Translations under genes and position numbers: made by a program
Part shown: piece by piece, positions 1-64,000 of the stretch
Position numbering within the stretch: the stretch's first letter is position 1
How the letters are laid out: each line of letters opens with the position of its first letter
The notes under the pieces: model-generated
Database searches by the model: none
The model's input: only the letters and a program-made list of their open reading frames with translations
What the model was told of the DNA's origin: nothing
Source: Candidatus Saccharimonadota bacterium
Lineage (GTDB): Bacteria > Patescibacteriota > Saccharimonadia > Saccharimonadales > Saccharimonadaceae
Length of the DNA stretch: 64,000 nucleotides
NCBI GenBank assembly: GCA_017541245.1
Contig: JAFXZL010000002.1
Span: forward strand, 18,877-82,876
Reading direction: 5' to 3'

Positions 1-56
1 CGTTATATCTTGTTCTGTCGGTTGCTTTCGCTATGTTTCCATTATATGACACAAAA

Positions 57-87
57 TTAGCACTGTCAATACGAGAGTGCTAATTTT
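57..87. terminator. intrinsic terminator hairpin, probably bidirectional
   Basis: TTAGCACT, an 11-nt loop, then AGTGCTAA (57-83). It is followed by TTTT and preceded by AAAA. It lies just downstream of the stop of the minus-strand SPFH gene. Confidence 0.6.
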
Positions 88-127
88 GCTTATGTTTTTA
101 GCTTTTGTTCAGCTTCTTAAGAGTAAA

Positions 128-874
128 TTAGTGAAGATGCTGAGCTAACTTTTCTGCGCCGTTTGGAAGAACGATAACAGTCTTCTGGGAAGGATCGTTG
201 GAAATCTTCTCAAGAGTTTGAAGAGTACGAATCTGGATACCGCCTGGAGTGCGAGCAAGAAGGCTAGCAGCTTCGGAGACAGCCTGAGCGGCACTCTTTT
301 CACCATCGGCGGCAATAATTGCAGCACGGCGTTCGCGTTCGGCTTCCGCCTGCTTTGCCATTGCGCGCTTCATGTCGCTTGGGAGCTCAATGTTCTGAAG
401 CTTAACGTTCTCAATATCGATACCCCACTTATCGGTTTCCTTGTCGACGATTTCCTTAATCTGGGCGGAAATTTCATCACGCTTGGAAAGGAGCTCATCA
501 AGCTCGAAGTTACCAGTAATATCACGAAGAGCAGCCTGAGCAAAGTTTGTGGTTGCATAAACGTAGTTGGTTGTTTCGAGCAAAGCTTTGGAAGGATCAA
601 GCACGCGGAAGTAGACAATAGCATCTACGCCAACAGTAACGTTATCCTTAGTAATAACCTCCTGCTTTGGCACATCGATTGGCGTGGAGCGAACATCGAC
701 GCGAGTCATGGTCTGAAGATATGGAATAACCACCTGTAGACCTGGATTGCGCATACCGGTGTATTTACCTAGAGTAAATACGACACCGCGCTCGAACTGA
801 CGCACGACACGGACGCCTGGCAAAATAATTAAAATTATGACAAATAATATAACTGTTAATGCAACTCCTGGCAT
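128..874 (-). CDS. SPFH/band-7 (stomatin/prohibitin-like) membrane protein
   Basis: N-terminal TM helix, then an SPFH-type core (RVVRQFERGVVFTLGK...VGVDAIVYFRV) and an A/E/R-rich tail (AMAKQAEAERERRAAI). SD is taaggagaaaatATG. An extended -10 (tgctataat) lies at about 899-907 on the minus strand. Confidence 0.85.
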   Translation of the reverse strand: MPGVALTVILFVIILIILPGVRVVRQFERGVVFTLGKYTGMRNPGLQVVIPYLQTMTRVDVRSTPIDVPKQEVITKDNVTVGVDAIVYFRVLDPSKALLETTNYVYATTNFAQAALRDITGNFELDELLSKRDEISAQIKEIVDKETDKWGIDIENVKLQNIELPSDMKRAMAKQAEAERERRAAIIAADGEKSAAQAVSEAASLLARTPGGIQIRTLQTLEKISNDPSQKTVIVLPNGAEKLAQHLH

Positions 875-936
875 ATTTTCTCCTTAATACTTAAATCTAT
901 TATAGCATTAACGGAATAATTTAAAGCAAATAAAAT

Positions 937-956
937 GCCACCGCTTTCGCGGTGGC
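937..956 (-). terminator. intrinsic terminator of cassette A
   Basis: GCCACCGC-TTTC-GCGGTGGC, an 8-bp GC stem. On the minus strand it is followed by ATTTTATTT. It lies 20 nt past the stop of the 976-1173 gene. Confidence 0.7.
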
Positions 957-975
957 AAGTCTAAGGAATAGCGAG

Positions 976-1173
976 TTATGAATTGGTCTTGCGGGGCGCT
1001 CTACGTCCGAAGATTTTCTTCTTGCGAGCTTTCTCGTTGCGTCGGCGAACGATGCTCCGATGATACTCAAGAAGTTCTTCTAACGTTTCCGGCTCGTCGG
1101 ATTCCCATGCGGAAAGCGATGCCGAGGCGGCAATGAGCGCGGCTGAATAGGAGATGGGATTGAATGGGACCAT
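976..1173 (-). CDS. small hypothetical protein with a basic tail (cassette A, gene 2)
   Basis: In-frame ATG at 1173 is preceded by GGAGG with 8-nt spacing; the longest ORF begins at GTG 1182. The region is GC-rich. The C-terminal motif DEPETLEELLEYHRS is followed by an R/K-rich tail. No family recognised. Confidence 0.55.
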   Translation of the reverse strand: MVPFNPISYSAALIAASASLSAWESDEPETLEELLEYHRSIVRRRNEKARKKKIFGRRAPRKTNS

Positions 1174-1197
1174 AATCGTCACCTCCTCTTGCCGAAC

Positions 1198-1836
1198 TTA
1201 TCCTCTGCGCGCTCTGCGGCCGGAAGGCGTTCTGCCAGGCTTGGTCTCAACGGGCTTCTTCTCGGCGGCGGGCTTGTCGGCCGGGGCCTCAGCGGCGCTC
1301 GCACGGTGAAGCTTCATCAGCTCTTCCAGAGTGCTCGGCTCTTCAGCCGGAGCCCCGGTGGTAGCGGATCTCCTGACGGGCTTTTCGCCATGATCTTTGA
1401 CGACAGCGGGCTTCTCGGCCGGGGCCTCAGCGGCGGGCTCTTCAGCGGTGAGCTTGTCGGTCAGGTACTTCATGGCCTTGCCCATCAGCGCTCTATCGCG
1501 CTCACAGGTCCAGAGAGCCGTCCTGATGACGACCTTCCCCTTGTCATCAACTGTGGGGTTCAGCCACGTGATGACGCCAGCGCCGACTGCGGCCTTGAAT
1601 GCGGACACGTTGGTCCAGTCGCCGATGAACACGATGTTCTTGGGGTCGGCGATCAGGATATTGGCAGCCTTCTCCGGCAGCATGAACAGATCATCCAGAT
1701 GCTCGAGGTCGATGCGGACCGTTTCTTCGTTCACCCAGTTGAAACCCTGTCCTTTCGTCAGAGTCTCGGTCTTGGTAGCGGGAGTTGCGTCCAGGCCGGT
1801 CAGCAGGTTGATAAGAGACGTAGTTTTGATCTTCAT
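1198..1836 (-). CDS. hypothetical protein with a P/A/E/K-rich C-terminal half (cassette A, gene 1)
   Basis: ATG at 1836 is preceded by AGGAGG (1846-1850 on +) with 9-nt spacing. A promoter lies upstream and a terminator downstream on the same strand. The motif EEPSTLEELMKLHRAS resembles that of the downstream gene. No family recognised. Confidence 0.6.
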   Translation of the reverse strand: MKIKTTSLINLLTGLDATPATKTETLTKGQGFNWVNEETVRIDLEHLDDLFMLPEKAANILIADPKNIVFIGDWTNVSAFKAAVGAGVITWLNPTVDDKGKVVIRTALWTCERDRALMGKAMKYLTDKLTAEEPAAEAPAEKPAVVKDHGEKPVRRSATTGAPAEEPSTLEELMKLHRASAAEAPADKPAAEKKPVETKPGRTPSGRRARRG

Positions 1837-1916
1837 AAATTCTTTCCTCCTAAAGAACAACCGCTTTTCGCGGTGGAATATTCGATCGCTACCCCTATGG
1901 CAGCAATCCTTGGTGT

Positions 1917-1945
1917 ATTATATCAAAGTTTTGCCTTTTTGTCAA
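1917..1945 (-). promoter_or_regulatory. sigma70-type promoter of cassette A
   Basis: On the minus strand: TTGACA (1940-1945), a 17-nt spacer, then TATAAT (1917-1922) within TTTGATATAAT. Confidence 0.65.
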
Positions 1946-1993
1946 TAGTATGATAGCATTTATGATAACTTTTATGCTAAGATAGAGATAGAT

Positions 1994-2689
1994 ATGGGGA
2001 AATTATTAGACATAGACGCCAGTACAGATATAACCCTAGTTGGCAATCTTGGCGTATATTTGGCACGCCTAAAACGGGCCGGTTTTCGCGTGGTCGATGG
2101 CTTTATTATTCCCGCAAACGAGGAGTTACAATTTGGCCTCAGTAGCGAGATACTTCGTGCTTTCGACAGATTAGGCGCAAATACCGTTGCACTGCGTGCA
2201 GCCCCAATTGAAATGGACATCTATTCTAGCGAGACAATTCGAGGCGTCAAGCGTGACGTACTTGTGGAAACAATTGATTATCTTCGGAACAATTCCCTGC
2301 GCCGCGGCCACAAAGTAGCCGTAGTCGTGCAAAAAGATCTTAATGCGGAGTTTTCTGGCACCATTCACTCCTATAACCCGGTTACTTTGGATAATGGCGA
2401 GATTTTAATAGAGGCGAACCTTTGGATGAATGACACCATCTTAACTGGCGAGTCTGAAACCGATATGATTCTCGTGAATAAAAATACCGGCGCATTAAAT
2501 CTTGAAAGTGAAGATGAAGACGAAATCTGCTTAACGCCAAATCAAATATCTCAGCTATATAATATGATTCGAAAGATTGAAAAAAAGCTAGACGAGGCCG
2601 TCAGCGTAGACTGGGCTTATGACAATGGAATTCTCTACGTCCTTCGCGCCCGCCCAATAACTCAAAAAACATACGAAAGGTATATGTAA
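1994..2689 (+). CDS. stand-alone PEP/pyruvate-binding (PPDK_N-type ATP-grasp) domain protein
   Basis: VGNLGVYLARLKRAGFRVVDGFIIP near the N-terminus and VDWAYDNGILYVLRARPIT near the C-terminus match the N-terminal nucleotide-binding domain of the PEP synthase/PPDK/rifampicin phosphotransferase families. No swivel-His or PEP-utiliser domain follows. Confidence 0.7.
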   Translation: MGKLLDIDASTDITLVGNLGVYLARLKRAGFRVVDGFIIPANEELQFGLSSEILRAFDRLGANTVALRAAPIEMDIYSSETIRGVKRDVLVETIDYLRNNSLRRGHKVAVVVQKDLNAEFSGTIHSYNPVTLDNGEILIEANLWMNDTILTGESETDMILVNKNTGALNLESEDEDEICLTPNQISQLYNMIRKIEKKLDEAVSVDWAYDNGILYVLRARPITQKTYERYM

Positions 2690-3681
2690 TGCTGCACACT
2701 ACGCTAATAATTCTAAAGAAAGATGACGAAATCCTGCTTGGGCTAAAAAAACGCGGATTCGGCAAAGGCAGATTAAATGGCGTAGGTGGCAAGCTTGAGC
2801 CGGGCGAGACTATAGAGGAAGCCGCAATCCGTGAGACCGAGGAAGAAATCGGCGTCAATCTTACGAAGATGGAGCATGTGGCGGATATCGTCTTTGACAA
2901 CCTTTATTATAAGGGCGTGCCAGAACGCAACGTAATGCATGTTTTCTTTGGCCTAAAATGGAAAGGCGAACCTATTGAAAGTGACGAGATTGAGCCGCAC
3001 TGGGTAAAGATATCCGAAATCGACTACGACAAGATGTGGTGTGACGATGAACATTGGTATCCGCACGTATTAGCTGGCGAGAAGGTTGAGGCCTGGTTCC
3101 ACTTCAATGAAGATGATACCTATGATGATTTCTGGATTGATGTCATGGATAAGCATCTAATTGACGATATCGACGATAAAGATGTTGGCTTAGCAGACAA
3201 GAAACGTAAAGCCGGCAAAGATTATTCCTTTAAACCTGGATCTCGCGCAATTCTACTCAACGACAAAGGACAGGTAGCGTTGATTCATAGCGTGAATCGT
3301 GGCTGGTATAAATTGCCTGGTGGTGGGCGCGAAGATGGCGAACTTGCTCGCGAGAATCTTGAACGCGAGCTGATTGAAGAAACTGGCTATAAGGTGGATG
3401 TCCTTCAAAATCTCGGCATCTGCCGTAATGTGCGCCACGACTGGAGGATGGCCGCAGAGGCTCAGATTTATCTTTGCCGCACTAAAGAATTCGTCGGCAA
3501 ACAGCAGATGGAAGATGAAGTCGAAGACGGCGACACGCTTGAATGGTTTGATAGTTTTAATGCAGCAATCGACGTTCTAAAATCGGTTAAGCTTGAAGAA
3601 ATCGGCTTTTATGGCGCATACTTCTTTACAAGAAGAGAGATTGACGCACTAGAATACGCGAAAAAAGTTTACAAGAAATAA
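2689..3681 (+). CDS. tandem NUDIX hydrolase (two Nudix domains fused)
   Basis: Two Nudix boxes are present: GGKLEPGETIEEAAIRETEEEIGV and PGGGREDGELARENLERELIEETGY. The start overlaps the upstream stop (ATGTAATG). Confidence 0.8.
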   Translation: MLHTTLIILKKDDEILLGLKKRGFGKGRLNGVGGKLEPGETIEEAAIRETEEEIGVNLTKMEHVADIVFDNLYYKGVPERNVMHVFFGLKWKGEPIESDEIEPHWVKISEIDYDKMWCDDEHWYPHVLAGEKVEAWFHFNEDDTYDDFWIDVMDKHLIDDIDDKDVGLADKKRKAGKDYSFKPGSRAILLNDKGQVALIHSVNRGWYKLPGGGREDGELARENLERELIEETGYKVDVLQNLGICRNVRHDWRMAAEAQIYLCRTKEFVGKQQMEDEVEDGDTLEWFDSFNAAIDVLKSVKLEEIGFYGAYFFTRREIDALEYAKKVYKK

Positions 3682-4859
3682 TGGACGAAAGACGACCACT
3701 TGCCGAGCGCATGCGCCCGCAAAAACTTGAAGATGTTTTAGGTCAGGACGATATTATCGGCGATGGCAAGATTTTGACGGAAATCGTCAAAAAGCAAGAA
3801 CCGGTCAATATCATCTTTTGGGGGCCGCCAGGAACTGGCAAGACTACACTCGCACGCATTATTGCGAAGGAATTCAAAGCTGACTTTATTGAGATTTCTG
3901 CGGTTACATCTGGCAAGAAAGATGTCGAGAAGGTCGTAGAGCGCGCAAAACAGAACTGGAATCTTAAAACTCGCACTGTGCTTTTTGTAGATGAAATTCA
4001 TCGCTTCAATAAGGCGCAACAAGACGCGTTTTTGCCGCACGTCGAAAGTGGCCTAATAACCCTAATCGGCGCCACCACTGAGAATCCAAGCTTCGAAGTT
4101 ATTTCCCCATTACTCTCCCGTAGTCGCGTCGTAATTGTAAAACACCTATCTAAGGCCGATATCGTAGAGGTCCTAAAGCGTGCAATTAAAGCCGAAAAAG
4201 CCACGAAACGCGTCTCAAAAGCCGCAATAGATTATCTTGCCGAGCTATCTGGCGGCGACGCCCGTTCTGCTCTCGGCGATTTGGAATTAGCGCTTAGTCT
4301 CAGTAAAAAGATTGGTGTCGACGAAGTTAAAGAGGCAGCTGGCCGCAAAGTCCCAGGATACGACAAAAAGGGCGACAACCACTATGACAACATTTCGGCA
4401 TTCATTAAATCCATGCGCGGAAGCGATGCCGATGCAGCATTATACTATTTAGCACGCATGCTTAATGCAGGCGAAGATCCAAAGTTTGTTGCGCGACGCA
4501 TGGTAATCTTTGCTTCCGAAGATATTGGTCTAGCTGGAAATGGTGCACTTGGCTTGGCTCTTAACGCGTTTATGGCGGTTGAAAGAATTGGCATGCCAGA
4601 AAGTGGGCTAATTCTCGCGCACGTCACGACGGCTTTAGCAAAATCAAAGAAATCACGCGTAACGACTGACGCTTGGTATGCGGCGCAAGATTTAGCAAAT
4701 AAAACAATGGGGCTTCCTGTACCGATTTGGCTTCGTAATGCGCCAACAAAACTCATGAAAGACCTTGGATTTGGTAAGGGGCAAAAATGGGAAGCTGGCT
4801 TCCATTTAGATAAAAACTATTTGCCAGATGAAATTAAAGATACAAAGATTCTCCCATAA
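3681..4859 (+). CDS. rarA: replication-associated recombination protein A (AAA+ ATPase)
   Basis: Walker A is [15 protein letters not shown] and Walker B is [11 protein letters not shown]. An MgsA-type C-terminal region is present ([24 protein letters not shown]). The start overlaps the upstream stop (TAATG). Confidence 0.9.
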
Positions 4860-4866
4860 TTAAGCA

Positions 4867-4980
4867 TGCACTAGGCAACATCACCTTTGGGTCGCGTCGA
4901 GACGGCCCGTCGTTACGGGCGTCTCGCGCTCGCTCTCGGCCGTAGCCTGCGAATGCCCAAATGTAATATTGCCTAGCGCA
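4867..4980. repeat. GC-rich compound hairpin element (copy E1 of a dispersed repeat family)
   Basis: Terminal inverted repeats are TGCACTAGGCAA (4867-4878) and TTGCCTAGCGCA (4969-4980). A second pair is CCTTTGGG and CCCAAATG. An inner 11-bp GC hairpin is CGAGACG(G)CCCG-tcgtta-CGGGCGTCTCG (4898-4926). The core resembles 27970-28015. Confidence 0.6.
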
Positions 4981-4987
4981 TGTATGG

Positions 4988-5440
4988 TTATGGGATTATT
5001 TTGTATTTCTTGGCTAGTTTTATGGCGGCGCTAATTATTTCTTTTCCCTCTTCGCCATAATCTAAAACATCGCCGGCCTGTTCGGTGGACACTAGGACGC
5101 GCTCACACATTTTATCGCCATCAAGGTCGGGGCGATTTTCACCAATTTCAGTTAGCTTTGCAATATAGCGAAGCTGCGCATAGGGCTCACCATCACCTAC
5201 TACGGTTTGGTAACCGAGGTAATGCAGATCAGATATTTTGCAATTCACCTCTTCGTAGACTTCACGATGGAGCGTCTCTTCATAAGTTTCACCCGGTTCT
5301 GGCGTGCCGCCAACTAAGCCATGGAAACCATTATCGACGCGTAGCATAATGCGGCCTTTTTCATCAAAAAGCACGCCATAAACCTGAGTGATTGGCATGT
5401 CGTTCGGGATTGGCGCTTCGTACCAAATGAACCTTACCAT
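4988..5440 (-). CDS. NUDIX hydrolase
   Basis: Nudix box GGTPEPGETYEETLHREVYEEVNC. Confidence 0.8.
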   Translation of the reverse strand: MVRFIWYEAPIPNDMPITQVYGVLFDEKGRIMLRVDNGFHGLVGGTPEPGETYEETLHREVYEEVNCKISDLHYLGYQTVVGDGEPYAQLRYIAKLTEIGENRPDLDGDKMCERVLVSTEQAGDVLDYGEEGKEIISAAIKLAKKYKIIP

Positions 5441-5652
5441 TCGAGGACCTTTTGGCGTGATTTTGCGCCAGAGACGATTGTGATTTGCGTCTTTGCGACG
5501 TGGAATTCATCAGAGATTAGCTCGAGAAGTGCGGCGTTCGCTTCCCCGTCATGGGCGCGCGCATGCAAAAAGGCGACATAACTGTCGTCTTCTTGCTTTT
5601 CAAGACGCGTTGCTCCTTTGGTGCCAGGTTTGACACGAACGGAGATGCGCAT
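5434..5652 (-). CDS. DUF167 (YggU-like) protein
   Basis: RISVRVKPGTKG...HDGEANAALLELISDEFHV...IVSGAKSRQK is typical of the YggU/UPF0235 family. ATG at 5652 has GGAG 8 nt upstream and overlaps the galU stop (TAATG). Confidence 0.7.
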   Translation of the reverse strand: MRISVRVKPGTKGATRLEKQEDDSYVAFLHARAHDGEANAALLELISDEFHVAKTQITIVSGAKSRQKVLEW

Positions 5653-6491
5653 TATTTTTCTCCGCAAACTACGTTATTCGCGTGGAGCCAACCCTCTACG
5701 GAACCACCATCAAGGTACTCGCCCCGAATAGGAAGAACATGGATCTTCTTATGGGCCTTGATGTGCTCGATGATTGGATCGGTAATTAGATATTCCTGGT
5801 CTTTTGGACCGAAATTGTTCTCTTTGCAGTATTTTACGATACGCTGGAGAAGCTCATTAGACATGATGTATTTGCTAATATTAATTAGATTGCTTGGAGC
5901 TTCTTCTTTCTTTGGCTTTTCATAAATGCCGGTCAATATACCATCTTCAACCTTCAATACACCATAGCGTTCGACTTCTTCGATTGGAATTTCAACGGCT
6001 AGCATAGCAGAGTCATCTTCGTCCTCGACAAGCTCCATGAGACGAGCTAGGTCCGAGGAACCGTCTTTGTTGTAGACGAAATCGTCGCCCATCAATACTA
6101 CACATGGCTCATTGATACCAAACTCCTCGACAACCTGAGCGACAGGCTCGGCACTACCATAACGCTCGTCAACGTTCTTTTGGGCGTAGAAATGTAGCGT
6201 AAGACCTTCACGAGAAGTGTCAGTAAGAGTAAGCTTATCTTCCTTGCCACGAGCAATCAAATAATTGTTTAGCTTGGCGTTTTCTTCATAATAAGCCTTA
6301 ATCTGAGAGAATGGCTTTTCGTCGATGACGATGTAGGCTTCTTCAATGCCAGCTTTAGCGCAATCTTCCACGACATAATCTACCAATGGACGATTACCGA
6401 TTGGAAGCATGGCTTTTTCGATCACTTTCGTAACCGGCAAACGGCGCGTTCCCCATCCAGCCACAGGAATAATAGCTTTTTTGATCTGCAT
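5652..6491 (-). CDS. galU: UTP-glucose-1-phosphate uridylyltransferase-like nucleotidyltransferase
   Basis: N-terminal AIIPVAGWGTRRLPVTKVIEKAMLPI (G-x-G-T-R-x-LP signature). The size of about 280 aa fits. Confidence 0.8.
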   Translation of the reverse strand: MQIKKAIIPVAGWGTRRLPVTKVIEKAMLPIGNRPLVDYVVEDCAKAGIEEAYIVIDEKPFSQIKAYYEENAKLNNYLIARGKEDKLTLTDTSREGLTLHFYAQKNVDERYGSAEPVAQVVEEFGINEPCVVLMGDDFVYNKDGSSDLARLMELVEDEDDSAMLAVEIPIEEVERYGVLKVEDGILTGIYEKPKKEEAPSNLINISKYIMSNELLQRIVKYCKENNFGPKDQEYLITDPIIEHIKAHKKIHVLPIRGEYLDGGSVEGWLHANNVVCGEK

Positions 6492-6522
6492 TAGAGAAAA
6501 TCTCCGTATAGTTTTATATATT

Positions 6523-7203
6523 CTATCTTTTCTTCATCGATTTTACAATAAAGAACAGATGATAGACGCAACGATATAAGATATAGCCAGTACCAAATGC
6601 CAACAAAGCGTTTAGCACTTCATATCTTTCGCCGACAAGCCAAATAATTAGTGTGGATGTCACTGGAATCGCAATAAGGGAGACCACTATATCTGTCACG
6701 ATTTCATTACGCGACCATTCGTTTTGATAGCGGAATACGATGGCCGCTTTTTCGATGATAAGATAGAACGCTAGGGCCACGGCCGCAAGATAGCAAACGA
6801 TAGAACTGAAGAAACAGCCACTGAATGCTACGCCAGCGATAATACCGCCGAGCACATCCAAAATAAGAAGTGGCGCAAACGGAAGTTTGGTTTTCTTCTT
6901 GCCTTTGATTCTCTTATTAAAGACTGAATCGATGAGTTTTGACATAATCCAACCAATCACCACTAGAACAACAAATGATCCCGCGGCGATTAGGGCGAAC
7001 GTGACATTATCAAACTTTTCTTCACTAACGATGGTCGGAACAGAATAAATGACCAAAATCGCCGATAAAATTATAGCCGCTGGAATACTTACTTTCTTAA
7101 TGATTGGAGAGTAGTCACTATTGATGTCGAACAACTTTAATGCGGCAAGTACGGCAAAAACTACTAATAAGCCAACTACTATTGAATATATAACAGGGGT
7201 CAT
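6523..7203 (-). CDS. polytopic membrane protein, unknown function
   Basis: Six or more hydrophobic segments. ATG at 7203 is preceded by GAGGAGG and overlaps the gpmI stop by 1 nt. Confidence 0.6.
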   Translation of the reverse strand: MTPVIYSIVVGLLVVFAVLAALKLFDINSDYSPIIKKVSIPAAIILSAILVIYSVPTIVSEEKFDNVTFALIAAGSFVVLVVIGWIMSKLIDSVFNKRIKGKKKTKLPFAPLLILDVLGGIIAGVAFSGCFFSSIVCYLAAVALAFYLIIEKAAIVFRYQNEWSRNEIVTDIVVSLIAIPVTSTLIIWLVGERYEVLNALLAFGTGYILYRCVYHLFFIVKSMKKR

Positions 7204-8780
7204 TATTCCTCCTCTATGATTGGCGGGAGCCATGCTTCATGTGGTTCCTGGCCAAGTAATACTGCGATAGTAGAAGCGATATTTGCTAAGCCACGATCAC
7301 CAAGGCTGAGGCGATATTTCTTAGCGTTTTCGGTATCGTCTACGAAGATACAAGGGACACGGTTAGTGGTGTGGGCGGTTTTTGGCGTACCGTCCGCATT
7401 GAGGAGTTCTTCGGCGTTGCCATGGTCTGCCGTAATGATTGTAATACCGCCGAGCTTATTAACTGCCTCCACGATACGTTTCAGGCAGATGTCGATAGAT
7501 TCCATCGCGTTGATGGTTGGCTCCATTTCACCAAAGTGGCCGACCATATCACCGCCAGGATAGTTGATGCGGAGAAAATCATATTGTTTTGATTCAATAG
7601 CTTTAATAAATTTGTCTGTAATCTCGGCAGACTTCATCCATGGACGAGTATTGAATGGCTCCGTATAAGACGGGACCTCTTCGTCTACTTCCCCATCCGG
7701 GATATGATAACTATTGCCATTGAAGTAGTAAGTAATGTGGCCGAATTTCACGGTTTCGGAGATAGCATATTGCTTTAGCCCCTTGCTGGCAAGATATTCT
7801 GGCAGAGTATGCCTGAATTCTGGTGAGCCGACTAAGACATGGGCCGGAACATGAAGATCCTCGTTGTATTCCGTCATGCCTGCAAAGTAAACATCTGGGC
7901 GACGTATGCGGTCGAAATGCGGAAAATCATCATAAGTGAAAGCCTGCGCCATTTCTACCGCGCGATCGGCGCGGAAATCGATATAAACGACTGCGTCGCC
8001 ATCGTTGATAGTGCCGATTGGCTGGCCATTTTCTGCGATTACAAACGCAGGCATGTATTGGTCTTGAAGATCTTTAGTCTCGGCGCGGAATGTCTCAATA
8101 GCCTCGGTAGCGCTAGCAAACTGGCGCCCCTCACCAAGAACATGTGTGTGCCAACCTTTTTCGACCATTGGCCAATCATTTTCGTAACGGTCGCAAGTAA
8201 TAACCATGCGGCCACCGCCAGATGCAATCTTGTAATCTGGATCGCCAAGGTCATGAATGAATTTCTCTAAGCGTTGGATGTATTTTGGCTCGCTGTGCGG
8301 TGGAACATCACGGCCATCGATGAGCATATGAACGCGGATACGATTAATACCATCTTTTTGAGCCTGAGCAAGCATCTTCTCTAGATGGGCGATATTAGAA
8401 TGGACGTTCCCATCACTGAAAATGCCCATAAAATGCAAAGTTGAACCGCGCCCATGAATGCGCGTAACGATATCGCGCCAAGTTTGCGTCTCGAAAATCT
8501 TTCCAGTATTTACGTCATTTTCGACAGCAGCGGAGCGCTGCAGGACAATCTCGCCTGCGCCCATGGCATTATGACCAACTTCAGAGTTGCCCATATCGTC
8601 TTTCGGTACGCCGACATATTCACCGGCCGCGCCAAGCTTGGCAGTTGGATATTTATCCATCAAGTAGTTTAATGTTTCGAGATGCGCCTGCTTTACAGCA
8701 TTGCCCTCTCTTTGATCACGAAGGCCGACGCCGTCCATGACAACAAGAACAACTGGCCCGTCAAAATTCAACTTGCTCAT
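7203..8780 (-). CDS. gpmI: 2,3-bisphosphoglycerate-independent phosphoglycerate mutase
   Basis: VVLVVMDGVG, GNSEVGHNAMGAG and TADHGNAE metalloenzyme motifs. The start is taken at MSKLNF (8780) because a -10 box (TGCTATACT) lies 6 nt upstream. The longer ORF to 8843 runs into the divergent gene. Confidence 0.9.
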   Translation of the reverse strand: MSKLNFDGPVVLVVMDGVGLRDQREGNAVKQAHLETLNYLMDKYPTAKLGAAGEYVGVPKDDMGNSEVGHNAMGAGEIVLQRSAAVENDVNTGKIFETQTWRDIVTRIHGRGSTLHFMGIFSDGNVHSNIAHLEKMLAQAQKDGINRIRVHMLIDGRDVPPHSEPKYIQRLEKFIHDLGDPDYKIASGGGRMVITCDRYENDWPMVEKGWHTHVLGEGRQFASATEAIETFRAETKDLQDQYMPAFVIAENGQPIGTINDGDAVVYIDFRADRAVEMAQAFTYDDFPHFDRIRRPDVYFAGMTEYNEDLHVPAHVLVGSPEFRHTLPEYLASKGLKQYAISETVKFGHITYYFNGNSYHIPDGEVDEEVPSYTEPFNTRPWMKSAEITDKFIKAIESKQYDFLRINYPGGDMVGHFGEMEPTINAMESIDICLKRIVEAVNKLGGITIITADHGNAEELLNADGTPKTAHTTNRVPCIFVDDTENAKKYRLSLGDRGLANIASTIAVLLGQEPHEAWLPPIIEEE

Positions 8781-8813
8781 GGTTATAGTATAGCATCTTG
8801 ATATAATAAATAC
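8781..8813. promoter_or_regulatory. 33-bp divergent promoter region, with both genes apparently leaderless
   Basis: The minus strand has TATACT (8787-8792) 6 nt from the gpmI ATG. The plus strand has TATAAT (8802-8807) 6 nt from ATG 8814. Neither side has an SD. Confidence 0.5.
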
Positions 8814-9665
8814 ATGAGCGTTAGAGATTATTATCTTGAGCATTTTAACGAGCTACCGCTAGAGAAGCAGAAACACTTCGCTACGCGCATGAAGTATTGG
8901 TTTAAAGACAAGAGCTTTGATGATTTTTTGAAAGCCAATGAGCCAAGCCACGACCTAGCCGCCGTGCTCGCAAATGATAATTATTCTGGCGTAAATAATC
9001 TTGAAGCACGCAAGCCATTCTTTGAAAAATACCAGGGTCTTTATGGCCTAGAGGCATGCCTTTTTCGCATTAATCGTCTACTGATAGAATACGACGTAGA
9101 TTTGCGTGAGGACTTTTTGAAGGAATATCCTCGCGAAAGACTGTATAAACTGTGCGACGACTTACTGCAGGATGATCAGGCTTTAGCGGCGCTATCCACT
9201 TACGCCGTGAATGTGATCTGCCTGACCGAAAATCTCTTCCCACGGGATAATGGAATCTATGAAACATTAACTCAACGCTACCTAAAAGCAGAACAGCGCA
9301 CAGAGTTTATTTATGCCTATACGCACATTATTTTGTGCATGTCGAACTTCTATACCAAGGAGGTACGCGGAAAAGATTGGGATTTGGCGCAGCAAATGTT
9401 AGCGAAATGCGAGCAGATGATTGAGGACCATTTTGACGAGATTACCATCGACACCAAGCTTGAATTCTTGGTTTGTTGCAGGATTAACAAAGGAATCTTC
9501 GACTACGAGCCAGTATATACCTATGCCAGCATCAATAAGGAATGCAAGGAATCACTAAAAGATTCCCCGTTTGTAGTCGATAAACGCAGACCAGAAAAAT
9601 ACAACACGCTATCTGGCGCGGAGCACCGTAACGTGTTGTATATTATGTCTGGATTGGATTATTGA
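8814..9665 (+). CDS. hypothetical protein
   Basis: Uninterrupted 283-aa ORF with native-like composition. No family recognised. Confidence 0.6.
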   Translation: MSVRDYYLEHFNELPLEKQKHFATRMKYWFKDKSFDDFLKANEPSHDLAAVLANDNYSGVNNLEARKPFFEKYQGLYGLEACLFRINRLLIEYDVDLREDFLKEYPRERLYKLCDDLLQDDQALAALSTYAVNVICLTENLFPRDNGIYETLTQRYLKAEQRTEFIYAYTHIILCMSNFYTKEVRGKDWDLAQQMLAKCEQMIEDHFDEITIDTKLEFLVCCRINKGIFDYEPVYTYASINKECKESLKDSPFVVDKRRPEKYNTLSGAEHRNVLYIMSGLDY

Positions 9666-10543
9666 CCATCGACTAGGAAGTAGTCGCGCAATACTTTGTA
9701 TTTTTCTTCGATGAAGGCGCCAGTTACAACCTGTGGCGTATGATTTACTTCTAGGATATAGTTTTTGCCGGTATCGCGATGAGTAATGACATCTACGCCA
9801 GCAAAGCGTTTGTTGGTAGCTTTTGCTGCAACACGGGACATCTCAAGAATTTCTGGGTTTACCTCCTCTAGTGGGATAATCTTTGCAGAGCCTCCAAGAG
9901 ACGTATTGTTGCGATGATCTTTGCCACCAGAAGAACGATAAATTGCCATATATGGCTCGAAGCCGAGCGTCACAATACGATAGTCGCCATCATTTGGAAT
10001 GAATTCCTGAAGAATGTACTCAATATCTGGATTTTCGTCGACAATCTTGGCAATTTCTTCTGGAGAATGGACGAGATAATTGTCTTGCCCCTTGGTGCCG
10101 CGGATAGACTTAAACACGCCGATACCACCAAAGTTTTCAACCAAACATTTGCCGAGGAATTCCTTTGTGCCATATGCGGTTTTTGGAACTACAACGTCAT
10201 GCTCCCAGCAGCGCCACATTTCGTAAAGCTTGCCGGACGCGTTAGCAAAAGTATCATCTGCCATGATTACACCTTTTTTGCGACAGTAACAGCCGTAGGC
10301 ATTAAAGATATGACGGCGTTCAAATGGCGCAGTCGTGATGCATAAAATCTTATCAAAATCCGCGAGGTCTTCGCCGGTTTTTTCGTTCTTAATGCAGGTG
10401 TTTTCGCCATCAATCAAAAGATTAATATCCGAGAAACAGCCTGTAGAGACCTGGATTTCACCAGTCTCTTCTGCGACGCGCTTGAGCTCCGCGATACTAT
10501 CTTCAATTTCAACCTTGCGGTTGATGATCAAAATCTTTTTCAT
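9659..10543 (-). CDS. ATP-grasp protein, RimK-like ligase family
   Basis: The C-terminal half (GVFKSIRGTKGQDNYLV...ILQEFIPNDGDYRIVTLG...GVDVITHRDTGKNYILEVNHTPQ) matches the ATP-grasp fold of RimK/glutathione-synthetase-like ligases. Confidence 0.75.
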   Translation of the reverse strand: MKKILIINRKVEIEDSIAELKRVAEETGEIQVSTGCFSDINLLIDGENTCIKNEKTGEDLADFDKILCITTAPFERRHIFNAYGCYCRKKGVIMADDTFANASGKLYEMWRCWEHDVVVPKTAYGTKEFLGKCLVENFGGIGVFKSIRGTKGQDNYLVHSPEEIAKIVDENPDIEYILQEFIPNDGDYRIVTLGFEPYMAIYRSSGGKDHRNNTSLGGSAKIIPLEEVNPEILEMSRVAAKATNKRFAGVDVITHRDTGKNYILEVNHTPQVVTGAFIEEKYKVLRDYFLVDGQ

Positions 10544-10547
10544 GGCC

Positions 10548-11714
10548 TTATTTTAAGATAGTTCCACCCCATTCGACAAGCGTAAAGCCTTTGCGCTCTG
10601 GTGTTGCTGGGAGTTTTTGCTCTTTAACGTTGATAGGGGTCTTTAGAGCCTTCCATTCCATGTTGATACGGATTGTCGTAGCTGGAGCTGGCGAAACATT
10701 AAGTGGCATATTCGCGTCGATTTCTGCCAAATCAGCAAAGTGAATGTAATTGTAGTTGTTGTCCTGCATCTGCGGTAACCAGAAGATGATAAACTCTTCA
10801 GCTTCACGTTCATTTAGGCCAAGCTTAGCAAGTTTATCCTCGAGGAATGCTGCCGTATCGGAGCCTTTTACGACAAAGCCCTCATCCTGAATACCCTTGG
10901 CGGTATTGTACTCTGTCTCATAATAGAGAGAGTATAGCTCTCTGCCCGTATTCAGATCCGTAAGCTTGCCGTCCGGACGAGCGAGGACATTCCAGCCATC
11001 AACGTATTTCGGATAGCTGACAGTAAGTTTCTCTTTTGCGCCTAGTTTTACAGAAACATTAGTCTCGGCCTCTGGGTAGAGGTAAATAACTGGTTTTTTC
11101 TCTACTTCGGAGTAATTCGTACCGCAGCCCTCATCGATAGTGTAGTCGATTTCGAATTCTTCCTCATCAATCGAAGAGTCGATTGGGATTAGCCAATATT
11201 CATAGTCATATTCATCCCACATCTGCCCGCAGCCACTATAACCCCTAATCGCAATTTTTGGATCGCTATTTTTTGGTATTTCTAGACCAACGGATCTAAT
11301 CAAGTCTTTTCCACCGTCAACATCTACGCGTACAAGAATGTATCTTTCGTCGGTGTCGCTAGATTCTAATGAATAACCCGTCTTTTTGATGTGCTTCTTT
11401 GCAGCTTCAATCATTGTCTGGTCATTGCCGAAATAGTACTCAATGTCGTCCCAGTGATTAATAACCGCATAGTCATCAAAAGCCCATTCGTAGGTATTGC
11501 TTTCTACGTCAAAGAAGTATTTTCCGTTTATTATGGTTGTTGGGGTCGGCACGTCTGGCCTGTCCGGCTCTTCTGGATCTTCTCCTTGGTAGCTCAAGAT
11601 ATTAAGCGCCACACCCGCTACTACTACGCCAAGCACAATTAGGCCAGCCATTAACGGGAAGAATGCTGAACTTTTTTGCTTTGGCTCTGCTTTTTTCGCC
11701 TCAGTTTTAGACAT
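10548..11714 (-). CDS. membrane-anchored exported protein, unknown function
   Basis: K-rich N-terminus, one TM helix (FFPLMAGLIVLGVVVAGVALNIL), then a 330-aa soluble domain. It lies 4 nt upstream of the ATP-grasp gene. Confidence 0.65.
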   Translation of the reverse strand: MSKTEAKKAEPKQKSSAFFPLMAGLIVLGVVVAGVALNILSYQGEDPEEPDRPDVPTPTTIINGKYFFDVESNTYEWAFDDYAVINHWDDIEYYFGNDQTMIEAAKKHIKKTGYSLESSDTDERYILVRVDVDGGKDLIRSVGLEIPKNSDPKIAIRGYSGCGQMWDEYDYEYWLIPIDSSIDEEEFEIDYTIDEGCGTNYSEVEKKPVIYLYPEAETNVSVKLGAKEKLTVSYPKYVDGWNVLARPDGKLTDLNTGRELYSLYYETEYNTAKGIQDEGFVVKGSDTAAFLEDKLAKLGLNEREAEEFIIFWLPQMQDNNYNYIHFADLAEIDANMPLNVSPAPATTIRINMEWKALKTPINVKEQKLPATPERKGFTLVEWGGTILK

Positions 11715-11763
11715 TAAATAAGCTCCTTATGTTCTATGTATCTATTATAGCATTAGCTTAATC

Positions 11764-11792
11764 TTGACTTTTTTCAATTTTTGTGCTATAAT
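11764..11792 (+). promoter_or_regulatory. sigma70-type promoter of tsaC
   Basis: TTGACT (11764-11769), a 17-nt spacer, then TGTGCTATAAT (-10 at 11787-11792). Confidence 0.65.
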
Positions 11793-11801
11793 GGAAGAGT
11801 T

Positions 11802-12392
11802 ATGAGGTATGTATCACAAGAGGACAAGCAAACTGCCATCAAAACCCTTCGCAAGGGTGGTATTTTGGGCGTCCCAACCGAGACCGTATACGGCCTAGCC
11901 GTAGCAGCAGATAATACCGAAGCTATCAAGAAACTTTTGAACGTAAAAAATCGTCATATCGATAGCGGTAAAATTCTTACAATGATGGTTGCGGATGTCG
12001 ACGAGATGAAGAAATACGTCGAAATGAACCGTATGGTCACAAATCTTGCTCGCCGCTACTTCCCTGGTGAATTAACATTGATTTTGAAACAGCGAGAAGA
12101 TTGGCGCCATCCATATTTTGACAACTTCCATACGGTCGGAATCCGTATCCCAAATCATGAATACATGCTAGATTTGCTCCGCGAAACTGGCCCATTGCTA
12201 GTCACAAGCGCAAACCCACGTGGCGAAGCGCCATGCCGCACTAGCCGCGAGCTAAACAAGCGCATGCCAAGTGTCGACCTTATTGTTAAGGGCGAATGCG
12301 GTGGCGACTTGCCATCAACCGTGATCGATGTCACAACTGACACTCCACGCTCGTTACGTCAGGGTGGCCTACTTATCGTACACTACGCATAA
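11802..12392 (+). CDS. tsaC: L-threonylcarbamoyladenylate synthase (YrdC/Sua5 domain)
   Basis: GGILGVPTETVYGLAV, and SANPRGE later in the protein. The ATG at 11802 lies downstream of the promoter, whereas the longest-ORF start would sit inside the -10 box. Confidence 0.85.
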   Translation: MRYVSQEDKQTAIKTLRKGGILGVPTETVYGLAVAADNTEAIKKLLNVKNRHIDSGKILTMMVADVDEMKKYVEMNRMVTNLARRYFPGELTLILKQREDWRHPYFDNFHTVGIRIPNHEYMLDLLRETGPLLVTSANPRGEAPCRTSRELNKRMPSVDLIVKGECGGDLPSTVIDVTTDTPRSLRQGGLLIVHYA

Positions 12393-12415
12393 AGCGATTA
12401 TTATTGAACGACAAG

Positions 12416-12438
12416 AAAACCGGATTTCTCCGGTTTTC
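12416..12438 (+). terminator. intrinsic terminator of tsaC
   Basis: AAAACCGGA-TTTC-TCCGGTTTT hairpin with the T-run at its 3' side. Confidence 0.65.
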
Positions 12439-12626
12439 TACGCTGTTACGCGCCCACCCTGGGGCACATTGGTTTGTTTTAATCCGCTGTTTATTTTTGT
12501 TTTCAGTCTCCACACTTTCCACATTTTCAGTGGAACCCCGTGAAGCGTACCAGCTTGAATATATTTAAACAAATTTAAGCTTAAGCGTCAAGAGGTCTGG
12601 GCAAAAATATGTTGTAATAATTACAT

Positions 12627-13799
12627 TTAAAATTCTTCGTCGAGGTCGAGGCCGTCGTCTTCGTCCTCGGAAGCATTGAGCTCGAGAATTGCGTTGCGCT
12701 CGCCGAGCTGATACTTCTGATGATGAGCACGATGTTTCTGCTCTTTTTGCTCAAGAGTAATAACTGGAATATCTTCTTCGGATGAGGCCTCGGACTCTTC
12801 TGTTTCTTCTGCCGCCTGAGTAGCCTCGATCATTAAGCGCAATTCGCGAAGTACTTCCTGTGTGCCCTGATGTGCGGATGCAGACATCGCCATAACTTTG
12901 GCGTCTGGGTTCTTTTCGAGAATGGCTGCCATTTGCATCTTTACGATGTCTTCATCTACGCCCTCTACCTTGGTAAGCACTACTAGCTCTGGGCGATTTG
13001 CAAGCTCGTCGGAATAATTGGCAAGTTCCTGGCGAATATCCGCGTAAGCTTTGCCGGCGTCGTCATTATATACATCGATGAGGTGGAGCAATACTTTGGT
13101 GCGTTCGACATGACGGAGGAAGCGGTCGCCAAGACCTTTGCCCTCGGATGCGCCCTCAATAAGACCCGGAATATCCGCAATAAGAATGCTCCTATCGTCA
13201 ACTTTTGCAACGCCAAGATTTGGAGTGATAGTCGTAAATGGATAATCTGCAATTTCTGGCGTAGCATTACTGACCACGGAAAGGAAAGTGGATTTGCCAG
13301 CGTTCGGGAAACCAACAAGGCCAACGTCCGCGAGAAGCTTTAGCTCTAGTTCTGCATCATAGGATTCGCCAGGGTTACCAAGCTCTGCAATGCGTGGAGT
13401 CTGACGCGTGCTAGAACGAAAATGCCAGTTGCCGTAGCCGCCGTCGCCACCATGAGCAACGATTGCGCGTTCTTCGTCATGCGTAAGGTCGGCAACAATT
13501 TCACCGTCGCGCTTGACGACCGTACCGATTGGAACTTCTACGATAAGATCTTTGCCGGATTTGCCAGAAGATTTTTGGCCGGAGCCAGCTTTGCCATCTT
13601 CGGCAATTAGTTTTGGCTGAAAGCGAAAATCGATTAAGGTGTCGCAGTCTTTGCTTGCGACAAAAACCACATCACCGCCCTTGCCGCCGTCGCCACCATC
13701 TGGGCCGCCTTTAGGGATGTAAATTTCGTGACGGAAAGAAATGGCGCCGTTGCCACCTTTACCCGCCTTAATAAAAACTTTCGCTGTATCTACAAACAT
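12627..13799 (-). CDS. obg: GTPase Obg/CgtA with an acidic C-terminal extension
   Basis: Obg-fold glycine repeats (GKGGNGAISF, GGPDGGDGGKGGDV). G1 is GFPNAGKST and G3 is DIPGLIEGA. The tail is acidic (EDEDDGLDLDEEF). Confidence 0.92.
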   Translation of the reverse strand: MFVDTAKVFIKAGKGGNGAISFRHEIYIPKGGPDGGDGGKGGDVVFVASKDCDTLIDFRFQPKLIAEDGKAGSGQKSSGKSGKDLIVEVPIGTVVKRDGEIVADLTHDEERAIVAHGGDGGYGNWHFRSSTRQTPRIAELGNPGESYDAELELKLLADVGLVGFPNAGKSTFLSVVSNATPEIADYPFTTITPNLGVAKVDDRSILIADIPGLIEGASEGKGLGDRFLRHVERTKVLLHLIDVYNDDAGKAYADIRQELANYSDELANRPELVVLTKVEGVDEDIVKMQMAAILEKNPDAKVMAMSASAHQGTQEVLRELRLMIEATQAAEETEESEASSEEDIPVITLEQKEQKHRAHHQKYQLGERNAILELNASEDEDDGLDLDEEF

Positions 13800-13849
13800 A
13801 TCAAAAATATTTTAACATATTTTGCATGCTAAGTAAAACGCTAGAAAGA

Positions 13850-15007
13850 CTATTTGTGAGCGTAAATATAGTTGTAGTTGAGGGCATCAGACCAGTTAAT
13901 TGTGGACTGGAATACGCGGTTGTAGCCCTGATAGTTCATTTCTTGAATCGTAATGTATTGGCCCTGAACAACACCAGTCACGATTGCGACGTGGCCATAG
14001 CGACCGCTCGTAGATTGCATAACTGCACCGTAGGCTGGAGTGCGACCAGTCCAATAAGAACCACCGAGCGATGATACCCAGCTACGAGCATTGCCGATAG
14101 CGCCAGTTGGGAGCCAGTATTCAGAACCCATGTTATTGCGGCGCCAATACCAAGCAAACCAAGTACAGTTACCAAAGGCGCCAGGGTTGTGTTGCCAAGA
14201 AGTGCTGCTATATACGCCGCGCCAGTAGCCATAGCTACCAACCTCAAAGCTACCATGACGATCCGCAATATCACGAACATAACTATAGGTATAGCTAGGC
14301 GTGTAAGTTGGGCGTGGGGTTGGAGCGACGTATTCTGGGCGCTCTTTTTCTGGCAGGGTACCATTAGGTAAAAGCAAAAGCTGATCAACAGCGATATCGC
14401 TATCTTCGAGGTCGTTATAGGAAATAATCTGGTCTTTTGGCGAACCCGTCTTTTCGGAGATTTTATCAAGCGTTTCGCCACTCTTCACTTTGTAGACGAT
14501 ACCTGCAACGCTTGGGATATAAAGCGTATTGCCAACCGTAACGGTTTCCTTCTTGAGGCCATTGGACCAGCGAAGTTGATCCTTCGTGAAGCCATAAGCC
14601 TTATAAGAATCATAAATACTCTGGAAGGTATCGCCGTCTACGACAGAGTGAGAAATAATGCCACGCTGTAGGCTGGAAGTATCAATAACTGTAGGTTTTT
14701 CTACGACGGAAGTGGAAGATGTACTGGTGGTGCCGGTAGTCTCATAGATATCATTAATGGTGACGTAGTTTTCGCTGATGGTCGAAGTAGACGGAAGCGA
14801 CAATGCACTTGCGATATTTGCCACCGTATAAGATTCTGATACCTGGTCGGCCGTAACAGTAAAATCTGTATTATCGAAGTTGGCTGCGATTGGGGTCTTT
14901 ACGGGATTGTCCGGCGTCTTTGAGCCAAAAAACATCAAACAAAAAGCTGCAGCAAAAATTAATACATATGGTGCAACTTGTTTGAATAAAATTTCGAATC
15001 TTTTCAT
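13850..15007 (-). CDS. secreted peptidoglycan hydrolase with two LysM domains and a C-terminal CHAP domain
   Basis: N-terminal TM/signal. LysM-like segments are HSVVDGDTFQSIYDSY...TLYIP and YKVKSGETLDKISEKTG...LLLP. The CHAP region has NCTWFAWYWRR...GHVAIVTGV. Confidence 0.8.
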   Translation of the reverse strand: MKRFEILFKQVAPYVLIFAAAFCLMFFGSKTPDNPVKTPIAANFDNTDFTVTADQVSESYTVANIASALSLPSTSTISENYVTINDIYETTGTTSTSSTSVVEKPTVIDTSSLQRGIISHSVVDGDTFQSIYDSYKAYGFTKDQLRWSNGLKKETVTVGNTLYIPSVAGIVYKVKSGETLDKISEKTGSPKDQIISYNDLEDSDIAVDQLLLLPNGTLPEKERPEYVAPTPRPTYTPSYTYSYVRDIADRHGSFEVGSYGYWRGVYSSTSWQHNPGAFGNCTWFAWYWRRNNMGSEYWLPTGAIGNARSWVSSLGGSYWTGRTPAYGAVMQSTSGRYGHVAIVTGVVQGQYITIQEMNYQGYNRVFQSTINWSDALNYNYIYAHK

Positions 15008-15121
15008 ATTTAAGTAACACTACTGCCCACTTGCAGCGTGGATTCCCCGGGAGCAAGATAATACTTATGCTTCCTAGAAGCCTTTCTTATTATACCATAG
15101 TGGGCTATTTATTGCATTTTT

Positions 15122-16213
15122 CTAAAGCTTCTTACAGAGGTCGCCACAATAATTGCGAATGTTTGCATTGTGCTCTGCTTCCGTGTGAGCATAGAACATC
15201 TTTAGATTACCATCGGTATCATAACCAGAGATGAAGTAGAGATAATCGCCCTCGGCTGGTTCCGCCGCAGCAATGAGCGCATTTTTGCCAGGATTGGAGA
15301 TTGGGGTTGGCGGTAAGCCTGCGCATTTACGCGAGTTCCATGGGCAAGGTATGGAGTTTAAGTAAGACATATCCGTCTTACTACGATTCGGATTAATCTG
15401 ATCGGCGCGATAAGCAATAATAGCGTCGGAACCAAGCACCATTCCCCTTTTTAGACGCAAGGAGAAGACCTGCGATACCTGCTTTTGATCCTGGAGCGAC
15501 ATGATTCCAGCCTCACTCTGAACAACCGATGCGAACGTGATGCCCTGATATAAAGTCCAGCCAGAAGCTTTATATTTTGCCTCAAGGTTGTTATCCTTAA
15601 TAATCTTATACATATGGTCAAAGACTTTTGTGAGGATATTTTCTACGGTTTCGCCTACGTAAAATTCATAAGTTTCGCCATAAATATAGCCTTCGAGCGA
15701 AGCATCGGCTGGCTTTCCGGCCAGGAGTGGATGATTATATGTTTTGCTGAATGCGGCTGTAATTTCTTCGTCTTTGTAACCCGCATTTTGCAAGCGTTCG
15801 CGTGCGGCCGCTAAAGTTCCGCCCGGCAAGAAAGTAATACGGAAAGTTTTCGCGACTACGCCTTCATTGAGGGATTTAATGATTGTCGCTACGTCCTCGC
15901 TACCAGTAAATTGATATTCGCCCGGCATTAGGGTCTGATTCTTTGCTTCTAGCTTGAGATATATTTTGAAAGCGAGCGCAGAATGAATTAGGCCATTCTT
16001 TTCTAGGTTGTCCGCGATTTGGTTTCCGCTAGAAGCCTCGGCGACAACAAAGTTTTGCTCCTTGCAATCCGTTTCACAAACGGCGGTTAATGCGTGCTTG
16101 TACCACAAAAATGCCCCACCAACAGCAATTACGGCAAGCAAAATCAGCGTAAGGGCAATCGAAAGAATAATCTTTCCAGCTTTGCCTTTTTTCTTGGTTG
16201 GATTATTCTCCAT
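15122..16213 (-). CDS. mltG: endolytic murein transglycosylase (YceG family)
   Basis: N-terminal TM anchor and a YceG-like domain. It sits immediately downstream of ruvX, which is conserved ruvX-mltG synteny. Confidence 0.85.
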   Translation of the reverse strand: MENNPTKKKGKAGKIILSIALTLILLAVIAVGGAFLWYKHALTAVCETDCKEQNFVVAEASSGNQIADNLEKNGLIHSALAFKIYLKLEAKNQTLMPGEYQFTGSEDVATIIKSLNEGVVAKTFRITFLPGGTLAAARERLQNAGYKDEEITAAFSKTYNHPLLAGKPADASLEGYIYGETYEFYVGETVENILTKVFDHMYKIIKDNNLEAKYKASGWTLYQGITFASVVQSEAGIMSLQDQKQVSQVFSLRLKRGMVLGSDAIIAYRADQINPNRSKTDMSYLNSIPCPWNSRKCAGLPPTPISNPGKNALIAAAEPAEGDYLYFISGYDTDGNLKMFYAHTEAEHNANIRNYCGDLCKKL

Positions 16214-16670
16214 TTTTGAGCTCCTCTTCTATTTTTGCTAGATTTGCGCCCTCCATAAAATCTTCAAGGATGATGGCGGCCGCTTCGGAATCGAGCTTAC
16301 CAGTAGCACGTTCTTTTGGATTAAATTCATGTGTGTTTGCAGTTAAATATTGTTCTGCTGCGACGGAAGTTAGCGTTTCGTCCTGAAATTTAATAAGCGG
16401 AACCTTTGGTTCATTTTCGAGAAAATAATTAGAAAGCGCCGCGATAAATTCTTGCACAACTTTGGTCTGCGCGGTTTCTTCGCCCTGGTTGTTCCTAGGC
16501 AAACCAGAAACAATCAGATCGGCTTTTTCTAGACGAAATTGCTTCGCAATGGCGGCGAATTCATTGCCGTCGACTGGAATCATTTCGCGCGGAATTGCAA
16601 TGCGCACGGAAGTATCCGCAAAGGCGACGCCAATGCGTTTGGTGCCCACATCTAGTGACAGGATGCGCAT
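16203..16670 (-). CDS. ruvX: Holliday-junction resolvase-like nuclease YqgF/RuvX
   Basis: MRILSLDVGTKRIGVAFAD N-terminus. The size of about 150 aa fits. Confidence 0.85.
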   Translation of the reverse strand: MRILSLDVGTKRIGVAFADTSVRIAIPREMIPVDGNEFAAIAKQFRLEKADLIVSGLPRNNQGEETAQTKVVQEFIAALSNYFLENEPKVPLIKFQDETLTSVAAEQYLTANTHEFNPKERATGKLDSEAAAIILEDFMEGANLAKIEEELKNGE

Positions 16671-18499
16671 TATTCTACTGTAATCTCAATTTCAACTTTA
16701 TTATCGTCATTTGGAACACTGGTTACCCAGAAGTATGATGTTTCTACATTGGCTTCGGTGACGCCATTGTAAGAACGGAGATTGGACTGAACCTTGCCAA
16801 TTTTTACGCCAAGCGATACTTCTTTAACCATGTCTTCAGTGATGCGTGGACCAGTTTTAGTGGTGCTCTTAAGCTTTGCAACCATGTTGCCATTTTCATT
16901 CTTGTAGGATTCGAAGAAGGCCTTGTCTTCTTCATCTTCTTCCGTCGCAACACCGGTCGAATAAATCATCTGAGTCTTATCGCCCTTGATCTTTTCTTCT
17001 GCAACTTTGCGGATATATGTATCAATATCGTCTTTCTTTACTGCGTAGATTACATACTTAGTTTCGCGAGCAATCTTTGGCGTAACACCATCACCAACCT
17101 CTTGATTTACGGAAGGAGACGTAGTAAAACCGCTGCTCTCGACGGCAAAGCTATTGCTAATAAGGATGTAGTCGGAACTGAACTGGCTAGTGAGCTCTTC
17201 GCGGGCTTCTTTGTCTGTCTCGCCAGTAAGTTCATTATTTGCCTTTTCGACATCTTCTGGGGAGACAACTTTTACGATTTTACTCGTACCGCCAGTCATA
17301 GCGGAGCTCGTGACGGAGTACTTCTTATTCGTCGATAAATTGAGGCTTATACCAGTGGACGTTGCGGCAATATTGTAACCTTCGCCAACTTCTTTTGCGA
17401 CTACGGCAATTTTTCCAGAGGACACAGCCACCTTCAAGCTGCAGCGCTGGAACAAGCCAACACCAGAGTATTTCACTTTCTCGGCGTCGTCTATTTTAAC
17501 ATTAGCGGATCCGCCTTCTGTTACGATATATTGTTTCCCATTAATGGTAGCTTGAGTGTTTGCTGGTATAGAAAAGCTTGAAACACCAGACGTCTCAAAG
17601 CAATCAATGGCTTCTCCCGCCGGACGAGTAACGGTGATTGTGCCGGATGCTTTCGTCCCTTTATCTACCTGGCCGGTAGCCTCGAAGTCGGCGGAAGCTT
17701 TTTTGGTAGTTTCTTTTCTCTCGGCATAGAATACGCCGTTTTCTGGGTCGGATTTAGTCTCATCTGTAACAAAACTGACAGTTTGGCTAAAGTTTGCGGG
17801 CGTGGTTTTGACCTTTACGGAGATCTTTGCGCGTGGCGCAATTGCAGTAGCCCAATAGCCAAAGCCGAAGACTACAACAAGAAGAACGGCTGCAAGGATG
17901 ATAAACTTGCGATATTTCTTGAAGTTTGGAACTTTAAGATTCTTTTTCTTTTCAGACTTCTCTTTCTTTGAAGATTTTTCGTCGCCATCCGATTCTACGT
18001 CATCCGCATCAAGCTCGAGGTCCACATCCTTCGCCTTTTTGGCGGCAGCCACAGCACCAGCCTTTTTTGCGTCATCTTTTTTGCTGGTTTTTTCGGCTTT
18101 CTTTTGATGAGTTTCCTCTTCTGGTTCTTCCTCTTCCTCTGGCTCTTCTGCGTCGTCGTCAGTAATTGCGTCTTCGTCAGACGCGTCTTCGTCTTTATCG
18201 CCAAATTCTTTTGCGGAATCAGAGTTTGGAAGTTTTGGCTTGCTTTGAAGAGTTTTAGCAGTTGGCATTTTGACCTTATCTGCGAGAGCAAGCAAGGAAT
18301 TATCCGAGGTAATCAAAACTACGGTTTTTTCATGCTGATTAGCGGTCTTTGCAATAAGCTTAAAATTGACAGCGCTTTGGAGAACGCCGGCCTTTTTTGG
18401 TGGAACGAGCGCGATGATTTTATTCTTCGCGTCCTTGATGTTGGCCAGAATATCGGTTATATCATCTTCTGGCTCAATATAGATGACGTCTTTATTCAT
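16670..18499 (-). CDS. large membrane protein with an acidic/lysine-rich linker, unknown function
   Basis: 609-aa ORF. It has an N-terminal globular part, a D/E/K-rich low-complexity region, one TM (FIILAAVLLVVVFGFGYWATAIA) and a roughly 380-aa extracytoplasmic domain. The stop overlaps the ruvX start. Confidence 0.65.
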   Translation of the reverse strand: MNKDVIYIEPEDDITDILANIKDAKNKIIALVPPKKAGVLQSAVNFKLIAKTANQHEKTVVLITSDNSLLALADKVKMPTAKTLQSKPKLPNSDSAKEFGDKDEDASDEDAITDDDAEEPEEEEEPEEETHQKKAEKTSKKDDAKKAGAVAAAKKAKDVDLELDADDVESDGDEKSSKKEKSEKKKNLKVPNFKKYRKFIILAAVLLVVVFGFGYWATAIAPRAKISVKVKTTPANFSQTVSFVTDETKSDPENGVFYAERKETTKKASADFEATGQVDKGTKASGTITVTRPAGEAIDCFETSGVSSFSIPANTQATINGKQYIVTEGGSANVKIDDAEKVKYSGVGLFQRCSLKVAVSSGKIAVVAKEVGEGYNIAATSTGISLNLSTNKKYSVTSSAMTGGTSKIVKVVSPEDVEKANNELTGETDKEAREELTSQFSSDYILISNSFAVESSGFTTSPSVNQEVGDGVTPKIARETKYVIYAVKKDDIDTYIRKVAEEKIKGDKTQMIYSTGVATEEDEEDKAFFESYKNENGNMVAKLKSTTKTGPRITEDMVKEVSLGVKIGKVQSNLRSYNGVTEANVETSYFWVTSVPNDDNKVEIEITVE

Positions 18500-18565
18500 A
18501 AGTAAATTATAGCATATGCATAATTTTTGAGCATCACGCGAAGAGCTTGTGCTAAAATGAGGTAA

Positions 18566-19843
18566 ATGGGTCTATTCAGTCGAAAGACCGTATCGGTGGG
18601 CAATGAACCCGCGTCGGTCGAAAACACAAAACCAGTCGATGCTGCTCGTAGTAATCTAAATGAGCTCGTTTTGCAGTCCATTCACGAAGGCGTCATTATC
18701 GTCGACAAATTTGGCAATATTCAGCTCGCGAACCCGGCTGCCTGTAGACTTCTTGGGCGTAGTGCTGATGAACTTTCTAAGGTGTATTACGACTCCGTTA
18801 TCAACTTACTAGATAAGACTGGTCAGCGTATTTCTGAAGGTCGCAACCCGATTGGTCTTGCCGTCAAGGGCAACGAATACAAGGAAGAGACTCGCGATCT
18901 AGATGTAGTCGCCGCCGATAGCAACAAGAATACTCCGGTTTCGATTATTATTACTCCGACCGACAGCGAAGGATCAAACTTCGTCGTTACATTCCGTGAT
19001 ATTGCGCAGGAACTCCGCGAAGAGCGTGAGCGCTCGGACTTTATTTCTACCGCTAGTCACGAGATGCGCACACCGGTTGCAAGTATCCGTGGTTATCTAG
19101 ATTTAGTATTGAATCCGGCAACCGCCACAATTGACGATCGTGCACGCGGCTTCATTGAGAAGGCACAGGAAAACTCAAAACACTTGGGTCGCCTTTTCCA
19201 GGATTTGCTTGACACATCCAAGCTCGATGATGGCCAAATTACGCCACGCATGGAGCCGGTAGAAATTGTTGATTTAGTAAAGAATATTTCTGACGCGCAG
19301 ATTCCAAAGATTAAGGAAAAGGGCTTGGGCTATCAGTTTGGTAGTGGGTCCGTCGACCAACAGCTGAGTGGTGGTAAGCGCATTGAGCAGGTTATCTATG
19401 CCAGCATCGATCCAGACTTCTTAACTGAGATTATTAACAACCTTATCGAAAACGCTATTAAGTACACACCAGCCGGTTGGGTTACCGTTAACGTTCGTGC
19501 AGATAACTACAATGTTCAGATTGTCGTACAGGATACTGGTATTGGTATTGCGCGCGAAGAGCTAAGTCACGTATTCCAGAAGTTTTACCGCGTAGACAAT
19601 CGCGACACGCGCGAAATTGGTGGCACTGGTCTTGGTCTTTATCTTGTAAAACAACGCGTCGAGGCCATGAATGGTCGCATTTGGGCAGAAAGCCAGCAAG
19701 GACAAGGCACGCGTTTTATCGTGCTCTTCCCTAGAATTTCTCAGGAGCAATACGCGCAACAGCGCTTCTTATTGGATAATCAAGTCCAACAAGAAATGAA
19801 TAAACAAAAGCAGCCAACCATTAGTGACCCGCTAATGCCTTAA
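18566..19843 (+). CDS. cytoplasmic sensor histidine kinase (PAS-like, HisKA and HATPase_c)
   Basis: H-box is SHEMRTPVASIRGYLD, N-box is NLIENAIKYT, G1 is DTGIGI and G2 is GGTGLGLYL. No TM segment. TGTGCTAAAAT lies 7 nt upstream of the ATG. Confidence 0.85.
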   Translation: MGLFSRKTVSVGNEPASVENTKPVDAARSNLNELVLQSIHEGVIIVDKFGNIQLANPAACRLLGRSADELSKVYYDSVINLLDKTGQRISEGRNPIGLAVKGNEYKEETRDLDVVAADSNKNTPVSIIITPTDSEGSNFVVTFRDIAQELREERERSDFISTASHEMRTPVASIRGYLDLVLNPATATIDDRARGFIEKAQENSKHLGRLFQDLLDTSKLDDGQITPRMEPVEIVDLVKNISDAQIPKIKEKGLGYQFGSGSVDQQLSGGKRIEQVIYASIDPDFLTEIINNLIENAIKYTPAGWVTVNVRADNYNVQIVVQDTGIGIAREELSHVFQKFYRVDNRDTREIGGTGLGLYLVKQRVEAMNGRIWAESQQGQGTRFIVLFPRISQEQYAQQRFLLDNQVQQEMNKQKQPTISDPLMP

Positions 19844-19899
19844 ATCTTTTGCCGTTTTTATAGATTTTTGCTTCGAAATAGAATATAATCATAAGTAGT

Positions 19900-20688
19900 A
19901 TGACTAGGATTATGTTAGTCGAGGACGATAAGTCCTTGCGAGAAATATATAGCATTAGGTTGGTCGCCGAAGGCTACGATATCATCTCTGCAGGCGACGG
20001 CGAGGAAGCACTCGCGTTGGCCGTGCAGTACAAGCCGGAGCTCATCATTGCAGATGTGATGATGCCAAAAATTTCTGGCTTCGATATGCTCGATATCCTT
20101 CGTTCTCAGCCTGAGACAAGCAAGATTAAAGTAATTATGATGACGGCACTTTCTAGTGACGAACAGCGTCAACGTGGCGAAGCCCTAGGCGCAGAGCGCT
20201 ATCTAGTAAAGTCCCAGGTTGGCATTGAGGACGTCATCGCGACAGTCCACGAAGTTCTTGGCGATGCGCCAAATTCGAATGCTCAGGCAAATATGGATAC
20301 TGCCGCCGCTATGCCTGCAGTAGAAGCCGCAATTAAAGAGCAGCAGCCAGCAGAAGCGCCGCTTCCTGATACTACAGAACTTAATGCCGTAGAAACGACT
20401 CCAACCACTACGATTGAGCCAACCAATTCCAATATTCCGGCACCAACAACTAGCCAGATTATCCCAGATTCTCCAACAGAATTGCCTGTAGATAATCCTG
20501 CGCCAGCACCGGCCGCACCAGTCGCTCCGGTCACTCCAGCACCGGCCCCAGCGCCAGCTCCGGCTCCAGCACCGGCCCCAGCGCCAGCGCCAATTGCTCC
20601 AACTCCAGTTGGCCCAGCGCCGATTGCGCCACCAGAACCAGCACCAATGACGAGTCCTGACCAGATTCCACCAGCTGATTTCCAATAA
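19900..20688 (+). CDS. response regulator with a receiver domain only, plus a ~140-aa Pro/Ala/Thr-rich tail
   Basis: Receiver residues are present: VEDD, IIADVMMP (phospho-Asp), MMTALS and YLVKS. There is no HTH or enzymatic output. The tail contains PAPAPAPAPAPAPAP. Confidence 0.8.
   Translation: MTRIMLVEDDKSLREIYSIRLVAEGYDIISAGDGEEALALAVQYKPELIIADVMMPKISGFDMLDILRSQPETSKIKVIMMTALSSDEQRQRGEALGAERYLVKSQVGIEDVIATVHEVLGDAPNSNAQANMDTAAAMPAVEAAIKEQQPAEAPLPDTTELNAVETTPTTTIEPTNSNIPAPTTSQIIPDSPTELPVDNPAPAPAAPVAPVTPAPAPAPAPAPAPAPAPAPIAPTPVGPAPIAPPEPAPMTSPDQIPPADFQ
20536..20588 (+). repeat. 30-bp tandem duplication inside the (Pro-Ala)n coding region
   Basis: CCAGCACCGGCCCCAGCGCCAGC occurs at 20536-20558 and again at 20566-20588. 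Confidence 0.7.
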
Positions 20689-20714
20689 TTTATTAATTTT
20701 TGTATTACCGCAAA

Positions 20715-22106
20715 ATGCCACCATCACCATCAGAAGCCACTAATGTGCCACCAAATGGGCAAGTGCCGATGCCGCCGAGTCCAGCAGCACCGGCTAATAC
20801 TTCTGATGCCAAGCAAATTGCGGAAGCTCAAGCACAACTCCTAGCCAAAGCTATTATTGAAGCACAAAATATGGCCGTGGCGCCGCCTGAACAGTTTAAA
20901 GAAGGTAGCCAACAGGCCAGTTTGGATGCGCCCGGTTCCGAAGGTGCCAGCATGTTTATAGACACAGACAAAGCGCCACAGGTCACCGAGCAACAGAGGG
21001 CCCAAACAACTTCTAGCGATCACGGCGAACGCGTGATTCAGCCGATTCATGATATTGTCATGGAACAGAAGCGCGAAGATATGCAGAAACGCATGTCTGA
21101 GCTACTAGGTGATACTGACGCAGAGCCGACGCAGATTAATACCAATACTGCAAAGCACGTCAATGATGCCAATGTAAGAATGACTGTGCAAAATGCAACG
21201 CAGGCAAGCGAACAGATTCCGATGCCCGTCGCTGTACCACAAATGGGCGCACAGCCACAACCGGCGCCACAGCCAATACCGCAACCACAGCAGTATCAAC
21301 AGACCGTCCCCGCTGGCTATGCGCAGAATATTTACGCACAAGGATATCAGCAAGAATCATTCATCAATCCAGCTCAGACCGTAATGGCGCAGATGCAGGC
21401 AGCTCAAGTTCAGGCGCCGCAGATGTATTATTTACAACAGCAGCAAGCACAGCAACAAACCATGCAAAGTATGGATCCGCGTGCAGCCGCAATCCAATTA
21501 CAGCAGCTCCAGGCAGAAGAAGCGCGTAGAACTCAATACGACCAAGTCGCCGCGGCACAAATAGCACAGCAACAGGCCCAGCAGCTCGCGCAACAACAAG
21601 CTATATCTCAACAGCAGGCACTTGCTCAGCAGCAAGCCGCACGTGCTCAGGCTGCAGCTTTGACCCCAGCAGCACCGCACAAAAACTTGCGCGTAAATGA
21701 TACCGTTGTAAAGAGGGCCGCTCAGGCAACTATTCTGCAAACTCAAAAGGGCCAGCAGCAGCCACAGCAACAGCCACAAGAAGAACCAGTACAGGTTATT
21801 CAACCAGCCTATATAACTCAGCTAGAGACAGAATTGGCGGGCGACATGCAACAAAAAGGTAAAATGTCAGCGATGCAGCGTGCAATGATGGCAGAACTTG
21901 CCGACGACGAAATTACGCTCGAGGCCAGCAAGATTGACGTAAAACCAGATCCAGCCAAGTTGGCACCAAAACGAGAAGTCGACAACACGCCAAAAGAAGT
22001 TCTTGCCGCAATGCAAAGCGCAGCAAGCCCGAATATTGCCACCAATCCAAATATTGCGCCTAGTACTCCAACCGAGATAAACGCAGATATCAAGCATGAC
22101 CAATAA
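20715..22106 (+). CDS. Gln/Ala/Pro-rich low-complexity protein, unknown function
   Basis: ATG at 20715, 27 nt after the RR stop. The N-terminus is Pro-rich and long Q/A tracts follow (QQQQAQQQ, AQQQAQQLAQQQAISQQQALAQQQAA). No TM segment. Confidence 0.55.
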   Translation: MPPSPSEATNVPPNGQVPMPPSPAAPANTSDAKQIAEAQAQLLAKAIIEAQNMAVAPPEQFKEGSQQASLDAPGSEGASMFIDTDKAPQVTEQQRAQTTSSDHGERVIQPIHDIVMEQKREDMQKRMSELLGDTDAEPTQINTNTAKHVNDANVRMTVQNATQASEQIPMPVAVPQMGAQPQPAPQPIPQPQQYQQTVPAGYAQNIYAQGYQQESFINPAQTVMAQMQAAQVQAPQMYYLQQQQAQQQTMQSMDPRAAAIQLQQLQAEEARRTQYDQVAAAQIAQQQAQQLAQQQAISQQQALAQQQAARAQAAALTPAAPHKNLRVNDTVVKRAAQATILQTQKGQQQPQQQPQEEPVQVIQPAYITQLETELAGDMQQKGKMSAMQRAMMAELADDEITLEASKIDVKPDPAKLAPKREVDNTPKEVLAAMQSAASPNIATNPNIAPSTPTEINADIKHDQ

Positions 22107-22782
22107 CGAAATCCGTTTAAACAAATATATCGCGACTAATTTTGGCGTCTCGCGACGCGAAGCCGATGAGCTAATTGCAGCTGGTCGCGTAAAGATAAAT
22201 GACAAAAAAGCCGAAATCGGCATGCGCGCACATGAAGGCGACACGATTACCGTTGATGGTAGAAACATTCTAGAACAAGAACCTGTCTACTTGGCCTTAC
22301 ATAAGCCGGTCGGTTACGTTTGTAGCCGCAAGAAACAGGGCGATACTCCGACTCTATACGATTTATTGCCAAAAAAGTATCAAGTCTTAAAAACAGTTGG
22401 ACGCCTAGATAAAGATTCGTCTGGATTGATTTTACTTACCAACGATGGCGACTTTGCTTTTCAGATGACTCATCCAAAGTTTTCTAAGACTAAGTTATAC
22501 ACCGTTGAAATTGATCGAGATTTAGAGCCACTACACCAACAAATGATTGCAGATTTTGGCATTCAGCTACCAGATGGTAGAAGCCAAATGGGACTATCTA
22601 AGATTGGTGAAAGCAGAAAGAAATGGGACGTCTCAATTTCCGAAGGCAGAAACAGACAAATCCGCCGCACTTTTGAAGCGCTAGGATACAAGGTTGTCTC
22701 ACTGCATAGATATAAATTTGGACCATACGAGCTTAGTGGCCTACCAGAAGGCGAATTTACGGAAGTCAAAAAAGCGCTCTAG
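22096..22782 (+). CDS. pseudouridine synthase, RsuA/RluB family (S4 domain plus catalytic domain)
   Basis: An S4-like N-terminus (RLNKYIATNFGVSRREADELI) and the catalytic motif GRLDKDSSGLILLTNDG. Confidence 0.85.
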   Translation: MTNNEIRLNKYIATNFGVSRREADELIAAGRVKINDKKAEIGMRAHEGDTITVDGRNILEQEPVYLALHKPVGYVCSRKKQGDTPTLYDLLPKKYQVLKTVGRLDKDSSGLILLTNDGDFAFQMTHPKFSKTKLYTVEIDRDLEPLHQQMIADFGIQLPDGRSQMGLSKIGESRKKWDVSISEGRNRQIRRTFEALGYKVVSLHRYKFGPYELSGLPEGEFTEVKKAL

Positions 22783-22807
22783 AGAAAAACTCAGAGCGCT
22801 ATTTTTT
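22773..22807. terminator. bidirectional intrinsic terminator between convergent genes
   Basis: AGCGCTCT, a 12-nt loop, then AGAGCGCT. It is flanked by an A-run (22767-22772) and a T-run (22802-22807). Confidence 0.7.
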
Positions 22808-24095
22808 AATTTTTTAGTAGGCGTGCGATTTTTGCGCGGAGGCCGGAATTGTCGGTGCCAATTAGCGTATCTATGCCAACGCGAAGTAGACCCATAGCGG
22901 TAACAAAAGTATGGTCCAATTCCCTATCCGTAGCGTTAATAATGCCTGGAATATCATCCGGCTCGATAAGGCTTACGATTGGCCTACGCGAAAATGGAAG
23001 TTCCTTATACCAGTTGCCAGTGGCGAGAATCTCTGGAATTTGGGAGAGGCTAGCGCCGCCGCCACATAATAGAATCTGACCAGGAAGACTCTCGACATGC
23101 TCAAATTCTTCTATTGCAAGTTCTACGCCTGCTTGCCAGACGTCTAGGTTGCGCGCGATTGCCTGATCGAAACGCTTGCGGATTTCTGGCTTCATGTCTG
23201 GACTGTCGGCAAGGAGTTTTAGTTTTTCCGCATCTTCGAAGCTAAGACCGAGTTTTTCGGAAATCTGGTGCGTAAAGCTGCGGCCACCAATCGAGAACAT
23301 CTTCGTGCCCTCTACGCCGCCATCGTCAACGATTGCAATATCCGTGGTTCCGCCACCAATGTCCATAACGATGCCAGAGAAAGTAGATTCGATATCATCG
23401 CCGAGACAGGCGCGGCATACAGCAAATGGCTCAACGGCAACGGTTACTAGGTCGAGTTGAAGCTCGTCGCAGACGCGCTCGATTGCAGAAATATGCACGA
23501 GTGGTGCAAAAGCCGTATAGATTTGGACAGTGACTTCTGTGCCCTTAAAACCGATTGGATTTGTAACTTTGTGGCCATCAATCTGCAATGAAACAAGCGC
23601 GGAATTAATCAGGCGAACTTCGACGTCTGGATTATTCGTCTCCAGTGCTACTTCCCTGCGGGCGCGCTCGCCAGCTTTTTGCTGAACTTTCTTAATAATC
23701 TTGGACATTTCGTCGTCGGTAATAGCTTTATCCGATTCTGCGCGACGGTATTTAATCGAGGCCGTGTTGCCTTTAATGAGCTCGCCAGCAATACCAACTA
23801 CAACTTCTTTCGCGCGGACGCCGGCCATTTCTTCGGCCTTCACAAGAGCTTCTTCGCAAGTTTTTGCGACGCCTTGAATATCTGCAATTGCACCAGAAGA
23901 CATGTTGGTGGCAGCCTCATGTGCCTTACCAACGCCAACGATTTTGATATCGCCTTTGCTCTTCTTTGCAATCAAGGCTTTGACGTATTCTGTACCAATA
24001 TCTAGCGCCAAAAGATAATCGTCTGGATCTTTAGTCTTTTTCTTCTCTTTTTCGGACTCTGGCTTGTAACTCTTTTTGCGCGAAAATATGCTCAT
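22806..24095 (-). CDS. ftsA: cell-division protein FtsA (actin-like ATPase)
   Basis: Actin-fold phosphate motifs LALDIGTEYVKALIA and VMDIGGGTTDIAIV. A C-terminal amphipathic helix is present (GLRAKIARLLKN). The start is taken at MSIFSRKK (24095), where TATAAT lies 6 nt upstream. Confidence 0.75.
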   Translation of the reverse strand: MSIFSRKKSYKPESEKEKKKTKDPDDYLLALDIGTEYVKALIAKKSKGDIKIVGVGKAHEAATNMSSGAIADIQGVAKTCEEALVKAEEMAGVRAKEVVVGIAGELIKGNTASIKYRRAESDKAITDDEMSKIIKKVQQKAGERARREVALETNNPDVEVRLINSALVSLQIDGHKVTNPIGFKGTEVTVQIYTAFAPLVHISAIERVCDELQLDLVTVAVEPFAVCRACLGDDIESTFSGIVMDIGGGTTDIAIVDDGGVEGTKMFSIGGRSFTHQISEKLGLSFEDAEKLKLLADSPDMKPEIRKRFDQAIARNLDVWQAGVELAIEEFEHVESLPGQILLCGGGASLSQIPEILATGNWYKELPFSRRPIVSLIEPDDIPGIINATDRELDHTFVTAMGLLRVGIDTLIGTDNSGLRAKIARLLKN

Positions 24096-24124
24096 GGTTT
24101 TATTATAACACCTACCCATAAAAA

Positions 24125-24148
24125 ATATCTCCCGCTACGGGGAGATAT
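24125..24148 (-). terminator. intrinsic terminator of alaS
   Basis: ATATCTCCC, a loop, then GGGAGATAT, followed on the minus strand by a T-run. The same stem sequence occurs at 47205-47226. Confidence 0.7.
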
Positions 24149-24155
24149 TATGTTT

Positions 24156-26030
24156 CTATTCTACGATAGCTTTGATGCGACGGACGCCAGCGGAGCTGGA
24201 TTCTTCCTTCTTAATCTTGAAGTGGCCAATTACGCCAGTGTGTTCGACGTGAGGGCCGCCACAAACTTCGCGAGAAACCGGGTTGTCGAAGTCGCCAATT
24301 GTGTAGACAGTAAGCTTTTCTGGATACTTATCCCAGAACTGACCATGAGCCTTAAGCGTATCGCGCGCATAGGCCTTATCATATTCATCATGAACAACCT
24401 TAAGATCTGCCCTAATCCATTCGTTAACTTGGTCTTCGACCTGCTGTTTTTCTTCTGGAGTTAGCTTGCGGTCGAGGTTAAAGTCAAAGCGCAGGCGCTC
24501 GGCAGTAATATTGGAACCCTGCTGGCCGATTTCTGGATCAATTAACTTCTGTAAAGCAGCGAGAAGCAAGTGGGTTGCCGTATGATACTTCGTGGTTTGC
24601 TCGCCATGATCTTCGAGGCCGCCCTTAAACATGCCTTTACTTGCAGTCTTAGAACGTTCACGCTGCTCTTCGAGGGCTGCATCAAATTCTGCACGCCAGT
24701 TTTCGGTAAGTGGGATATCTTGACGATATGCTTCCTCGACGGAAAGCTCCATTGGGAAGCCGTAAGTATCCTGAAGCATAAAGAGCTCTTTGCCAGTGAG
24801 GCCATCTTTCTGGAAGCGGGAGAGTTCTTTCATGCCACGGCGTAGCGTCTTGCGGAATGCCTGCTCTTCGTGACTGAGAACATCAAGAACATCTTCACGC
24901 GTAGTAAGAATACTATCTGGAAGATCTTTATAGTTATCGGCAATGAGCGGAAGTACCTCGGCGAGGAAATCTTGCTCGATGCCGAGATTAAGGGCCTTAA
25001 GAATAGCGCGGCGAATAAGACGACGGAGCGCATAACCCTGTTGTTTGTTGGAAGGCTTGAGGCCTTGTGCGGTAAGAAGATAAGCGCCACGGAGATGGTC
25101 CGCAATAACGCGCATCTCGGCGGTATTTGCCTCGTAGCTCTTGCCGGAAAGTTCGACAAGTTTGTCTACGATTGGCTTTAGAAGTGAAATTTTGAATACG
25201 TCATAAGAATCCATAGATGCGGCAGTGATGCGCTCGAGGCCTGCGCCGAAGTCGACGTTTTTGTTTTCGAGCTCTTCAAAGCTACCGTCCTCTAGGCGGC
25301 GATACTGCATAAAGACCTGATTACCAATTTCCATAAAGCGGGCGCCATCGGATGCTGGATGAGCCTTGCCATATTTTTGTTCATCCTGATGTTCCTCGCC
25401 AAAGTCATAGAAGACCTCGGAGTCTGGACCACATGGGTCGCCGATTGGAGTAGTTTCGATACCACCACCGCGAGACCACCAGTTTTCCTTGTCGTTATAG
25501 AAGAAGATGCGTTCTTTGCCCTTGATGCCGCGCTTGTCACCATTTTCTGCGGTGTCGATTTCGGCGATTTCGGCTTCAATGCCAGCTTCTTTGAAAACTT
25601 CCTGCCAGATATGCGCAGCCTCGTCATCGCGAGGGATGCCGTATTTTTCGCTACCAATAAAACAGGTAACGTAAATTTTGTTCGGGTCGAGGCCAACTTC
25701 CTTGGTTAGGAAAGTGAAGAAGTTGCGAATCTGCTCTTCCTTGAAATAGTCGCCGAGAGACCAGTTACCAAGCATCTCGAAAACGGTAGTGTGGCGTGGG
25801 TCGCCAACATCTTCAATATCTTGGAGGCGAAGGCATGGTTGAGAGTCGGTCAGACGCTTACCTTCCTTGTGTGGTTGGCCAAGAAGATATGGCAAAAGTG
25901 GCTGCATGCCAGAACCAGTAAATAATGTCGTCGGATCGTTTTCCAGGACAAGTGGCGCTGGCTCAATCACCACGTGACCCTTAGACTTCATAAAGTCTAA
26001 ATATTTTTGACGTACTTCACTTGCATTCAT
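24156..26030 (-). CDS. alaS: alanine-tRNA ligase, short form lacking the C-Ala domain
   Basis: N-terminal class-II AlaRS region (RQKYLDFMKSKGH, FTGSGMQP, LGNWSLGDYFK). Editing-domain motifs are HTATHLL and CGGPHV. It ends at ...GVRRIKAIVE. The ATG at 26030 has TATAAT 6 nt upstream. Confidence 0.9.
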   Translation of the reverse strand: MNASEVRQKYLDFMKSKGHVVIEPAPLVLENDPTTLFTGSGMQPLLPYLLGQPHKEGKRLTDSQPCLRLQDIEDVGDPRHTTVFEMLGNWSLGDYFKEEQIRNFFTFLTKEVGLDPNKIYVTCFIGSEKYGIPRDDEAAHIWQEVFKEAGIEAEIAEIDTAENGDKRGIKGKERIFFYNDKENWWSRGGGIETTPIGDPCGPDSEVFYDFGEEHQDEQKYGKAHPASDGARFMEIGNQVFMQYRRLEDGSFEELENKNVDFGAGLERITAASMDSYDVFKISLLKPIVDKLVELSGKSYEANTAEMRVIADHLRGAYLLTAQGLKPSNKQQGYALRRLIRRAILKALNLGIEQDFLAEVLPLIADNYKDLPDSILTTREDVLDVLSHEEQAFRKTLRRGMKELSRFQKDGLTGKELFMLQDTYGFPMELSVEEAYRQDIPLTENWRAEFDAALEEQRERSKTASKGMFKGGLEDHGEQTTKYHTATHLLLAALQKLIDPEIGQQGSNITAERLRFDFNLDRKLTPEEKQQVEDQVNEWIRADLKVVHDEYDKAYARDTLKAHGQFWDKYPEKLTVYTIGDFDNPVSREVCGGPHVEHTGVIGHFKIKKEESSSAGVRRIKAIVE

Positions 26031-26080
26031 TAGGTTATTATACAATAATCTTACAGATACGGAAAACGCTAGCGTTATAC

Positions 26081-26109
26081 TTGACTTTTGAGCATATTTG
26101 TGCTATAAT
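26081..26109 (+). promoter_or_regulatory. sigma70-type promoter of cassette B
   Basis: TTGACT (26081-26086), a 17-nt spacer, then TGTGCTATAAT (-10 at 26104-26109). Confidence 0.65.
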
Positions 26110-26185
26110 GAAGTGATAACCATTTGGGGTTATGTTTCTTCGGGGGAATTGTCCCCGCGTTCTCTAATAGGAAGGAGTGGTTCAT

Positions 26186-26827
26186 ATGAAGAAAACCACA
26201 AGGACACTCGTAATGTTGCTAACCGTTGTCATGATGCTTGGTGTGTTTTCGACACCCGCCTTTGCCGCAACCAACAACAACAGTGCCGCCATGAAGAGAT
26301 CCACCAAGGATACTCAGGCCCTGGTTGACGCTGGCGAATATTATGGCTGGTCTGCCGATGTCAAGACGAAGTCTCAGACTCCAAGCAAGATCGTGACTAC
26401 AATCCGGCTCTTCAACGGAAAGAACTACATCTTCAACGTCACCCAGACGACGCAGAAGAAAGGTTCTTCCATCGCCACCAAGTACAACATCGGCGGCAAG
26501 AACTACGTACTGGCAGGGATAAAAGCCTCGCTAAAAAGGTACGCGTCTGGTGCCGGCAAGAGAGCCGTGTTGGAAGACAAGGTCAATATCGCAGCCGATG
26601 CGCTTGCAAAATACGCAAGAAAGATGGGCTGGACCGTCACCGACAAGAATGGCTACAAGAATGGCGCTGCAACCTGCAAGCACACTTACCGGAATGGCAA
26701 GTATCAATTCACTGCAGTCGTGAAAGGTGTACGCAAGAGCGGCAAGATTATGCTCAGCTACACCAGAGACCGTAGATCCTCGAGCAAAAAGGCCATCAAA
26801 GCCTGGCTGAAGACCTATGCGCAGTGA
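26186..26827 (+). CDS. secreted basic protein, unknown function (cassette B)
   Basis: AGGAAGGAG lies 8 nt before ATG 26186. The signal peptide is MKKTTRTLVMLLTVVMMLGVFSTPAFA/A. The mature part is K-rich. Codons are mostly C/G-ending. No family recognised. Confidence 0.6.
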   Translation: MKKTTRTLVMLLTVVMMLGVFSTPAFAATNNNSAAMKRSTKDTQALVDAGEYYGWSADVKTKSQTPSKIVTTIRLFNGKNYIFNVTQTTQKKGSSIATKYNIGGKNYVLAGIKASLKRYASGAGKRAVLEDKVNIAADALAKYARKMGWTVTDKNGYKNGAATCKHTYRNGKYQFTAVVKGVRKSGKIMLSYTRDRRSSSKKAIKAWLKTYAQ

Positions 26828-26847
26828 AAGTATCCGCCGACTTCCTG

Positions 26848-26871
26848 GCCGCCCCACGGGGCGGCGTTTTT
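26848..26871 (+). terminator. intrinsic terminator of cassette B
   Basis: GCCGCCC-cacg-GGGCGGC followed by GTTTTT. It abuts the mnmA stop codon. Confidence 0.7.
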
Positions 26872-27893
26872 CATGCCTCAATAATTCCGCCACCAAGGCA
26901 AATTTCGCCACGATAAAAGACGATTGATTGCCCCGGAGTAAGAGATTTTTGTTCGTCAGCAAAAGTCAGTACGCCATCCTGGTAATCTGCATCAACAAGT
27001 GGAGCACGATGACGAATACGTGCCTGAATATGGCGGCCGTCATCGCCATGGCGCAAGATTACGTCTTTTAGCTTGACTTGGTTCGTCCACAACTTTAGGG
27101 AATTGAGGTTCTGTGAAACATAGACAATATTCTTTTCCATGTCTTTTTTGACGACATAGTGAGGCAGACCCACACCAATATTTAAGCCATGACGCTGACC
27201 AAGCGTATAGAAAATCGCCCCATCATGCACGCCGAGCTTTTCACCAGTATCGGTATCGATAATGTCGCCCGGCTTCGTTTCGATAAATTCCGCGAGAAAA
27301 TCGCGCATATTTGCGTCGCCGACAAAACAGACACCCATCGATTCCGGCTTATGTGCCACGCTTAGCCCAATCTCGGCCGCAAGGGCTTTGACGGCAGGCT
27401 TTTCCATGTCGCCAACTGGAAAGATTACTTTTGGAATAATATTTTCCGAAATGCGATAGAGGAAGTAGGTCTGATCTTTATTGTCGTCCTTTGCGCGAAG
27501 TAGGGCTTTGCCGTCCGTGCGCGCATAATGACCAGTCGCAATTGCTTCTGCGCCTTGCTCGAATGCGGTATCAGCAAATAATTTAAACTTAATCTCTTGG
27601 TTACACATGATGTCGGGGTTCGGTGTATTCCCCTTTTGGTATTCCTCGAGCATATAGTCGACAACTTTTTGCTTGTATTCTTTTTCGAAATCAAAAACGC
27701 GAAAATCGATGCCAAGCTTGACGGCTACGCGTTTTGCGTCTGCGAGATCTTCCGCCCATGGGCATTTCATGCCTGGGAGATTCTTACTCCAGTTCTTCAT
27801 ATAGACGCCGACGACCTCGTGACCCTGCTGCTGCAAAAGATAGGCCGAGACAGCCGAATCAACGCCACCAGACATGCCTAAGAATACTTTCAT
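26871..27893 (-). CDS. mnmA: tRNA-specific 2-thiouridylase
   Basis: PP-loop motif GMSGGVDSAV. The full-length MnmA pattern is present (CNQEIKF, catalytic Cys region GVCFVG). Confidence 0.92.
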   Translation of the reverse strand: MKVFLGMSGGVDSAVSAYLLQQQGHEVVGVYMKNWSKNLPGMKCPWAEDLADAKRVAVKLGIDFRVFDFEKEYKQKVVDYMLEEYQKGNTPNPDIMCNQEIKFKLFADTAFEQGAEAIATGHYARTDGKALLRAKDDNKDQTYFLYRISENIIPKVIFPVGDMEKPAVKALAAEIGLSVAHKPESMGVCFVGDANMRDFLAEFIETKPGDIIDTDTGEKLGVHDGAIFYTLGQRHGLNIGVGLPHYVVKKDMEKNIVYVSQNLNSLKLWTNQVKLKDVILRHGDDGRHIQARIRHRAPLVDADYQDGVLTFADEQKSLTPGQSIVFYRGEICLGGGIIEA

Positions 27894-27917
27894 TGGCTAT
27901 ATTATAACATCAAAGGC

Positions 27918-28203
27918 GCATCGCGGCTATGCCGCAGCTACGTCGTGGCTATTCTCCGCGGACGCGTACGGCGCCCGTCGTTGCGGGGCCGTTTGCTCTT
28001 TCTCGCCGTAGCTGCGAAGGCCGCGAAGAACCAGCCGCAACGTAACCGTAGCATGGTTGCGACATATCTATATCATCAGATTGACACCACATTGCGGTCA
28101 TGGCTCTCCACATCCGCAGTTACGACGAGGACGAGCGCGGCGACCCTGCGACGACAGGCGTCGCAAGCGTTGGAGGGGCATGACTGCGGTATGGCATCGA
28201 TGC
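27918..28203. repeat. ~286-nt GC-rich long imperfect inverted repeat (copy E2 of the dispersed family; MITE-like or structured RNA)
   Basis: The termini GCATCGCGGCTATGCCGCAG (27918-27937) and CTGCGGTATGGCATCGATGC (28184-28203) are 16/20 complementary. Internal arms also pair, for example CTCGCCGTAGCTGCG with CGCAGTTACGACGAG. The left arm resembles 4900-4953. Confidence 0.6.
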
Positions 28204-28294
28204 GATAGTATAACCAATTATGGAAAAATCAAGATAATAAAACTGATTTTGTTTATGCTAAAATAGATGTAGTATTAACTTTCATGGAGGTGGG

Positions 28295-28954
28295 ATGTTC
28301 TATCCGAACCGACAAGCTTTGGGTGACCAGCTTGCGCCAAAACTGACTGATTTCAAAAACTCCGACTGTATTATTTTCTGCCTCAAGAAGAGTTCCCTCC
28401 TTGCCTGCATTGAATTAGCAGCACATCTCCATGCCTACATCTATATCTTGCAGTATTCTGAAATTGCCGACCCTTACGATATTACGCGCAACCTTGGCGC
28501 AATCACCTCAAAGGGTGAATTCGTGCTAAATCCAGAAATATCCCAATCGGAATACGACTTCATTAATAGCGACTTCATGAGCATCATCGAGGAGCGCAAG
28601 CGCGAGGCATTCTCGAGAATCAACGCAGAACGTGACCCAAATCCAAACTTTGATCTCGCCGCGTTTAATAGTCGCAAGATCCTTCTATTCGCAGACGTCC
28701 TGAAGGAATCTTTCCAGATTCAAGTTGCGCTCAATATGCTGAAAGCTTACAGCCCAATGAGCGTCTCCGGTGCGGCCGGAAATATCACTTCGCAAATTTC
28801 AGATAAATTCCAAATTGAAACTAGCGGATGCACCTACATGGACATCCTGCCAAATACCTTCTTCGATGACGACCATTATTTCGATCAACCAGATACCTAT
28901 AGCGAAGAACAAAAAATAAGTATGGCAAATAATATTAGCCTGTATTGGGCATAA
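28295..28954 (+). CDS. degenerate phosphoribosyltransferase-like protein
   Basis: The overall pattern matches the 'putative phosphoribosyl transferase' family (MF..R..LG..LA..L, ...ILLFADVL in place of the VLLVDDGxATG PRPP loop, and C-terminal F.DDDHYFDQ..YSEEQ). Catalytic loop residues are not conserved. Confidence 0.5.
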   Translation: MFYPNRQALGDQLAPKLTDFKNSDCIIFCLKKSSLLACIELAAHLHAYIYILQYSEIADPYDITRNLGAITSKGEFVLNPEISQSEYDFINSDFMSIIEERKREAFSRINAERDPNPNFDLAAFNSRKILLFADVLKESFQIQVALNMLKAYSPMSVSGAAGNITSQISDKFQIETSGCTYMDILPNTFFDDDHYFDQPDTYSEEQKISMANNISLYWA

Positions 28955-28965
28955 AGGAGCACAAA

Positions 28966-29979
28966 ATGAACCCAACCGAAAATACCAACCCTAACAAACT
29001 GACCGAGTCAGAAGCCGGCGAAGCCCGTGTTATTATCGACAAACTAAGCAAAGCTTACGCAAGAAAAGTTGTAGGCCAAGACGAGCTACGTTTATCTATG
29101 ATTGTGGCCCTGATTGCCGGTGGTCACGTATTGCTTGAATCCGTCCCGGGTCTTGCAAAAACTTTGGCCGCAAAGACACTTGCAGAAGCTGCAAATGGTA
29201 GCTTTAGCCGTATCCAATGTACGCCTGATTTGCTCCCAAGCGATATTATTGGTACACAGATTTACAACTACAACTCTGGCGATTTTGATACGAAAGTAGG
29301 CCCGGTTCATGCCAACTTCGTACTCCTAGATGAGATTAACCGCTCCAGCGCCAAGACACAGTCCGCTATGCTTGAGGCAATGCAGGAACATCAAGTCACA
29401 GTTGGTGGTGTTTTGTACAAGATGCCAGAACCATTCATCGTTTTGGCGACCCAGAACCCAATCGAGCAGGAAGGTACCTATGAACTTCCAGAAGCTCAGC
29501 TAGACCATTTCCTTCTAAAGGAAATCGTTAGCTATCCTTCCCGCGATGAAGAAATGCAGATTCTTAATTACATTCTTTCCGGACAGACCACTTCTCCACT
29601 TTCTGATAGTGAGAAGATTTCTATCGAAGAAGTTAAGAAACTTCAGACGCTTGCAAAGAAAGTCGCAGTTGACGATTCGATTAAGAACTACATCGTCAAC
29701 ATTACAACCGCATCCCGCAACCCACGCGAGTTAATCGATGCAAGCTTGGCCCGTTACGTAGAATATGGCGTTTCCCCACGTGGCGCAATCGCCTTGATGC
29801 AGGTATCGCAAGCTCTCGCATTGATCGACGGCCGCGCATACGTCACACCAGACGACGTCAAACGTCTTCGCTATGCAGCACTTCGTCACCGCATTATTCT
29901 AAACTTCGAAGCCGCCGCAGACGAAGTCCATCCAGAAGCAATTATCGACGCAATCTTTAATAAAATTCAAACACCATAG
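28966..29979 (+). CDS. MoxR-family AAA+ ATPase
   Basis: AAGGAG lies 7 nt before ATG 28966. AAA_3 motifs are HVLLESVPGLAKT (Walker A variant) and FVLLDEINR (Walker B). A MoxR C-terminal lid is present (SPRGAIALMQVSQALALIDGR). Confidence 0.9.
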   Translation: MNPTENTNPNKLTESEAGEARVIIDKLSKAYARKVVGQDELRLSMIVALIAGGHVLLESVPGLAKTLAAKTLAEAANGSFSRIQCTPDLLPSDIIGTQIYNYNSGDFDTKVGPVHANFVLLDEINRSSAKTQSAMLEAMQEHQVTVGGVLYKMPEPFIVLATQNPIEQEGTYELPEAQLDHFLLKEIVSYPSRDEEMQILNYILSGQTTSPLSDSEKISIEEVKKLQTLAKKVAVDDSIKNYIVNITTASRNPRELIDASLARYVEYGVSPRGAIALMQVSQALALIDGRAYVTPDDVKRLRYAALRHRIILNFEAAADEVHPEAIIDAIFNKIQTP

Positions 29980-29999
29980 TTTAATAATCGAAAAGAAAA

Positions 30000-30887
30000 A
30001 TGCCGAGTTATCTAGTTAAAGTTCGCAAGAAAATGGACATCTACGCGCAAAGGCGCGTAAGAAATGTTCTTTCTGGCAATTACGGCTCCGTATTTAAAGG
30101 TCGTAGTATGGATTTTGATGACTTGCGCGAATACAACTACGGCGATGACGTAAAAGATATCGACTGGAAAGCAACAGCGCGTTCGCGCACAATTATGATT
30201 CGCCGCTATATCGCGATTCGCAAGCACAATATTATGATCGTTGCCGACAGCGGAAATACGATGGCGGCTCTAGCGCCAAGTGGCGAGAGCAAAGTAGAAG
30301 TAGCAGCATTTTGCGCTGGTGTAATTGCATACATTGCACAGAAGCATGGCGATTTGGTCGGCATGGTATATGGTGACAAGAATGGCAACAAACGTTATGC
30401 AATGAAAGAAGATACGCCATACATTGAGAACTTCCTCAAAAAATATAGCCACTCCGTTCAAGCTGATGGCGCCGAAAGTGACATCAACTCTGTGCTGACC
30501 TATATCTCGAAGTCTTTTCGCGAAAGAATGTTCCTTATTGTTATTACGGACCCAAATAGCGCAGCGACACTAGACAGAAATCTCGTGCGCCGCCTAAATG
30601 CACGCCACGAGCAGATGTATATTCTTGTCGAAGATTCGCCTTTAACGAACAAGTCTCTATTAGACAAGGACGTAAATGATATGAACGACCATGTTCGCTT
30701 ACCGCATTATTTCCGCGCAAACAAAAAGATTGCCGCGGCCGAAGAAGAATACCGTAAATCTTTGACCGAAAAAATCCAAAAAGGCCTGCATCGTTTCGGT
30801 GTTGTCAGTACGACAGTTCCTGGTAGTGAAAAAGCAATTCCAATGATTTTCAAAATGTTAGAGGAGCAAAAACGTGTCCGACGTTAG
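30000..30887 (+). CDS. DUF58 protein (MoxR-associated, vWA-like)
   Basis: Signature DFDDLREYNYGDDVKDIDWKATARS. Confidence 0.85.
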   Translation: MPSYLVKVRKKMDIYAQRRVRNVLSGNYGSVFKGRSMDFDDLREYNYGDDVKDIDWKATARSRTIMIRRYIAIRKHNIMIVADSGNTMAALAPSGESKVEVAAFCAGVIAYIAQKHGDLVGMVYGDKNGNKRYAMKEDTPYIENFLKKYSHSVQADGAESDINSVLTYISKSFRERMFLIVITDPNSAATLDRNLVRRLNARHEQMYILVEDSPLTNKSLLDKDVNDMNDHVRLPHYFRANKKIAAAEEEYRKSLTEKIQKGLHRFGVVSTTVPGSEKAIPMIFKMLEEQKRVRR

Positions 30888-31353
30888 TAAACTTATGTAT
30901 GGCCCGATTTATTACAGCTTCGGCTGGACGATGGTCGGTATTTTATTCGCCCTGCTTGCCGCTGGCCTAGTTTTTCTAATTTTCTTCATCACGCGAAAGA
31001 AAACATTAAAGAGCCTATCAACATTAAAGATCCAGCAGCCAAAGATTGTCGATTTGAATGCCTTAAAGCAAAAATACCTTGGGCTCATCGACCAGGCTGA
31101 ACGTAATTATAACGACCACAAAATCAAAGCATCCGTCGCACATCAGCACTTTAGCTTGATTGTACGCTTGTTCTATTGTGAAGCGGTTGGATTCCATGCA
31201 GAAGTAATGTCGCTCAGGGATCTTAAGCGTTCAAATTATACGAAACTTATCGAAACGATTGAAAACCTATATCCAGACGAATTCGATACCCTAGAAAAAG
31301 GTTCAGTAAAAACGGCCGCAGAGAAAGCGCGTAAGCTCGTGGAGGATATGTGA
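30874..31353 (+). CDS. membrane protein of the MoxR/vWA operon
   Basis: GTG start with GAGGAG 7 nt upstream, overlapping the DUF58 stop by 14 nt. One TM (GWTMVGILFALLAAGLVFLIFFI). Its position equals that of the small TM gene in Bat-type operons. Confidence 0.6.
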   Translation: MSDVSKLMYGPIYYSFGWTMVGILFALLAAGLVFLIFFITRKKTLKSLSTLKIQQPKIVDLNALKQKYLGLIDQAERNYNDHKIKASVAHQHFSLIVRLFYCEAVGFHAEVMSLRDLKRSNYTKLIETIENLYPDEFDTLEKGSVKTAAEKARKLVEDM

Positions 31354-32375
31354 TGGATGCAATGAGATATAATTGGCTATTCGTCTTACCGCTGGTTGCA
31401 GTAATTGCAATTTCGATAGCCACGATTTTACGTTTTCGCAAAAAAAAGTTACGCAAACCAAAACATGACAATTCGTCATTGATTGCACACACGAAAACCA
31501 TTCGCGAATTGCCAGAATACAAGGCCGCCAAGAAACATTACAATATGCTGCTCTGTTTGGCCACAGCATTATTCGTCGTCAGCATGTCTAGCATCACAGT
31601 AGTCACATCACGTCCAGTTTCTGTAGAGGAAACACATTCTGATCAGAAGAACCGCGATATCATGCTTTGTCTTGACGTAAGCGGTTCGATGTCCAACAAC
31701 ATCAATGAGCTTCTCGATTACTACAAAAATCTCGTAGAGAGGATGCAGGGCGAACGCTTTGGCGTTACCATCTTTGATGGTATTTACGTTACACTATCCC
31801 CGCTTAGCGATGATTACCTTGCAGTTTCCGAGGTACTACAGGATCTGAAAGACAATTTTGATAAATATGGCAGTGCGTTATGGGGCGCCGCCGTCAGCAA
31901 GCAACATTCCAGTTCTGAGATAGGCCCAGGCCTGGTCGGGTGCGTCGAAGCTTTTGATCGCCTTGGCGAGGCAGAGCGTTCTCGTTCGATTGTTATCGCG
32001 ACGGATAATTATGCTAATAGGTCGCAAGAAGTAAACATTAAGCAGGCGGCAGCCTATGCACGCAGCTACGATATCACGGTTTACGGTCTAAACACTGGTG
32101 AAGCTATGTCTATGACGAACTATGAAGGCCAGGCAGAATCAGCAAGTGGCAAAGAGTTCCGTGAAGCCGTATTGATGACTGGTGGTTCATACTACTTATT
32201 CGCCGGCTCAAAGTATTCCATCGAAGAAATCGCAGAGCAGATTTCACAACAGGAGTCAGCAATTTTTGAGGGTGCTGGCCAAGTTGTGCGTAGAGATATA
32301 CCAAAAGTTCCTGCCATTATCGCAGCAGTTTCGTTACTGTTATTTATGTTTATTATCTGGAGGCTAAAACTATAA
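31353..32375 (+). CDS. vWA-domain membrane protein (BatA-like)
   Basis: N- and C-terminal TM helices. MIDAS motif is LCLDVSGSMS. GGAGGA lies 6 nt upstream. The start overlaps the upstream stop (TGATG). Confidence 0.8.
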   Translation: MDAMRYNWLFVLPLVAVIAISIATILRFRKKKLRKPKHDNSSLIAHTKTIRELPEYKAAKKHYNMLLCLATALFVVSMSSITVVTSRPVSVEETHSDQKNRDIMLCLDVSGSMSNNINELLDYYKNLVERMQGERFGVTIFDGIYVTLSPLSDDYLAVSEVLQDLKDNFDKYGSALWGAAVSKQHSSSEIGPGLVGCVEAFDRLGEAERSRSIVIATDNYANRSQEVNIKQAAAYARSYDITVYGLNTGEAMSMTNYEGQAESASGKEFREAVLMTGGSYYLFAGSKYSIEEIAEQISQQESAIFEGAGQVVRRDIPKVPAIIAAVSLLLFMFIIWRLKL

Positions 32376-33382
32376 TGAGAGTTGAACCAATTGTGCCATT
32401 GCCTATTGTAGTTGTCATTTTGGCGGCTTGTGCAGGCCTACTCATTGCGTGCATATTCTTCAAAAAATGGCGCAGAAAGAAAAACTTTATACGCGTATCT
32501 ATTGGCATTATGATGGGCCTAATATTGCTCCGCCCAATGCTTACGGGCGGCATAAATGTCAAACAGGCAAATAATCTTAATCTATTCTTTGTTGTCGATT
32601 CAACGGCTAGCATGTCCGCAAAAGACATTGGCGGCGGTTATAAAAAACGCTACGAACAAGTGCGCGAAGATATTAAAGAACTTGCCAAAAACTTTGGCGG
32701 TTCGCGCTATTCAATCATAGTTGAAGACAATAGTATTTTTACGGCGATGCCTGTTTCATCGAATGCCGACATGCTAGAATCATCAATTTACGGTATCAAG
32801 TCACGCAATTACATGTATAGTGCTGGCACGAATTTGGACGAATTGATTGAGTACGCAAACGAACGCATTGCAAAATATAATCGAAGTAACCCAGAGCGGA
32901 CAAGCATTTTATTCTTCTTCTCTGACGGCGAAGATACAAATGATCGCCCTCTATCCTCAATTGTATCCATCAAGAGCGCAGCGTCCGGCGGTGCCGTATT
33001 TGGCTACGGGACCACAAAAGGTGCAACAATGGACGAAAACACTATGACAAATAGCGCCATAGAGAGCGAGGAGCCTCAAAAAGAAGAAAAATGTATTAGT
33101 GACTTTGAGGGTTGCATAATATCAAAAATAAACGAGGATAATCTGAAGTCTATCGCAGACACGCTGAAAGTAGACTATTATAACCGAACTAGTGGGGGGA
33201 GTATTCCAAAAGAGCTCATTGATGAGATTAGCGAGAGCATCGTCTATGAAGATGATGTAGCGTATGCGGGAGCGACAGATTTGTATTGGATATTCTCCAG
33301 CATCATACTTATTCTGCTCATAGTCGACTTCAAAGATATATTGGTACGCGTATTAAAAGAAAGGGAGATAAAACATGCTTGA
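32375..33382 (+). CDS. vWA-domain membrane protein (BatB-like)
   Basis: Two N-terminal TM helices and one C-terminal TM. The MIDAS-like motif is FFVVDSTASMS. The start overlaps the upstream stop (TAATG). Confidence 0.75.
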   Translation: MRVEPIVPLPIVVVILAACAGLLIACIFFKKWRRKKNFIRVSIGIMMGLILLRPMLTGGINVKQANNLNLFFVVDSTASMSAKDIGGGYKKRYEQVREDIKELAKNFGGSRYSIIVEDNSIFTAMPVSSNADMLESSIYGIKSRNYMYSAGTNLDELIEYANERIAKYNRSNPERTSILFFFSDGEDTNDRPLSSIVSIKSAASGGAVFGYGTTKGATMDENTMTNSAIESEEPQKEEKCISDFEGCIISKINEDNLKSIADTLKVDYYNRTSGGSIPKELIDEISESIVYEDDVAYAGATDLYWIFSSIILILLIVDFKDILVRVLKEREIKHA

Positions 33383-34124
33383 TCTAAATCCGAATCTCGT
33401 CGATCAAGATCATATCCGAAAGCTGCGCAGAAAACGATTATTAAAAATCATATTTTTGCCTACATTCCTTCTAATTTTGATTAGCTTGTTCTTCCTTCGC
33501 ACGACATTCTTTAATATCGTGTACAGTTTGTCATATGAAAACCAAAACTATAATACTGCCAAGTTTTTGACCGACGAGCAAAAAGTTGCAAACATGATTG
33601 CGCCATACGTTGCCTATTTTGATGCCGGCACAATTAACCTAAAACGCGAACAATACAAAGAAGCCGAGGAGAGCTTCCATGACGCATTAAAAAACAACCC
33701 ACCAAAAGAAATTCTTTGTCAGATTTACGTCAATTTGTCTCTAAGCATTGAAAAACAAGGCGATCAGTTAGTGGACGATAGGAATTACGAAGAAGCCCTT
33801 GTCATGTATAATTCCGCTCAATCCGTCCTATACGAAAATAATTGCGCAAATAAAAATGATCCAGAAGAAAGTAAAGACAAAAAGGCGCATTCAGCAGACA
33901 CGCGCATCTCAAATAAGCGCTCTCAGACCGTAGCATATATGAACTATATCGAGCAGTCTAGCGGTGGAGATACCGAAGACGGAGAAGGCTCCGCGCCTGT
34001 CACCGACGAAAATATGAAAAACATCCGCGAAAACCAGAACCCAGAAAAATTCATGGACAACATCAGAAATAAGGGATTTGGTGGCGGAAGCTTCTGTAAT
34101 GTTTACAATAGTAAATGTTGGTAG
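33375..34124 (+). CDS. TM-anchored TPR-like protein (BatC-like position)
   Basis: One TM (IIFLPTFLLILISLFFL), then helical-repeat-like segments (YKEAEESFHDALKNNPP, YEEALVMYNSAQSVL). It overlaps the upstream gene by 8 nt. Confidence 0.5.
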   Translation: MLDLNPNLVDQDHIRKLRRKRLLKIIFLPTFLLILISLFFLRTTFFNIVYSLSYENQNYNTAKFLTDEQKVANMIAPYVAYFDAGTINLKREQYKEAEESFHDALKNNPPKEILCQIYVNLSLSIEKQGDQLVDDRNYEEALVMYNSAQSVLYENNCANKNDPEESKDKKAHSADTRISNKRSQTVAYMNYIEQSSGGDTEDGEGSAPVTDENMKNIRENQNPEKFMDNIRNKGFGGGSFCNVYNSKCW

Positions 34125-34125
34125 A

Positions 34126-35277
34126 TTAACCTAGGCGCTTTAATTCTGCTTCAACGACTTCATGCAGGTTTTTGCTGAATTCTACGATATCGTCTTCGCT
34201 ATTTAGCTTGCCCATAGTAATACGCAATGAACCCGCAATTTCTTCATCAGTGAGGCCAATTGCACGCAGCGTTGGCGATTTTACGCCTTTACTTGCGGCA
34301 CAAGCAGCACCAGTAGAAATACAAATGCCACGATCTTCAAGTGCGAAGATGATACGCTCCGCATCCAATCCCGGAAGACAAATCGGCATAAAACCTGCGA
34401 GCTGCGTCTTGATATTACCGAGGTACTTAATGTTTGGAAGATCCTCGAGTAGGCGATGTAGCTTTACTTTTAATTCCATCAAACGCTTACGTTCGGAATT
34501 AATATGCTTCTCTGCCTCGGTAATTGCGGCCGCAAAACCAATGACCGCCGGAACGTTTTCTGTGCCACTACGAAGGCCCATTTCTTGACCACCACCAACC
34601 GTGAGTGGCTGAAGCCTTACATTATGCCCAACATAGAGAGCGCCAATTCCCTTCGGCCCATAGACTTTTGCCGCATTAATTGTTAGTAAATCTACGCCCA
34701 GACGATTGAGTTTTACTTCCATTACGCCAAGCCCCTGCGATGCATCACAATGGAAATACAGCGGAGTATCTTCGCCAGCAATCGCGCGACGCGTGCGCTC
34801 TTCATGGACAATAGCGGCCACCTCGGAGATTGGCTGAATTGTACCAAGTTCCGAACTAGCAAGACAGATTGAGATAAACTGCGTCTTTGGCGAAAGTTTT
34901 TCTTTTAGGTCCCTAATTAAGATGCGGCCATTATTATCAACGTTAATGATTTGATAATTTCCCGCGCGCTTGGCGTTTTCTAGCACTGCGGCGTGTTCGA
35001 CAGCAGATATCAGAACTTCCGCCTCGGAGTCAGTCGGAATTAAAGAAAACGCCAAATTAATCGACTCTGTAGCCCCGGACGTCATCACTAGATCTGCGCC
35101 CTTTGCGCCGATTACGTGCGCAATTTCATCCTTGGCATTTTCGTAGGTATGGCGAACCTCGACCGCCGGCAAATATGCGGCAGACGGATTGTAAAATTGC
35201 TCAGAAAAATATGGCAACATTGCCTTTAATGCCTTTTCCGAAACCGGAGTGGCGGCTGCATGGTCTAGATAAATCAT
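34126..35277 (-). CDS. cysteine desulfurase (class V aminotransferase, NifS/IscS-like)
   Basis: IYLDHAATPV N-terminus. The PLP-lysine region is INAAKVYGPKGIGALYV and the catalytic Cys loop is STGAACAA. Confidence 0.88.
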   Translation of the reverse strand: MIYLDHAAATPVSEKALKAMLPYFSEQFYNPSAAYLPAVEVRHTYENAKDEIAHVIGAKGADLVMTSGATESINLAFSLIPTDSEAEVLISAVEHAAVLENAKRAGNYQIINVDNNGRILIRDLKEKLSPKTQFISICLASSELGTIQPISEVAAIVHEERTRRAIAGEDTPLYFHCDASQGLGVMEVKLNRLGVDLLTINAAKVYGPKGIGALYVGHNVRLQPLTVGGGQEMGLRSGTENVPAVIGFAAAITEAEKHINSERKRLMELKVKLHRLLEDLPNIKYLGNIKTQLAGFMPICLPGLDAERIIFALEDRGICISTGAACAASKGVKSPTLRAIGLTDEEIAGSLRITMGKLNSEDDIVEFSKNLHEVVEAELKRLG

Positions 35278-35289
35278 GCCTTTATTATA

Positions 35290-36507
35290 TCAGTTATAGT
35301 GATGTTTCTTCGGTAGAATCATCGTGAGCCACGGAATAATGAATAGTGATTCCACGAGGGCAAGCCATAGTATTTGTTGACCATCGCCAAAAATAAGAAT
35401 AAACAGCAGAATCGTAAGCCCCACTACGCGCCCCACCGAAAGCGCGATCTCACTCAGACACTCTAATTCTATGCGATATGAATCATCCTTTAGATGCGTA
35501 CTGAGCAGCCCCTGCAAACGCGTTTGCGTTACGGTACCGTCATATAAACCATTTACTATGCTCTGCATGAATACATATAGCGCAATAGATAAAACTGGAT
35601 TATTTGGTATCAGAATCATGGAAGCTGGAAGAAGAATTATTGCTGGAATAAATGCAGCCAGGAACGCTTTTTGGTGCGACGTCTGACGGATTTTTCTATA
35701 TATAAAGACCGTAATAATAGCAATAACTGACGATAACGATGTAAAGAAACCTACATCCATGCTCGAATCCGTACTGCGATACAAACATATTTGCGATATG
35801 ACCAGGTATGCGGAGCTACAAATCACAAATCCGCGAACTAATTGAATCGCAAATAGTTTTCGCATTGATTCATGTTTCATAATAATGTCATACATTTGCG
35901 ACGCCTTATGCCCACTTACCGGCCCCGTATGCTTCTTTGTCGGCCTAAAGCAAAGCGACAGCAGCAGCTGCATGAGAGAAATGCCCAAAATTATTAATGC
36001 GACGCGCGTATAGCTACTATTGCCAATTAGAAAGCCGAGAACTAGTGGCATGACAATCTTTACGATTTCCGTAAGGATAGAAGTACGCCCTTTGAATGCG
36101 AGTCGGCGCGAATCCGGCACTTCCGTAACATCAAAGTGCATTTTTGGACGCCAATAAAACGACGAGTCTGCTGCGTTGAAAATTGCGATGATGTATGGGA
36201 AATAGACGGCTTTTGCATCAAGAAATACCACACTGACGATCTCTAGAATGGAAAACAACATACTCATACGCCAAGCCGCGACGGTATGTTTTCGATAGAA
36301 TGGCAGGAACAATACTGCAAAACAAGCCATCAGCGTATAGCGAATTATACAATACACCACGAAGCTTACTGGTGAGCTTGAGGCGGAAATGTTGATCATA
36401 AAGCCCATTAAAAAGACATTCATGAAAGACGATTTACTACTTAGTAAGACGTCAGCCGCAACAAGAATATTCTCATTAGTACGCAAAGCGCGAAGATACT
36501 TAAACAT
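35290..36507 (-). CDS. polytopic membrane protein, possibly an MFS-type transporter
   Basis: About 10-12 hydrophobic segments over 405 aa. It lies 12 nt upstream of the cysteine desulfurase gene. The family is not confirmed. Confidence 0.5.
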   Translation of the reverse strand: MFKYLRALRTNENILVAADVLLSSKSSFMNVFLMGFMINISASSSPVSFVVYCIIRYTLMACFAVLFLPFYRKHTVAAWRMSMLFSILEIVSVVFLDAKAVYFPYIIAIFNAADSSFYWRPKMHFDVTEVPDSRRLAFKGRTSILTEIVKIVMPLVLGFLIGNSSYTRVALIILGISLMQLLLSLCFRPTKKHTGPVSGHKASQMYDIIMKHESMRKLFAIQLVRGFVICSSAYLVISQICLYRSTDSSMDVGFFTSLSSVIAIITVFIYRKIRQTSHQKAFLAAFIPAIILLPASMILIPNNPVLSIALYVFMQSIVNGLYDGTVTQTRLQGLLSTHLKDDSYRIELECLSEIALSVGRVVGLTILLFILIFGDGQQILWLALVESLFIIPWLTMILPKKHHYN

Positions 36508-36530
36508 AGAGATATTTTAGCATAAGCACA

Positions 36531-36563
36531 AAAAACTATCGCCCTTTTGCGAGCGATAGTTTT
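36531..36563 (-). terminator. intrinsic terminator
   Basis: ACTATCGC, a 10-nt loop, then GCGATAGT. It is flanked by an A-run and a T-run, directly after the stop of the 117-aa gene. Confidence 0.65.
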
Positions 36564-36915
36564 ATTGATAAATGCTTTGTTTGATTAACTTCAGATAGGC
36601 TTTAGTAGCATTTTTGAAGTTTGTAAGCTCGGCGCCTTCTATCTTTTTGTAGTATTCCTCTTCGCCAACTTTCTTATAAACGCCATTTTTGCGAACCTCG
36701 TAGCGAATAGTAACGCCATCTTCATACCAGATCCAAACATTCTTCTTTAGACAGAAGAATTCGCGAGAATGGCCAGGTTGAATATTGCCAAAAACCGTAC
36801 GACCAAGCGCAGATTCGGCATTGATGAGATTTCGTTCAACAGCTTGAACGCGTGCTTTATGGTTCGGCGTCTCGCGAGGAGCTAGTAAATGTTGCTTAAG
36901 ATTGAGTTTCGACAT
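36562..36915 (-). CDS. hypothetical protein (117 aa)
   Basis: GAGGT SD lies 7 nt upstream of ATG 36915. No family recognised. Confidence 0.55.
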   Translation of the reverse strand: MSKLNLKQHLLAPRETPNHKARVQAVERNLINAESALGRTVFGNIQPGHSREFFCLKKNVWIWYEDGVTIRYEVRKNGVYKKVGEEEYYKKIEGAELTNFKNATKAYLKLIKQSIYQ

Positions 36916-37115
36916 GCTATTACCTCGTCAGATACGGCAGACAACTCGTTATAGAGTTCGAGTTCTTGTGTTTCTTTTGAGCGATATGGAAAAGCTTGCT
37001 CAATCACAATTGGCGTAGCCGGAGTGACTGGCATTTCTTCGACAGCAGCATTCTGAGCTTCGAGCACAAGATTAGATACCGGAATGCGGAATGTGGAATT
37101 ATCTTGCTCGTCCAT
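36882..37115 (-). CDS. hypothetical protein (77 aa)
   Basis: GGGAGG lies 4-5 nt upstream of ATG 37115. Its 3' end overlaps the next gene by 34 nt. Confidence 0.5.
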   Translation of the reverse strand: MDEQDNSTFRIPVSNLVLEAQNAAVEEMPVTPATPIVIEQAFPYRSKETQELELYNELSAVSDEVIACRNSILSNIY

Positions 37116-37132
37116 AAATCCTCCCTTTTTAG

Positions 37133-37885
37133 TTAGATTTTGAAGACTTTCTCGACATTTCCAGAGGTGACCCTTGAAATTGTCGCGAAATCTTGCTGAT
37201 AATGATCAGCGGCCCATTCGGCTATGTTCTTTACATAGCCTGGCATATTTATTGTACCACGAAATGGCTTTGGTGTCAAGAAGGGAGCGTCTGTTTCTAG
37301 TAAAATTCTCTCGAGAGGAGGATGAACGATATCTGCAAAAGTCGCAAGGCCGTTTACGCCGAAGTAAAGACCTTTTTCTAGACCAATATTCATGTTCTTC
37401 TTAGAGTCGGAATATGAGTGAAGAACAGAGGTAGGAAGATGAAAATTGTTAAAAATTGGCCAAAAATCCTCGAATGCATCCCGCACATGGAAGCTAACGG
37501 GCAAGTTATAATCTTGAGCGATTTGCAGCATATTCTCTAATAAATAACGCTGAAAAGCCCTATTATAGCCGTCAAAATGATAATCTAAGCCCACTTCCCC
37601 TACAGCAACGAGCTTTTTGTCGGTCAAAATTGGCTTGGCGGCAGACAAATCAGCAGCAAGCTTGGCCTTATCGCCGTCAAAATCATTTGGATGATAGCCA
37701 AAAGTCCACCAAACCTCATCGTGTTGATTCGCAAAATCGCAAGCCGCCGCCGAATCCAGCGGATCTGTACCAATTACGATGCATTTTTCTACCCCATTCT
37801 CGTGCATGTGAGCCAAGACCTCATTGGTCTTAGAGAGGTCAAAAAACTGTTTGTCGTGGATATGACAATGCGAATCGATGAGCAT
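37133..37885 (-). CDS. tatD: TatD-family metal-dependent hydrolase/DNase
   Basis: MLIDSHCHIHDKQF N-terminus (HxH). The size of about 250 aa fits. The ATG at 37885 is preferred over the upstream TTG. Confidence 0.88.
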   Translation of the reverse strand: MLIDSHCHIHDKQFFDLSKTNEVLAHMHENGVEKCIVIGTDPLDSAAACDFANQHDEVWWTFGYHPNDFDGDKAKLAADLSAAKPILTDKKLVAVGEVGLDYHFDGYNRAFQRYLLENMLQIAQDYNLPVSFHVRDAFEDFWPIFNNFHLPTSVLHSYSDSKKNMNIGLEKGLYFGVNGLATFADIVHPPLERILLETDAPFLTPKPFRGTINMPGYVKNIAEWAADHYQQDFATISRVTSGNVEKVFKI

Positions 37886-37886
37886 A

Positions 37887-38894
37887 TTAGCCCTCAATAC
37901 CGCGTGGCGGTTCGCCTTCTGGCTCGTCTAGAAGTTTCTTGCTCTTGATTTCGTAACGGCGTCCGTTAACTGGGGAAACAAAGTAATCTTCGCTCAAAAG
38001 ATTGATAAACATACCGAGGTCTTTGTCGTCCATGATAATAATCTTGCCCTGGTCGTCAGTCATGAGCTCGAGTTGCATCTCGTCGGCATAATCTAGGAGT
38101 TGATCCTGCTTCATCTCGCCAATTTCGATGTTTTGCAGTTTCTTTACGAGCGGTTTCTTATCTTCTAGTAGTGCATTCAAAGTGAGGCCTTCTGGGAAGC
38201 TCAAGCTGTAGGCCTCCTGGATTTCCTTAGCTTTCTGCTCGGAAATAACCTGAGATTTGTAATCAAACTGGAATAGTTTTTCGAACTTGGATTGGTTAAA
38301 TATTACAATCTGACCATCTACAATTGCGGTTTCATTGCCATCTGGCACCTTAATTGCGACATCGGCGGTAAGCGGCTCAAAGCTTTCGCCATTAAGCTCC
38401 CAGCCAAGTTTGCCCTTAAGGGCGGAGCTCGCAGCAAGATTCTTTGCGATATAGAAGGTCTTTTGGCCGTCTTCGCCAGGGTAAGTAAACTTTGCAACAA
38501 TACCCTTGATACGCTTAAACTCATACTCGTCATCCGTAAAGAATGCGATATCCTTGTACTCGTGCTCAATAAGATGAATCAAGGTTTCGGCGCGACCTAC
38601 CTTCTCGAGTTCGATGCGATAAATTACCTTGTCTTCACCATCAGAAAGCTCATATTCACGACATTCTAGGCCTTTATCTGCTTCCTTGATGATATATTCG
38701 ACAGCCTCAAGCATGAATAATGACTTGATGGTTTGCATCAAAACATCACTGTAGCGTACTTTATACGGAGTGTAGTTCTTGTTGAACAAGAATAGCTCTA
38801 CGGATACGTTGTTTTTTATTTCATCGACGGAATTCGCCCACTGAAAAACGTCAAATTCTGGTTGGCCAGTCTGGCCGGCGGTATTTTCTTCCAT
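37887..38894 (-). CDS. hypothetical protein (335 aa); weak recollection of a DUF4868/KwaB-like layout
   Basis: AGGAGG lies just upstream of ATG 38894. It is soluble and acidic. Segments such as VELFLFNKNYTPYKVRYS and GQIVIFNQSKFEKLFQFDY recall DUF4868 proteins, but I cannot verify this without an HMM search. Confidence 0.55.
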   Translation of the reverse strand: MEENTAGQTGQPEFDVFQWANSVDEIKNNVSVELFLFNKNYTPYKVRYSDVLMQTIKSLFMLEAVEYIIKEADKGLECREYELSDGEDKVIYRIELEKVGRAETLIHLIEHEYKDIAFFTDDEYEFKRIKGIVAKFTYPGEDGQKTFYIAKNLAASSALKGKLGWELNGESFEPLTADVAIKVPDGNETAIVDGQIVIFNQSKFEKLFQFDYKSQVISEQKAKEIQEAYSLSFPEGLTLNALLEDKKPLVKKLQNIEIGEMKQDQLLDYADEMQLELMTDDQGKIIIMDDKDLGMFINLLSEDYFVSPVNGRRYEIKSKKLLDEPEGEPPRGIEG

Positions 38895-38925
38895 TCTCCT
38901 CCTCTTATGTACCTATTTTAACAGA

Positions 38926-40188
38926 TTATTCGTCGAGTGCCGCTTCGAGCTGCGGATCTTCTTCCTTGTTAATCTGCTCAAAGCTACGAGTAACTTCTTT
39001 GTCTGGGGTGATACCTTCACCATTAATATTCTTGCCCTTTGGCGTATACCACTTCGCGACCGTAACACGAAGGATTTCGCCCGTAGTGAACTCTTCGAGG
39101 GCCTGAACACTACCTTTACCGTAGGTCTTTTCGCCAATTATGGTTGCTTTCTTGTAGTCTTTGAGTGCGCCAGTGACAATCTCGGATGCGGACGCAGTTG
39201 AACCGTTAACGAGGACTACTGTCTTCATACCGGAAAGGATTGCCTTGCCACGTTCTGCATAGGTTTTTTCGCTATAAACACCAGAAGAGGACTTCTGCTC
39301 TACGACCAAATCCCCATCAATCCAAAGTGATGCAACTTCTTTCGCTGCACTTACATAGCCACCGCCATTGCCGCGAAGGTCAACGATGACTTTCTTTACG
39401 TGACGGTCAAGGGCTTCTTGCGCCTTTTCGCGTGCAAGCTTGCCAGTATCTTGATCAAAGCGAGTGATTGTAATAATTGCTGTATCATCACGATATTCGG
39501 CATATACGCTAACGTTATTGATCACTTCGCGAGTAAGTTCAAATTCTTTTTCTTCGTTGTCGCGCATGACGGTGAGTACGACTTTCGTCCCTTCGGCACC
39601 GCGAAGCTTCTTTGCGACATCTTCTACAGATAGGCCAGAAATGTCTTCGCCATCCGCCTTGTAAATAATATCGCCAGCAAGCACGCCAGCACGACGAGCT
39701 GGGTTATCTGGAGTCGTACGAAGAACTTTGACGTAACCATCGCGTTCGCCGATTTCTACACCAATGCCAGCGCCAACATCACCATTCAAATCCTTTTCGA
39801 ATTCTTTTGCTTCTTCCGCGGACATATAGTATGTATACTTATCGCCAGCAGCGTTGACTAAACCGCGCTTTGCTTCTTGAATTACCTGATCTTTGTCGAT
39901 TGCGCCATCATAGTTTTGGACTAAGCGCTGGTAGATAGCATTAAGCGAACTGAAATCTACTTCCGAAGCAGTGGTATTCTTCCCGCCCAAATATGGGGCG
40001 AATTTCCCAAGCATCGTCTCCCAGTTCATACCAACACCGAAGCCGACTGCTAGGGTGATAAAACTAATAATGATTGAGGTTGCAAGGTTTACTTTTTTCT
40101 CGGACGCGGGACTGCGATAATATAAGTCCCTAGTCTCATTCTTGTTTTTCTGTGTGCTAGTTTTATTAGTTTCGCTTCGTTTAGTCAT
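38926..40188 (-). CDS. ctpA: carboxyl-terminal processing protease (S41, with PDZ domain)
   Basis: N-terminal TM anchor. PDZ region is GIGVEIGERDGYVKVLRTTPDNPARRAGVLAGDII. S41 motifs are VLVNGSTASASEI and GEKTYGKGSVQ. Confidence 0.88.
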   Translation of the reverse strand: MTKRSETNKTSTQKNKNETRDLYYRSPASEKKVNLATSIIISFITLAVGFGVGMNWETMLGKFAPYLGGKNTTASEVDFSSLNAIYQRLVQNYDGAIDKDQVIQEAKRGLVNAAGDKYTYYMSAEEAKEFEKDLNGDVGAGIGVEIGERDGYVKVLRTTPDNPARRAGVLAGDIIYKADGEDISGLSVEDVAKKLRGAEGTKVVLTVMRDNEEKEFELTREVINNVSVYAEYRDDTAIITITRFDQDTGKLAREKAQEALDRHVKKVIVDLRGNGGGYVSAAKEVASLWIDGDLVVEQKSSSGVYSEKTYAERGKAILSGMKTVVLVNGSTASASEIVTGALKDYKKATIIGEKTYGKGSVQALEEFTTGEILRVTVAKWYTPKGKNINGEGITPDKEVTRSFEQINKEEDPQLEAALDE

Positions 40189-40235
40189 AGAACTATTTTA
40201 ACACGAAGCTAATGCTTATACCTGAAAAGAATAGA

Positions 40236-41363
40236 TTATTTGCCGAAATAAATGTAAGTAAACATGCCTTTATTGACGGTCATTTCGGAATATTCGCCAC
40301 GGGTCCAGTTGTATTGGGAAACATGTACTTGATTACCATTAACCCATTCTACCCAGACCGCGTGTCCATAAGGACCGCTAAGTGAAATGCCAACATAGCC
40401 TGGTCTTGGCTCGCTAGTAACGAGATAGCCGGCCGCACGAGCGTTATTTAGCCACTGGTTTGCGTTTCCGCGCCCGCCCCAATAAGGCATATAGCCGTAA
40501 GTCTGGTAAACCTTCCATGCGGTATAGCTAACGCACTCGCAGATATACATACCCCAGCGGTCAGAATAAGCATCCTTCTGCTGTGGACAAACACCACTAT
40601 ATGGATAACCGCCCTTGCCCGGGTCGCCAGGTGTGACCGTGCCGCCATACTGACGCGCAAGATCAGCCAAGATAGCTTGCTGTTTCTTTTCGAGCTCGGC
40701 TTTTTGGCCATTGGCATCACTCTTTAACTTCTGGTACTCAGCCTCGCTACTACGAGTCTCTGCAAGGAGTCTGGCTTGTTCAGCCTCGGATGCGGCGAGT
40801 TGCTGCTTCTGGGTATTTAAATCCTTAAGAATGAGTTCTGCATTTTTCTTTTTGACGGTAAGTTCTTCCTTGAGGTTTTTGTTCTCTTCGATAATGTCAG
40901 AGAGCGTATCAGAGATGCTAGTAAGTTTTACCTCTTCGTCGACGAAGGTGGAAAAGTTTTCGGATGAGGCCAGACGCTCAATCGTAGAAACACTATCGTT
41001 ATAGTAGAACTGGGCAATAATAAAGCCAACCGTATCGGAGTTTTCATTAATGCGGTTTTGGACAGTTTCGATTTCGATAACTAGCTGGTCGTGCTCTGCC
41101 TGCTTGAGGTCAATTTGAGTCTTGAGCGTAGCCTGTTGGTTTTGTAGGATTGCAATCTGGTTTGAGATAGTATTTGCCTTAGCAGCGAGCGCGCTAGCCT
41201 GAGCTTCATACTCGTTAATCTGACTACGTAGATTATTGATCTCGTTTGTGACTTTATTGTAATCGTCTTGTGTGTATGCGGCAGCTACAGTGGTGTGCAG
41301 TATACAAGAAAAAATAATAGTTATAGCGACAGCAAGACAGAATAGGTTACGCCATACTTTCAT
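40236..41363 (-). CDS. PcsB-like secreted hydrolase with an N-terminal coiled coil and a C-terminal CHAP domain
   Basis: Signal/TM segment, then about 230 aa of heptad-rich Q/A/E sequence. The CHAP region has CECVSYTAWKV...GHAVWVEWV. It lies directly downstream of ftsEX. Confidence 0.8.
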   Translation of the reverse strand: MKVWRNLFCLAVAITIIFSCILHTTVAAAYTQDDYNKVTNEINNLRSQINEYEAQASALAAKANTISNQIAILQNQQATLKTQIDLKQAEHDQLVIEIETVQNRINENSDTVGFIIAQFYYNDSVSTIERLASSENFSTFVDEEVKLTSISDTLSDIIEENKNLKEELTVKKKNAELILKDLNTQKQQLAASEAEQARLLAETRSSEAEYQKLKSDANGQKAELEKKQQAILADLARQYGGTVTPGDPGKGGYPYSGVCPQQKDAYSDRWGMYICECVSYTAWKVYQTYGYMPYWGGRGNANQWLNNARAAGYLVTSEPRPGYVGISLSGPYGHAVWVEWVNGNQVHVSQYNWTRGEYSEMTVNKGMFTYIYFGK

Positions 41364-41383
41364 ACCTATACCATAGCATAAGC

Positions 41384-41419
41384 AAAAAGACTTGGCAAGT
41401 GGTTGCCAAGTCTGTTTTT
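41384..41419. terminator. bidirectional-type intrinsic terminator after ftsX
   Basis: AGACTTGGCAA-gtgg-TTGCCAAGTCT, an 11-bp stem flanked by AAAAA and TTTTT. Confidence 0.7.
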
Positions 41420-41424
41420 CTCTG

Positions 41425-42525
41425 TTATTCAGCTTCTTTCTTCGCTTTCGCTAGCTTCTTTTTATGCGTCTTTTTGACGGCACGCACACGATCGGCTTTG
41501 GTTTTGGTCTTAATGTATTTGCTAGATGCCAACAATGAAGATATTACACCAATTAGTATGCCGACTGCAAGCAATCCTGCCGCCACAAAGTACCAATACT
41601 TGGTCATAAGCTCTACGGTTGGATCCAAGGTGTTGCCAACGCTGTCCTGCAAGGAGAATACCGTAGCGTAGATTGCTGCGCCCGCAATGAAGGCCGCAAC
41701 AATACCGTATAGGCTTGCCTCTACTACGAATGGCCCCATGATGAACCAGTGGCTGGCGCCAACAAGATTCATCATGTAGATTTCTTCCTTGCGGTTGAAG
41801 ATTGCCATGCGAATTGTATTAAAGACAACTAGAATTGCGATGAGGGCAAAGACGCCTGCTGCGCCAAGACCAAAGATTTCGATGCGGTTCATAATAGAGG
41901 CGATACGATCGATTGTCTCGCGGTGGCTTGTAGAATAGCTCGGCGGACGCGCATCAAGCATATTTACCATGGATTCGTCCATATTGACGAAATTCTCGAG
42001 CTCCGAGGTATCGTTAAGATTATGAAGCTTAACATTGATAGTCCAAGGAATCTTATTTGGCGCTTCGTAGAGAGCCTCAATGTAAGACTTGTCGGTAATA
42101 TTGCTTTCTTTTATAAGCTTCTTGATTGAGGCGATATTTGCTTCTTCTGGCGAAGTAGCTTTCACTTCGGTTACAGAGTGAAGCTCTTTTAGACGACTAG
42201 TGATTTTTTCGATCTGCTCATTGGTTGCGCCCTGCTTTACGTAGATAGACATATCTACCTGAGACTCAACCATCGTTATAGCAGTATTCATTGCGCTAGT
42301 AGCGACCAAAGTTGCAGCCAAAACAATCAAAGTAATGGCCATAATCGCGATAGCGGCGACACTCAACCACGTATTACGTACGAAGCTCTTTGTGCCATAT
42401 TTCATGACACGCACGCCGGTACGAAGGTGATGCTTACGAGTTTTCGTGATGCGATTTAAGCGTTCCTTACTAATACGAGCAGTGTTCTTTTGTTCTTCTT
42501 TTTCTGCTTTTGTCATTTTTGCCAT
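41425..42525 (-). CDS. ftsX: cell-division ABC transporter permease FtsX, with a K-rich C-terminal tail
   Basis: FtsX topology: TM1, a large extracytoplasmic loop, then three C-terminal TMs. It follows ftsE with a 1-nt gap. Confidence 0.85.
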   Translation of the reverse strand: MAKMTKAEKEEQKNTARISKERLNRITKTRKHHLRTGVRVMKYGTKSFVRNTWLSVAAIAIMAITLIVLAATLVATSAMNTAITMVESQVDMSIYVKQGATNEQIEKITSRLKELHSVTEVKATSPEEANIASIKKLIKESNITDKSYIEALYEAPNKIPWTINVKLHNLNDTSELENFVNMDESMVNMLDARPPSYSTSHRETIDRIASIMNRIEIFGLGAAGVFALIAILVVFNTIRMAIFNRKEEIYMMNLVGASHWFIMGPFVVEASLYGIVAAFIAGAAIYATVFSLQDSVGNTLDPTVELMTKYWYFVAAGLLAVGILIGVISSLLASSKYIKTKTKADRVRAVKKTHKKKLAKAKKEAE

Positions 42526-42526
42526 A

Positions 42527-43396
42527 CTAGTTTATAAACCTCCTCTTTGGAGCGGTCTTGCGTACAGGTTTTTCTTCTAGTCCGGCTGGAGAATCCGGCA
42601 CGATGATATGCTGTGGCCTAGAATTAGTAGCGTTGCGAATTTCTGTTGCGGTTGGCGCGGCACGATGCGTAGATGCTAGCGGACGCTTAATGATCTTGCT
42701 GTGCGTTGCATCAAGATCATAATAGCCATTATTCTTTTGATCGCCAATAATTCTACCGTCGCGAATCGTGATAACGCGTTTTTTGAGCTGATTAACTATC
42801 TTATCATCATGGGTTGTAACAAGAATAGTTGTGCCGAAGTTGTTAATCTCTTCAAGCAGGCGAACGATACCCCATGCAGTTTCTGGGTCTAGGTTGCCAG
42901 TAGGCTCATCTGCGATAAGAATCTTTGGCTGACGTGCCATTGAGCGCGCAATTGCGACACGCTGGCGCTCACCACCAGAAAGATCTTCTGGGAAGCGATG
43001 GCCTTTGTCTGCGAGGCCAACTAGGTCTAGGACTTTTGGAACAGTGCGACGAATTTCAGCGTTCGATACGCCAACAATTTCTAGCGCGAATGCTACGTTT
43101 TCATATACGGTGCGATTTGGCAGAAGTTTGTAGTCCTGAAATACGACACCGATGCGGCGACGAAGATGTGGAACATGACGACGTTTGAGATAATCATAAT
43201 CGATACCGCCCACCATGATTTTGCCGGAAGTAGGAACTTCCTCACGAGTGAGCATTTTGATCAATGTAGACTTCCCGGCACCAGATTTACCTACGAGAAA
43301 GACGAATTCCTTTGGCTGGATATGCAAAGAAACATTCTTAAGCGCTGGCTCTTTATCGCCAGGATAGTACTTGACGACGTCATCGAGTAATATCAT
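42527..43396 (-). CDS. ftsE: cell-division ATP-binding protein FtsE, with a ~60-aa C-terminal extension
   Basis: Walker A is GKSGAGKST, the signature is LSGGERQR and Walker B is ILIADEPTGNLD. Confidence 0.9.
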   Translation of the reverse strand: MILLDDVVKYYPGDKEPALKNVSLHIQPKEFVFLVGKSGAGKSTLIKMLTREEVPTSGKIMVGGIDYDYLKRRHVPHLRRRIGVVFQDYKLLPNRTVYENVAFALEIVGVSNAEIRRTVPKVLDLVGLADKGHRFPEDLSGGERQRVAIARSMARQPKILIADEPTGNLDPETAWGIVRLLEEINNFGTTILVTTHDDKIVNQLKKRVITIRDGRIIGDQKNNGYYDLDATHSKIIKRPLASTHRAAPTATEIRNATNSRPQHIIVPDSPAGLEEKPVRKTAPKRRFIN

Positions 43397-43420
43397 GACG
43401 CTATATTAACATAAGCAAGA

Positions 43421-44500
43421 TTAGTTGTCCAGGTATGCAGAGATGAAATTATCGATTTTTCCACCCAAAACCGCATCAGTATCATTCTCTTCGTATTTCG
43501 TGCGCGTATCTTTGACGAGCTTATACGGGTGTAGTACATAATTACGAATTTGTTGTCCCCAACTAGCGGATTCGCCGGCACGTAGTTTGTCGACCGATTC
43601 GGCGTTTTGCTCCTGCATCATTTGCTGAAGTTTGCCGCGTAGAATTTCCATGGCTTTTTCTTTGTTCTGAAGCTGGCTACGTTCATTCTGGATTGCAACG
43701 ACCGTATTGGTCGGAATATGCGTAATACGAACAGCAGAGTTCGTAGTGTTAACTGATTGACCGCCATGGCCGCCGGAATGATAAACATCAATACGAAGGT
43801 CTTTTGGATCAATCTGCACTTCGGAATCGTCTTTAATAACTGGCAACACTTCAACTAAAGCAAATGAAGTCTGGCGCAAGTGGTCGGCATTGAATGGGCT
43901 AAGGCGCACCAAGCGATGTGTACCATGCTCGGATTTTAGTTGGCCATAAACGTTTGTGCCGGAAAGCTCAATTACAGAAGTTTTAATGCCAGCTTCTTCG
44001 CCTTCTACGCGATCAAGTATTTGCGCCTTAATTTTGTGCTGCTCCGCCCAGCGCAAATACATGCGTTCGAGCATGCCCGACCAATCCATCGCTTCTGTCC
44101 CGCCGGCGCCTGCCGTAATGCGTAAAATTGCATCATTGTGGTCGTATTTTCCCGTAAAGCGCAAGGCTTGACGTAATGATTTTAGAGTTTCTTCCATTGC
44201 GTCGAGCTGGCCAGAAAACTCTTCGGAGAGCGTTTCGTCACCAAGCTCCATAAGCTCAGTCAAATCATTAATCTGCGTCTTCAATAAAGTCCATGGATCT
44301 AGTTCGTCATGAAGGTTTGCAACTTTTGTTGTTTTTTCGCGTGCAATATCGGGATTATTCCAAATTTCTGGTACAGCAACTTCTTCTTCGAGATTCTGGA
44401 GTTCTACGAGTTTTTGGTCGATAGATAATTTTTGCCAGACAATATCAAATTCGCTTTTTAGCGAATCTAGTCGCTTCTGCAAGTCAAACATATTATCCAT
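43421..44500 (-). CDS. prfB: peptide chain release factor 2 (uninterrupted, no programmed frameshift)
   Basis: SPF tripeptide (RLSPFN) and GGQ motif (SGGHGGQSVN). It is a single 359-aa ORF. Confidence 0.92.
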   Translation of the reverse strand: MDNMFDLQKRLDSLKSEFDIVWQKLSIDQKLVELQNLEEEVAVPEIWNNPDIAREKTTKVANLHDELDPWTLLKTQINDLTELMELGDETLSEEFSGQLDAMEETLKSLRQALRFTGKYDHNDAILRITAGAGGTEAMDWSGMLERMYLRWAEQHKIKAQILDRVEGEEAGIKTSVIELSGTNVYGQLKSEHGTHRLVRLSPFNADHLRQTSFALVEVLPVIKDDSEVQIDPKDLRIDVYHSGGHGGQSVNTTNSAVRITHIPTNTVVAIQNERSQLQNKEKAMEILRGKLQQMMQEQNAESVDKLRAGESASWGQQIRNYVLHPYKLVKDTRTKYEENDTDAVLGGKIDNFISAYLDN

Positions 44501-44545
44501 TATACCAAAAGCTTAGATATATAAGGCGTTAGCGTTGTATGATAA

Positions 44546-45196
44546 TTATTCTGGCAAGTCAAACAGTGGCAATTCCGCGATATCGTAATCGGCAATTTTT
44601 GTGCGGCGAAGTTCAGTCGTATATGCACCACAGCCGAGCGCTTCCCCAATGTCTTCTGCGAGGGTGCGGATATATGTGCCACTACTAACATGCGTGCGGA
44701 TCTTTAGATATGGCGAGACATACTCTAATAACTCAAGCTCATAAATCGTAACTTTGCGTTTTGGCATGTCTACAGTTTTTCCCGCGCGTGCAAGTTTGTA
44801 TGCGCGTTGGCCATTAATCTTAATGGCAGAAAAAGCTGGTGGAGTCTGTTCGATTTCGCCAACAAACTGCGCGAGAGTTTCGATGATTTTTTCGCGCGAG
44901 ATTTCTGGCTTTTCATTCGCGATAGTAATCTCGCCCTCTGGATCACCAGTGCTCGAAGTCGCGCCTAGGCGGATTGTAGCTTCATAAACTTTATCGAGCT
45001 TGGTCAATTCTGGAGCCTTCTTTGTCGCTTTGCCGGCTAGTAGAATCAGAAGTCCGGTAGCAAACGGGTCAAGCGTGCCAGTATGGCCAACTTTGACTTT
45101 GTGCCCTTCGCGTTCGGATAGTAAGCGACGAACGCGCGCAACGGCGCCAAAAGAACTCATTCCAGATGGTTTATCGACAAAAATTATTTCTTCCAT
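44546..45196 (-). CDS. truB: tRNA pseudouridine(55) synthase
   Basis: VDKPSGMSSF and the catalytic GHTGTLDPFATGLLIL. Confidence 0.9.
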   Translation of the reverse strand: MEEIIFVDKPSGMSSFGAVARVRRLLSEREGHKVKVGHTGTLDPFATGLLILLAGKATKKAPELTKLDKVYEATIRLGATSSTGDPEGEITIANEKPEISREKIIETLAQFVGEIEQTPPAFSAIKINGQRAYKLARAGKTVDMPKRKVTIYELELLEYVSPYLKIRTHVSSGTYIRTLAEDIGEALGCGAYTTELRRTKIADYDIAELPLFDLPE

Positions 45197-45217
45197 TAAA
45201 TGTATTATACTTTAATT
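45197..45217. promoter_or_regulatory. 21-bp divergent region with overlapping -10 boxes (both genes apparently leaderless)
   Basis: The minus strand has TATAAT (45204-45209) 7 nt from the truB ATG. The plus strand has TATACT (45206-45211) 6 nt from ATG 45218. Confidence 0.5.
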
Positions 45218-46144
45218 ATGGAAAGAAAACCGAGATCAGGCGAGCAAAACAAACAAGAGGAAACAGAGCAGGATATACTAATTGCCGGCCCACAAACTGA
45301 ACAATACGGGAACGAGCAAGAAGTTCAACAAGATTCTTTTAACGAAGGTTTAACACTAATTAAGAGAGTTACCCGCGCACAATATATCGAACGATTACGC
45401 GCAGATCCGCAACGCAAGGAATCTATGAGGGGCCACGCCATGGATATAGCCGATACCGAAGATGCTTTTCGCGTTCGACTAGCGAGCATCAAGGAAAAAA
45501 GCGGCGAGATGTCCAAAAAAGAGTTTGAGCGTTGGGAAGATGATTACGCGGATAACTGGCGTTATCTGCAACAAGATTTGGCGCGTATGGATTACGATAA
45601 TAGTTCACAAGAAGCAATGGAATACGAGGCTGACGTTGAGGCCGCTATGTTTTCGAGTGAATCGCACCTAGACGAAGCAATTGAGGCTCGCTCTGGAGAT
45701 TATTACACCGAGCGTTCACGCGCATTACGAGACGCAATCAATGCCTCCGACGAAAAGACAAAACAATCAGATTTGAGCCTTCTTGGTAGCTTTTGGTCCT
45801 CCGTCGCGGAACATCTAGAATACAGATATACAACACAAGCCGAACTGCGCGATCAATATGGCGATGACATGTGGAGCCTACAACAATTTGATGAGCGCCG
45901 TACTGCTTCTCATAATGACGCAATTAAACACCTGAATTACTTGAATGACTTAGCACGCAAATACGGCACGAGGCCATTTACGCCACGCAATTTTTGGACT
46001 AGCCAAAACCAGCGCCAGACCCCCGCAATGTCGAACCGCATGAGCTATGATAGGCATGTTTTTGAATCATTCTATACGCACGCTTTTGGCAAAGAAAGCG
46101 TGGACCGAATTCGTCGCAAACACGAGCGCAATAGTTACTGGTAA
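45218..46144 (+). CDS. hypothetical protein (308 aa, acidic, soluble)
   Basis: Uninterrupted ORF. ATG at 45218 is placed 6 nt after a -10 box. No family recognised. Confidence 0.6.
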   Translation: MERKPRSGEQNKQEETEQDILIAGPQTEQYGNEQEVQQDSFNEGLTLIKRVTRAQYIERLRADPQRKESMRGHAMDIADTEDAFRVRLASIKEKSGEMSKKEFERWEDDYADNWRYLQQDLARMDYDNSSQEAMEYEADVEAAMFSSESHLDEAIEARSGDYYTERSRALRDAINASDEKTKQSDLSLLGSFWSSVAEHLEYRYTTQAELRDQYGDDMWSLQQFDERRTASHNDAIKHLNYLNDLARKYGTRPFTPRNFWTSQNQRQTPAMSNRMSYDRHVFESFYTHAFGKESVDRIRRKHERNSYW

Positions 46145-46155
46145 AGCGTAATCAA

Positions 46156-46184
46156 TTGACTTTTTTGGCAAAGTGTGCTATAAT
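46156..46184 (+). promoter_or_regulatory. sigma70-type promoter of cassette C
   Basis: TTGACT (46156-46161), a 17-nt spacer, then TGTGCTATAAT (-10 at 46179-46184). Confidence 0.65.
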
Positions 46185-46236
46185 AATGTTATTACTTCTG
46201 TCATTGAGTAATAAATCATAAAAGGGGGTGATGGTG

Positions 46237-46500
46237 ATGGCAGACGTAAAGAACAATGCCAATACCATCGACTTGATGCAGAGAGAAAAGTTTCGTGATG
46301 CTGTTTTTGCGCAGATTGCGAAACGTGAGGATTTTAGCCGTCTGGTTTGTCTTGGCGTCGATGCCTTGACCGAGGGCGAGAAGTCCGATCTCCGCGCGGC
46401 GATGGTTGTTGATGGCGTTTCTTTGGAGCCCACGGGCACTGACGCGGGACTTACCGCCGTCGCGAGAAGTATCACTGCTCGCGCAGTCAAATTAGCCTAG
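46237..46500 (+). CDS. small soluble hypothetical protein (cassette C, 87 aa)
   Basis: AAAGGGGG lies 8 nt before ATG 46237. Codons are GC-rich. A promoter lies upstream and a terminator downstream. No family recognised. Confidence 0.5.
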   Translation: MADVKNNANTIDLMQREKFRDAVFAQIAKREDFSRLVCLGVDALTEGEKSDLRAAMVVDGVSLEPTGTDAGLTAVARSITARAVKLA

Positions 46501-46522
46501 TCCAAGAAAAACCACAAAAAGC

Positions 46523-46556
46523 GCGGTCGCTCCATCCGGAACGGCCGCTTTTCTTT
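46523..46556 (+). terminator. intrinsic terminator of cassette C
   Basis: GCGGTCG...CGGCCGC stem with an inner TCC/GGA extension, followed by TTTTCTTT. Confidence 0.65.
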
Positions 46557-46573
46557 GGCAAATATTTTTTGGA

Positions 46574-47164
46574 TTAATCTTTATATTTTACGATGAAGGA
46601 TTCAATACCGGCTGAACCATTGGTTTCGTCTAGGCGATCATAAATTTTACCTTCACGTACATATAGAAGGACTGGTGCTTGTTCGCCGTTTAGGGTTATC
46701 TCTTCGGCGTAATCGTCATATTGGCTTGGCTCATCATTCTTTGGGTAATTATAGTGATAGACATTTGCCAAAACACCGTTGTTCCCTGCTACCTCAGTGA
46801 GGCGCTCTTCAAAGCTGACGCAGCCCGTGCAGTCATCGGAAGATGCATAAATAAAGCCAGTCTGGCCACTTTCGTAGAAATCGATTACGGAGCCGGCGCC
46901 GATGCTGAGCATTTCGCCTTCTTTCATGTTTTGGAGCTCCGTTGCGAACTGCCCCATAAATTGGCGACCATACTTGTGCTTCAAAGAATAATCAAAGATG
47001 ACGGTAAAGGAAATCGCAAAAGTTAATGCGACCAAGACAGCAGTTAATACGCATGCTAAGAAACAAATTGGTAGCGCATCATTCCTGCAGCCACAATTTG
47101 CGCACTTGCATTCTTTTCCGCATTCACATTTTTCAACTTTTTTCGAAGATTTGGTATTTGCCAT
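46574..47164 (-). CDS. membrane-anchored thioredoxin-fold protein with an N-terminal Cys cluster
   Basis: The N-terminus KCECGKECKCANCGC is followed by one TM. The external domain has a CxxC (DDCTGCVSF) in a thioredoxin-like context (...APVLLYVREGKIYD). Confidence 0.6.
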   Translation of the reverse strand: MANTKSSKKVEKCECGKECKCANCGCRNDALPICFLACVLTAVLVALTFAISFTVIFDYSLKHKYGRQFMGQFATELQNMKEGEMLSIGAGSVIDFYESGQTGFIYASSDDCTGCVSFEERLTEVAGNNGVLANVYHYNYPKNDEPSQYDDYAEEITLNGEQAPVLLYVREGKIYDRLDETNGSAGIESFIVKYKD

Positions 47165-47204
47165 AAGAATTCCTATTACGTTTAAGCTTATTTTACCACA
47201 AAAA

Positions 47205-47226
47205 ATATCTCCCCGTGGGGAGATAT
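47205..47226 (-). terminator. intrinsic terminator of rnj
   Basis: ATATCTCCCC-G-T-GGGGAGATAT palindrome, followed on the minus strand by TTTTTT. Confidence 0.7.
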
Positions 47227-47231
47227 TCGTT

Positions 47232-49421
47232 TTAGACCTTGTTGATGACCGGAATCACGATTGGCGTGTGGCCAGTTGCATCAAAGAGAATGTGCGTAAC
47301 GTCTTCCTTGATTTCTTCCTTCATCGCCTTGATGTCGTCGTCCGTAGAGATTGTATGATCAGTCTTCGCGCGGAGATAATGGCGGATCTTGCCGATTAGC
47401 TCCTCGGAGTTGTCGAGATAGATAAACGCGCGAGAAACAATATCAGGCGTCTTGATGAGGCGACCAGTTTTCTTACTGAGCGTCAAAATCACCACGAAAA
47501 TACCTTCGCGAGAAATATGAATACGGTCTTTTACGACAGCTTCATTAACTTGCTGATCGGCGTCGTCATAGAGCTTGTTGCCTACATGGATGCGACCGTT
47601 CTTGTGAATGGTTTGGTCTGGCATCAATTCGACGATATCACCGTCATCCGCAACAATAATGCGGTCTTTTGGAATACCGACAACATTCTCGGCCATTTCG
47701 GCGTTATGCTGCAACATGTAGAACTCGCCATGGTATGGCATATAGTTCTTTGGCTGCATATCGGTAACAAACTTTACATGATCCTCGAAGTAGGCGTGAC
47801 CAGAAAGATGAAGTGGGCCAATATTAGTAAGATGCGTTTTTCCGTTCTGAATAACCTGAGCACCTTCGCGAAGAAGGCCGCCAACCGTGTTTACGACCTT
47901 TGGCTCGTTACCCGGGATTGGGTTAGAGCTAAAGACGATAGTATCAGTGGCCTTAATCTTGATATAGCGATGTGCGCCAGAAATCATACGACTAAGAACT
48001 GCGTTCATTTCGCCCTGAGAACCAGTACAGACAATCGTGACGCGTTCGTCTGGAAGCTTGATGATATCTTCCATCTTCATGATGGTGTCTTTTGGTACCT
48101 TGATAGCCTTGGCGCGAAGTGCAACTTCAACGTTATTTATCATCGAATAACCAGCAAAGGCAACTTTACGACCACGAGCCGCAGCCTCTTTTAGCACGAG
48201 TTCGATGCGCTTAACCTGAGACGAGAAACAGGAAATAATTACGCGACCATTTGCGTAGTGATCCATGACACGACCCATGTTTTCGCCAACATCAAATTCG
48301 GAATGAGGATGCGTGCCTGGAGTGTCAATGTTTGTAGACTCGTTAAGAAGAAGTGCGTAGCCTTCCTTGTCGCGAATCTCGAGCATGCGATCATAATCTG
48401 CTGGAGTATCCATTGGATTTTTTTCGAAGCGCCAGTCGCCGGATAGCAAAATGTTGCCATTTGGCGTGCGAATAACGATAGATGTATTACCTGGAATAGA
48501 GTGCAAAGTATGGATAAACTCTGCAGAAAGATGCTCGGACAGTTTAATATTCTCGTGCTTGAGTGGGTCCACTTCGTGATAGTTCATATCTGGAATATCA
48601 GAAAGTTCAGACATCTGCTTCTTGATCATGCCAATCGTAAATGGGGTGGCATAAATTGGTACGAGCGGGCCAAAATATGGCAAAAGATGACGGCAGGCAC
48701 CAATGTGATCGAGGTGAGCGTGCGTAAACAGAATCGCTTTTACCTTGTCGCGGTTATCGTCGAGCCATTTGGAATCTGGCACCATATAGTTGACGCCAGG
48801 ATAATCTTCGCTTGCAAAAAGCGTACCCATATCAATGAGGACGATTTCGCCTTGATACTCGATGGCGGTCATATTCTTACCGATACCGAATTCGCCAAGA
48901 CCACCGATTGGAATAACGCGTACTGCATCTCTGTGCTGACGAGCCTGCTTAATCTGTGCCATTGTAATCTGCTGGCCGTTATAGCCATTGTAGCGAGATT
49001 TATTTACAGGGATGCCAATAATATGCTGCGTAGCCTGGGCGTTAACATCCTGGCTAAGCATACGCTGATGGTGAACCATCTCGCCCTTACGAGTCGAAAC
49101 GAGCAAGTTAACGTCACGTTTTTTGTCAGTATTGCTTGCAGCTTGTTTAGTTGCTTTGGAATTGCGTGCCGTATTGGATTTTTTTGCGGCGGCTTTCTTG
49201 CCGGTTGGCGTGGCAGCCTTTTTGACGGTTTTTGCAGCGGCGGTTTTGGTTGTCGTCTTTTTACGAACGAGTTTTTCGTCTTTGCCGCCTGGCGCAAAAT
49301 TGGCATTGAAATTACGTTTTTGGTTTTCCTCAAATGCCTTTTTTATGTCTGGCAAACGTTCAGCGCGCATTTTTAGGAGTTTTGCGCGGCGCTCAGCTTC
49401 TGCCTTGTTTTTATCGTTCAT
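47232..49421 (-). CDS. rnj: ribonuclease J with a ~165-aa Lys/Ala-rich N-terminal extension
   Basis: Metallo-beta-lactamase motif is FTHAHLDHIG. A beta-CASP region and an RNase J C-terminal domain are present. The N-terminus is KKTTTKTAAAKTVKKAATPTGKKAAAKK. Confidence 0.9.
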   Translation of the reverse strand: MNDKNKAEAERRAKLLKMRAERLPDIKKAFEENQKRNFNANFAPGGKDEKLVRKKTTTKTAAAKTVKKAATPTGKKAAAKKSNTARNSKATKQAASNTDKKRDVNLLVSTRKGEMVHHQRMLSQDVNAQATQHIIGIPVNKSRYNGYNGQQITMAQIKQARQHRDAVRVIPIGGLGEFGIGKNMTAIEYQGEIVLIDMGTLFASEDYPGVNYMVPDSKWLDDNRDKVKAILFTHAHLDHIGACRHLLPYFGPLVPIYATPFTIGMIKKQMSELSDIPDMNYHEVDPLKHENIKLSEHLSAEFIHTLHSIPGNTSIVIRTPNGNILLSGDWRFEKNPMDTPADYDRMLEIRDKEGYALLLNESTNIDTPGTHPHSEFDVGENMGRVMDHYANGRVIISCFSSQVKRIELVLKEAAARGRKVAFAGYSMINNVEVALRAKAIKVPKDTIMKMEDIIKLPDERVTIVCTGSQGEMNAVLSRMISGAHRYIKIKATDTIVFSSNPIPGNEPKVVNTVGGLLREGAQVIQNGKTHLTNIGPLHLSGHAYFEDHVKFVTDMQPKNYMPYHGEFYMLQHNAEMAENVVGIPKDRIIVADDGDIVELMPDQTIHKNGRIHVGNKLYDDADQQVNEAVVKDRIHISREGIFVVILTLSKKTGRLIKTPDIVSRAFIYLDNSEELIGKIRHYLRAKTDHTISTDDDIKAMKEEIKEDVTHILFDATGHTPIVIPVINKV

Positions 49422-49538
49422 TTATTCCTTTTTTTAATAGCTTTAATATTTAATTCCCACACTTAAGGCGCAGTATTTTCCTACAGTAATATAGGTGAAT
49501 AAGAGTTGTTGCGCTAAAAGTAATAACTTAGTGATTAT

Positions 49539-49567
49539 ATTATATCAAATACAGATAAAGATGTCAA
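49539..49567 (-). promoter_or_regulatory. sigma70-type promoter of rnj (gives a ~110-nt leader)
   Basis: On the minus strand: TTGACA (49562-49567), a 17-nt spacer, then TTTGATATAAT (-10 at 49539-49544). Confidence 0.6.
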
Positions 49568-49569
49568 AG

Positions 49570-49594
49570 AAAAACCCCGCCGGTGGAGGCGGGG
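49570..49594 (-). terminator. intrinsic terminator of cassette D
   Basis: CCCCGCC-tccacc-GGCGGGG on the minus strand, followed by TTTTT. Confidence 0.7.
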
Positions 49595-49640
49595 GTGCTG
49601 ATTCCTACTACCAAACAACCGAGATTGTCTCGTAGCAAAA

Positions 49641-50168
49641 TTACCAGCTAGTGCTTTTGGGAGTACTCCTCTTGGGCTTCGGGGTCTGGTACCAGACAAT
49701 GAGGTCGCGGAGAGTCATTGTAGGCTGCTCCTTTACCGTCTTGCCTTCTGTGGCCTTCTCGCGAGCCTTGACGGCTGCTTCATACAGACGCTTCACCTTG
49801 TTGCGGATTGCAGTGCGGAACTTGCTTTCAGGCATTGTAGAGCGGGCCATCGAGCGAAAGTCTTTGACGGCCTGTTCGGTACATTCAAGACCAAGTTCCT
49901 TAATGCTCTCCATTACGGCCCCCCATTGACGCTCGGTACGAGCGCTGAGCTCGTTGTATTTTTCGACAACGATACGGGAATTGCCGCCGTAATACTTGTT
50001 GAAAACGTACTGTACCTCCGGAGGCATCCAGCAATCAAGTTTGTCGTAGACGCCCCTGATTTGATTGTAGTCGCCTACGGTTTTAAGCCAGGCGTCCAAT
50101 CTCCAATAATAGAGTTCCTTCCCATTTTTTGCACTTGTAGAAGAGCTAAATGACACATGAATCACCAC
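49641..50168 (-). CDS. soluble hypothetical protein with a basic tail (cassette D)
   Basis: GC-rich ORF between its own promoter and terminator. The SD-like AAAGGTGGTGA suggests that the true start may be the second in-frame GTG at 50159. No family recognised. Confidence 0.55.
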   Translation of the reverse strand: MVIHVSFSSSTSAKNGKELYYWRLDAWLKTVGDYNQIRGVYDKLDCWMPPEVQYVFNKYYGGNSRIVVEKYNELSARTERQWGAVMESIKELGLECTEQAVKDFRSMARSTMPESKFRTAIRNKVKRLYEAAVKAREKATEGKTVKEQPTMTLRDLIVWYQTPKPKRSTPKSTSW

Positions 50169-50198
50169 CTTTCATTGATATGTGCCAACTCAGATATA

Positions 50199-50227
50199 AT
50201 TATAGCACAAACGCTTTAAAATGTCAA
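50199..50227 (-). promoter_or_regulatory. sigma70-type promoter of cassette D
   Basis: On the minus strand: TTGACATTTTAAAGCGTTTGTGCTATAAT. It differs at 1 of 29 positions from the cassette G promoter. Confidence 0.65.
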
Positions 50228-50235
50228 TGGCATAG

Positions 50236-50265
50236 CAAAAAGCCACCTCTGTTTTGAGGTGGCTT
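50236..50265 (-). terminator. intrinsic terminator (second hairpin after cassette E)
   Basis: AAGCCACCTC-aaaaca-GAGGTGGCTT on the minus strand, followed by TTTTT. Confidence 0.7.
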
Positions 50266-50304
50266 CAGTGTAGTCAGATTATTACTAAGTGCAATCTTGT
50301 AATT

Positions 50305-50330
50305 GAGGGGGAGTTTTGAGGCTCCCCCTC
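50305..50330 (-). terminator. GC-rich hairpin after the cassette E stop (first of two)
   Basis: GAGGGGGAG, an 8-nt loop, then CTCCCCCTC. The trailing sequence is only moderately U-rich. Confidence 0.45.
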
Positions 50331-50371
50331 GCAAGGTACCAGGCTGTGGGTCAGCCCAAAAGAAGAGTTAA

Positions 50372-51685
50372 CTATTCGACGTCGTCAGGATCCGGGTCGC
50401 CCTGGTTGACGCCGTCATCCTGAACTGCAGGCTCTACAGTTTCAGAACCGTGCTGGTCTTCCTGGATTTGGTTCAGATCTCCATGATCTTCACCGCCGCC
50501 GGCCTCTACTTCATAAGACCGGCCTCCATGCTCTTCTGTCGTGCCATCATCATGGTCAGCAGTGGCAGAACCGGAATCGGTTCCAGCCGAAGCATCGGGC
50601 TGTCCGTCAGACGTAGTAGGACCGCTATCGGAAGGAGCAGGTTCGGGCGTAGATGGAGCAGGCGGAGCGGGTGGAGTATAGGTCTCCGGAGAATCTGGCT
50701 CATCAGTAATGGTCTCATCAATGTCATGATTCTCACCGCCGCCAAAGTCCTCATACCCTGACTCCGTAGGATCAGCCTGCTGCTGCGGACCCGCATCGGG
50801 ATCCTTAGGCTCGGGCGTAGGCGTAGGTTCCGGAGTAGGCTCAGGAGTCGGTTCCGGAGTAGGTTCCGGTGTCGGCTCTGGCGTAGGTTCCGGAGTAGGC
50901 TCAGGGGTCGGCTCCGGAGTAGGTTCCGGAGTAGGCTCTGGCGTAGGTTCCGGAGTAGGTGTCGGCTCATCAGGAGGTACCGGCGGAGTCCAGTATGGAA
51001 TGTCTACTGGCTGATAGCCGCATTCCAACCTGAATTTCACGATTCCCGGCTTCCCGAGGTCAAACACTACCACGTGTCCACCTTCGTTCTGCGTGTCGCG
51101 AACGATAACGCTAGGCTTGTTGCCCTCAAGGTGGTTATGCCACTGATACATCTGGGACGTATAGTGGTCAAGCCCCTGAATGCTGATTTCCGAACTGGTC
51201 AGATAATCAGTGATTAAGGCAACTGCACGATCCCAATAGTCCTGATCCTTCAGGAAATGGAGATGTGCCGCGTCAGCCCTCTGGCCGATTAAGACGTCTT
51301 GCTCGTCGCGGAGAATCGTCTCCGGCAAAACAAGGCTCTCGTCCATATGAACCGCTACGGCAGCACAAAATGCAGGGTCGACTTTGATCGATTCGAAAAA
51401 GTCACCTGTTCCCTGGTTTGTTGCCACCCATTCCTGGACGGATGCCACCTTTCCTTCTGCGACGGCTTTGTCGGCCTGGGCCTTGCGGTCCGGGCCGAAG
51501 TTGAAGTTGTTGTTGCCAATGTCGTCGGCGTTCACATCATCATTGAAGTAGTGAATCACCCTACCAGAAGCAGCGTAGGCTGCCTGGATGATGCCACCCC
51601 TGATTGTCGGAACGCATAAACAGATGGCAAGAACAAGAAACACGGCGCTAATGATTGCGCCTTTTTTCGCTGTGCTAGTCTTCAT
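50372..51685 (-). CDS. exported protein with (PEPT)n repeats and an acidic tail, unknown function (cassette E)
   Basis: GGAAGGT lies 7 nt before ATG 51685. There is an N-terminal signal/TM (GAIISAVFLVLAICLCVP), a globular domain of about 200 aa, PTPEPTPEPTPEP... repeats and a D/E/G/S/T-rich C-terminus. Confidence 0.65.
   Translation of the reverse strand: MKTSTAKKGAIISAVFLVLAICLCVPTIRGGIIQAAYAASGRVIHYFNDDVNADDIGNNNFNFGPDRKAQADKAVAEGKVASVQEWVATNQGTGDFFESIKVDPAFCAAVAVHMDESLVLPETILRDEQDVLIGQRADAAHLHFLKDQDYWDRAVALITDYLTSSEISIQGLDHYTSQMYQWHNHLEGNKPSVIVRDTQNEGGHVVVFDLGKPGIVKFRLECGYQPVDIPYWTPPVPPDEPTPTPEPTPEPTPEPTPEPTPEPTPEPTPEPTPEPTPEPTPEPTPEPTPTPEPKDPDAGPQQQADPTESGYEDFGGGENHDIDETITDEPDSPETYTPPAPPAPSTPEPAPSDSGPTTSDGQPDASAGTDSGSATADHDDGTTEEHGGRSYEVEAGGGEDHGDLNQIQEDQHGSETVEPAVQDDGVNQGDPDPDDVE
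50821..50960 (-). repeat. 60-bp higher-order tandem repeat (about 2.3 copies) encoding (PEPT)5 units
   Basis: GCGTAGGTTCCGGAGTAGGCTCAGG... restarts at 50821, 50881 and 50941 with only a few substitutions per copy. The internal period is 12 bp. Confidence 0.8.
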
Positions 51686-51911
51686 TTGCGTCACCTTCCT
51701 TTCGGATTGGTCTTGCCCAACTTAGGGCAGATGTGAAAACACATAGATAGATATGCGCCTGCTATTACTAGCAAGCAAAGCACCCCTTCCCAGAGGGTGG
51801 AACTACAGAAAATAGTTTCTCTTCTTACTGCGTAGATTGTACGCAGTAATAATCTGGCTGTTAATGCTGCGTATTACGTAAGACTCCGCAAAGAATTACG
51901 AGTACCTATAT

Positions 51912-51940
51912 ATTATATCAAACTTACGCTTATTTGTCAA
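51912..51940 (-). promoter_or_regulatory. sigma70-type promoter of cassette E (gives a ~220-nt leader)
   Basis: On the minus strand: TTGACA (51935-51940), a 17-nt spacer, then TTTGATATAAT (-10 at 51912-51917). Confidence 0.6.
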
Positions 51941-51972
51941 GTCTTGTACCTCTTATGGCTAGCATTTGGGCT

Positions 51973-52001
51973 TTGACAAAGCCCTCAAGACTTGCTAAAA
52001 T
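51973..52001 (+). promoter_or_regulatory. sigma70-type promoter of nusA
   Basis: TTGACA (51973-51978), a 17-nt spacer, then TGCTAAAAT (-10 at 51996-52001). Confidence 0.6.
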
Positions 52002-52073
52002 GATTACATACAGATAAAGACCGGCTCGAAAAGAGGCGGTTTTATTAGTGTAAAAGATTAAAGAAAGGATTAT

Positions 52074-53195
52074 ATGGATCTAGATTTAAAGCAGATGATC
52101 GCAATGGTCGACATCATTGCCGAAGAAAAGAACCTACCAAGAGAGACCGTAATTGACGTGATCCAGCAAGCAATTGCTGCCGCATGGCGCAAGGATAATG
52201 GCGATAAAGATATGGATGTTCGTTGTGAGCTCGATTTGAACACCGGCGAGGCTGACATTTACATTCAGCGCGAAGTTATCGAGGATGACGTAGCTTACAA
52301 CCCAGCCACCGAGATTCCAAAAGCTGAAGCAAAAGGCAAAGAAATCGGCGAATTCGTCGAGGAAAAGCATAAAGTTGGCAGCTTTGGCCGCGTAGCATCC
52401 CAGACTGCAAAGCAGGTTGTAATTCAGCGCCTCCGCGAAGCAGAACGCGATGCCGTACTCGCAATGTTCGAAGACAAGATTGGCACTGTCGTAAACGGCA
52501 CAATCGTCCGCGTAGAGCCAAAGATTGTTCGCATTGACCTCGGTAAGGCTACTGGTATTATGCCAAAGTCCGAACAGATTGCCGGCGAATTCTATGCTGT
52601 TGGTTCCCGCGTAAAGGTTTTCATTAAAGAGATTGAACGCAACGAACGCGGCGCACAGCTTATTCTTAGCCGTGGTTGCCCACAGTTTATCGAGTATCTT
52701 TTCCGCCAGGAAGTTCCAGAAATCGAAAACGGCTCCGTCGAAATCAAGGCTATCGCCCGCGAAGCTGGCCGCCGCACCAAGATTGCAGTTGCCGCTACGA
52801 TGCCAGGCATCGACCCAGTTGGTACCTTTGTTGGTGGCCGCGGTGTTCGCGTCCAGGCTGTCATGAACGAAATCGGTGACCGCGAGAAAATCGATATCGT
52901 TAACTGGAGCGACAATATCTCTGAGTATATCCGCGAAGCCCTTAGCCCAGCCGAGATTCAAACCGTAGAAATCAAGGACAAGCACGCTACGGTTTATGTA
53001 GCCAAGGATCAGCAGTCAATTGCAATTGGCCGCGTTGGTCAGAACGTACGCCTAGCTTCTGACTTGACTGGCTACGAAATCGACGTAGAGGTCGCAAAAG
53101 CACCAGAAAAGAAGAAGAAAAAGAACGTTGAGGATTCCCTCCTCTCCGCTATCGAGGATAGTGAAGAAGACGAAGCCGAGAACGTCGAGGCATAA
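52074..53195 (+). CDS. nusA: transcription termination/antitermination factor NusA
   Basis: NusA N-terminal domain (IIAEEKNLPRETVIDVIQQAIAAAWRK). The S1 region is GTVVNGTIVRVEP...IDLG. KH repeats include IAIGRVGQNVRLAS. Confidence 0.92.
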   Translation: MDLDLKQMIAMVDIIAEEKNLPRETVIDVIQQAIAAAWRKDNGDKDMDVRCELDLNTGEADIYIQREVIEDDVAYNPATEIPKAEAKGKEIGEFVEEKHKVGSFGRVASQTAKQVVIQRLREAERDAVLAMFEDKIGTVVNGTIVRVEPKIVRIDLGKATGIMPKSEQIAGEFYAVGSRVKVFIKEIERNERGAQLILSRGCPQFIEYLFRQEVPEIENGSVEIKAIAREAGRRTKIAVAATMPGIDPVGTFVGGRGVRVQAVMNEIGDREKIDIVNWSDNISEYIREALSPAEIQTVEIKDKHATVYVAKDQQSIAIGRVGQNVRLASDLTGYEIDVEVAKAPEKKKKKNVEDSLLSAIEDSEEDEAENVEA

Positions 53196-53202
53196 AAACA
53201 TC

Positions 53203-53234
53203 AAAAAGACCCCCTCTAGCGGGGGTCTTTTTTT
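53203..53234. terminator. bidirectional intrinsic terminator
   Basis: AGACCCCC-tctagc-GGGGGTCT, flanked by AAAAA and TTTTTTT. It lies between convergent nusA and the 89-aa gene. Confidence 0.75.
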
Positions 53235-53502
53235 ATTTGTTCGTATTAGTGTTTTGGTTGGCGTTCTTGTTTTTGCACTTTACCGGGACCTTGACGCCAG
53301 CGCGACGCATAGCCTGTTGGGCCTGCTCGTCGCCACAGTTATCAGGTGATTCCTCTTCGCTAGTATTAATCGTAAGGGTGTCGCCATCGACATGCTTCAT
53401 GATGCCTTTAGCTAGCGCGCCTATCATGCCTACCGCAAGAAGAATGAAAACAATCAATAATACCTTACCGGCGCCGCTTTTTGCTCTCTCATGCGAATCC
53501 AT
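53233..53502 (-). CDS. small membrane protein (89 aa)
   Basis: One TM (VLLIVFILLAVGMIGALA) and a K/N-rich tail. TGCAATAAT lies 6 nt upstream of the ATG. Confidence 0.5.
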   Translation of the reverse strand: MDSHERAKSGAGKVLLIVFILLAVGMIGALAKGIMKHVDGDTLTINTSEEESPDNCGDEQAQQAMRRAGVKVPVKCKNKNANQNTNTNK

Positions 53503-53543
53503 ATTTTTATTATTGCACCAACATTCAAAACGTTCAAGCTTAC

Positions 53544-53572
53544 TTGACTTTCTGTGGTGTTTGTGCTATAAT
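53544..53572 (+). promoter_or_regulatory. sigma70-type promoter of cassette F
   Basis: TTGACT (53544-53549), a 17-nt spacer, then TGTGCTATAAT (-10 at 53567-53572). Confidence 0.65.
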
Positions 53573-53626
53573 TCTTGACTGTATCGCTCCATTGGAAGCG
53601 AATAAGAACATTGGGAGGCGAATAAC

Positions 53627-54124
53627 ATGCGTAAACTCATCGACTTCATCTGCGGCACCGTTTATCTCGGTCTGGTCCTCCTTCTTGTACTCGCCCTTGC
53701 ATTCAGTATTCTGTTCGGTATCAACCGCAACAACTCTACTAAGAACGCAGTCCGGGACAACGTCGTAAACGTACTTCAAGATCAAAGAAGCAAAGATGCT
53801 TACAATCTGCTCCGGGACAACGATTGGGACGGGTTCACGAAGCTCTACGGACTTGACCCTACGTACTACACGGTCGGCGACGAAGCCTACGTCTCGCTGG
53901 TTAGCGAAAACATGATGGAAACCATCATTATCCATGCCGGCAAAGCGAGACACAGCCAAGTTGAAGCCTTTGCGGTGCAAGGGTACGGCGAACACTGGGA
54001 AACCTTCAACATCGACGAGGGCTGCTCCCTGAGCGTGACCATCCTCGGAAAGACCGTGAACTTTACGCCCACCGGCGCAGCAACGCTGTGCCAGATTCTT
54101 TCTCGGCTGATGCCAGCCGAATAA
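53627..54124 (+). CDS. membrane-anchored hypothetical protein (cassette F)
   Basis: GGGAGG lies 8 nt before the ATG. The N-terminal TM is GTVYLGLVLLLVLALAFSILFGI. Codons are mostly C/G-ending. No family recognised. Confidence 0.6.
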   Translation: MRKLIDFICGTVYLGLVLLLVLALAFSILFGINRNNSTKNAVRDNVVNVLQDQRSKDAYNLLRDNDWDGFTKLYGLDPTYYTVGDEAYVSLVSENMMETIIIHAGKARHSQVEAFAVQGYGEHWETFNIDEGCSLSVTILGKTVNFTPTGAATLCQILSRLMPAE

Positions 54125-54149
54125 GCAACCACCTCTTCCTTTTTCCAAA

Positions 54150-54173
54150 GGCGCCCTATGCGGCGTCTTTTTC
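54150..54173 (+). terminator. intrinsic terminator of cassette F
   Basis: GGCGCC-ctatgc-GGCGTC followed by TTTTT. It overlaps the last codons of the convergent DUF2130 gene. Confidence 0.6.
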
Positions 54174-55358
54174 TAGCTCTGCGAACTTTGCTGCCATAGT
54201 CGGATTGCCGCGAGTAAGACGCTTAATGGTGAGATCTTCGGCTTTATTATTAGCGAGACGCAAGTTGTTCTCACTTGAGAGGAGCGCTTCCTTGGTCTTT
54301 TGAAGATGGGCGATTGTCTTATCAATTTCTTCTATAGCGGTGGAGAATTTGCGGCTAGCCAGCTCGTAATTGCGCGCAAATGACTGCTTAAAGTTTTCCA
54401 TGTTCTCTTCAAAATGCGTAATGTCGATGTTTTGGTTACGAATGATTGCGAGCTCTTCCTTATACTTCATGGAGTTTAGGGCGGCATTGCGTAGGAGCGT
54501 AATCATCGGAATGAAGAACTGCGGACGAATAACGTACATCTTGTCGTACTTATAGCTAACGTCAACGATGCCGGTGTTATACAGCTCGGAATCTGCCTCG
54601 AGGAGTGAAACCAGCACGGCGTATTCGCATTTTTTCTCTTTACGATCCTTATCTAGCTCTTTGAAGAAATCTTCATTTTTGTGCTTTGTGGCGGTAGCTT
54701 CGTTCTCATTCTTCATCTCAAACATGATAGAGATGATTTCGTTGCCGTTTTCGTCGTCTTCGCGGTAAATAAAGTCACCCTTGCTGCCAGTACGAGCATC
54801 ATTATCTTTTTCGAAATATGCATTTTTGAAAGCAGTGGCACGAAGGCGATTGAATTCGGTCTGGCAATGCTGCTCGAGCGTTTCGCCAACCATCTTTGTA
54901 CTAAGCTTGGATTTGAGATCTTTGAGGCGCTCGATTTCTTCATCTTTGAGCTTGATGGCGCCTTCATACTGGGTCTTTAGGGCGGCTTCGCGGAGCTTTA
55001 CCTGACTCTTAAGCGATTCTTCACGGAGTTTTGCTTCGGAATTCTTGGACTTTAGGTCGGACTTTACGGATTCAAGCTCTTTCTCGACGGGAGCGAGCGC
55101 ACGTGTGACGGCGAGCTCTTTATCTGTATCTGCTTGTTTTAGTTTAGCCTTGAGCTCAGAGATTTCTTTTGCCTGCTCGTTTTTTGCTTTCTCGACGGCG
55201 AGCTCCTTGGCGGAATTAGCCCTATCTAGTGCCTCCTTGATACGCTTCTCTACTTCATCTTCAAATTCATGCGTACGTACCTGGTTAAGGATGTCTGCAT
55301 AGCTGGAGTCGTCTACCTTAAAGGTGGTACCGCATTTTGGACATTTTATTTCTGACAT
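54156..55358 (-). CDS. DUF2130 protein with an N-terminal zinc ribbon and long coiled coil
   Basis: [28 protein letters not shown] start is typical of DUF2130. The middle is E/K-rich coiled coil and the C-terminal domain is conserved-looking. The start at 55358 has TATAAT 6 nt upstream. Confidence 0.8.
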
Positions 55359-55385
55359 ACTTTTATTATACACTAGGGGTAGATA

Positions 55386-55414
55386 TTGACATTTTATAGC
55401 GTTTGTGCTATAAT
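55386..55414 (+). promoter_or_regulatory. sigma70-type promoter of cassette G
   Basis: TTGACATTTTATAGCGTTTGTGCTATAAT, with a 17-nt spacer. Confidence 0.65.
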
Positions 55415-55486
55415 AAGGTTTATAGGCATTAAAACCTAGGCTCATTCCGAGAAGAAGGTTTTAGACCATAGAAGGGAGGGGATTAT

Positions 55487-55864
55487 ATGGCAAGAAAACC
55501 TAGTGGCAACAACAGCCACAGCTACGCTGACTATGATCCGAGTTTCGCGCAGAGAATGCGCGAGGAATGGAGAGAAAAGAATCCGTATTACCGCGGGATG
55601 GAGGCACGTACCATTCATGAAAACCTGTGGAGCAAGACTCCCAGTTTCTTCTGGATTGGATTTATCGGTCTCATCGCGTGGATCGCTTCACTGCTTCTGA
55701 AGCTGATGATTCCCGCAAAGTGGAAAGTCATTACTTGGCTCATTGGCGCCATTGGCACCGTGGGCAAGTGGGCGTTCTTCATCGGCGCAGGCATCATCGT
55801 TCTACTATTCCTTGTAGGACTCGCGTTCAAGATCGGCGACTGGCTGAAAAATGCCAGGTGGTAA
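55487..55864 (+). CDS. small membrane protein (cassette G, 125 aa)
   Basis: GGGAGGGG SD. The N-terminal half is hydrophilic and two to three TM segments follow (FFWIGFIGLIAWIASLLL, VITWLIGAIG, FFIGAGIIVLLFLVGLAF). No family recognised. Confidence 0.6.
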   Translation: MARKPSGNNSHSYADYDPSFAQRMREEWREKNPYYRGMEARTIHENLWSKTPSFFWIGFIGLIAWIASLLLKLMIPAKWKVITWLIGAIGTVGKWAFFIGAGIIVLLFLVGLAFKIGDWLKNARW

Positions 55865-55883
55865 GTGGCGTTGCCACATCACA

Positions 55884-55913
55884 ATGGGTCTCCCTCCGGG
55901 GAGGCCCATTTTC
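55884..55913 (+). terminator. intrinsic terminator of cassette G
   Basis: ATGGGTCTCCC-tccg-GGGAGGCCCAT, an 11-bp stem with one G-U pair, followed by TTTTC. It abuts the stop of the convergent ATPase gene. Confidence 0.7.
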
Positions 55914-58546
55914 TATTGCTTGGATTTCGCAATAGAGTTTGCGATGAGTTTATAAATTTCCATTATGACTAGGATAATAAGCGCGATGCCGAATAGGCCA
56001 AGCATCTGGAGCGCCGGAATCGAAACGGTCTGGAGTAGATTGGATAGGAATGGTACTTCCATAACGATAATCTGCAGTAGTAGAGTACCAAGGATACCAA
56101 AGAGCATGATTGGATTGCGGCGAATCGGCACGCTAAAGGCGGAGCGACGTTCGCTGCGGCAGTTGAATACGTGTACGTTCTGGATGAATACCATCAAACA
56201 CATTGTGTAGCCACGAGCAACCTCGATGTCCATCTTGAGAATATTGCAGAAGAACCAGTATGCCGCAAAGGCCACGCTTGCGATAATTGCACCAGATACG
56301 ATGATTTCGCGTAAGAGTGATTTGTCGAAGATTGACTCTTTTGGATCGCGTGGTTTTTCCTGCAAGATGCCCTTCTCTGCTTTCTCGAAAGACATCGCAA
56401 AGTCCTGGATGCCGTCTGTCACGACATTAAGCCAGAGGAGCTGAACCGCTACGAGTGGCATAGGCATATCCATAGCAATAGCAAGACAGAAGAATGCAGC
56501 CTCCGCTAAACCGCAGGAAATGAGGAAGAAAATAATCTTGCGAATATTGGAATAGGCGACACGCCCCTCTTTGACGCCTGCGACGATAGACTTGAAGTTG
56601 TCGTCAACGATAATCATATCGGCAGTTTCGCGCGCAATATCCGTACCGGACCCCATTGCTACGCCGATATTGGCCGCCTTAAGCGCTGGGGCATCATTTA
56701 CGCCATCGCCAGTTACAGCAACGAATTCACCTTGACGCTTCAATGAATTTACAATATTGAGCTTCTGAATTGGCGTAACGCGTGCAAATACGAGCTTACT
56801 GGAAACGAATTTGTCGAAGTGAGCCTTACCCTCTTTGAAGGCTACGTCGACGTCGTTGCCGGTTGCTACCTGATCATAATTCTCGACAAGCTTTAAATCT
56901 TTTGCAATCGAAAAAGCGGTGAGCGGATGGTCTCCGGTGATCATCATAACCTTAATGCCAGCCTCATGGCATTCACGGATGGAGGCAACGGCCTCTTTGC
57001 GGATTGGATCAATGAAACCTACCATACCAGCAAAGTCGAGCTTCTTGATATCTTTTTCGTTATATTCTTCTTTGCGTGGAACTTTACCGTTTGCGAGCGC
57101 AATCACACGATAGCCATCGCGAGCAAGGTTTTCATTCTGCTGGTCCAATTTCCTGAAATCTTTGGCCGAGTCGTTCGTGAAACGAATTGTGGAACAGAAA
57201 CTCCTGACAACTTCGAGTGAGCCTTTGACCGTACAATACGTCTCGCCATTTTTCTCATAAAAGACTGCGGAATATTTGTTCTCGGATTCGTATGGAATCA
57301 TATGTAGAACTTTGACGTTGTTCGTTTTGACGCCAAGCTTCTTTGCTAAGACGAGGAATGCGATATCGATAGAGTCGCCAGTTGGTTCGTGATCGATGTT
57401 TGCCTCGTTATTGAGTGCGCCATAAAAGCCAATTTCTTCAGCATTTTGCAGTGTCGCACCAGTAACTTTGCCCTTAGTATCGAAACCCGTACCAGAAACT
57501 TGATAATCCTGACCGTTCGGCAAAAGGATAATCTTTGCAGTCTGCTGGTTTACGGTGAGAGTGCCGGTTTTATCTGAAGCAATTACCGTACAGCTACCAA
57601 GAGATTCGGCGGCTTTGAGCTTGCGTACAATAACATTCTTCTTTGCCATGCGGTTTGACGCAATCGTGAGCGCCATCGTCAAAGCCAAAGGCAAACCCTC
57701 TGGCATGGCGGAAACCGCAAAAGCGATTACCGTCACAAAGATTTCATTATATGGGACTTGTTTGACGATAAGAAGAATCGCAATAAGTGCAGCAACAGAC
57801 AAGACGAGAATGCTGATTTGTTTCGAAAGTTTTTCGACGCGAATTGTGAGTGGAGACTTCTCTTCCTCGGTATTCGCGAGACTGTCGGCAATTTTACCAA
57901 GCTCAGTATCGAGAGCGATTCCTGTTACGATTGCATGGGCGCGACCAGATACGACCGTAGTGCCAGAAAATACCATATTTGATTGGTCGTTTATGGCGAC
58001 CTTCTCTTTTTGGACTACATCTGGCGTTTTTGCTACCTGGACACTTTCACCAGTCAAAATAGACTCGTCTACGGTGAAGTTTTGCGTATCAATAAGACGC
58101 ATATCGGCTGTTATTTTGTCGCCAGATTCTAGGGCAACAACATCGCCAATAGTCAAATTCTCAGCATCAATGTCATGAATCTGACCATCACGAAAGACTT
58201 TGGCTTTTACCGTCACAAGACTCGCGAGCGCTTCGGCTGTGTTATTGGCTTTATTCTCTTGATATGTGCCCATAATGGCATCGACAAGAATAATAGCGGC
58301 AATCACCAAGGCATCGACCACCTCGCCCACGACAGCGGATGCAACGATTGCAGCAACGAGCAGTAACACCATCGGGTCGATAAACTCACGGATGAAGATT
58401 TTAAGAATACTATCTTTTTTCTTCTTTGGCAGAATATTTTTACCATATTTCGCCTGGCGATCGGACGCCTCTTTTGAGCTTAGACCATGTTCGCTGGATT
58501 TTAGCTCGGAAAATATATCCGCTGTTGTCTTGTTATAGAAAGCCAT
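55913..58546 (-). CDS. P-type cation-transporting ATPase (P2, Ca2+-ATPase-like)
   Basis: Motifs are DKTGTLT, TGDHPLTA and TGDGVNDAPALKAANIGVAMG, with 10-TM-type topology. The start is taken at MAFYNKTTADIF (58546). The longer ORF to 58699 runs into the divergent gene. Confidence 0.9.
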   Translation of the reverse strand: MAFYNKTTADIFSELKSSEHGLSSKEASDRQAKYGKNILPKKKKDSILKIFIREFIDPMVLLLVAAIVASAVVGEVVDALVIAAIILVDAIMGTYQENKANNTAEALASLVTVKAKVFRDGQIHDIDAENLTIGDVVALESGDKITADMRLIDTQNFTVDESILTGESVQVAKTPDVVQKEKVAINDQSNMVFSGTTVVSGRAHAIVTGIALDTELGKIADSLANTEEEKSPLTIRVEKLSKQISILVLSVAALIAILLIVKQVPYNEIFVTVIAFAVSAMPEGLPLALTMALTIASNRMAKKNVIVRKLKAAESLGSCTVIASDKTGTLTVNQQTAKIILLPNGQDYQVSGTGFDTKGKVTGATLQNAEEIGFYGALNNEANIDHEPTGDSIDIAFLVLAKKLGVKTNNVKVLHMIPYESENKYSAVFYEKNGETYCTVKGSLEVVRSFCSTIRFTNDSAKDFRKLDQQNENLARDGYRVIALANGKVPRKEEYNEKDIKKLDFAGMVGFIDPIRKEAVASIRECHEAGIKVMMITGDHPLTAFSIAKDLKLVENYDQVATGNDVDVAFKEGKAHFDKFVSSKLVFARVTPIQKLNIVNSLKRQGEFVAVTGDGVNDAPALKAANIGVAMGSGTDIARETADMIIVDDNFKSIVAGVKEGRVAYSNIRKIIFFLISCGLAEAAFFCLAIAMDMPMPLVAVQLLWLNVVTDGIQDFAMSFEKAEKGILQEKPRDPKESIFDKSLLREIIVSGAIIASVAFAAYWFFCNILKMDIEVARGYTMCLMVFIQNVHVFNCRSERRSAFSVPIRRNPIMLFGILGTLLLQIIVMEVPFLSNLLQTVSIPALQMLGLFGIALIILVIMEIYKLIANSIAKSKQ

Positions 58547-58574
58547 AATAGTTTTATTATATAATATTAAGGTA

Positions 58575-61016
58575 ATGGATAACGAAAATATAGATAAGCA
58601 TTTTTTGAAGGTAGACCCAGAGGTAGGTCTCTCAAAAGAACAAGTTCGCTCAATGAAACATTTGGGCTTCGTTAACCGTGATGTAAAACCACCGAGCAAA
58701 ACCGTAAAAGAAATTGTTTATAGCAACGTTTTTACCTACTTTAACTTCGTATTCTTAATCTTGGCGATTATTCTTATTTCCGTACGATCTTGGCGTGATA
58801 TTACGTTTTTGCCCGTCATTATCGCCAATACATTGATTGGTATTCTTCAAGAGGTTCGCGCCAAAGCCGTGCTCGATGAGCTCACGATTCTTAATGCGCC
58901 AACCGCCAAGGTAATCCGTGATGGCGTCGAACATACAATCGTAGCCGAAAAACTCGTCAAAAACGATGTAGTAGTTTTCCGCGCAGGCGACCAGATTCCA
59001 GCTGACGCAGTCGTATTAACGGGCGAAGTCGCAGCAAACGAGTCCCTGCTAACTGGTGAAGCGATCGAAGTTCACAAAACCGAAGGCTCGGAGTTGATGT
59101 CTGGTAGCTTTATTATTTCTGGAGAATGCCGCGCGCAGCTCACAAAAGTTGGCGAAGATTCTTATATATCACAGCTCACCCTTGAGGCGAAAAAGCTCAA
59201 GACAAAGGAGCAGTCAGAAATTATTCGCTCATTAAACACCATCGTCACGATTGCTGGTATCATTATTATTCCAGTTGGCGCCACATTATTCTGCCAAAGT
59301 TACTTTGGTAGCGACCTCCCAATTAAAGAATCCGTGCAGAGCGCAGTCGCATCGATTATTGGCATGATTCCAGAAGGCCTATTCCTGCTTTCGTCTATTG
59401 CTCTCGCAGTAAGCTCGATGCGCCTTGCCAAGAATAAGGTGCTTCTTCATAACATGAAAAGTATCGAGACACTGGCGCGCGTAAACGTATTGTGTGTCGA
59501 CAAGACCGGTACCATCACCGAAAATACAATGGCAGTTCATGATTATATGCCAGCCAAGGGCGGCGAAAAAATCAAGAAAGATGCCCTGGAGGAAATTCTC
59601 AGCGACTTCTGTCGCGCTCAAGCTGCCGACAATGCAACAATGACGGCGCTTAAAAATTACTTTGTAAAAATCACCGACCGCGACGTCGAGTCTGTATCTG
59701 CATTCTCATCCGAATTCAAATATAGTGGCGTCAATTTTGAAGACGGCGAAACCTTTATTCTTGGCGCACCAGAGTTTGTATTACGCGATGACTACGAAAA
59801 GTTCCGCGCACAGATAGAGGAGCAAGGCGAAAAAGGCTATCGCGTACTTGTATTTGGTAAGTATGACGGAAAACTAAGCGGCAAGAAGCTTCGCGAAAAA
59901 GTCAAAGTTTATGGCCTAGTACTACTTTCTAACCCAGTCCGCGAGAGCGCTGCTGAGACTTTCAAATTCTTCGCCGATCAGGGCGTAGAAATCAAGGTCA
60001 TCTCTGGCGATAACCCAGTCACCGTATCTGAGGTCGCAAAGCTGGCAAAGATTAAGGGTGCAGAAAATTACGTAGATGCCTCCACTCTTGATACCGATGA
60101 GCTCATCGCAGATGCCATGCGTAGATACACTGTCTTTGGCCGCGTGACCCCAGAACAAAAGCGCAAATTTGTTAAGGCCCTTCAGGCAGACAAAAAGACC
60201 GTTGCAATGACCGGCGATGGCGTAAACGATGTGTTAGCTCTACGCGACGCAGACTGTTCCGTCGCTATGGCGAGCGGCTCTGATGCTGCAGTACAAGCTG
60301 CGCAGGTTGTCTTACTGGAGTCAGACTTCTCTCGCATGCCTGAGGTCGTAGCCGAAGGACGTCGCGTCGTAAATAACCTAGAACGTTCTGGTAGCTTATT
60401 CCTGGTCAAAAACGTATTCTCAGTCCTTCTCTCCTTAATTGCAATTGCGTTTGCAATTAAGTATCCACTTGTACCAGCTCAGATTTCCCTAATCTCAATG
60501 TTTACGATTGGCATTCCTGGTTTCTTGCTTTCTCAGGCGCCAAATCACGACATTATCAAGGGGCACTTCGTTACCAATATCTTGAAACGCGCCATCCCTG
60601 GCGGCCTCACAGATGTGGTAATGGTAGCTTCAATGGTCTTGCTTGGTTCAATCTTTGATTTGCCGAGCGAAGATGTCTCCACTGCTTGTACTATTATGAT
60701 TGCGGTAGTCGGCATCATCATGGTTGTACGTGCAGCGAAGCCGATTGACTGGTACAAAAAGATTGTCGTCTGGCTCTGCGCTGCAGGCCTATTCCTCTGC
60801 TATGCGTTCTTGCCAGGACTCTTCGATATGACTCGCATGTCGTTCCAGACAATTATTATTGGCGCCGCATTGATCGCATTAACAAAGCCAATCTTCACAA
60901 AGATGGTACAGTTTACGGAATGGATCTGGCTGGTTTGCGAGAAATTCATCTTGGATGCCAAAAAGTATATCCGCGAAAATAAGATTGAATTCGTTAACCC
61001 ATTTGAAAAGGACTAG
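58575..61016 (+). CDS. P-type cation-transporting ATPase (second, divergent copy)
   Basis: Motifs are CVDKTGTITEN, SGDNPVTV and TGDGVNDVLALRDADCSVAMASGSDA. Confidence 0.9.
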   Translation: MDNENIDKHFLKVDPEVGLSKEQVRSMKHLGFVNRDVKPPSKTVKEIVYSNVFTYFNFVFLILAIILISVRSWRDITFLPVIIANTLIGILQEVRAKAVLDELTILNAPTAKVIRDGVEHTIVAEKLVKNDVVVFRAGDQIPADAVVLTGEVAANESLLTGEAIEVHKTEGSELMSGSFIISGECRAQLTKVGEDSYISQLTLEAKKLKTKEQSEIIRSLNTIVTIAGIIIIPVGATLFCQSYFGSDLPIKESVQSAVASIIGMIPEGLFLLSSIALAVSSMRLAKNKVLLHNMKSIETLARVNVLCVDKTGTITENTMAVHDYMPAKGGEKIKKDALEEILSDFCRAQAADNATMTALKNYFVKITDRDVESVSAFSSEFKYSGVNFEDGETFILGAPEFVLRDDYEKFRAQIEEQGEKGYRVLVFGKYDGKLSGKKLREKVKVYGLVLLSNPVRESAAETFKFFADQGVEIKVISGDNPVTVSEVAKLAKIKGAENYVDASTLDTDELIADAMRRYTVFGRVTPEQKRKFVKALQADKKTVAMTGDGVNDVLALRDADCSVAMASGSDAAVQAAQVVLLESDFSRMPEVVAEGRRVVNNLERSGSLFLVKNVFSVLLSLIAIAFAIKYPLVPAQISLISMFTIGIPGFLLSQAPNHDIIKGHFVTNILKRAIPGGLTDVVMVASMVLLGSIFDLPSEDVSTACTIMIAVVGIIMVVRAAKPIDWYKKIVVWLCAAGLFLCYAFLPGLFDMTRMSFQTIIIGAALIALTKPIFTKMVQFTEWIWLVCEKFILDAKKYIRENKIEFVNPFEKD

Positions 61017-61028
61017 AGAGCTGTAATC

Positions 61029-61526
61029 ATGAAACTATTCGTAAACGAAAAGTTGTTATCCCTACACGATAAGTTCTACATTAATGACGAGGCTGGCAAT
61101 AATATCCTCGAGATATCTAGTCAGATAATTTCAATTGGCCGCAAAAGCTGGGTAAAAGATCTACAAGGAAATGAGCTGGCATATCTAGAGCAGGAAATCT
61201 TGCATCTGATGCCACATTACAATATTTACATCGGCGGGCAACTACAGTGTCAGATCGTAAAGAAGTTCAAGTTGCTCAAGAATGATTACGAGCTTTCGAA
61301 TGGTTACAAAATCAATGGCGACTGGCTTGCGTTAGATTTCGCCGTTTATGACAACACGGGGGCGCTTGCTGGTTCAATTAAGCGCAAATTCTTCACGATT
61401 GGCGACAAATACGAAATAGACATCGTGAACGAAAAAGATTTCATTCTAGTCCTAGCCATTATTATGGCAATTACGACCGATATCAACCGCTCGCAAAGAA
61501 ACTCTGCTTCGTCATTTAACGATTAG
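61029..61526 (+). CDS. LURP-one-related (LOR/YxjI, tubby C-terminal-like fold) protein
   Basis: The pattern KLLSLHDKFYINDEAGNNILEI...FKLLKNDYEL...GDWLALDFAVYDNTG..AGSIKRKFFTIGDKYEIDI is typical of the LOR family. Confidence 0.7.
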   Translation: MKLFVNEKLLSLHDKFYINDEAGNNILEISSQIISIGRKSWVKDLQGNELAYLEQEILHLMPHYNIYIGGQLQCQIVKKFKLLKNDYELSNGYKINGDWLALDFAVYDNTGALAGSIKRKFFTIGDKYEIDIVNEKDFILVLAIIMAITTDINRSQRNSASSFND

Positions 61527-61534
61527 GAGAAAAT

Positions 61535-61777
61535 ATGCCAAAGAAGAAAAAAGCCAAAGATAATAAAAAAATGATTGCTGCAATCTGTGGCGGTGCCGTA
61601 ATTGCGATTATCATAATCGTCGTAGCGTTAAATACTATCATTATTAGAAATGACTGCGATTCGCCTTGTCGTGACAACGATAATCCAAATAGCTTTTGCG
61701 CGGCAGTTTGCGTGAAGACCGAGCAGACGCTTTGGGAATATTTAACTGGCCAGGATCCAAGATTCGTCGGGTATTAA
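61535..61777 (+). CDS. small TM-anchored 4-Cys protein (paralog 1)
   Basis: K-rich N-terminus and one TM, followed by DCDSPC...FCAAVC...TLWEY. Confidence 0.55.
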   Translation: MPKKKKAKDNKKMIAAICGGAVIAIIIIVVALNTIIIRNDCDSPCRDNDNPNSFCAAVCVKTEQTLWEYLTGQDPRFVGY

Positions 61778-61778
61778 A

Positions 61779-62003
61779 ATGGCGCAAAATACTAAACAGA
61801 AAAAACAGGCAAAGCAAATTATAGGACTAGTAGTCGGCCTACTGGCCGTAATCGCCTTTGCGGCAGTTATTTTTTGGAGCATCACAAGCCGGATCGCATT
61901 AGACGAGTGTGCACCACCAGATTGTAGTAATGTAGACGAAGAGACCTGTCATTTGATGGGGTGTCGCCAAATTACTCTTTGGGATTCGTTTTTTGAAAAC
62001 TAG
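61779..62003 (+). CDS. small TM-anchored 4-Cys protein (paralog 2)
   Basis: K-rich N-terminus and one TM, followed by ECAPPDC...TCHLMGC...TLWDS. It starts 1 nt after the previous stop. Confidence 0.55.
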   Translation: MAQNTKQKKQAKQIIGLVVGLLAVIAFAAVIFWSITSRIALDECAPPDCSNVDEETCHLMGCRQITLWDSFFEN

Positions 62004-62080
62004 GAATGCCTATCATAATCCTGTCGTTGGCTAGCAGCAATAGAGAATAGCCCGTACTATTTTACCTGTATAATATATGT

Positions 62081-62491
62081 ATGAAAATTTGTATTTGTTG
62101 TAGTTTGTCGTTTTCTGACGAAGTAAAAAAGATTGCCGCAAAGCTAGAGGCGATGGGGCATGAAGTATTGTTGCCAAACGGCATCTTATTAGACGTAATG
62201 AAAGATCCGAATTTTGACCCAGTAAAAGCAAAAACTTGCAACGGATACAATGCAATACGTGACCACTTCAGCAAGATATTAGAAGCAGACGCCATGCTAA
62301 TCTGCAATTATACGAAGAAGCGCATTAAAAACTATATTGGCGCAAACACATTCCTAGAGGCTGGTTTTGCATATTACCACGAGAAACCAATCTACGCTTT
62401 AAATCCATTGCCAAATCAAAAATACATCCACGACGAGATTCATTCCTTTGGTATCAAAGTGCTCAATGGTGATTTAAGTGGGATTAAATAA
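62081..62491 (+). CDS. nucleoside 2-deoxyribosyltransferase-like (Rossmann-like) protein
   Basis: The layout MKICICCSLSF..EVKKIAAKLEAMGHEVLLP...ADAMLICN...YIGANTFLEAGFAYYHEKPIY resembles the Nuc_deoxyrib_tr-like family. Not verified. Confidence 0.45.
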   Translation: MKICICCSLSFSDEVKKIAAKLEAMGHEVLLPNGILLDVMKDPNFDPVKAKTCNGYNAIRDHFSKILEADAMLICNYTKKRIKNYIGANTFLEAGFAYYHEKPIYALNPLPNQKYIHDEIHSFGIKVLNGDLSGIK

Positions 62492-62492
62492 G

Positions 62493-63188
62493 CTAACTTT
62501 TCTTCAAAAGAAGAATTGTGGTTGTCGGATAAATCATACCGGTAGCCACATATAAGCAAGCCAAAATATTGCTAGCTAAAATCCCAGTGGTTGGATCTTT
62601 TTGCATAATCTTATCAGTCATTGCGCCAGTGATTGTTCGCATTGTAAAGCAGTTATTCAAACACCCGCTATAGTTTATCAACAAAAGGGTTAGTATTGAT
62701 ATGACTAGGAATGCGGCCAATATTGCAGCTTGTTTATCCTTGAGGGCTTTAATTTCAAGATCGCCGCCCCGCATAGCGTTCTTGATCTTAAGCTTCGTAG
62801 AAATGTTTTGCGCAAATGATATGACGCAAACTATCAAAACCACCGCAGCAACATTGAGAACTATAAGTGTATCGGCGAGATCTGGTTGCTCATTACTATA
62901 ACAGACCTCGTATGGATAATCTTCATATTTTTGTGTCATTTCCGTACACTTTTTTTGAATATATTCCTCATCAACTCTATTATGGTTAAGGTTGATGATT
63001 GCTATAGCACTAGCGAATATCGCAGTAAACACGGCAAGAACTATAGCCATCAGAGTTATGAAGCTAAGCGTAGAGTATCTTTTTGACTGCTCTTCCGTAA
63101 CTTTAATTTGTGGTTCTGTTTCTTTATCCATTACGTAATCTTTAGTTTTTGTGTCTGCCTGTTTATCGTTATGCTTTTCTTGCTCCAT
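62493..63188 (-). CDS. membrane protein, unknown function
   Basis: Hydrophilic N-terminus, then about four TM segments. TATTAT lies 6 nt upstream of the ATG. Confidence 0.6.
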   Translation of the reverse strand: MEQEKHNDKQADTKTKDYVMDKETEPQIKVTEEQSKRYSTLSFITLMAIVLAVFTAIFASAIAIINLNHNRVDEEYIQKKCTEMTQKYEDYPYEVCYSNEQPDLADTLIVLNVAAVVLIVCVISFAQNISTKLKIKNAMRGGDLEIKALKDKQAAILAAFLVISILTLLLINYSGCLNNCFTMRTITGAMTDKIMQKDPTTGILASNILACLYVATGMIYPTTTILLLKKS

Positions 63189-63248
63189 AACAATATAATA
63201 ACATCCTTTGTAAACATAAAAAATCCACCTCTCTGGTGGCTTTTATCC

Positions 63249-63337
63249 AATGCTCCCGGGACTGAGGCGCCCGGTCGTTATACCCAATCATGGATTAAGG
63301 GTATAATGCTCCCGGGGCTGAGGCGCCCGGTCGTTAT
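63249..63337. repeat. two 33-nt GC-rich direct repeats, period 56 nt (copy E3 of the dispersed family, weaker link)
   Basis: AATGCTCCCGGG(A/G)CTGAGGCGCCCGGTCGTTAT occurs at 63249-63281 and 63305-63337, matching at 32/33. Each has a CCGGG...CCCGG hairpin. The core GGCGCCCGGTCGTTA resembles GGCGCCCGTCGTTG at about 27970. Confidence 0.7.
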
Positions 63338-63432
63338 CCGAAGAAGCAAACGCTACGCGTTTTGTGAAGCAAAGCTTCACTCACCCCATCGCGTAGCTTT
63401 CGCTATCTTCGAACAAGTTCGAGATAGACGAA

Positions 63433-63454
63433 AAGCCACCCGTTGGGGTGGCTT
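63433..63454 (-). terminator. intrinsic terminator of the rRNA operon
   Basis: AAGCCACCC-caac-GGGTGGCTT on the minus strand, followed by TTTC. It lies about 10 nt after the 5S 3' end. Confidence 0.7.
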
Positions 63455-63461
63455 CTTCGTA

Positions 63462-63575
63462 TAATTCGGCATCTTGCTAGTTTCCCGCAAAGCAGTATAA
63501 TCGCCGCTACCAGGCTTGACTTCTGTGTTCGGGATGAGAACAGGTATTTCCCTGGCGCTATGGACACCGAGAAAA
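63462..63575 (-). rRNA. rrf: 5S ribosomal RNA (ends approximate)
   Basis: The reverse complement reads ...TCGGTGTCCATAGCGCCAGGGAAATACCTGTTCTCATCCCGAACACAGAAGTCAAGCCTGGTAGCGGCGATTATACTGC...GATGCCGA. It contains the universal CCGAACACAGAAGT(C/T)AAGC core and pairing termini. Confidence 0.85.
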
Positions 63576-63739
63576 GACACTAAGGGCGTACCGAAAATCC
63601 AATGGTACTGTTTTAGTATCTTATCTCGATGTAAGATGCAATGAAATTTTAATTGACTTGGTGATTAAACACCAATTACTAGTTAAGTCTACTCTACTTA
63701 TTGTATCTATGCAAGCATAAAAGCAATAAGTAGAAACAT

Positions 63740-64000
63740 AAAAAGGCAATGCCTCTATTAGTATGCTTCGGCTCCACATGTTGCCATGCGTCCACCTTGC
63801 ACCTATCAACCAGATCATCTTTCTGGGAGGTCATAGGGAATTCTTATCTTGGAGTCAGTTTCGCGCTTAATATGCTTTCAGCGCTTATCTATTCCGAACA
63901 TAGCTACTCGGCAATGCAGCAGGTGGCCACAACCGATACACTAGAGATTCGTTCACCTCGGTCCTCTCGTACTAGAGGCAAATCTCCTCAAAATTCCTAA
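63740..64000 (-). rRNA. rrl: 23S ribosomal RNA, 3'-terminal ~260 nt (partial; continues beyond the window)
   Basis: The reverse complement contains the sarcin-ricin loop region CTAGTACGAGAGGACCGAGGTG, then GCTGAAAGCATATTAAGCGCGAAAC and GGTTGATAGG...ACTAATAG near the 3' end. Confidence 0.9.

What the first reader, a model, noticed from the sequence alone, without database searches (positions are those of the whole stretch)
937..1945. Cassette A: a two-gene GC-rich insert bracketed by a duplicated terminator-like hairpin, with both products sharing a TLEEL-x3-HR motif before a basic tail
Seen directly: ACCGCTTTCGCGGTGG (940-955, part of the cassette terminator) recurs as ACCGCTTTTCGCGGTGG (1860-1876). 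The second copy lies in the 5' leader between the promoter (1917-1945) and the SD. There it forms a hairpin followed by UGUUCUUU on the transcript. So the roughly 920-bp GC-rich block is flanked by direct copies of one hairpin. That fits either insertion into, or duplication of, a pre-existing terminator, or a leader attenuator. The two encoded proteins share ...EEPSTLEELMKLHRAS... and ...DEPETLEELLEYHRSI.... Both then end in R/K-rich tails. The cassette D product has a looser version (QPTMTLRDLIVWYQ followed by KPKRSTPK). A shared short linear motif in otherwise unrelated ORFans suggests a common docking, export or partner-binding signal.
Basis: seen in the sequence. Interest (0 to 1): 0.65.

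Follow-up and report, generated by a model that had tools for sequence, protein, structure and literature searches.

The report
Resident fast-evolving gene, not an insert
The GC-rich "cassette" is an old, strongly transcribed resident gene of gut and rumen Saccharibacteria that encodes an uncharacterised, fast-evolving protein with a disordered tail; the two similar hairpins are its 5' leader stem-loop and its terminator, and the small second gene most likely arose as a copy of the first gene's tail.

Summary
What it concluded is mostly not supported.

**Confirmed in the window**
- The two near-identical hairpins are at 940-955 and 1860-1876.
- There is a perfect promoter, a GC-rich block and a TLEEL-x3-HR motif in both products.

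**Why it is not an insert**
- 21 related loci keep a homologue of gene A1 at this same site, between the PPDK_N-like gene and the SPFH gene. This holds down to about 25% protein identity.
- No empty site was found.
- High GC3 (0.60-0.82) is kept in all homologues.
- A1's synonymous divergence is no higher than its neighbours'. Its protein divergence is 8 to 35 times higher.

**The hairpins**
- One is the intrinsic terminator. The other is the second of three leader stem-loops.
- Their likeness is limited to nearer relatives, and the two vary independently.

**The motif and A2**
- The motif marks the disordered A1 tail in one clade. A more distant clade carries NPFD instead.
- A2 exists only in the window's own strain group. 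It repeats both tail blocks in order and in frame, shows weak constraint, and is broken in one strain.
- A2 is therefore most likely a partial copy of the A1 tail, not an unrelated orphan gene.
- The "cassette D" resemblance is not supported.

**Expression and function**
- Rumen metatranscriptomes show strong A1-A2 co-transcription.
- Function is unknown. The best guess is an abundant, non-enzymatic adaptor protein.

The parts
1917..1945 (-). Promoter of the A1-A2 transcript: TTGACA, 17 nt, TG-n-TATAAT.
   Evidence: It matches 12 of 12 consensus positions with an extended -10. It is conserved in all orthologous loci. It overlaps the divergent PPDK_N promoter-like site at 1939-1966.
1884..1908 (-). 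Leader hairpin 1: a 10-bp stem that starts 2-4 nt after the predicted transcript start.
   Evidence: The leader folds at -27.5 kcal/mol, z-score -3.9, and 0 of 200 shuffles fold as well. A 5'-terminal hairpin is present in all nine representative leaders, although the stem sequences differ.
1860..1874 (-). Leader hairpin 2 (ACCGC-GAAAA-GCGGU).
   Evidence: The stem is kept in type II loci, L012, L013, L014 and L015. L018 has a compensatory change (AUCGCU/AGCGAU). L027 and L030 have a different stem (CCGCC/GGCGG).
1839..1858 (-). Leader hairpin 3 (GUUCUUU/AAAGAAU), with the SD AGGAGG (1851..1846) in its loop.
   Evidence: The U-rich stretch after hairpin 2 is the 5' arm of this stem.
1198..1836 (-). 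A1 coding sequence, 212 aa. Residues 1 to about 130 (1447-1836) form an alpha/beta domain; residues 131-212 form a disordered A/P/E/K-rich tail.
   Evidence: GC3 is 0.75 against a window mean of 0.48 (sd 0.07). No Pfam, PHROGs or PADLOC family matches. Homologues occur only at this locus. The AlphaFold2 model of the domain has pLDDT 81 and pTM 0.77, while the tail is below 50.
1303..1332 (-). A1 tail motif TLEELMKLHR (residues 169-178), a predicted short helix.
   Evidence: T169, L170 and L173 are invariant across the aligned TLEEL-clade members, down to 26% identity. The motif was not part of the profile that found the distant members.
1210..1221 (-). Basic tip GRRA of the A1 tail (residues 206-209), followed by RRG and the stop codon.
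   Evidence: G206, R207 and A209 are invariant in the 14-sequence alignment. A basic cluster is present in all homologues.
1182..1188 (-). SD sequence (GAGGAGG) of A2, 8 nt before its ATG.
   Evidence: Read from the sequence. It is conserved in L004, L005, L007 and L009, and deleted in L003.
976..1173 (-). A2 ORF, 65 aa, in the same frame as A1. It carries TLEELLEYHR (1057-1086) and FGRRA (997-1011).
   Evidence: There are only two other protein clusters, at 98% and 89% identity. It is absent from type II and all more distant loci. It is broken by two deletions in L003. The family motif profile hits it at E=1e-4. dN/dS is 0.6-1.3, based on few changes. It is co-transcribed with A1.
926..957 (-). 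Intrinsic terminator: UGCCACCGC-GAAA-GCGGUGGCA followed by UUUUAUUUGC.
   Evidence: The stem GCCACCG(C)/(G)CGGUGGC is kept in type II loci, L012, L013, L018, L027 and L030, with a different loop in each. L014, L015 and L020 have GGCCGCCG instead, and L032 has a different GC-rich stem.

Best explanation
Window 926-1945 (minus strand) is one self-contained, strongly expressed transcription unit. It has long been resident at this locus in a clade of gut and rumen Saccharibacteria.

**How the unit is built**
- A consensus extended -10 promoter drives an mRNA with a leader of about 75 nt.
- The leader folds into three stem-loops. One sits at the very 5' end. The second is ACCGC/GCGGU. The third displays the SD in its loop.
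- Inference: these stem-loops stabilise the mRNA and favour translation initiation. They do not attenuate transcription.
- The unit ends at a strong intrinsic terminator just before the SPFH gene's own promoter.

**The two hairpins.** The two similar hairpins are leader stem 2 and the terminator stem. In the window's lineage they happen to share CCACCGCGAAA(A)GCGGU. They are not scars of a recent insertion.

**The A1 protein**
- A1 has a small alpha/beta domain of about 130 aa with no conserved catalytic residues.
- A disordered tail follows. It carries a short helical motif (P-x-T-L-E-E-L-x3-H-R) and ends in a basic tip (GRRA).
- A1 evolves 8 to 35 times faster at the protein level than its neighbours.
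- High GC3 is kept throughout the family. Inference: selection acts on the mRNA or on codon use.
- Inferred function: an abundant, non-enzymatic adaptor or hub protein that docks a conserved partner through the tail motif and basic tip.

**A2.** A2 is a young mini-ORF found only in the window's strain group. It is co-transcribed with A1 and repeats the two tail blocks in order and in frame. It most likely arose by partial tandem duplication of the A1 3' end. It is weakly constrained and dispensable.
For: **Residency at the locus**
- A1 homologues lie between PPDK_N and Band_7 in 21 distinct loci: L001-L010, L012-L013, L014-L015, L016-L018 and L020, L027, L030, L032. L019 is the same contig as L010.
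- L027 and L030 are tied to the family by hhalign, probability 88%, E 3e-6.

**Evolutionary rates, window versus L001**
- Neighbours: 92-99% aa identity, dN 0.010-0.043, dS 0.54-2.06.
- A1: 56% identity, dN 0.345, dS 0.775.

**Composition.** GC3 is 0.75 in A1 against 0.48 +/- 0.07 for the window. It is 0.60-0.82 in the homologues.

**Leader and terminator**
- The leader fold has z-score -3.9.
- The three-hairpin build recurs in most of nine diverse leaders, and L018 carries a compensatory change in hairpin 2.
- The terminator stem is conserved with varying loops.

**Expression**
- At least 14 metatranscriptomic runs from at least 8 studies hold words of the cassette.
- None of those runs holds the MgsA control stretch of equal length.
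- In the eight runs laid on the window, contigs covered 991-1893 and none covered 2011-3000; in the four runs laid further, none covered up to 4000.
- Five contigs from five runs cross the A1 stop and A2 start.

**Motif**
- It is conserved in the alignments.
- It is also present in distant members that were found with a profile of the N-domain alone.

**A2**
- A profile built only from A1 orthologues hits A2 at E=1e-4 among 1135 six-frame segments.
- A2 is in the same frame as A1.
- It carries the collinear blocks TLEEL..HR and GRRA.
- It occurs only in the window's strain group and is scarred by deletions in L003.
Against: **Function and stabiliser role are inferred.**
- No partner, localisation or phenotype is known.
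- The mRNA-stabiliser role of the leader is inferred from its anatomy; no half-life or transcript-end data exist.

**Expression evidence is indirect.** It comes from assembled contigs. These carry no strand information and are a poor measure of abundance.

**The origin of A2 is not proven.**
- At the nucleotide level the A1 tail and A2 are no more alike than codon-shuffled controls: score 19 against 18.7 +/- 2.6.
- A duplication origin therefore rests on two short protein blocks, their order and their frame.
- Convergence, or an older origin followed by loss in other lineages, is not excluded.

**The hairpin likeness is not explained.** In the window it is far beyond chance, and the core ACCG/CGGU is shared in several lineages. 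An ancient common origin of the two hairpins cannot be ruled out.

**The cause of high GC3 is untested.** No ribosomal protein genes were available for comparison.
Confidence: 0.6

Rival explanations
1. The 920-bp GC-rich two-gene block is a horizontally acquired cassette that inserted into, or duplicated, a pre-existing terminator hairpin, leaving one copy at each end.
For: The hairpin 18-mer recurs only at the two ends of the block, with 0.02 matches expected by chance. GC3 of A1 is about 4 sd above the window mean. The codon choice resembles that of high-GC organisms.
Against: No empty site was found in 21 syntenic loci spanning a wide range of divergence. Both hairpins are present where A2 is absent. 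The block is not one unit, because A2 is a later, lineage-specific addition. dS of A1 is not higher than its neighbours'. High GC3 is kept although neighbour dS is saturated. The hairpin likeness is absent in L014, L015, L018, L027, L030 and L032, and the two stems change independently. There are no mobility genes and no second copy.
Confidence: 0.06
2. Leader hairpin 2 is a regulatory element. It could be a transcription attenuator, or a binding site for a protein that also recognises the terminator hairpin, so that expression of A1 is switched or autoregulated.
For: The hairpin is followed by UUGUUCUUU and passes the simple terminator scan. Its stem sequence is conserved across several lineages with one compensatory change. 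It shares its core with the terminator stem in those lineages.
Against: The stem has only 5 bp and the U run is interrupted. That run is predicted to pair into hairpin 3 around the SD. L013, L027, L030 and L032 have no U run after the hairpin. RNA contigs pass through the hairpin into the coding region, at 1684-1893 and 1568-1887. The leader stem and terminator stem do not co-vary: L018 changes only the leader, and L014 and L015 change only the terminator. No Rfam family matches.
Confidence: 0.15
3. A1 is an exported host-interaction protein of the epibiont, for example a type IV secretion substrate. Its disordered C-terminus, helical motif and basic tip act as the export or coupling-protein signal. 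A2 is a second small substrate made by copying that signal.
For: A1 evolves fast, with dN/dS 0.34-0.68 against 0.006-0.03 for its neighbours. It is restricted to one lineage. It is highly expressed. The N-terminus shows no obvious signal-peptide hydrophobic core (my reading of the sequence; no predictor was run). The C-terminus is disordered and basic. The motif differs between clades: TLEEL against NPFD. Patescibacteria widely carry a type IV secretion system of the monoderm conjugation type (PMC12102498).
Against: There is no direct evidence of export. No secretion genes are linked to the locus. The motif lies 35-45 residues from the C-terminus. No secretion signal is defined for these systems. 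A cytoplasmic role fits the same data.
Confidence: 0.12
4. A2 is a functional small protein, not a by-product. It would present a free copy of the tail motif and basic tip and so compete with, or tune, the binding of A1 to its partner.
For: It has a strong SD at the right spacing. It is co-transcribed with A1. The half that encodes the motif and basic tip is almost invariant among the strains that carry A2, while the N-terminal half varies. The family profile hits it at E=1e-4.
Against: dN/dS is 0.6-1.3. All changes in the N-terminal half are non-synonymous. L003 has lost the SD, the start codon and the motif through two deletions. It is absent from every other lineage. GC3 has fallen to 0.58 against 0.75 in A1.
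Confidence: 0.3

Closest known systems
Rho-independent (intrinsic) terminators
   Same: The element at 926-957 has a 9-bp GC-rich stem, a GAAA tetraloop and a run of U. It lies after the last stop codon and before the next promoter, and is conserved in the orthologous loci.
   Different: Nothing differs for the 3' element. The 5' copy (1860-1874) has only 5 bp and an interrupted U run that pairs elsewhere, so it does not behave like one.
5'-terminal stem-loop mRNA stabilisers with strong ribosome-binding sites (ompA 5' UTR in E. coli; aprE leader and cryIIIA STAB-SD in Bacillus). Named from general knowledge, not tested here.
   Same: A stable hairpin begins within a few nucleotides of the predicted 5' end. 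The SD is very strong. The arrangement is conserved while the stem sequences vary. RNA representation is high.
   Different: There is no sequence relation to those leaders. The 5' end and the half-life have not been measured. Three hairpins are present rather than one.
Globular domain, disordered linker, short conserved peptide and basic end, as in the FtsZ C-terminal linker/peptide or the SSB tail. An analogy of architecture from general knowledge.
   Same: A folded domain is followed by a long low-complexity linker, then a short conserved helix-forming motif, then a short basic tip. Linker length and sequence vary freely while the motif is kept.
   Different: There is no sequence or fold relation to FtsZ or SSB. 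The partner is unknown. The motif itself is replaced in a sister clade.
DHH/DHHA1 phosphoesterases (RecJ, NrnA/NrN, GdpP) and the AlaRS C-Ala domain
   Same: They are the best, though weak, structural neighbours of the N-domain model: Foldseek E 0.004-0.1 over about 115 aligned columns.
   Different: TM-score is at most 0.42 and no hit has E <= 0.001. Sequence identity is 6-15%. None of the acidic or histidine residues is conserved across the family. There is no Pfam match.
NfeD-SPFH gene pairs of bacteria. Named from general knowledge.
   Same: A small gene lies directly upstream of an SPFH/Band_7 gene in the same orientation, and this adjacency is conserved.
   Different: There is no NfeD domain and no evident membrane segment (and the A1 sequence; no membrane-helix predictor was run). 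A strong terminator and a separate promoter lie between the two genes. The synteny is no stronger than for the rest of the neighbourhood.

Membership tests
Intrinsic terminator (3' hairpin, 926-957) | A GC-rich stem-loop immediately followed by a run of U on the transcript. | tested here: met
   The stem has 9 bp, 7 of them G-C, with a GAAA loop, followed by UUUUAUUU.
Intrinsic terminator (3' hairpin, 926-957) | Placed after the last stop codon, and structure conserved in orthologous loci. | tested here: met
   It starts 19 nt after the A2 stop. The stem is kept with different loops in type II loci, L012, L013, L018, L027 and L030, and replaced by another GC-rich stem in L014, L015, L020 and L032.
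Transcription attenuator (5' hairpin, 1860-1874) | A terminator-grade hairpin with an uninterrupted U run in the leader, conserved among orthologues. | tested here: not met
   The stem has 5 bp and the U run is interrupted (UUGUUCUUU) and pairs into the SD-presenting hairpin 3. There is no U run in L013, L027, L030 or L032.
Transcription attenuator (5' hairpin, 1860-1874) | Premature 3' ends after the hairpin, with an alternative structure or ligand that controls them. | not testable with these tools
   Only assembled RNA contigs are available. They show read-through at 1684-1893 and 1568-1887, but they cannot show short terminated transcripts.
Inserted mobile cassette (integron cassette, MITE/IS-borne or island-type insert) | Presence/absence polymorphism: an empty site in relatives. 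| tested here: not met
   All 21 loci that keep the flanking genes carry an A1 homologue.
Inserted mobile cassette (integron cassette, MITE/IS-borne or island-type insert) | Flanking direct repeats created by the insertion. | tested here: inconclusive
   The repeat is present in the window. However, both hairpins also flank the one-gene form, and the likeness is lost in L014, L015, L018, L027, L030 and L032.
Inserted mobile cassette (integron cassette, MITE/IS-borne or island-type insert) | Mobility functions or further copies. | tested here: not met
   The cassette products and the four flanking genes scanned show no integrase or transposase domain. Neither the hairpin nor the A1 domain has another copy in the window.
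Two-gene toxin-antitoxin or defence module | Both genes belong to known toxin, antitoxin or defence families, and the pair is conserved. | tested here: not met
   There are no Pfam, PADLOC or PHROGs matches. A2 is absent from most loci that have A1.
DHH/DHHA1 phosphoesterase superfamily | Conserved DHH-type metal-binding motifs and a confident fold match. | tested here: not met
   The best Foldseek E is 0.004, and 0.02 with the better model; TM is at most 0.42. Invariant residues are glycine, tryptophan and hydrophobic only.
NfeD partner of SPFH proteins | An NfeD (PF01957) OB-fold domain, usually with membrane helices, in one operon with the SPFH gene. | tested here: not met
   There is no Pfam match. 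A terminator and a separate promoter lie between A1/A2 and the SPFH gene.
A1 protein family (defined here) | An N-terminal alpha/beta domain of about 130 aa, then a disordered tail with a short motif and a basic tip, encoded between PPDK_N and SPFH, with high GC3. | tested here: met
   For A1. A2 meets only the tail part.

The most novel reading that the evidence does not exclude
A1 may be a very highly expressed, fast-evolving interface protein of the epibiont. It would be exported or displayed towards the host bacterium, and its tail (helical motif plus basic tip) would be a portable export or docking signal.

Three things would follow. A2 would be a case of gene birth in which the signal was copied first. 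The TLEEL/NPFD exchange between clades would track a change of partner. The unusual GC3 would be held by selection on the mRNA rather than by ancestry.
Probability: 0.1. Interest if true: 0.7.

Novelty: new member of a known kind. Interest (0 to 1): 0.35.

Why it matters
**For annotation.** A GC-rich block with look-alike hairpins at both ends resembles a mobile insert, but comparison with relatives shows a resident gene. A compositional outlier in these small genomes is therefore not automatically horizontal transfer.

**For the biology of Saccharibacteria.** The locus points to an undescribed protein family with four notable properties:
- It is far better represented in rumen metatranscriptomes than a neighbouring housekeeping gene.
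- Its protein sequence evolves 8 to 35 times faster than its neighbours'.
- It carries a conserved short motif in a disordered tail.
- It keeps an unusual codon composition.

Abundant, fast-evolving orphan proteins are reasonable candidates for the poorly understood epibiont-host interface. This one offers a concrete peptide (TLEEL-x3-HR plus GRRA) for pull-down experiments. A2 is a small, datable example of a new ORF arising from part of an existing gene.

Tried and rejected
- **BLASTP of A1 against A2** gave no alignment. I replaced it with Smith-Waterman plus shuffles and a family motif profile.
- **Nucleotide-level duplication test** of the A1 tail against A2 was not significant. The duplication origin therefore stays an inference.
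- **A2 as a remnant of the long C-terminal extension** seen in the 279-291 aa homologues: rejected. A2 resembles the first-motif region, not the extension.
- **Pfam, PHROGs and PADLOC** gave nothing for A1 or A2.
- **Rfam** gave only sub-threshold hits on the terminator hairpin.
- **Foldseek** against viral models and against PDB with two models gave no hit with E <= 0.001.
- **The exhaustive profile search** returned Ig-repeat and YadA-stalk proteins with many short matched stretches. I rejected these as repeat artefacts.
I used the PPDK_N alignment instead.
- **RNAalifold on a MAFFT alignment of the leaders** put hairpin 2 out of register and gave a meaningless consensus. I replaced it with single-sequence folds.
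- **Raw DNA reads of three 2026 runs** laid nothing on the region.
- **Shared leader with the other high-GC3 ORFs:** they share a promoter pattern but not this leader.
- **Two literature searches** found no description of this family.
Full report
**1. What is in the window**

All features of the finding lie on the minus strand.
- A promoter at 1945..1917 matches TTGACA-17-TATAAT at 12 of 12 positions and has an extended -10 TG.
- A leader of about 75 nt follows.
- A1 runs 1836..1198 (212 aa, preceded by AGGAGG).
- After A1's TAA come 24 nt that contain GAGGAGG.
- A2 runs 1173..976 (65 aa).
- A hairpin follows at 957..936 (UGCCACCGC-GAAA-GCGGUGGCA) with UUUUAUUU after it.
- The flanking genes are an SPFH/Band_7 gene (874..128, minus), then on the plus strand a PPDK_N-like gene (1994-2689), a double NUDIX gene and an MgsA/RarA gene.

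The 18-mer, allowing up to 2 edits, occurs only at these two places in the window, against 0.02 expected. GC is 0.61 in 1001-1500 against about 0.45 overall.

**2. The block is not an insert**

A1 has very few relatives: 13 clusters in a word-seeded search of 5.8 billion proteins. Every relative whose context could be read lies at the same place, between PPDK_N and Band_7. The relatives fall into these groups:
- *Type I* (90-94% identity, followed by A2): L004, L005, L007, L008, L009. L006 shows only the 3' end of A1 followed by A2. L003 carries a broken A2.
- *Type II* (47-50% identity, no A2): L001, L002, L010, L016.
- *Distant members* (25-32% identity): L012/L017, L013, L014, L015, L018, L020.

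An exhaustive profile search used the N-domain alone. It found the distant members P0022 and P0024 at E 8e-5 and 2e-4.

A metagenome scan seeded with the SPFH protein gave 80 loci. The four that keep PPDK_N upstream (L020, L027, L030, L032) all have a gene of the same build there. L027 and L030 are linked to the family by profile-profile comparison: probability 88%, E 3e-6, 119 columns.

No empty site was seen. Type II loci lack A2 yet carry the same promoter, leader hairpins and terminator. So the two hairpins do not bracket "the two-gene block".

**3. Rates and composition**

| Window versus L001 | aa identity | dN | dS | dN/dS |
|---|---|---|---|---|
| Four neighbouring genes | 92-99% | 0.010-0.043 | 0.54-2.06 | 0.006-0.03 |
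| A1 | 56% | 0.345 | 0.775 | 0.45 |

Within A1, dN/dS is 0.34 for residues 1-55 and 0.68 for residues 56-130.

A1 is therefore not a foreign or ancient allele, because its silent divergence is not elevated. Its protein sequence simply changes 8 to 35 times faster than its neighbours'. The same holds among close strains: window versus L007 gives A1 dN 0.041 against 0-0.006 for neighbours.

GC3 of A1 is 0.75, and 0.78 in the domain. The mean over 58 long ORFs of the window is 0.48 (sd 0.07). Homologues have GC3 of 0.60-0.82. This composition persists across lineages whose neighbouring genes are saturated at silent sites. Something therefore holds it in place, so it is not the fading signature of a recent transfer. 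What holds it (codon selection, mRNA stability or biased conversion) was not testable here.

**4. The hairpins**

The leader folds into three stem-loops at -27.5 kcal/mol, z-score -3.9:
- Hairpin 1 (1908..1884) starts 2-4 nt after the predicted start.
- Hairpin 3 (1858..1839) has UUCUUU paired with AAAGAA and holds the SD in its loop.

The "UGUUCUUU" after hairpin 2 is therefore the arm of another stem.

Single-sequence folds of nine diverse leaders show the same plan in most, with different stem sequences for hairpin 1. Across the relatives, the stems compare as follows:

| Lineage | Leader hairpin 2 stem | Terminator stem |
|---|---|---|
| Window, type II | ACCGC/GCGGU | (G)CCACCG(C) |
| L013 | ACCGC/GCGGU | (G)CCACCG(C) |
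| L012 | ACCGCU/AGCGGU | (G)CCACCG(C) |
| L014, L015, L020 | ACCGCU/AGCGGU | GGCCGCCG |
| L018 | AUCGCU/AGCGAU (compensatory change) | (G)CCACCG(C) |
| L027, L030 | CCGCC/GGCGG | (G)CCACCG(C) |
| L032 | GCCG/CGGC | AACCGCCCC/GGGGCGGUU |

 Where the terminator stem is conserved, each lineage has a different loop.

The two stems change independently. This argues against pairing between them and against a common sequence-specific binder. The close likeness in the window is confined to its near relatives. An ancient common origin of the two hairpins cannot be excluded, but it is not needed. No Rfam family matches.

**5. Expression**

- Words of 930-1950 are held by at least 14 runs labelled metatranscriptomic, from at least 8 studies of bovine, sheep and other gut samples.
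- The control stretch of equal length in MgsA (3700-4720) is held by none of them. It is held only by one study labelled "GENOMIC RNA-Seq" and one weak hit.
- Contigs of eight runs were laid on the window. Full-length matches fall at 991-1893, a few fall in the SPFH gene, and none falls in 2011-3000. In the four runs laid further, none falls up to 4000.
- Over 20 kb, the cassette is the only gene hit in all four runs. That comparison is biased, because those runs were chosen for holding the cassette. One search is the unbiased control.
- Five contigs from five runs cross the A1 stop and the A2 start (991-1360, 994-1273, 1061-1324, 993-1580, 994-1231). A1 and A2 are therefore on one RNA.
- The 5' side reaches 1893 and 1887, consistent with a start near 1910.
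- Contigs carry no strand and no fine depth, so attenuation cannot be judged.

**6. The proteins**

*A1.*
- It has no Pfam, PHROGs or PADLOC family.
- AlphaFold2 with a 9-sequence alignment gives a confident N-domain (pLDDT 81, pTM 0.77). It is a mixed alpha/beta fold ending in a long helix. In the full-length model the tail is below pLDDT 50, except for a predicted helix at 170-181.
- Foldseek finds nothing at E <= 0.001. The best neighbours are DHH/DHHA1-type proteins and the AlaRS C-Ala domain, with TM at most 0.42.
- Residues invariant across the family are glycine, tryptophan and hydrophobic residues only. An enzyme is therefore unlikely.
- The tail is an A/P/E/K-rich linker of variable length with internal repeats. 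It carries a motif and a basic tip.
- The motif reads xPxTLEELxxxHR in types I and II, TLEELF/Y/L in P0022-P0026, and TLEDL in L018. It is present in members that were found with the N-domain alone, which independently supports both the homology and the motif.
- In L027 and L030 the tail instead carries NPFD(G/D) followed by a basic patch (VRRVPG in L030, RHRRP in L027); the unit is repeated in L030. L032 has an acidic tail. The short motif therefore turns over between clades.

*A2.*
- It has only two other clusters, at 98% and 89% identity.
- It lies in the same frame as A1, eight codons after A1's stop.
- It carries TLEELLEYHR and FGRRA in the same order as A1's TLEELMKLHR and SGRRA.
- The local alignment score is 55 against 27.7 +/- 5.0 for shuffles.
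- A profile built only from A1 orthologues hits A2 at E 1e-4. The next best of 1135 segments is at E 0.66.
- It does not resemble the C-terminal extension of the long homologues.
- The sequence GCGCCCCGCA sits just after the stop in type II loci and inside the last codons of A2 in type I loci. This fits a tandem copy in which the downstream copy kept the original 3' junction.
- Against that origin, nucleotide similarity between the two copies is not above codon-shuffled controls.
- Constraint is weak. dN/dS is 0.58 and 1.3 in two comparisons. The N-terminal half shows only amino-acid changes. GC3 is 0.58.
- L003 has lost the SD, the start codon and the motif through two deletions.
- I conclude that A2 is a young derivative of the A1 tail and is dispensable. 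Whether it is translated and useful is open; I put that at about 0.3.

*Cassette D.* Its product does not match the motif profile.

**7. How it most likely works**

*Shown:*
- The unit is a conserved, autonomous transcription unit.
- It is strongly represented in RNA.
- A1 and A2 are co-transcribed.
- A1 evolves fast at the protein level and keeps high GC3.
- The tail motif is conserved.

*Inferred:*
- The leader hairpins protect the 5' end and present the SD, giving a stable, well-translated mRNA.
- A1 is an abundant, non-enzymatic adaptor that uses the tail helix and basic tip to dock a partner.
- The fast-changing domain reflects either weak constraint or an arms race. An export role at the epibiont-host interface fits but has no direct support. 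Type IV secretion systems are widespread in this group (PMC12102498), but no signal is defined for them.

**8. Comparison and novelty**

The expression signals are ordinary. The protein family is undescribed in the libraries and papers searched. In kind, however, it is a lineage-specific orphan protein with a disordered, motif-bearing tail. The "cassette with duplicated hairpin" is not a mobile element. Interest is moderate to low. The useful results are three: the insertion reading is rejected, a candidate abundant interface or adaptor protein with a testable peptide is defined, and there is a small example of a new ORF derived from a gene's tail.

Noticed in passing
window 26186-26827 (+), 49641-50168 (-), 53627-54124 (+), 55487-55864 (+): Four further small ORFs have raised GC3 (0.64-0.67, against a window mean of 0.48). 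Each sits behind a near-consensus extended -10 promoter that shares the pattern TTGAC(A/T)TTT...GTTTGTGCTATAAT. They do not share the A1 leader or the tail motif. They may form a class of strongly expressed orphan genes with the same compositional oddity.
   Followed up: partly
L027:1190-1771 and L030:1584-2333: Distant A1 homologues at the same locus carry NPFD(D/G) followed by a basic patch (RHRRP in L027...GSVRRVPG, repeated twice, in L030) in place of TLEEL. L032:1826-2476 has a strongly acidic D/E/Y tail. The short motif in the tail turns over between clades while the architecture stays.
   Followed up: partly
L003:5628-5711: One strain, otherwise 97.6% identical to the window, has the A2 region reduced to a remnant by two deletions. 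These remove the ribosome-binding site, the start codon and the motif.
   Followed up: yes
window 985-995: The 3' end of A2 is polymorphic between strains (...KTNS*...KTS*, and a longer form with 9 extra nt, TAGGTCGTT). RNA contigs of four independent runs all end at 991-994, probably because the assembly graph breaks at this variant.
   Followed up: no
window 1939-1966 (+): A promoter-like site for the divergent PPDK_N-like gene (TTGTCA-16-TATGAT) overlaps the -35 region of the A1 promoter. The two genes may therefore compete for polymerase.
   Followed up: no
window 19900-22106 (+) and 50372-51694 (-): These long proteins have extreme low-complexity stretches. One is a response-regulator-like protein with a (PA)n tail. 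One is a Q/A/P-rich 468-aa protein. One is a 440-aa protein with a hydrophobic N-terminus and (TPEP)n repeats. They account for the other GC-rich patches of the window.
   Followed up: no
L010:6467-6767 (same contig as L019): The horse-faeces MAG lacks the HSP20 gene that follows the SPFH gene in the other loci whose downstream side could be read (compared).
   Followed up: no
Proteins P0016-P0021 and P0023: The exhaustive profile search gave E-values down to 7e-15 for animal Ig-repeat proteins and a YadA-type adhesin. The cause is many short repeated partial matches being summed. These are artefacts, not relatives.
   Followed up: yes

Follow-up and report, generated by a model that had tools for sequence, protein, structure and literature searches.

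The locus considered here raises the question of how genes of no recognisable family, each provided with a promoter of its own and rich in codons ending in G or C, came to be located between housekeeping genes of a bacterial chromosome: by import from a foreign donor or by descent within the lineage. The window (the whole stretch of DNA analysed, 64,000 nt, positions counted from its first letter) belongs, by its relatives, to a Saccharibacteria genome (TM7, Nanosyncoccus-like). A sequence-only reading had described seven cassettes (A–G) in it as compositionally foreign, self-contained ORFans, either acquired laterally or evolving fast under native-type promoters. The anatomy is confirmed, while the terms “compositionally foreign” and “ORFan” do not suit all of the cassettes; as to interpretation, fast-evolving lineage-specific genes under native promoters find support and lateral acquisition does not. 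In our opinion the cassettes are probably native, vertically inherited, fast-evolving Saccharibacteria genes of narrow range, having GC3 at a gene-specific steady state and, in the case of E, an mRNA with paired ends.

Shared Build of the Cassettes

The seven cassettes hold 8 ORFs (A1 and A2 both reside in A), and each cassette is predicted to be a transcription unit of its own. All seven promoters are of the type TTGACW-17-TATAAT with extended -10, scoring 11–12 of 12 with TG before the -10 box, and are located exactly where the sequence-only reading had placed them; the spacer is invariably 17 nt, and the -10 context is TGTGC-TATAAT or TTTGA-TATAAT. At the sequence level (-35, 17-nt spacer, -10, TG at -15/-14) they correspond to the definition of sigma-70/sigma-A extended -10 promoters. 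An extended -10 or “-16” TRTG motif is known for Gram-positive sigma-A promoters, from which the cassette promoters display no difference at this level, the likeness being one of sequence. Twelve such sites are present in the window versus 0.54 expected from Markov simulations (maximum 2), and the type is not exclusive to cassettes, since rnj, nusA and HSP20 possess it too and a further copy lies at 11764(+). The promoters of D and G are identical at 29 of 30 positions. Leaders of about 25–215 nt, GGAGG-type SDs, start codons and G+C-rich intrinsic terminators were found at 7/7 cassettes, in agreement with the initial description. All 8 ORFs are SD-led; roughly 20 of the 57 native genes look leaderless, with a -10 box some 3–9 nt ahead of ATG, as had also been proposed. 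In A1, B, C and E the longest ORF extends a few codons upstream of the true start.

Cassette A, on the minus strand, comprises the promoter TTGACA-17-TATAAT with TG (1917..1945), the A1 CDS (1198..1836, 212 aa), the presumably co-transcribed A2 CDS with its own SD (976..1173, 65 aa) and an intrinsic terminator (928..956); its neighbours are a PPDK_N-like gene and a Band_7 gene. In the A1 protein a P/A/E/K-rich linker follows the N-terminal domain and precedes a TLEEL motif and a basic tail, both of which A2 shares. Cassette B (plus strand; promoter 26081..26109, CDS 26186..26827, terminator 26848..26872) encodes a Lys-rich protein of 213 aa with a signal-peptide-like N-terminus (AFA/A) and GC3 of 0.67, its gene being located between alaS and mnmA. 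Cassette C (plus strand; 46156..46184, 46237..46500 and 46523..46556 for promoter, CDS and terminator) specifies a small soluble protein of 87 aa. Cassette D on the minus strand (promoter 50199..50227, CDS with GTG start 49641..50156, terminator 49566..49594) encodes an all-helical protein of 171 aa with a TLRDL motif and a basic tail. The promoter of E occupies 51912..51940, its CDS (437 aa) 50372..51685 and its terminator 50234..50263, all on the minus strand. The two remaining cassettes lie on the plus strand, namely F (promoter 53544..53572, CDS of 165 aa at 53627..54124, terminator 54150..54174; GC3 0.66) and G (promoter 55386..55414, CDS of 125 aa at 55487..55864, terminator 55883..55917). 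By eye, B, E, F and G have a secreted or membrane-anchored look. An N-terminal signal or TM segment had been attributed to these four; F has a putative N-terminal membrane anchor, and G has 2–3 hydrophobic segments near its C-terminus. The basic tails ascribed to A1, A2 and D are seen in all three, each preceded by a short C-terminal helix motif.

Searches against Pfam, PHROGs, NCBIfam and PADLOC gave no family above cut-off for any cassette product, just as none had been recognised from the sequence. E nevertheless has at least 82 homologous clusters with conserved full-length architecture and A1 has remote homologues in Saccharibacteria, so that neither may be called an ORFan. In Rfam searches (gathering and E<=1 thresholds) only 5S and 23S rRNA were matched, and leaders and UTRs gave no match. 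Absence of integrase, transposase and tRNA next to the cassettes had been claimed as well: there is no tRNA within the entire window and no mobility gene among the Pfam matches listed for the neighbours of A and B, while the neighbours of C–G were read by eye.

Orthology and Evolutionary Rate

Cassettes C, D, E, F and G occupy the same slots in relative L001, and B does so in L081 and L082, in both cases with conserved promoters; the alaS–mnmA neighbourhood of B is retained too. The D slot is identical in L001–L004 and L007, and in L003 both C and D are present. Some cassette slots hold different genes in more distant relatives. For cassette A, the relatives supplied only identical or 92%-identical copies plus homologues at 27–32% identity. 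B–G occur in their slots in L001, L002, L081 and L082, and presence/absence polymorphism with conserved flanks was not found for them. Thus, six of the seven cassettes are conserved in place within the near clade, an outcome which the sequence-only reading had itself named as speaking against its view, and recent import of B–G is largely refuted.

The proteins diverge faster than their surroundings. Relatively to L001, nusA and rnj have 98% and 97% identity, compared with 88% for C, 91% for D, 85% for E, 87% for F and 62% for G, the fastest-evolving cassette; relatively to L002 the values are 95% for nusA and 80%, 66%, 48% and 52% for D, E, F and G, respectively, and in L003 they drop to 35% (D) and 45% (C). 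B is 79% identical to its L081 counterpart (neighbours 98%) and 58% to that of L082 (mnmA 82%). Divergence tracks species order, L001 being closer than L002 and L081 closer than L082. With dN/dS of 0.07–0.15 and dN exceeding that of neighbouring genes 4–20-fold, cassette genes are under purifying selection and yet accept amino-acid changes 4–20 times faster than their neighbours. All named homologues of the cassette products are from Saccharibacteria and the remainder are unnamed metagenome proteins; A1 had no match among phages, and E matched no viral fold.

Codon Usage and GC3

Taken against the bulk value of 0.461 (50 bulk genes span z from -2.6 to +1.9), GC3 z-scores are 8.4 for A1, 6.1 for B, 5.2 for F, 3.9 for G, 3.8 for D and 3.1 for E, whereas C (1.8) and A2 (1.9) are not significant outliers. 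A1 is the extreme case, having GC3 of 0.75, CTG in 13 of its 18 Leu codons and a codon-usage distance to bulk genes of z 12.8. Cassettes are enriched in the otherwise rare codons CTG, CGG, AGG, CCC and GGG, which EF-Tu avoids, and also in ATC, AAC, TTC, AAG and CAG, like EF-Tu of relative L019. The overall codon shift correlates neither with EF-Tu plus S10 of L019 (r = -0.13) nor with nusA plus rnj of the window (r = -0.06), and since it embraces the rare codons, plain translational optimisation does not explain the GC3. HSP20, for its part, has a perfect promoter and yet ordinary GC3 (0.49).

High GC3 is retained in orthologues (0.65 and 0.68 for D, 0.64 and 0.66 for F, 0.65 and 0.69 for G). 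Codon identity at conserved residues in comparison with L002 equals 0.44 for cassettes and 0.45 for neighbours, indicating that synonymous sites are saturated in both; nevertheless, the probability that a codon ending in A or T in the window ends in G or C in L002 is 0.52 in cassettes versus 0.41 in neighbours. As GC3 remains high even with synonymous sites fully randomised, it represents a maintained equilibrium rather than an undecayed import. Versus L001, codon identity amounts to 0.67–0.74 for C, D, E and F, 0.74 for nusA and 0.63 for rnj, and 0.47–0.60 for other genes. The elevation extends to the E family, where it was observed in 6 of the 7 further loci computed, down to 30% protein identity: the co-transcribed two-TM gene has GC3 of 0.63–0.75 and E of 0.52–0.62, against 0.36–0.58 in neighbours. 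In the exception, L093, GC3 of the E unit is not raised (0.48 and 0.47 for two E copies, 0.47 for the gene between them, 0.42–0.51 for neighbours).

Origin of the Cassettes

Had each cassette been transferred recently from a donor of higher GC (an actinobacterial host or its phages, for instance) and then captured by native promoters, its GC3 would be undecayed donor composition, and the genuinely outlying GC3 and codon usage, extreme in A1, as well as the enrichment in rare codons are what one might expect from such an event. We consider it very unlikely, given that six of the seven cassettes stand in place in sister species with divergence in species order, that GC3 is held across saturated synonymous divergence and across the E family, that named homologues come only from Saccharibacteria with neither a phage match (A1) nor a viral fold match (E), and that neither a tRNA in the window nor an integrase among the Pfam matches listed for A and B neighbours accompanies them; the donor proposed by the sequence-only reading is not supported. 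Expression-driven codon bias, which that reading had offered as the alternative, fares somewhat better. If the cassettes were unannotated ordinary housekeeping factors expressed at very high level, mere translational optimisation might account for their composition, and strong promoters and SDs, the reduced synonymous divergence common to nusA and rnj, and the EF-Tu-like preference for ATC, AAC, TTC, AAG and CAG agree with this. The codon set is at variance with it, however, both in its lack of correlation with the two reference pairs and in the favour shown to codons avoided by EF-Tu, and so are proteins evolving 4–20 times faster than housekeeping neighbours and slots that differ in distant relatives, which makes this explanation improbable. 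Least credible of all, to the point of being negligible, is the idea of spurious ORFs in regions that are non-coding or mis-framed. Long shadow ORFs on the opposite strand might suggest this, but the assigned frames have dN/dS well under 1, distant protein homologues align over full length, AlphaFold models are confident (pLDDT 88.6 for E and 84.2 for D) and the geometry of SDs and start codons fits the same frames; for B–G the non-coding reading is already refuted.

In the preferred scenario of native, vertically inherited genes, conserved housekeeping genes border the slot of each cassette, a strong native promoter of sigma-A type would drive it, and its raised GC3 would be upheld by some directional force, possibly tied to strong transcription or mRNA stability. 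The cassettes resemble the fast-evolving lineage-specific genes for surface or secreted proteins in host-associated bacteria whose genomes are reduced, in that they encode small secreted or membrane proteins (by predicted localisation) with no known domains, combine high dN with purifying selection, and lie between core genes in slots some of which are variable. They differ in that a near-consensus promoter and a terminator belong to each gene individually and that GC3 is raised across species; to our knowledge, this combination has not been described for such genes. With horizontally acquired islets they share atypical GC3 and codon usage, self-contained units and products of unknown function, while mobility genes, tRNA (within the scope given above) and donor homologues are missing, orthologues follow species order and composition is undecayed.

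A Long-Range Helix Around E-Family Genes

The E protein begins with a hydrophobic anchor or signal; behind it come a novel alpha+beta domain, a (PEPT)n linker and, as its tail, a conserved acidic segment, the AlphaFold model having N-terminal helices at residues 4–39. Members of the E family, which is widespread in Saccharibacteria, usually neighbour genes for a two-TM protein and for an LPxTG CLIPPER surface protein as well as a TrbL-like gene of type IV secretion; in the clade of the window, E has been relocated to the rnj–nusA slot as one unit with its promoter, leader and 3′ UTR. The leader of E (51686..51905, minus strand, about 215 nt) has a z of -3.0 for structure, and its conservation extends to L001 and L002.

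A 25-bp helix between the 5′ leader and the 3′ UTR of E-family genes was found in 13/13 units examined, its arms being 1.36–2.25 kb apart and enclosing one or two whole ORFs. In the window the 5′ arm occupies 51834..51859, overlapping a local hairpin (51825–51849), and the 3′ arm 50272..50297 in the 3′ UTR of E, both on the minus strand; 23 of 26 positions are paired here and 23–30 of 34 across the 13 units. In the alignment of 12 sequences 92% of cells are paired, a percentage inflated, as covariation is not, by locating the arms through complementarity search. Compensatory changes on both sides affect 12 of the 25 helix pairs (35 cells), a level reached in 0/500 shuffles, and slid controls gave 26–42% paired cells and 1–4 pairs changed on both sides. 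Most of the sequences share a weak spot, a G-U pair beside a mismatch, at one and the same position. The 5′ arm, which also belongs to the conserved local hairpin, lies about 130–190 nt upstream of the SD (about 130 nt in the window, SD at ~51700), so that the Shine-Dalgarno sequence is not occluded. End-to-end mRNA pairing around E-family genes would be a previously undescribed feature. The helix may serve as an RNase III processing site or close the mRNA ends against exonucleases.

The complementary arms, which do form inverted repeats around the segment, could be thought of as DNA repeats of an invertible (phase-variable) or once-mobile segment, with covariation arising from concerted evolution of the repeats. 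This is consistent with the arms bracketing whole ORFs of surface-type proteins and with the change of genomic position of the E unit in the clade of the window; moreover, G-U cells are about as frequent as A-C cells (17 versus 15 overall; 14 versus 7 in the core, counted by hand), so that a constraint at the RNA rather than the DNA level is not proven. Yet the ORFs are co-oriented with the promoter in 13/13 units (assemblies report the majority orientation only), no recombinase is among the Pfam matches listed for E-family loci with called genes within 3–6 kb of flank per side, the weak spot keeps its position, though homogenisation of repeats would be expected to remove it, and the 5′ arm is part of a conserved hairpin in a structured leader. 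We regard an invertible or once-mobile segment as unlikely and favour pairing of the mRNA ends.

Discussion

Pairing between the two untranslated regions of one bacterial mRNA has a precedent in icaR of Staphylococcus aureus, whose 3′ UTR pairs with the 5′ UTR, covers the Shine-Dalgarno sequence and represses translation (Ruiz de los Mozos et al., 2013, PMC3868564). The E helix is similar in joining 3′ and 5′ UTRs into a long duplex, a candidate substrate of RNase III. It is dissimilar in that its 5′ arm, part of which also falls within a local hairpin, precedes the SD by ~130–190 nt, and in that its 25 bp contain an internal weak spot of fixed position, enclose one or two whole ORFs and covary across the family. 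Processing stems cleaved by RNase III are formed by sequences flanking 16S and 23S rRNA, and the E helix is comparable to them as a long duplex of complementary sequences, 1.4–2.3 kb apart, that bracket a functional RNA; unlike them it brackets a protein-coding mRNA, and its cleavage is putative.

Beyond the native origin of the cassettes, we tentatively propose, as a possibility for which the odds are somewhat short of even, that Saccharibacteria possess an undescribed mRNA architecture, in which a covarying 25-bp helix of 5′ leader and 3′ UTR surrounds E-family genes, either alone or together with the adjoining two-TM gene, beside surface-protein and type IV secretion genes, and in which the enclosed genes, like other strongly promoted cassettes, keep GC3 10–30 points over the genome as a steady state, end-pairing and GC-rich codons being parts of one strategy. 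If this is true, both would serve very stable and presumably abundant mRNAs for fast-evolving proteins of the envelope or host interface.

Promoters, Leaders, and Translation Starts

All seven promoters that the sequence-only reading had named for the promoter-to-terminator units of the window (cassettes A–G with eight ORFs, A1, A2, B, C, D, E, F, and G) were found, with 11–12 of 12 positions matching TTGACA/TATAAT, a 17-nt spacer, and TG before the −10 element; 12 sites of this kind occur in the window, where first-order Markov simulations lead one to expect 0.54 (simulated maximum 2). The anatomy described for each unit was confirmed as well: a leader precedes a GGAGG-type SD sequence placed 5–9 nt from the start codon, and the unit closes with a G+C-rich hairpin and a T run. 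True starts lie slightly within the longest ORFs, and D begins with GTG. Since the same promoter type is located upstream of rnj (49567−), nusA (51973+), and HSP20 (69−) and at 11764+, it is native and not exclusive to the cassettes. The promoters of D (50199–50228) and G (55385–55414), which form inverted repeat I1 (97% complementary), are identical at 29 of 30 positions, spacer included; this match exceeds the requirements of the consensus and therefore points to a duplicated promoter or a constrained spacer. An SD sequence precedes each of the eight cassette ORFs, and about 20 of the 57 other genes carry a −10 box roughly 3–9 nt before ATG and are leaderless in appearance, which suggests that about a third of the window genes may be translated from leaderless mRNAs. 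Examples are alaS (26045−), mnmA (27893−), and a truB-like gene (45196−), with a TATAAT-like −10 element, often of TGn type, and no SD sequence.

Conservation in Place and Rates of Divergence

The window has a G+C content of 45.9% and carries at its edge a 5S rRNA gene (63464–63571(−)) and the 3′ end of a 23S rRNA gene (63737–64000(−)). Its nusA (52074–53195) shares 99% protein identity with nusA of Candidatus Saccharibacteria bacterium UBA3723 (locus L001) and 70–96% with other Saccharibacteria/Nanosyncoccus MAGs from guts and rumens. Using tblastn against 38 related loci, orthologues in the same inter-gene slots were revealed for C, D, E, F, and G in L001, for D, E, F, and G in L002, and for C and D in L003; the D slot is occupied in L004 by a homologue with 25% identity and in L007 by a near-identical 149-aa ORF having, by eye, the same promoter and C-terminal motif, while B lies between alaS and mnmA in L081 and L082 with its promoter kept. 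Divergence of cassette proteins follows the species order but proceeds far quicker than that of neighbors: relative to L001, nusA retains 98–99% and rnj 97% identity against 88% for C, 91% for D, 85% for E, 87% for F, and 62% for G; relative to L002, the values are 95% and 96% against 80% (D), 66% (E), 48% (F), and 52% (G); relative to L081, alaS and mnmA retain 98% and B 79%. According to Nei–Gojobori estimates, dN/dS comprises 0.07–0.15 in cassettes and 0.01–0.03 in neighbors, with cassette dN 4–20 times higher. The cassette ORFs are genuine genes that evolve under purifying selection, with constraint that is relaxed or shifts. Long antisense "shadow" ORFs were rejected as genes; they mostly occupy the codon-aligned antisense frame, and because this frame is open in nusA too, they were treated as a by-product of composition.

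Conserved positioning coexists with turnover. L003 and L009 bear other small, often hydrophobic ORFs in the slot between rnj and nusA and in that between nusA and the next conserved gene. L001 contains, opposite window position 44543, an extra 1.7 kb (762–2477) with one ORF of ~580 aa between RF-like and truB-like genes, which is missing from the window and thus represents a real presence/absence difference. Locus L019, from a related species, has ORFans between nusA and tuf (1713–2696(−)) and between tuf and rpsJ (4188–4739(+)). The backbone of housekeeping genes is therefore conserved, and it is in the slots between them that lineage-specific genes come, go, and are rapidly remodeled. The first of the L019 ORFans possesses a consensus promoter, and GC3 of the two is not raised (0.50 and 0.46 versus bulk 0.52). 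Three further fast-evolving genes of the window are devoid of a consensus promoter: 53233–53502(−) for an 89-aa membrane-anchored protein (81% identity to L001 and 43% to L002), 45200–46144(+) for a 314-aa acidic protein (78% to L001), and 46574–47164(−) for a Cys-rich, thioredoxin-like protein with a TM segment (89%, 69%, and 36% to L001, L002, and L003, respectively). Between mnmA and the next gene, an imperfect long palindrome of ~290 nt with G+C of ~60% (27917–28204) is predicted to adopt a single extended hairpin (−143 kcal/mol; z of −6.1 on the plus and −5.1 on the minus strand); it gave no Rfam match, is rearranged in L081, and is apparently absent from L082, where the gap is 88 nt.

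Maintained Elevation of GC3

The cassettes had been considered compositionally foreign, and for six of the eight ORFs the anomaly is real: with bulk GC3 of 0.461 and z-scores of the 50 bulk genes spread from −2.6 to +1.9, as binomial sampling predicts, the six top values in the window belong to A1 (8.4), B (6.1), F (5.2), G (3.9), D (3.8), and E (3.1), followed by nusA (2.6), while C and A2 do not differ significantly from bulk genes. In A1, GC3 reaches 0.75, with CTG used for 13 of 18 Leu, AAG for 17 of 20 Lys, and ATC for 9 of 9 Ile codons. Foreign origin was inferred from this shift, and the comparison with L002 is decisive as to whether high GC3 is maintained or decaying. Codon identity at conserved residues is 0.44 in cassettes and 0.45 in neighbors, which means that synonymous sites have turned over in both. 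Nevertheless, where the window has an A/T-ending codon, L002 has a G/C-ending one in 52% of cases in cassettes versus 41% in neighbors. GC3 is equally high in every orthologue, in L002 and elsewhere (0.65 and 0.68 for D, 0.64 and 0.66 for F, 0.65 and 0.69 for G, 0.64 and 0.62 for B). Persistence of the excess in spite of synonymous turnover indicates a maintained equilibrium rather than unameliorated donor DNA. Taken with same-slot orthologues and divergence in species order, this leads us to reject lateral acquisition for B–G, and for A it is unsupported; the other option offered by the sequence-only reading, native, fast-evolving, lineage-specific genes under strong promoters, is the one favored by orthologues in place and by the dN excess.

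Raised GC3 probably does not stem from the codon preference of highly expressed genes, as judged by a correlation of −0.13 between the cassette codon shift and EF-Tu plus S10 of L019, a reference taken from a species other than that of the window; with nusA and rnj of the window the shift is likewise uncorrelated (r = −0.06). The shift takes in CTG, CGG, AGG, CCC, and GGG, all avoided by EF-Tu, and HSP20 has a perfect promoter yet ordinary GC3. Relative to L001, codon identity is 0.67–0.74 for C, D, E, and F, 0.74 for nusA, 0.63 for rnj, and 0.47–0.60 for other genes, a pattern that ties constraint on synonymous sites to strong promotion. Candidate causes of the GC3 elevation are selection acting on mRNA stability, a lowering of AT-biased mutation by transcription-coupled repair, and biased gene conversion; the literature search yielded neither expression nor codon-usage data for the clade.

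The E Family and a Proposed Leader-to-3′UTR Helix

Assignment of E as an ORFan was not borne out, since its N-terminal domain finds 82 clusters (350–410 aa, 30–91% identity), every named one of which is from Saccharibacteria. Members combine a hydrophobic N-terminus, a domain of ~200 aa with invariant RLECGYQP, a P/T-rich linker, and a conserved acidic tail; the domain model is confident (pLDDT 88.6, pTM 0.82), although no fold match in PDB or BFVD reached an E-value below 0.1 or a TM above 0.4. The linker of E, (PEPT)n, is encoded by a 12-nt tandem repeat in ~12 registers (50796–50987), and linkers vary widely in length and sequence across the family. The order in relatives is prfA, prmC, a reverse-oriented hypothetical gene, promoter and leader, a gene for a two-TM protein of 164–274 aa (in some loci placed after the first E copy instead), E, sometimes in two copies, an LPxTG CLIPPER surface protein, a hypothetical protein of ~380 aa, and a TrbL_3 protein of 1,100–1,300 aa, with sortase or Cna_B genes nearby. 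In the clade of the window, the promoter, leader, E, and 3′ UTR have no such companions and lie between D and nusA.

An inverted repeat around E (51834–51859 and 50272–50297) was the starting point for the main new finding, a concrete and testable putative RNA element. Each of the 13 E-family units examined has a stretch of its 5′ leader that can pair with a stretch immediately 3′ of E, the two lying 1.36–2.25 kb apart and pairing at 23–30 of 34 positions. The ungapped alignment of 12 sequences has 92% of cells paired and compensatory double changes in 12 of 25 pairs (35 cells), a level reached by none of 500 shuffles, while sliding the partner by 1–3 columns leaves 26–42% paired cells and 1–4 doubly changed pairs. 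A weak spot, one G-U pair beside a mismatch, keeps a fixed position in most sequences, and a conserved local hairpin of the structured leader (z −3.0) takes in part of the 5′ arm. Pairing is conserved while protein identity of the enclosed gene ranges from 30% to 100%, and it adjoins LPxTG adhesin and TrbL genes. The other six cassettes showed no 5′–3′ UTR complementarity above shuffles, and Rfam search at gathering and E ≤ 1 thresholds gave rRNA matches only, with no family for the E leader or helix.

The arms might alternatively be inverted repeats acting at the DNA level, as ends of an invertible or once-mobile segment. Such an origin would fit the observation that G-U cells are not clearly commoner than A-C cells (17 versus 15 overall and, by hand count, 14 versus 7 in the core), but neither a recombinase gene nor an inverted copy was seen at the E-family loci examined, and we regard it as unlikely. 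The reading we prefer is pairing in RNA, where the helix could serve as an RNase III site or bring the mRNA ends together against exonucleases. The closest described case is icaR of Staphylococcus aureus (PMC3868564), in which 5′ and 3′ UTRs pair and the 3′ UTR masks the SD sequence, whereas the 5′ arm of E lies ~130 nt upstream of it. Saccharibacteria can now be altered genetically (PMC10187176), which makes the pairing accessible to mutational analysis.

In six of the seven further loci computed (all but L093), the ORFs lying between the two arms had raised GC3, with values of 0.63–0.75 for the two-TM gene and 0.52–0.62 for E against 0.36–0.58 for neighbors. The two-TM gene, located upstream of E in L090 (3452–3967), L091 (3406–3972), L092 (3443–3967), L094 (2395–2973), and L089 (5375–5995), has the highest GC3 of these loci (0.70–0.75); it is co-transcribed with E, and its product carries repeated H-T-x-x-E-H-x-x-T-R-like motifs and two C-terminal TM helices. 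G was rejected as its relocated homologue (hhalign probability 2%). Judged by eye, the CLIPPER gene placed after the second E copy has a leader (L088 9412–9735 and L093 6277–6559) that repeats the first module of the E-unit leader, namely AGCTAATTACAAG, a hairpin, GCAAGAAGCGC, and TTAACAA, but not the 5′ arm, which suggests that a modular leader RNA may be common to the E gene cluster.

Cassette Products and Their Possible Role

Searches of Pfam, PHROGs, NCBIfam, and PADLOC assigned no cassette product to a family above cut-off. B has 8 homologous clusters and D 11; the AF2 model of D is an all-helical bundle (pLDDT 84) for which a PDB fold search was likewise empty at E < 0.1 or TM > 0.4. For A1, exhaustive HMMER search of 1.84 billion representatives revealed a single close cluster (92%) plus three genuine remote homologues (27–32%), one falling in a cluster named as Saccharibacteria, while JGI metagenome contigs yielded a low-complexity match only and tblastn against phages no match. 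The remote homologues, P0104–P0106, retain the N-terminal domain, a P/A/E/K-rich linker, and a TLEEL or SLEQL motif. A1 (1198–1836), A2 (976–1173), and D (49641–50156) end in TL[ER][ED]L[ILM]x[LYW][HY] followed by a basic tail, a combination absent elsewhere among 4,067 ORF pieces, the test being partly circular as the pattern derives from these three proteins. Judged from this shared ending, the motif may be a common docking or targeting module. The D-like proteins found in L004 and L007 keep a helix related to it.

Two results deserve follow-up, the lasting elevation of GC3 and the leader-to-3′UTR helix. As for the proteins, B, E, F, and G together with the A1/A2/D tail-motif group make a short list of strongly promoted, fast-evolving, and for the most part putatively envelope-directed products, and they are the most plausible lineage-specific host-interface factors of this gut or rumen clade of Saccharibacteria. 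In this case unusual composition is no proof of lateral transfer but a tempting false lead, a point of importance to screens of horizontal gene transfer in CPR/Patescibacteria genomes.
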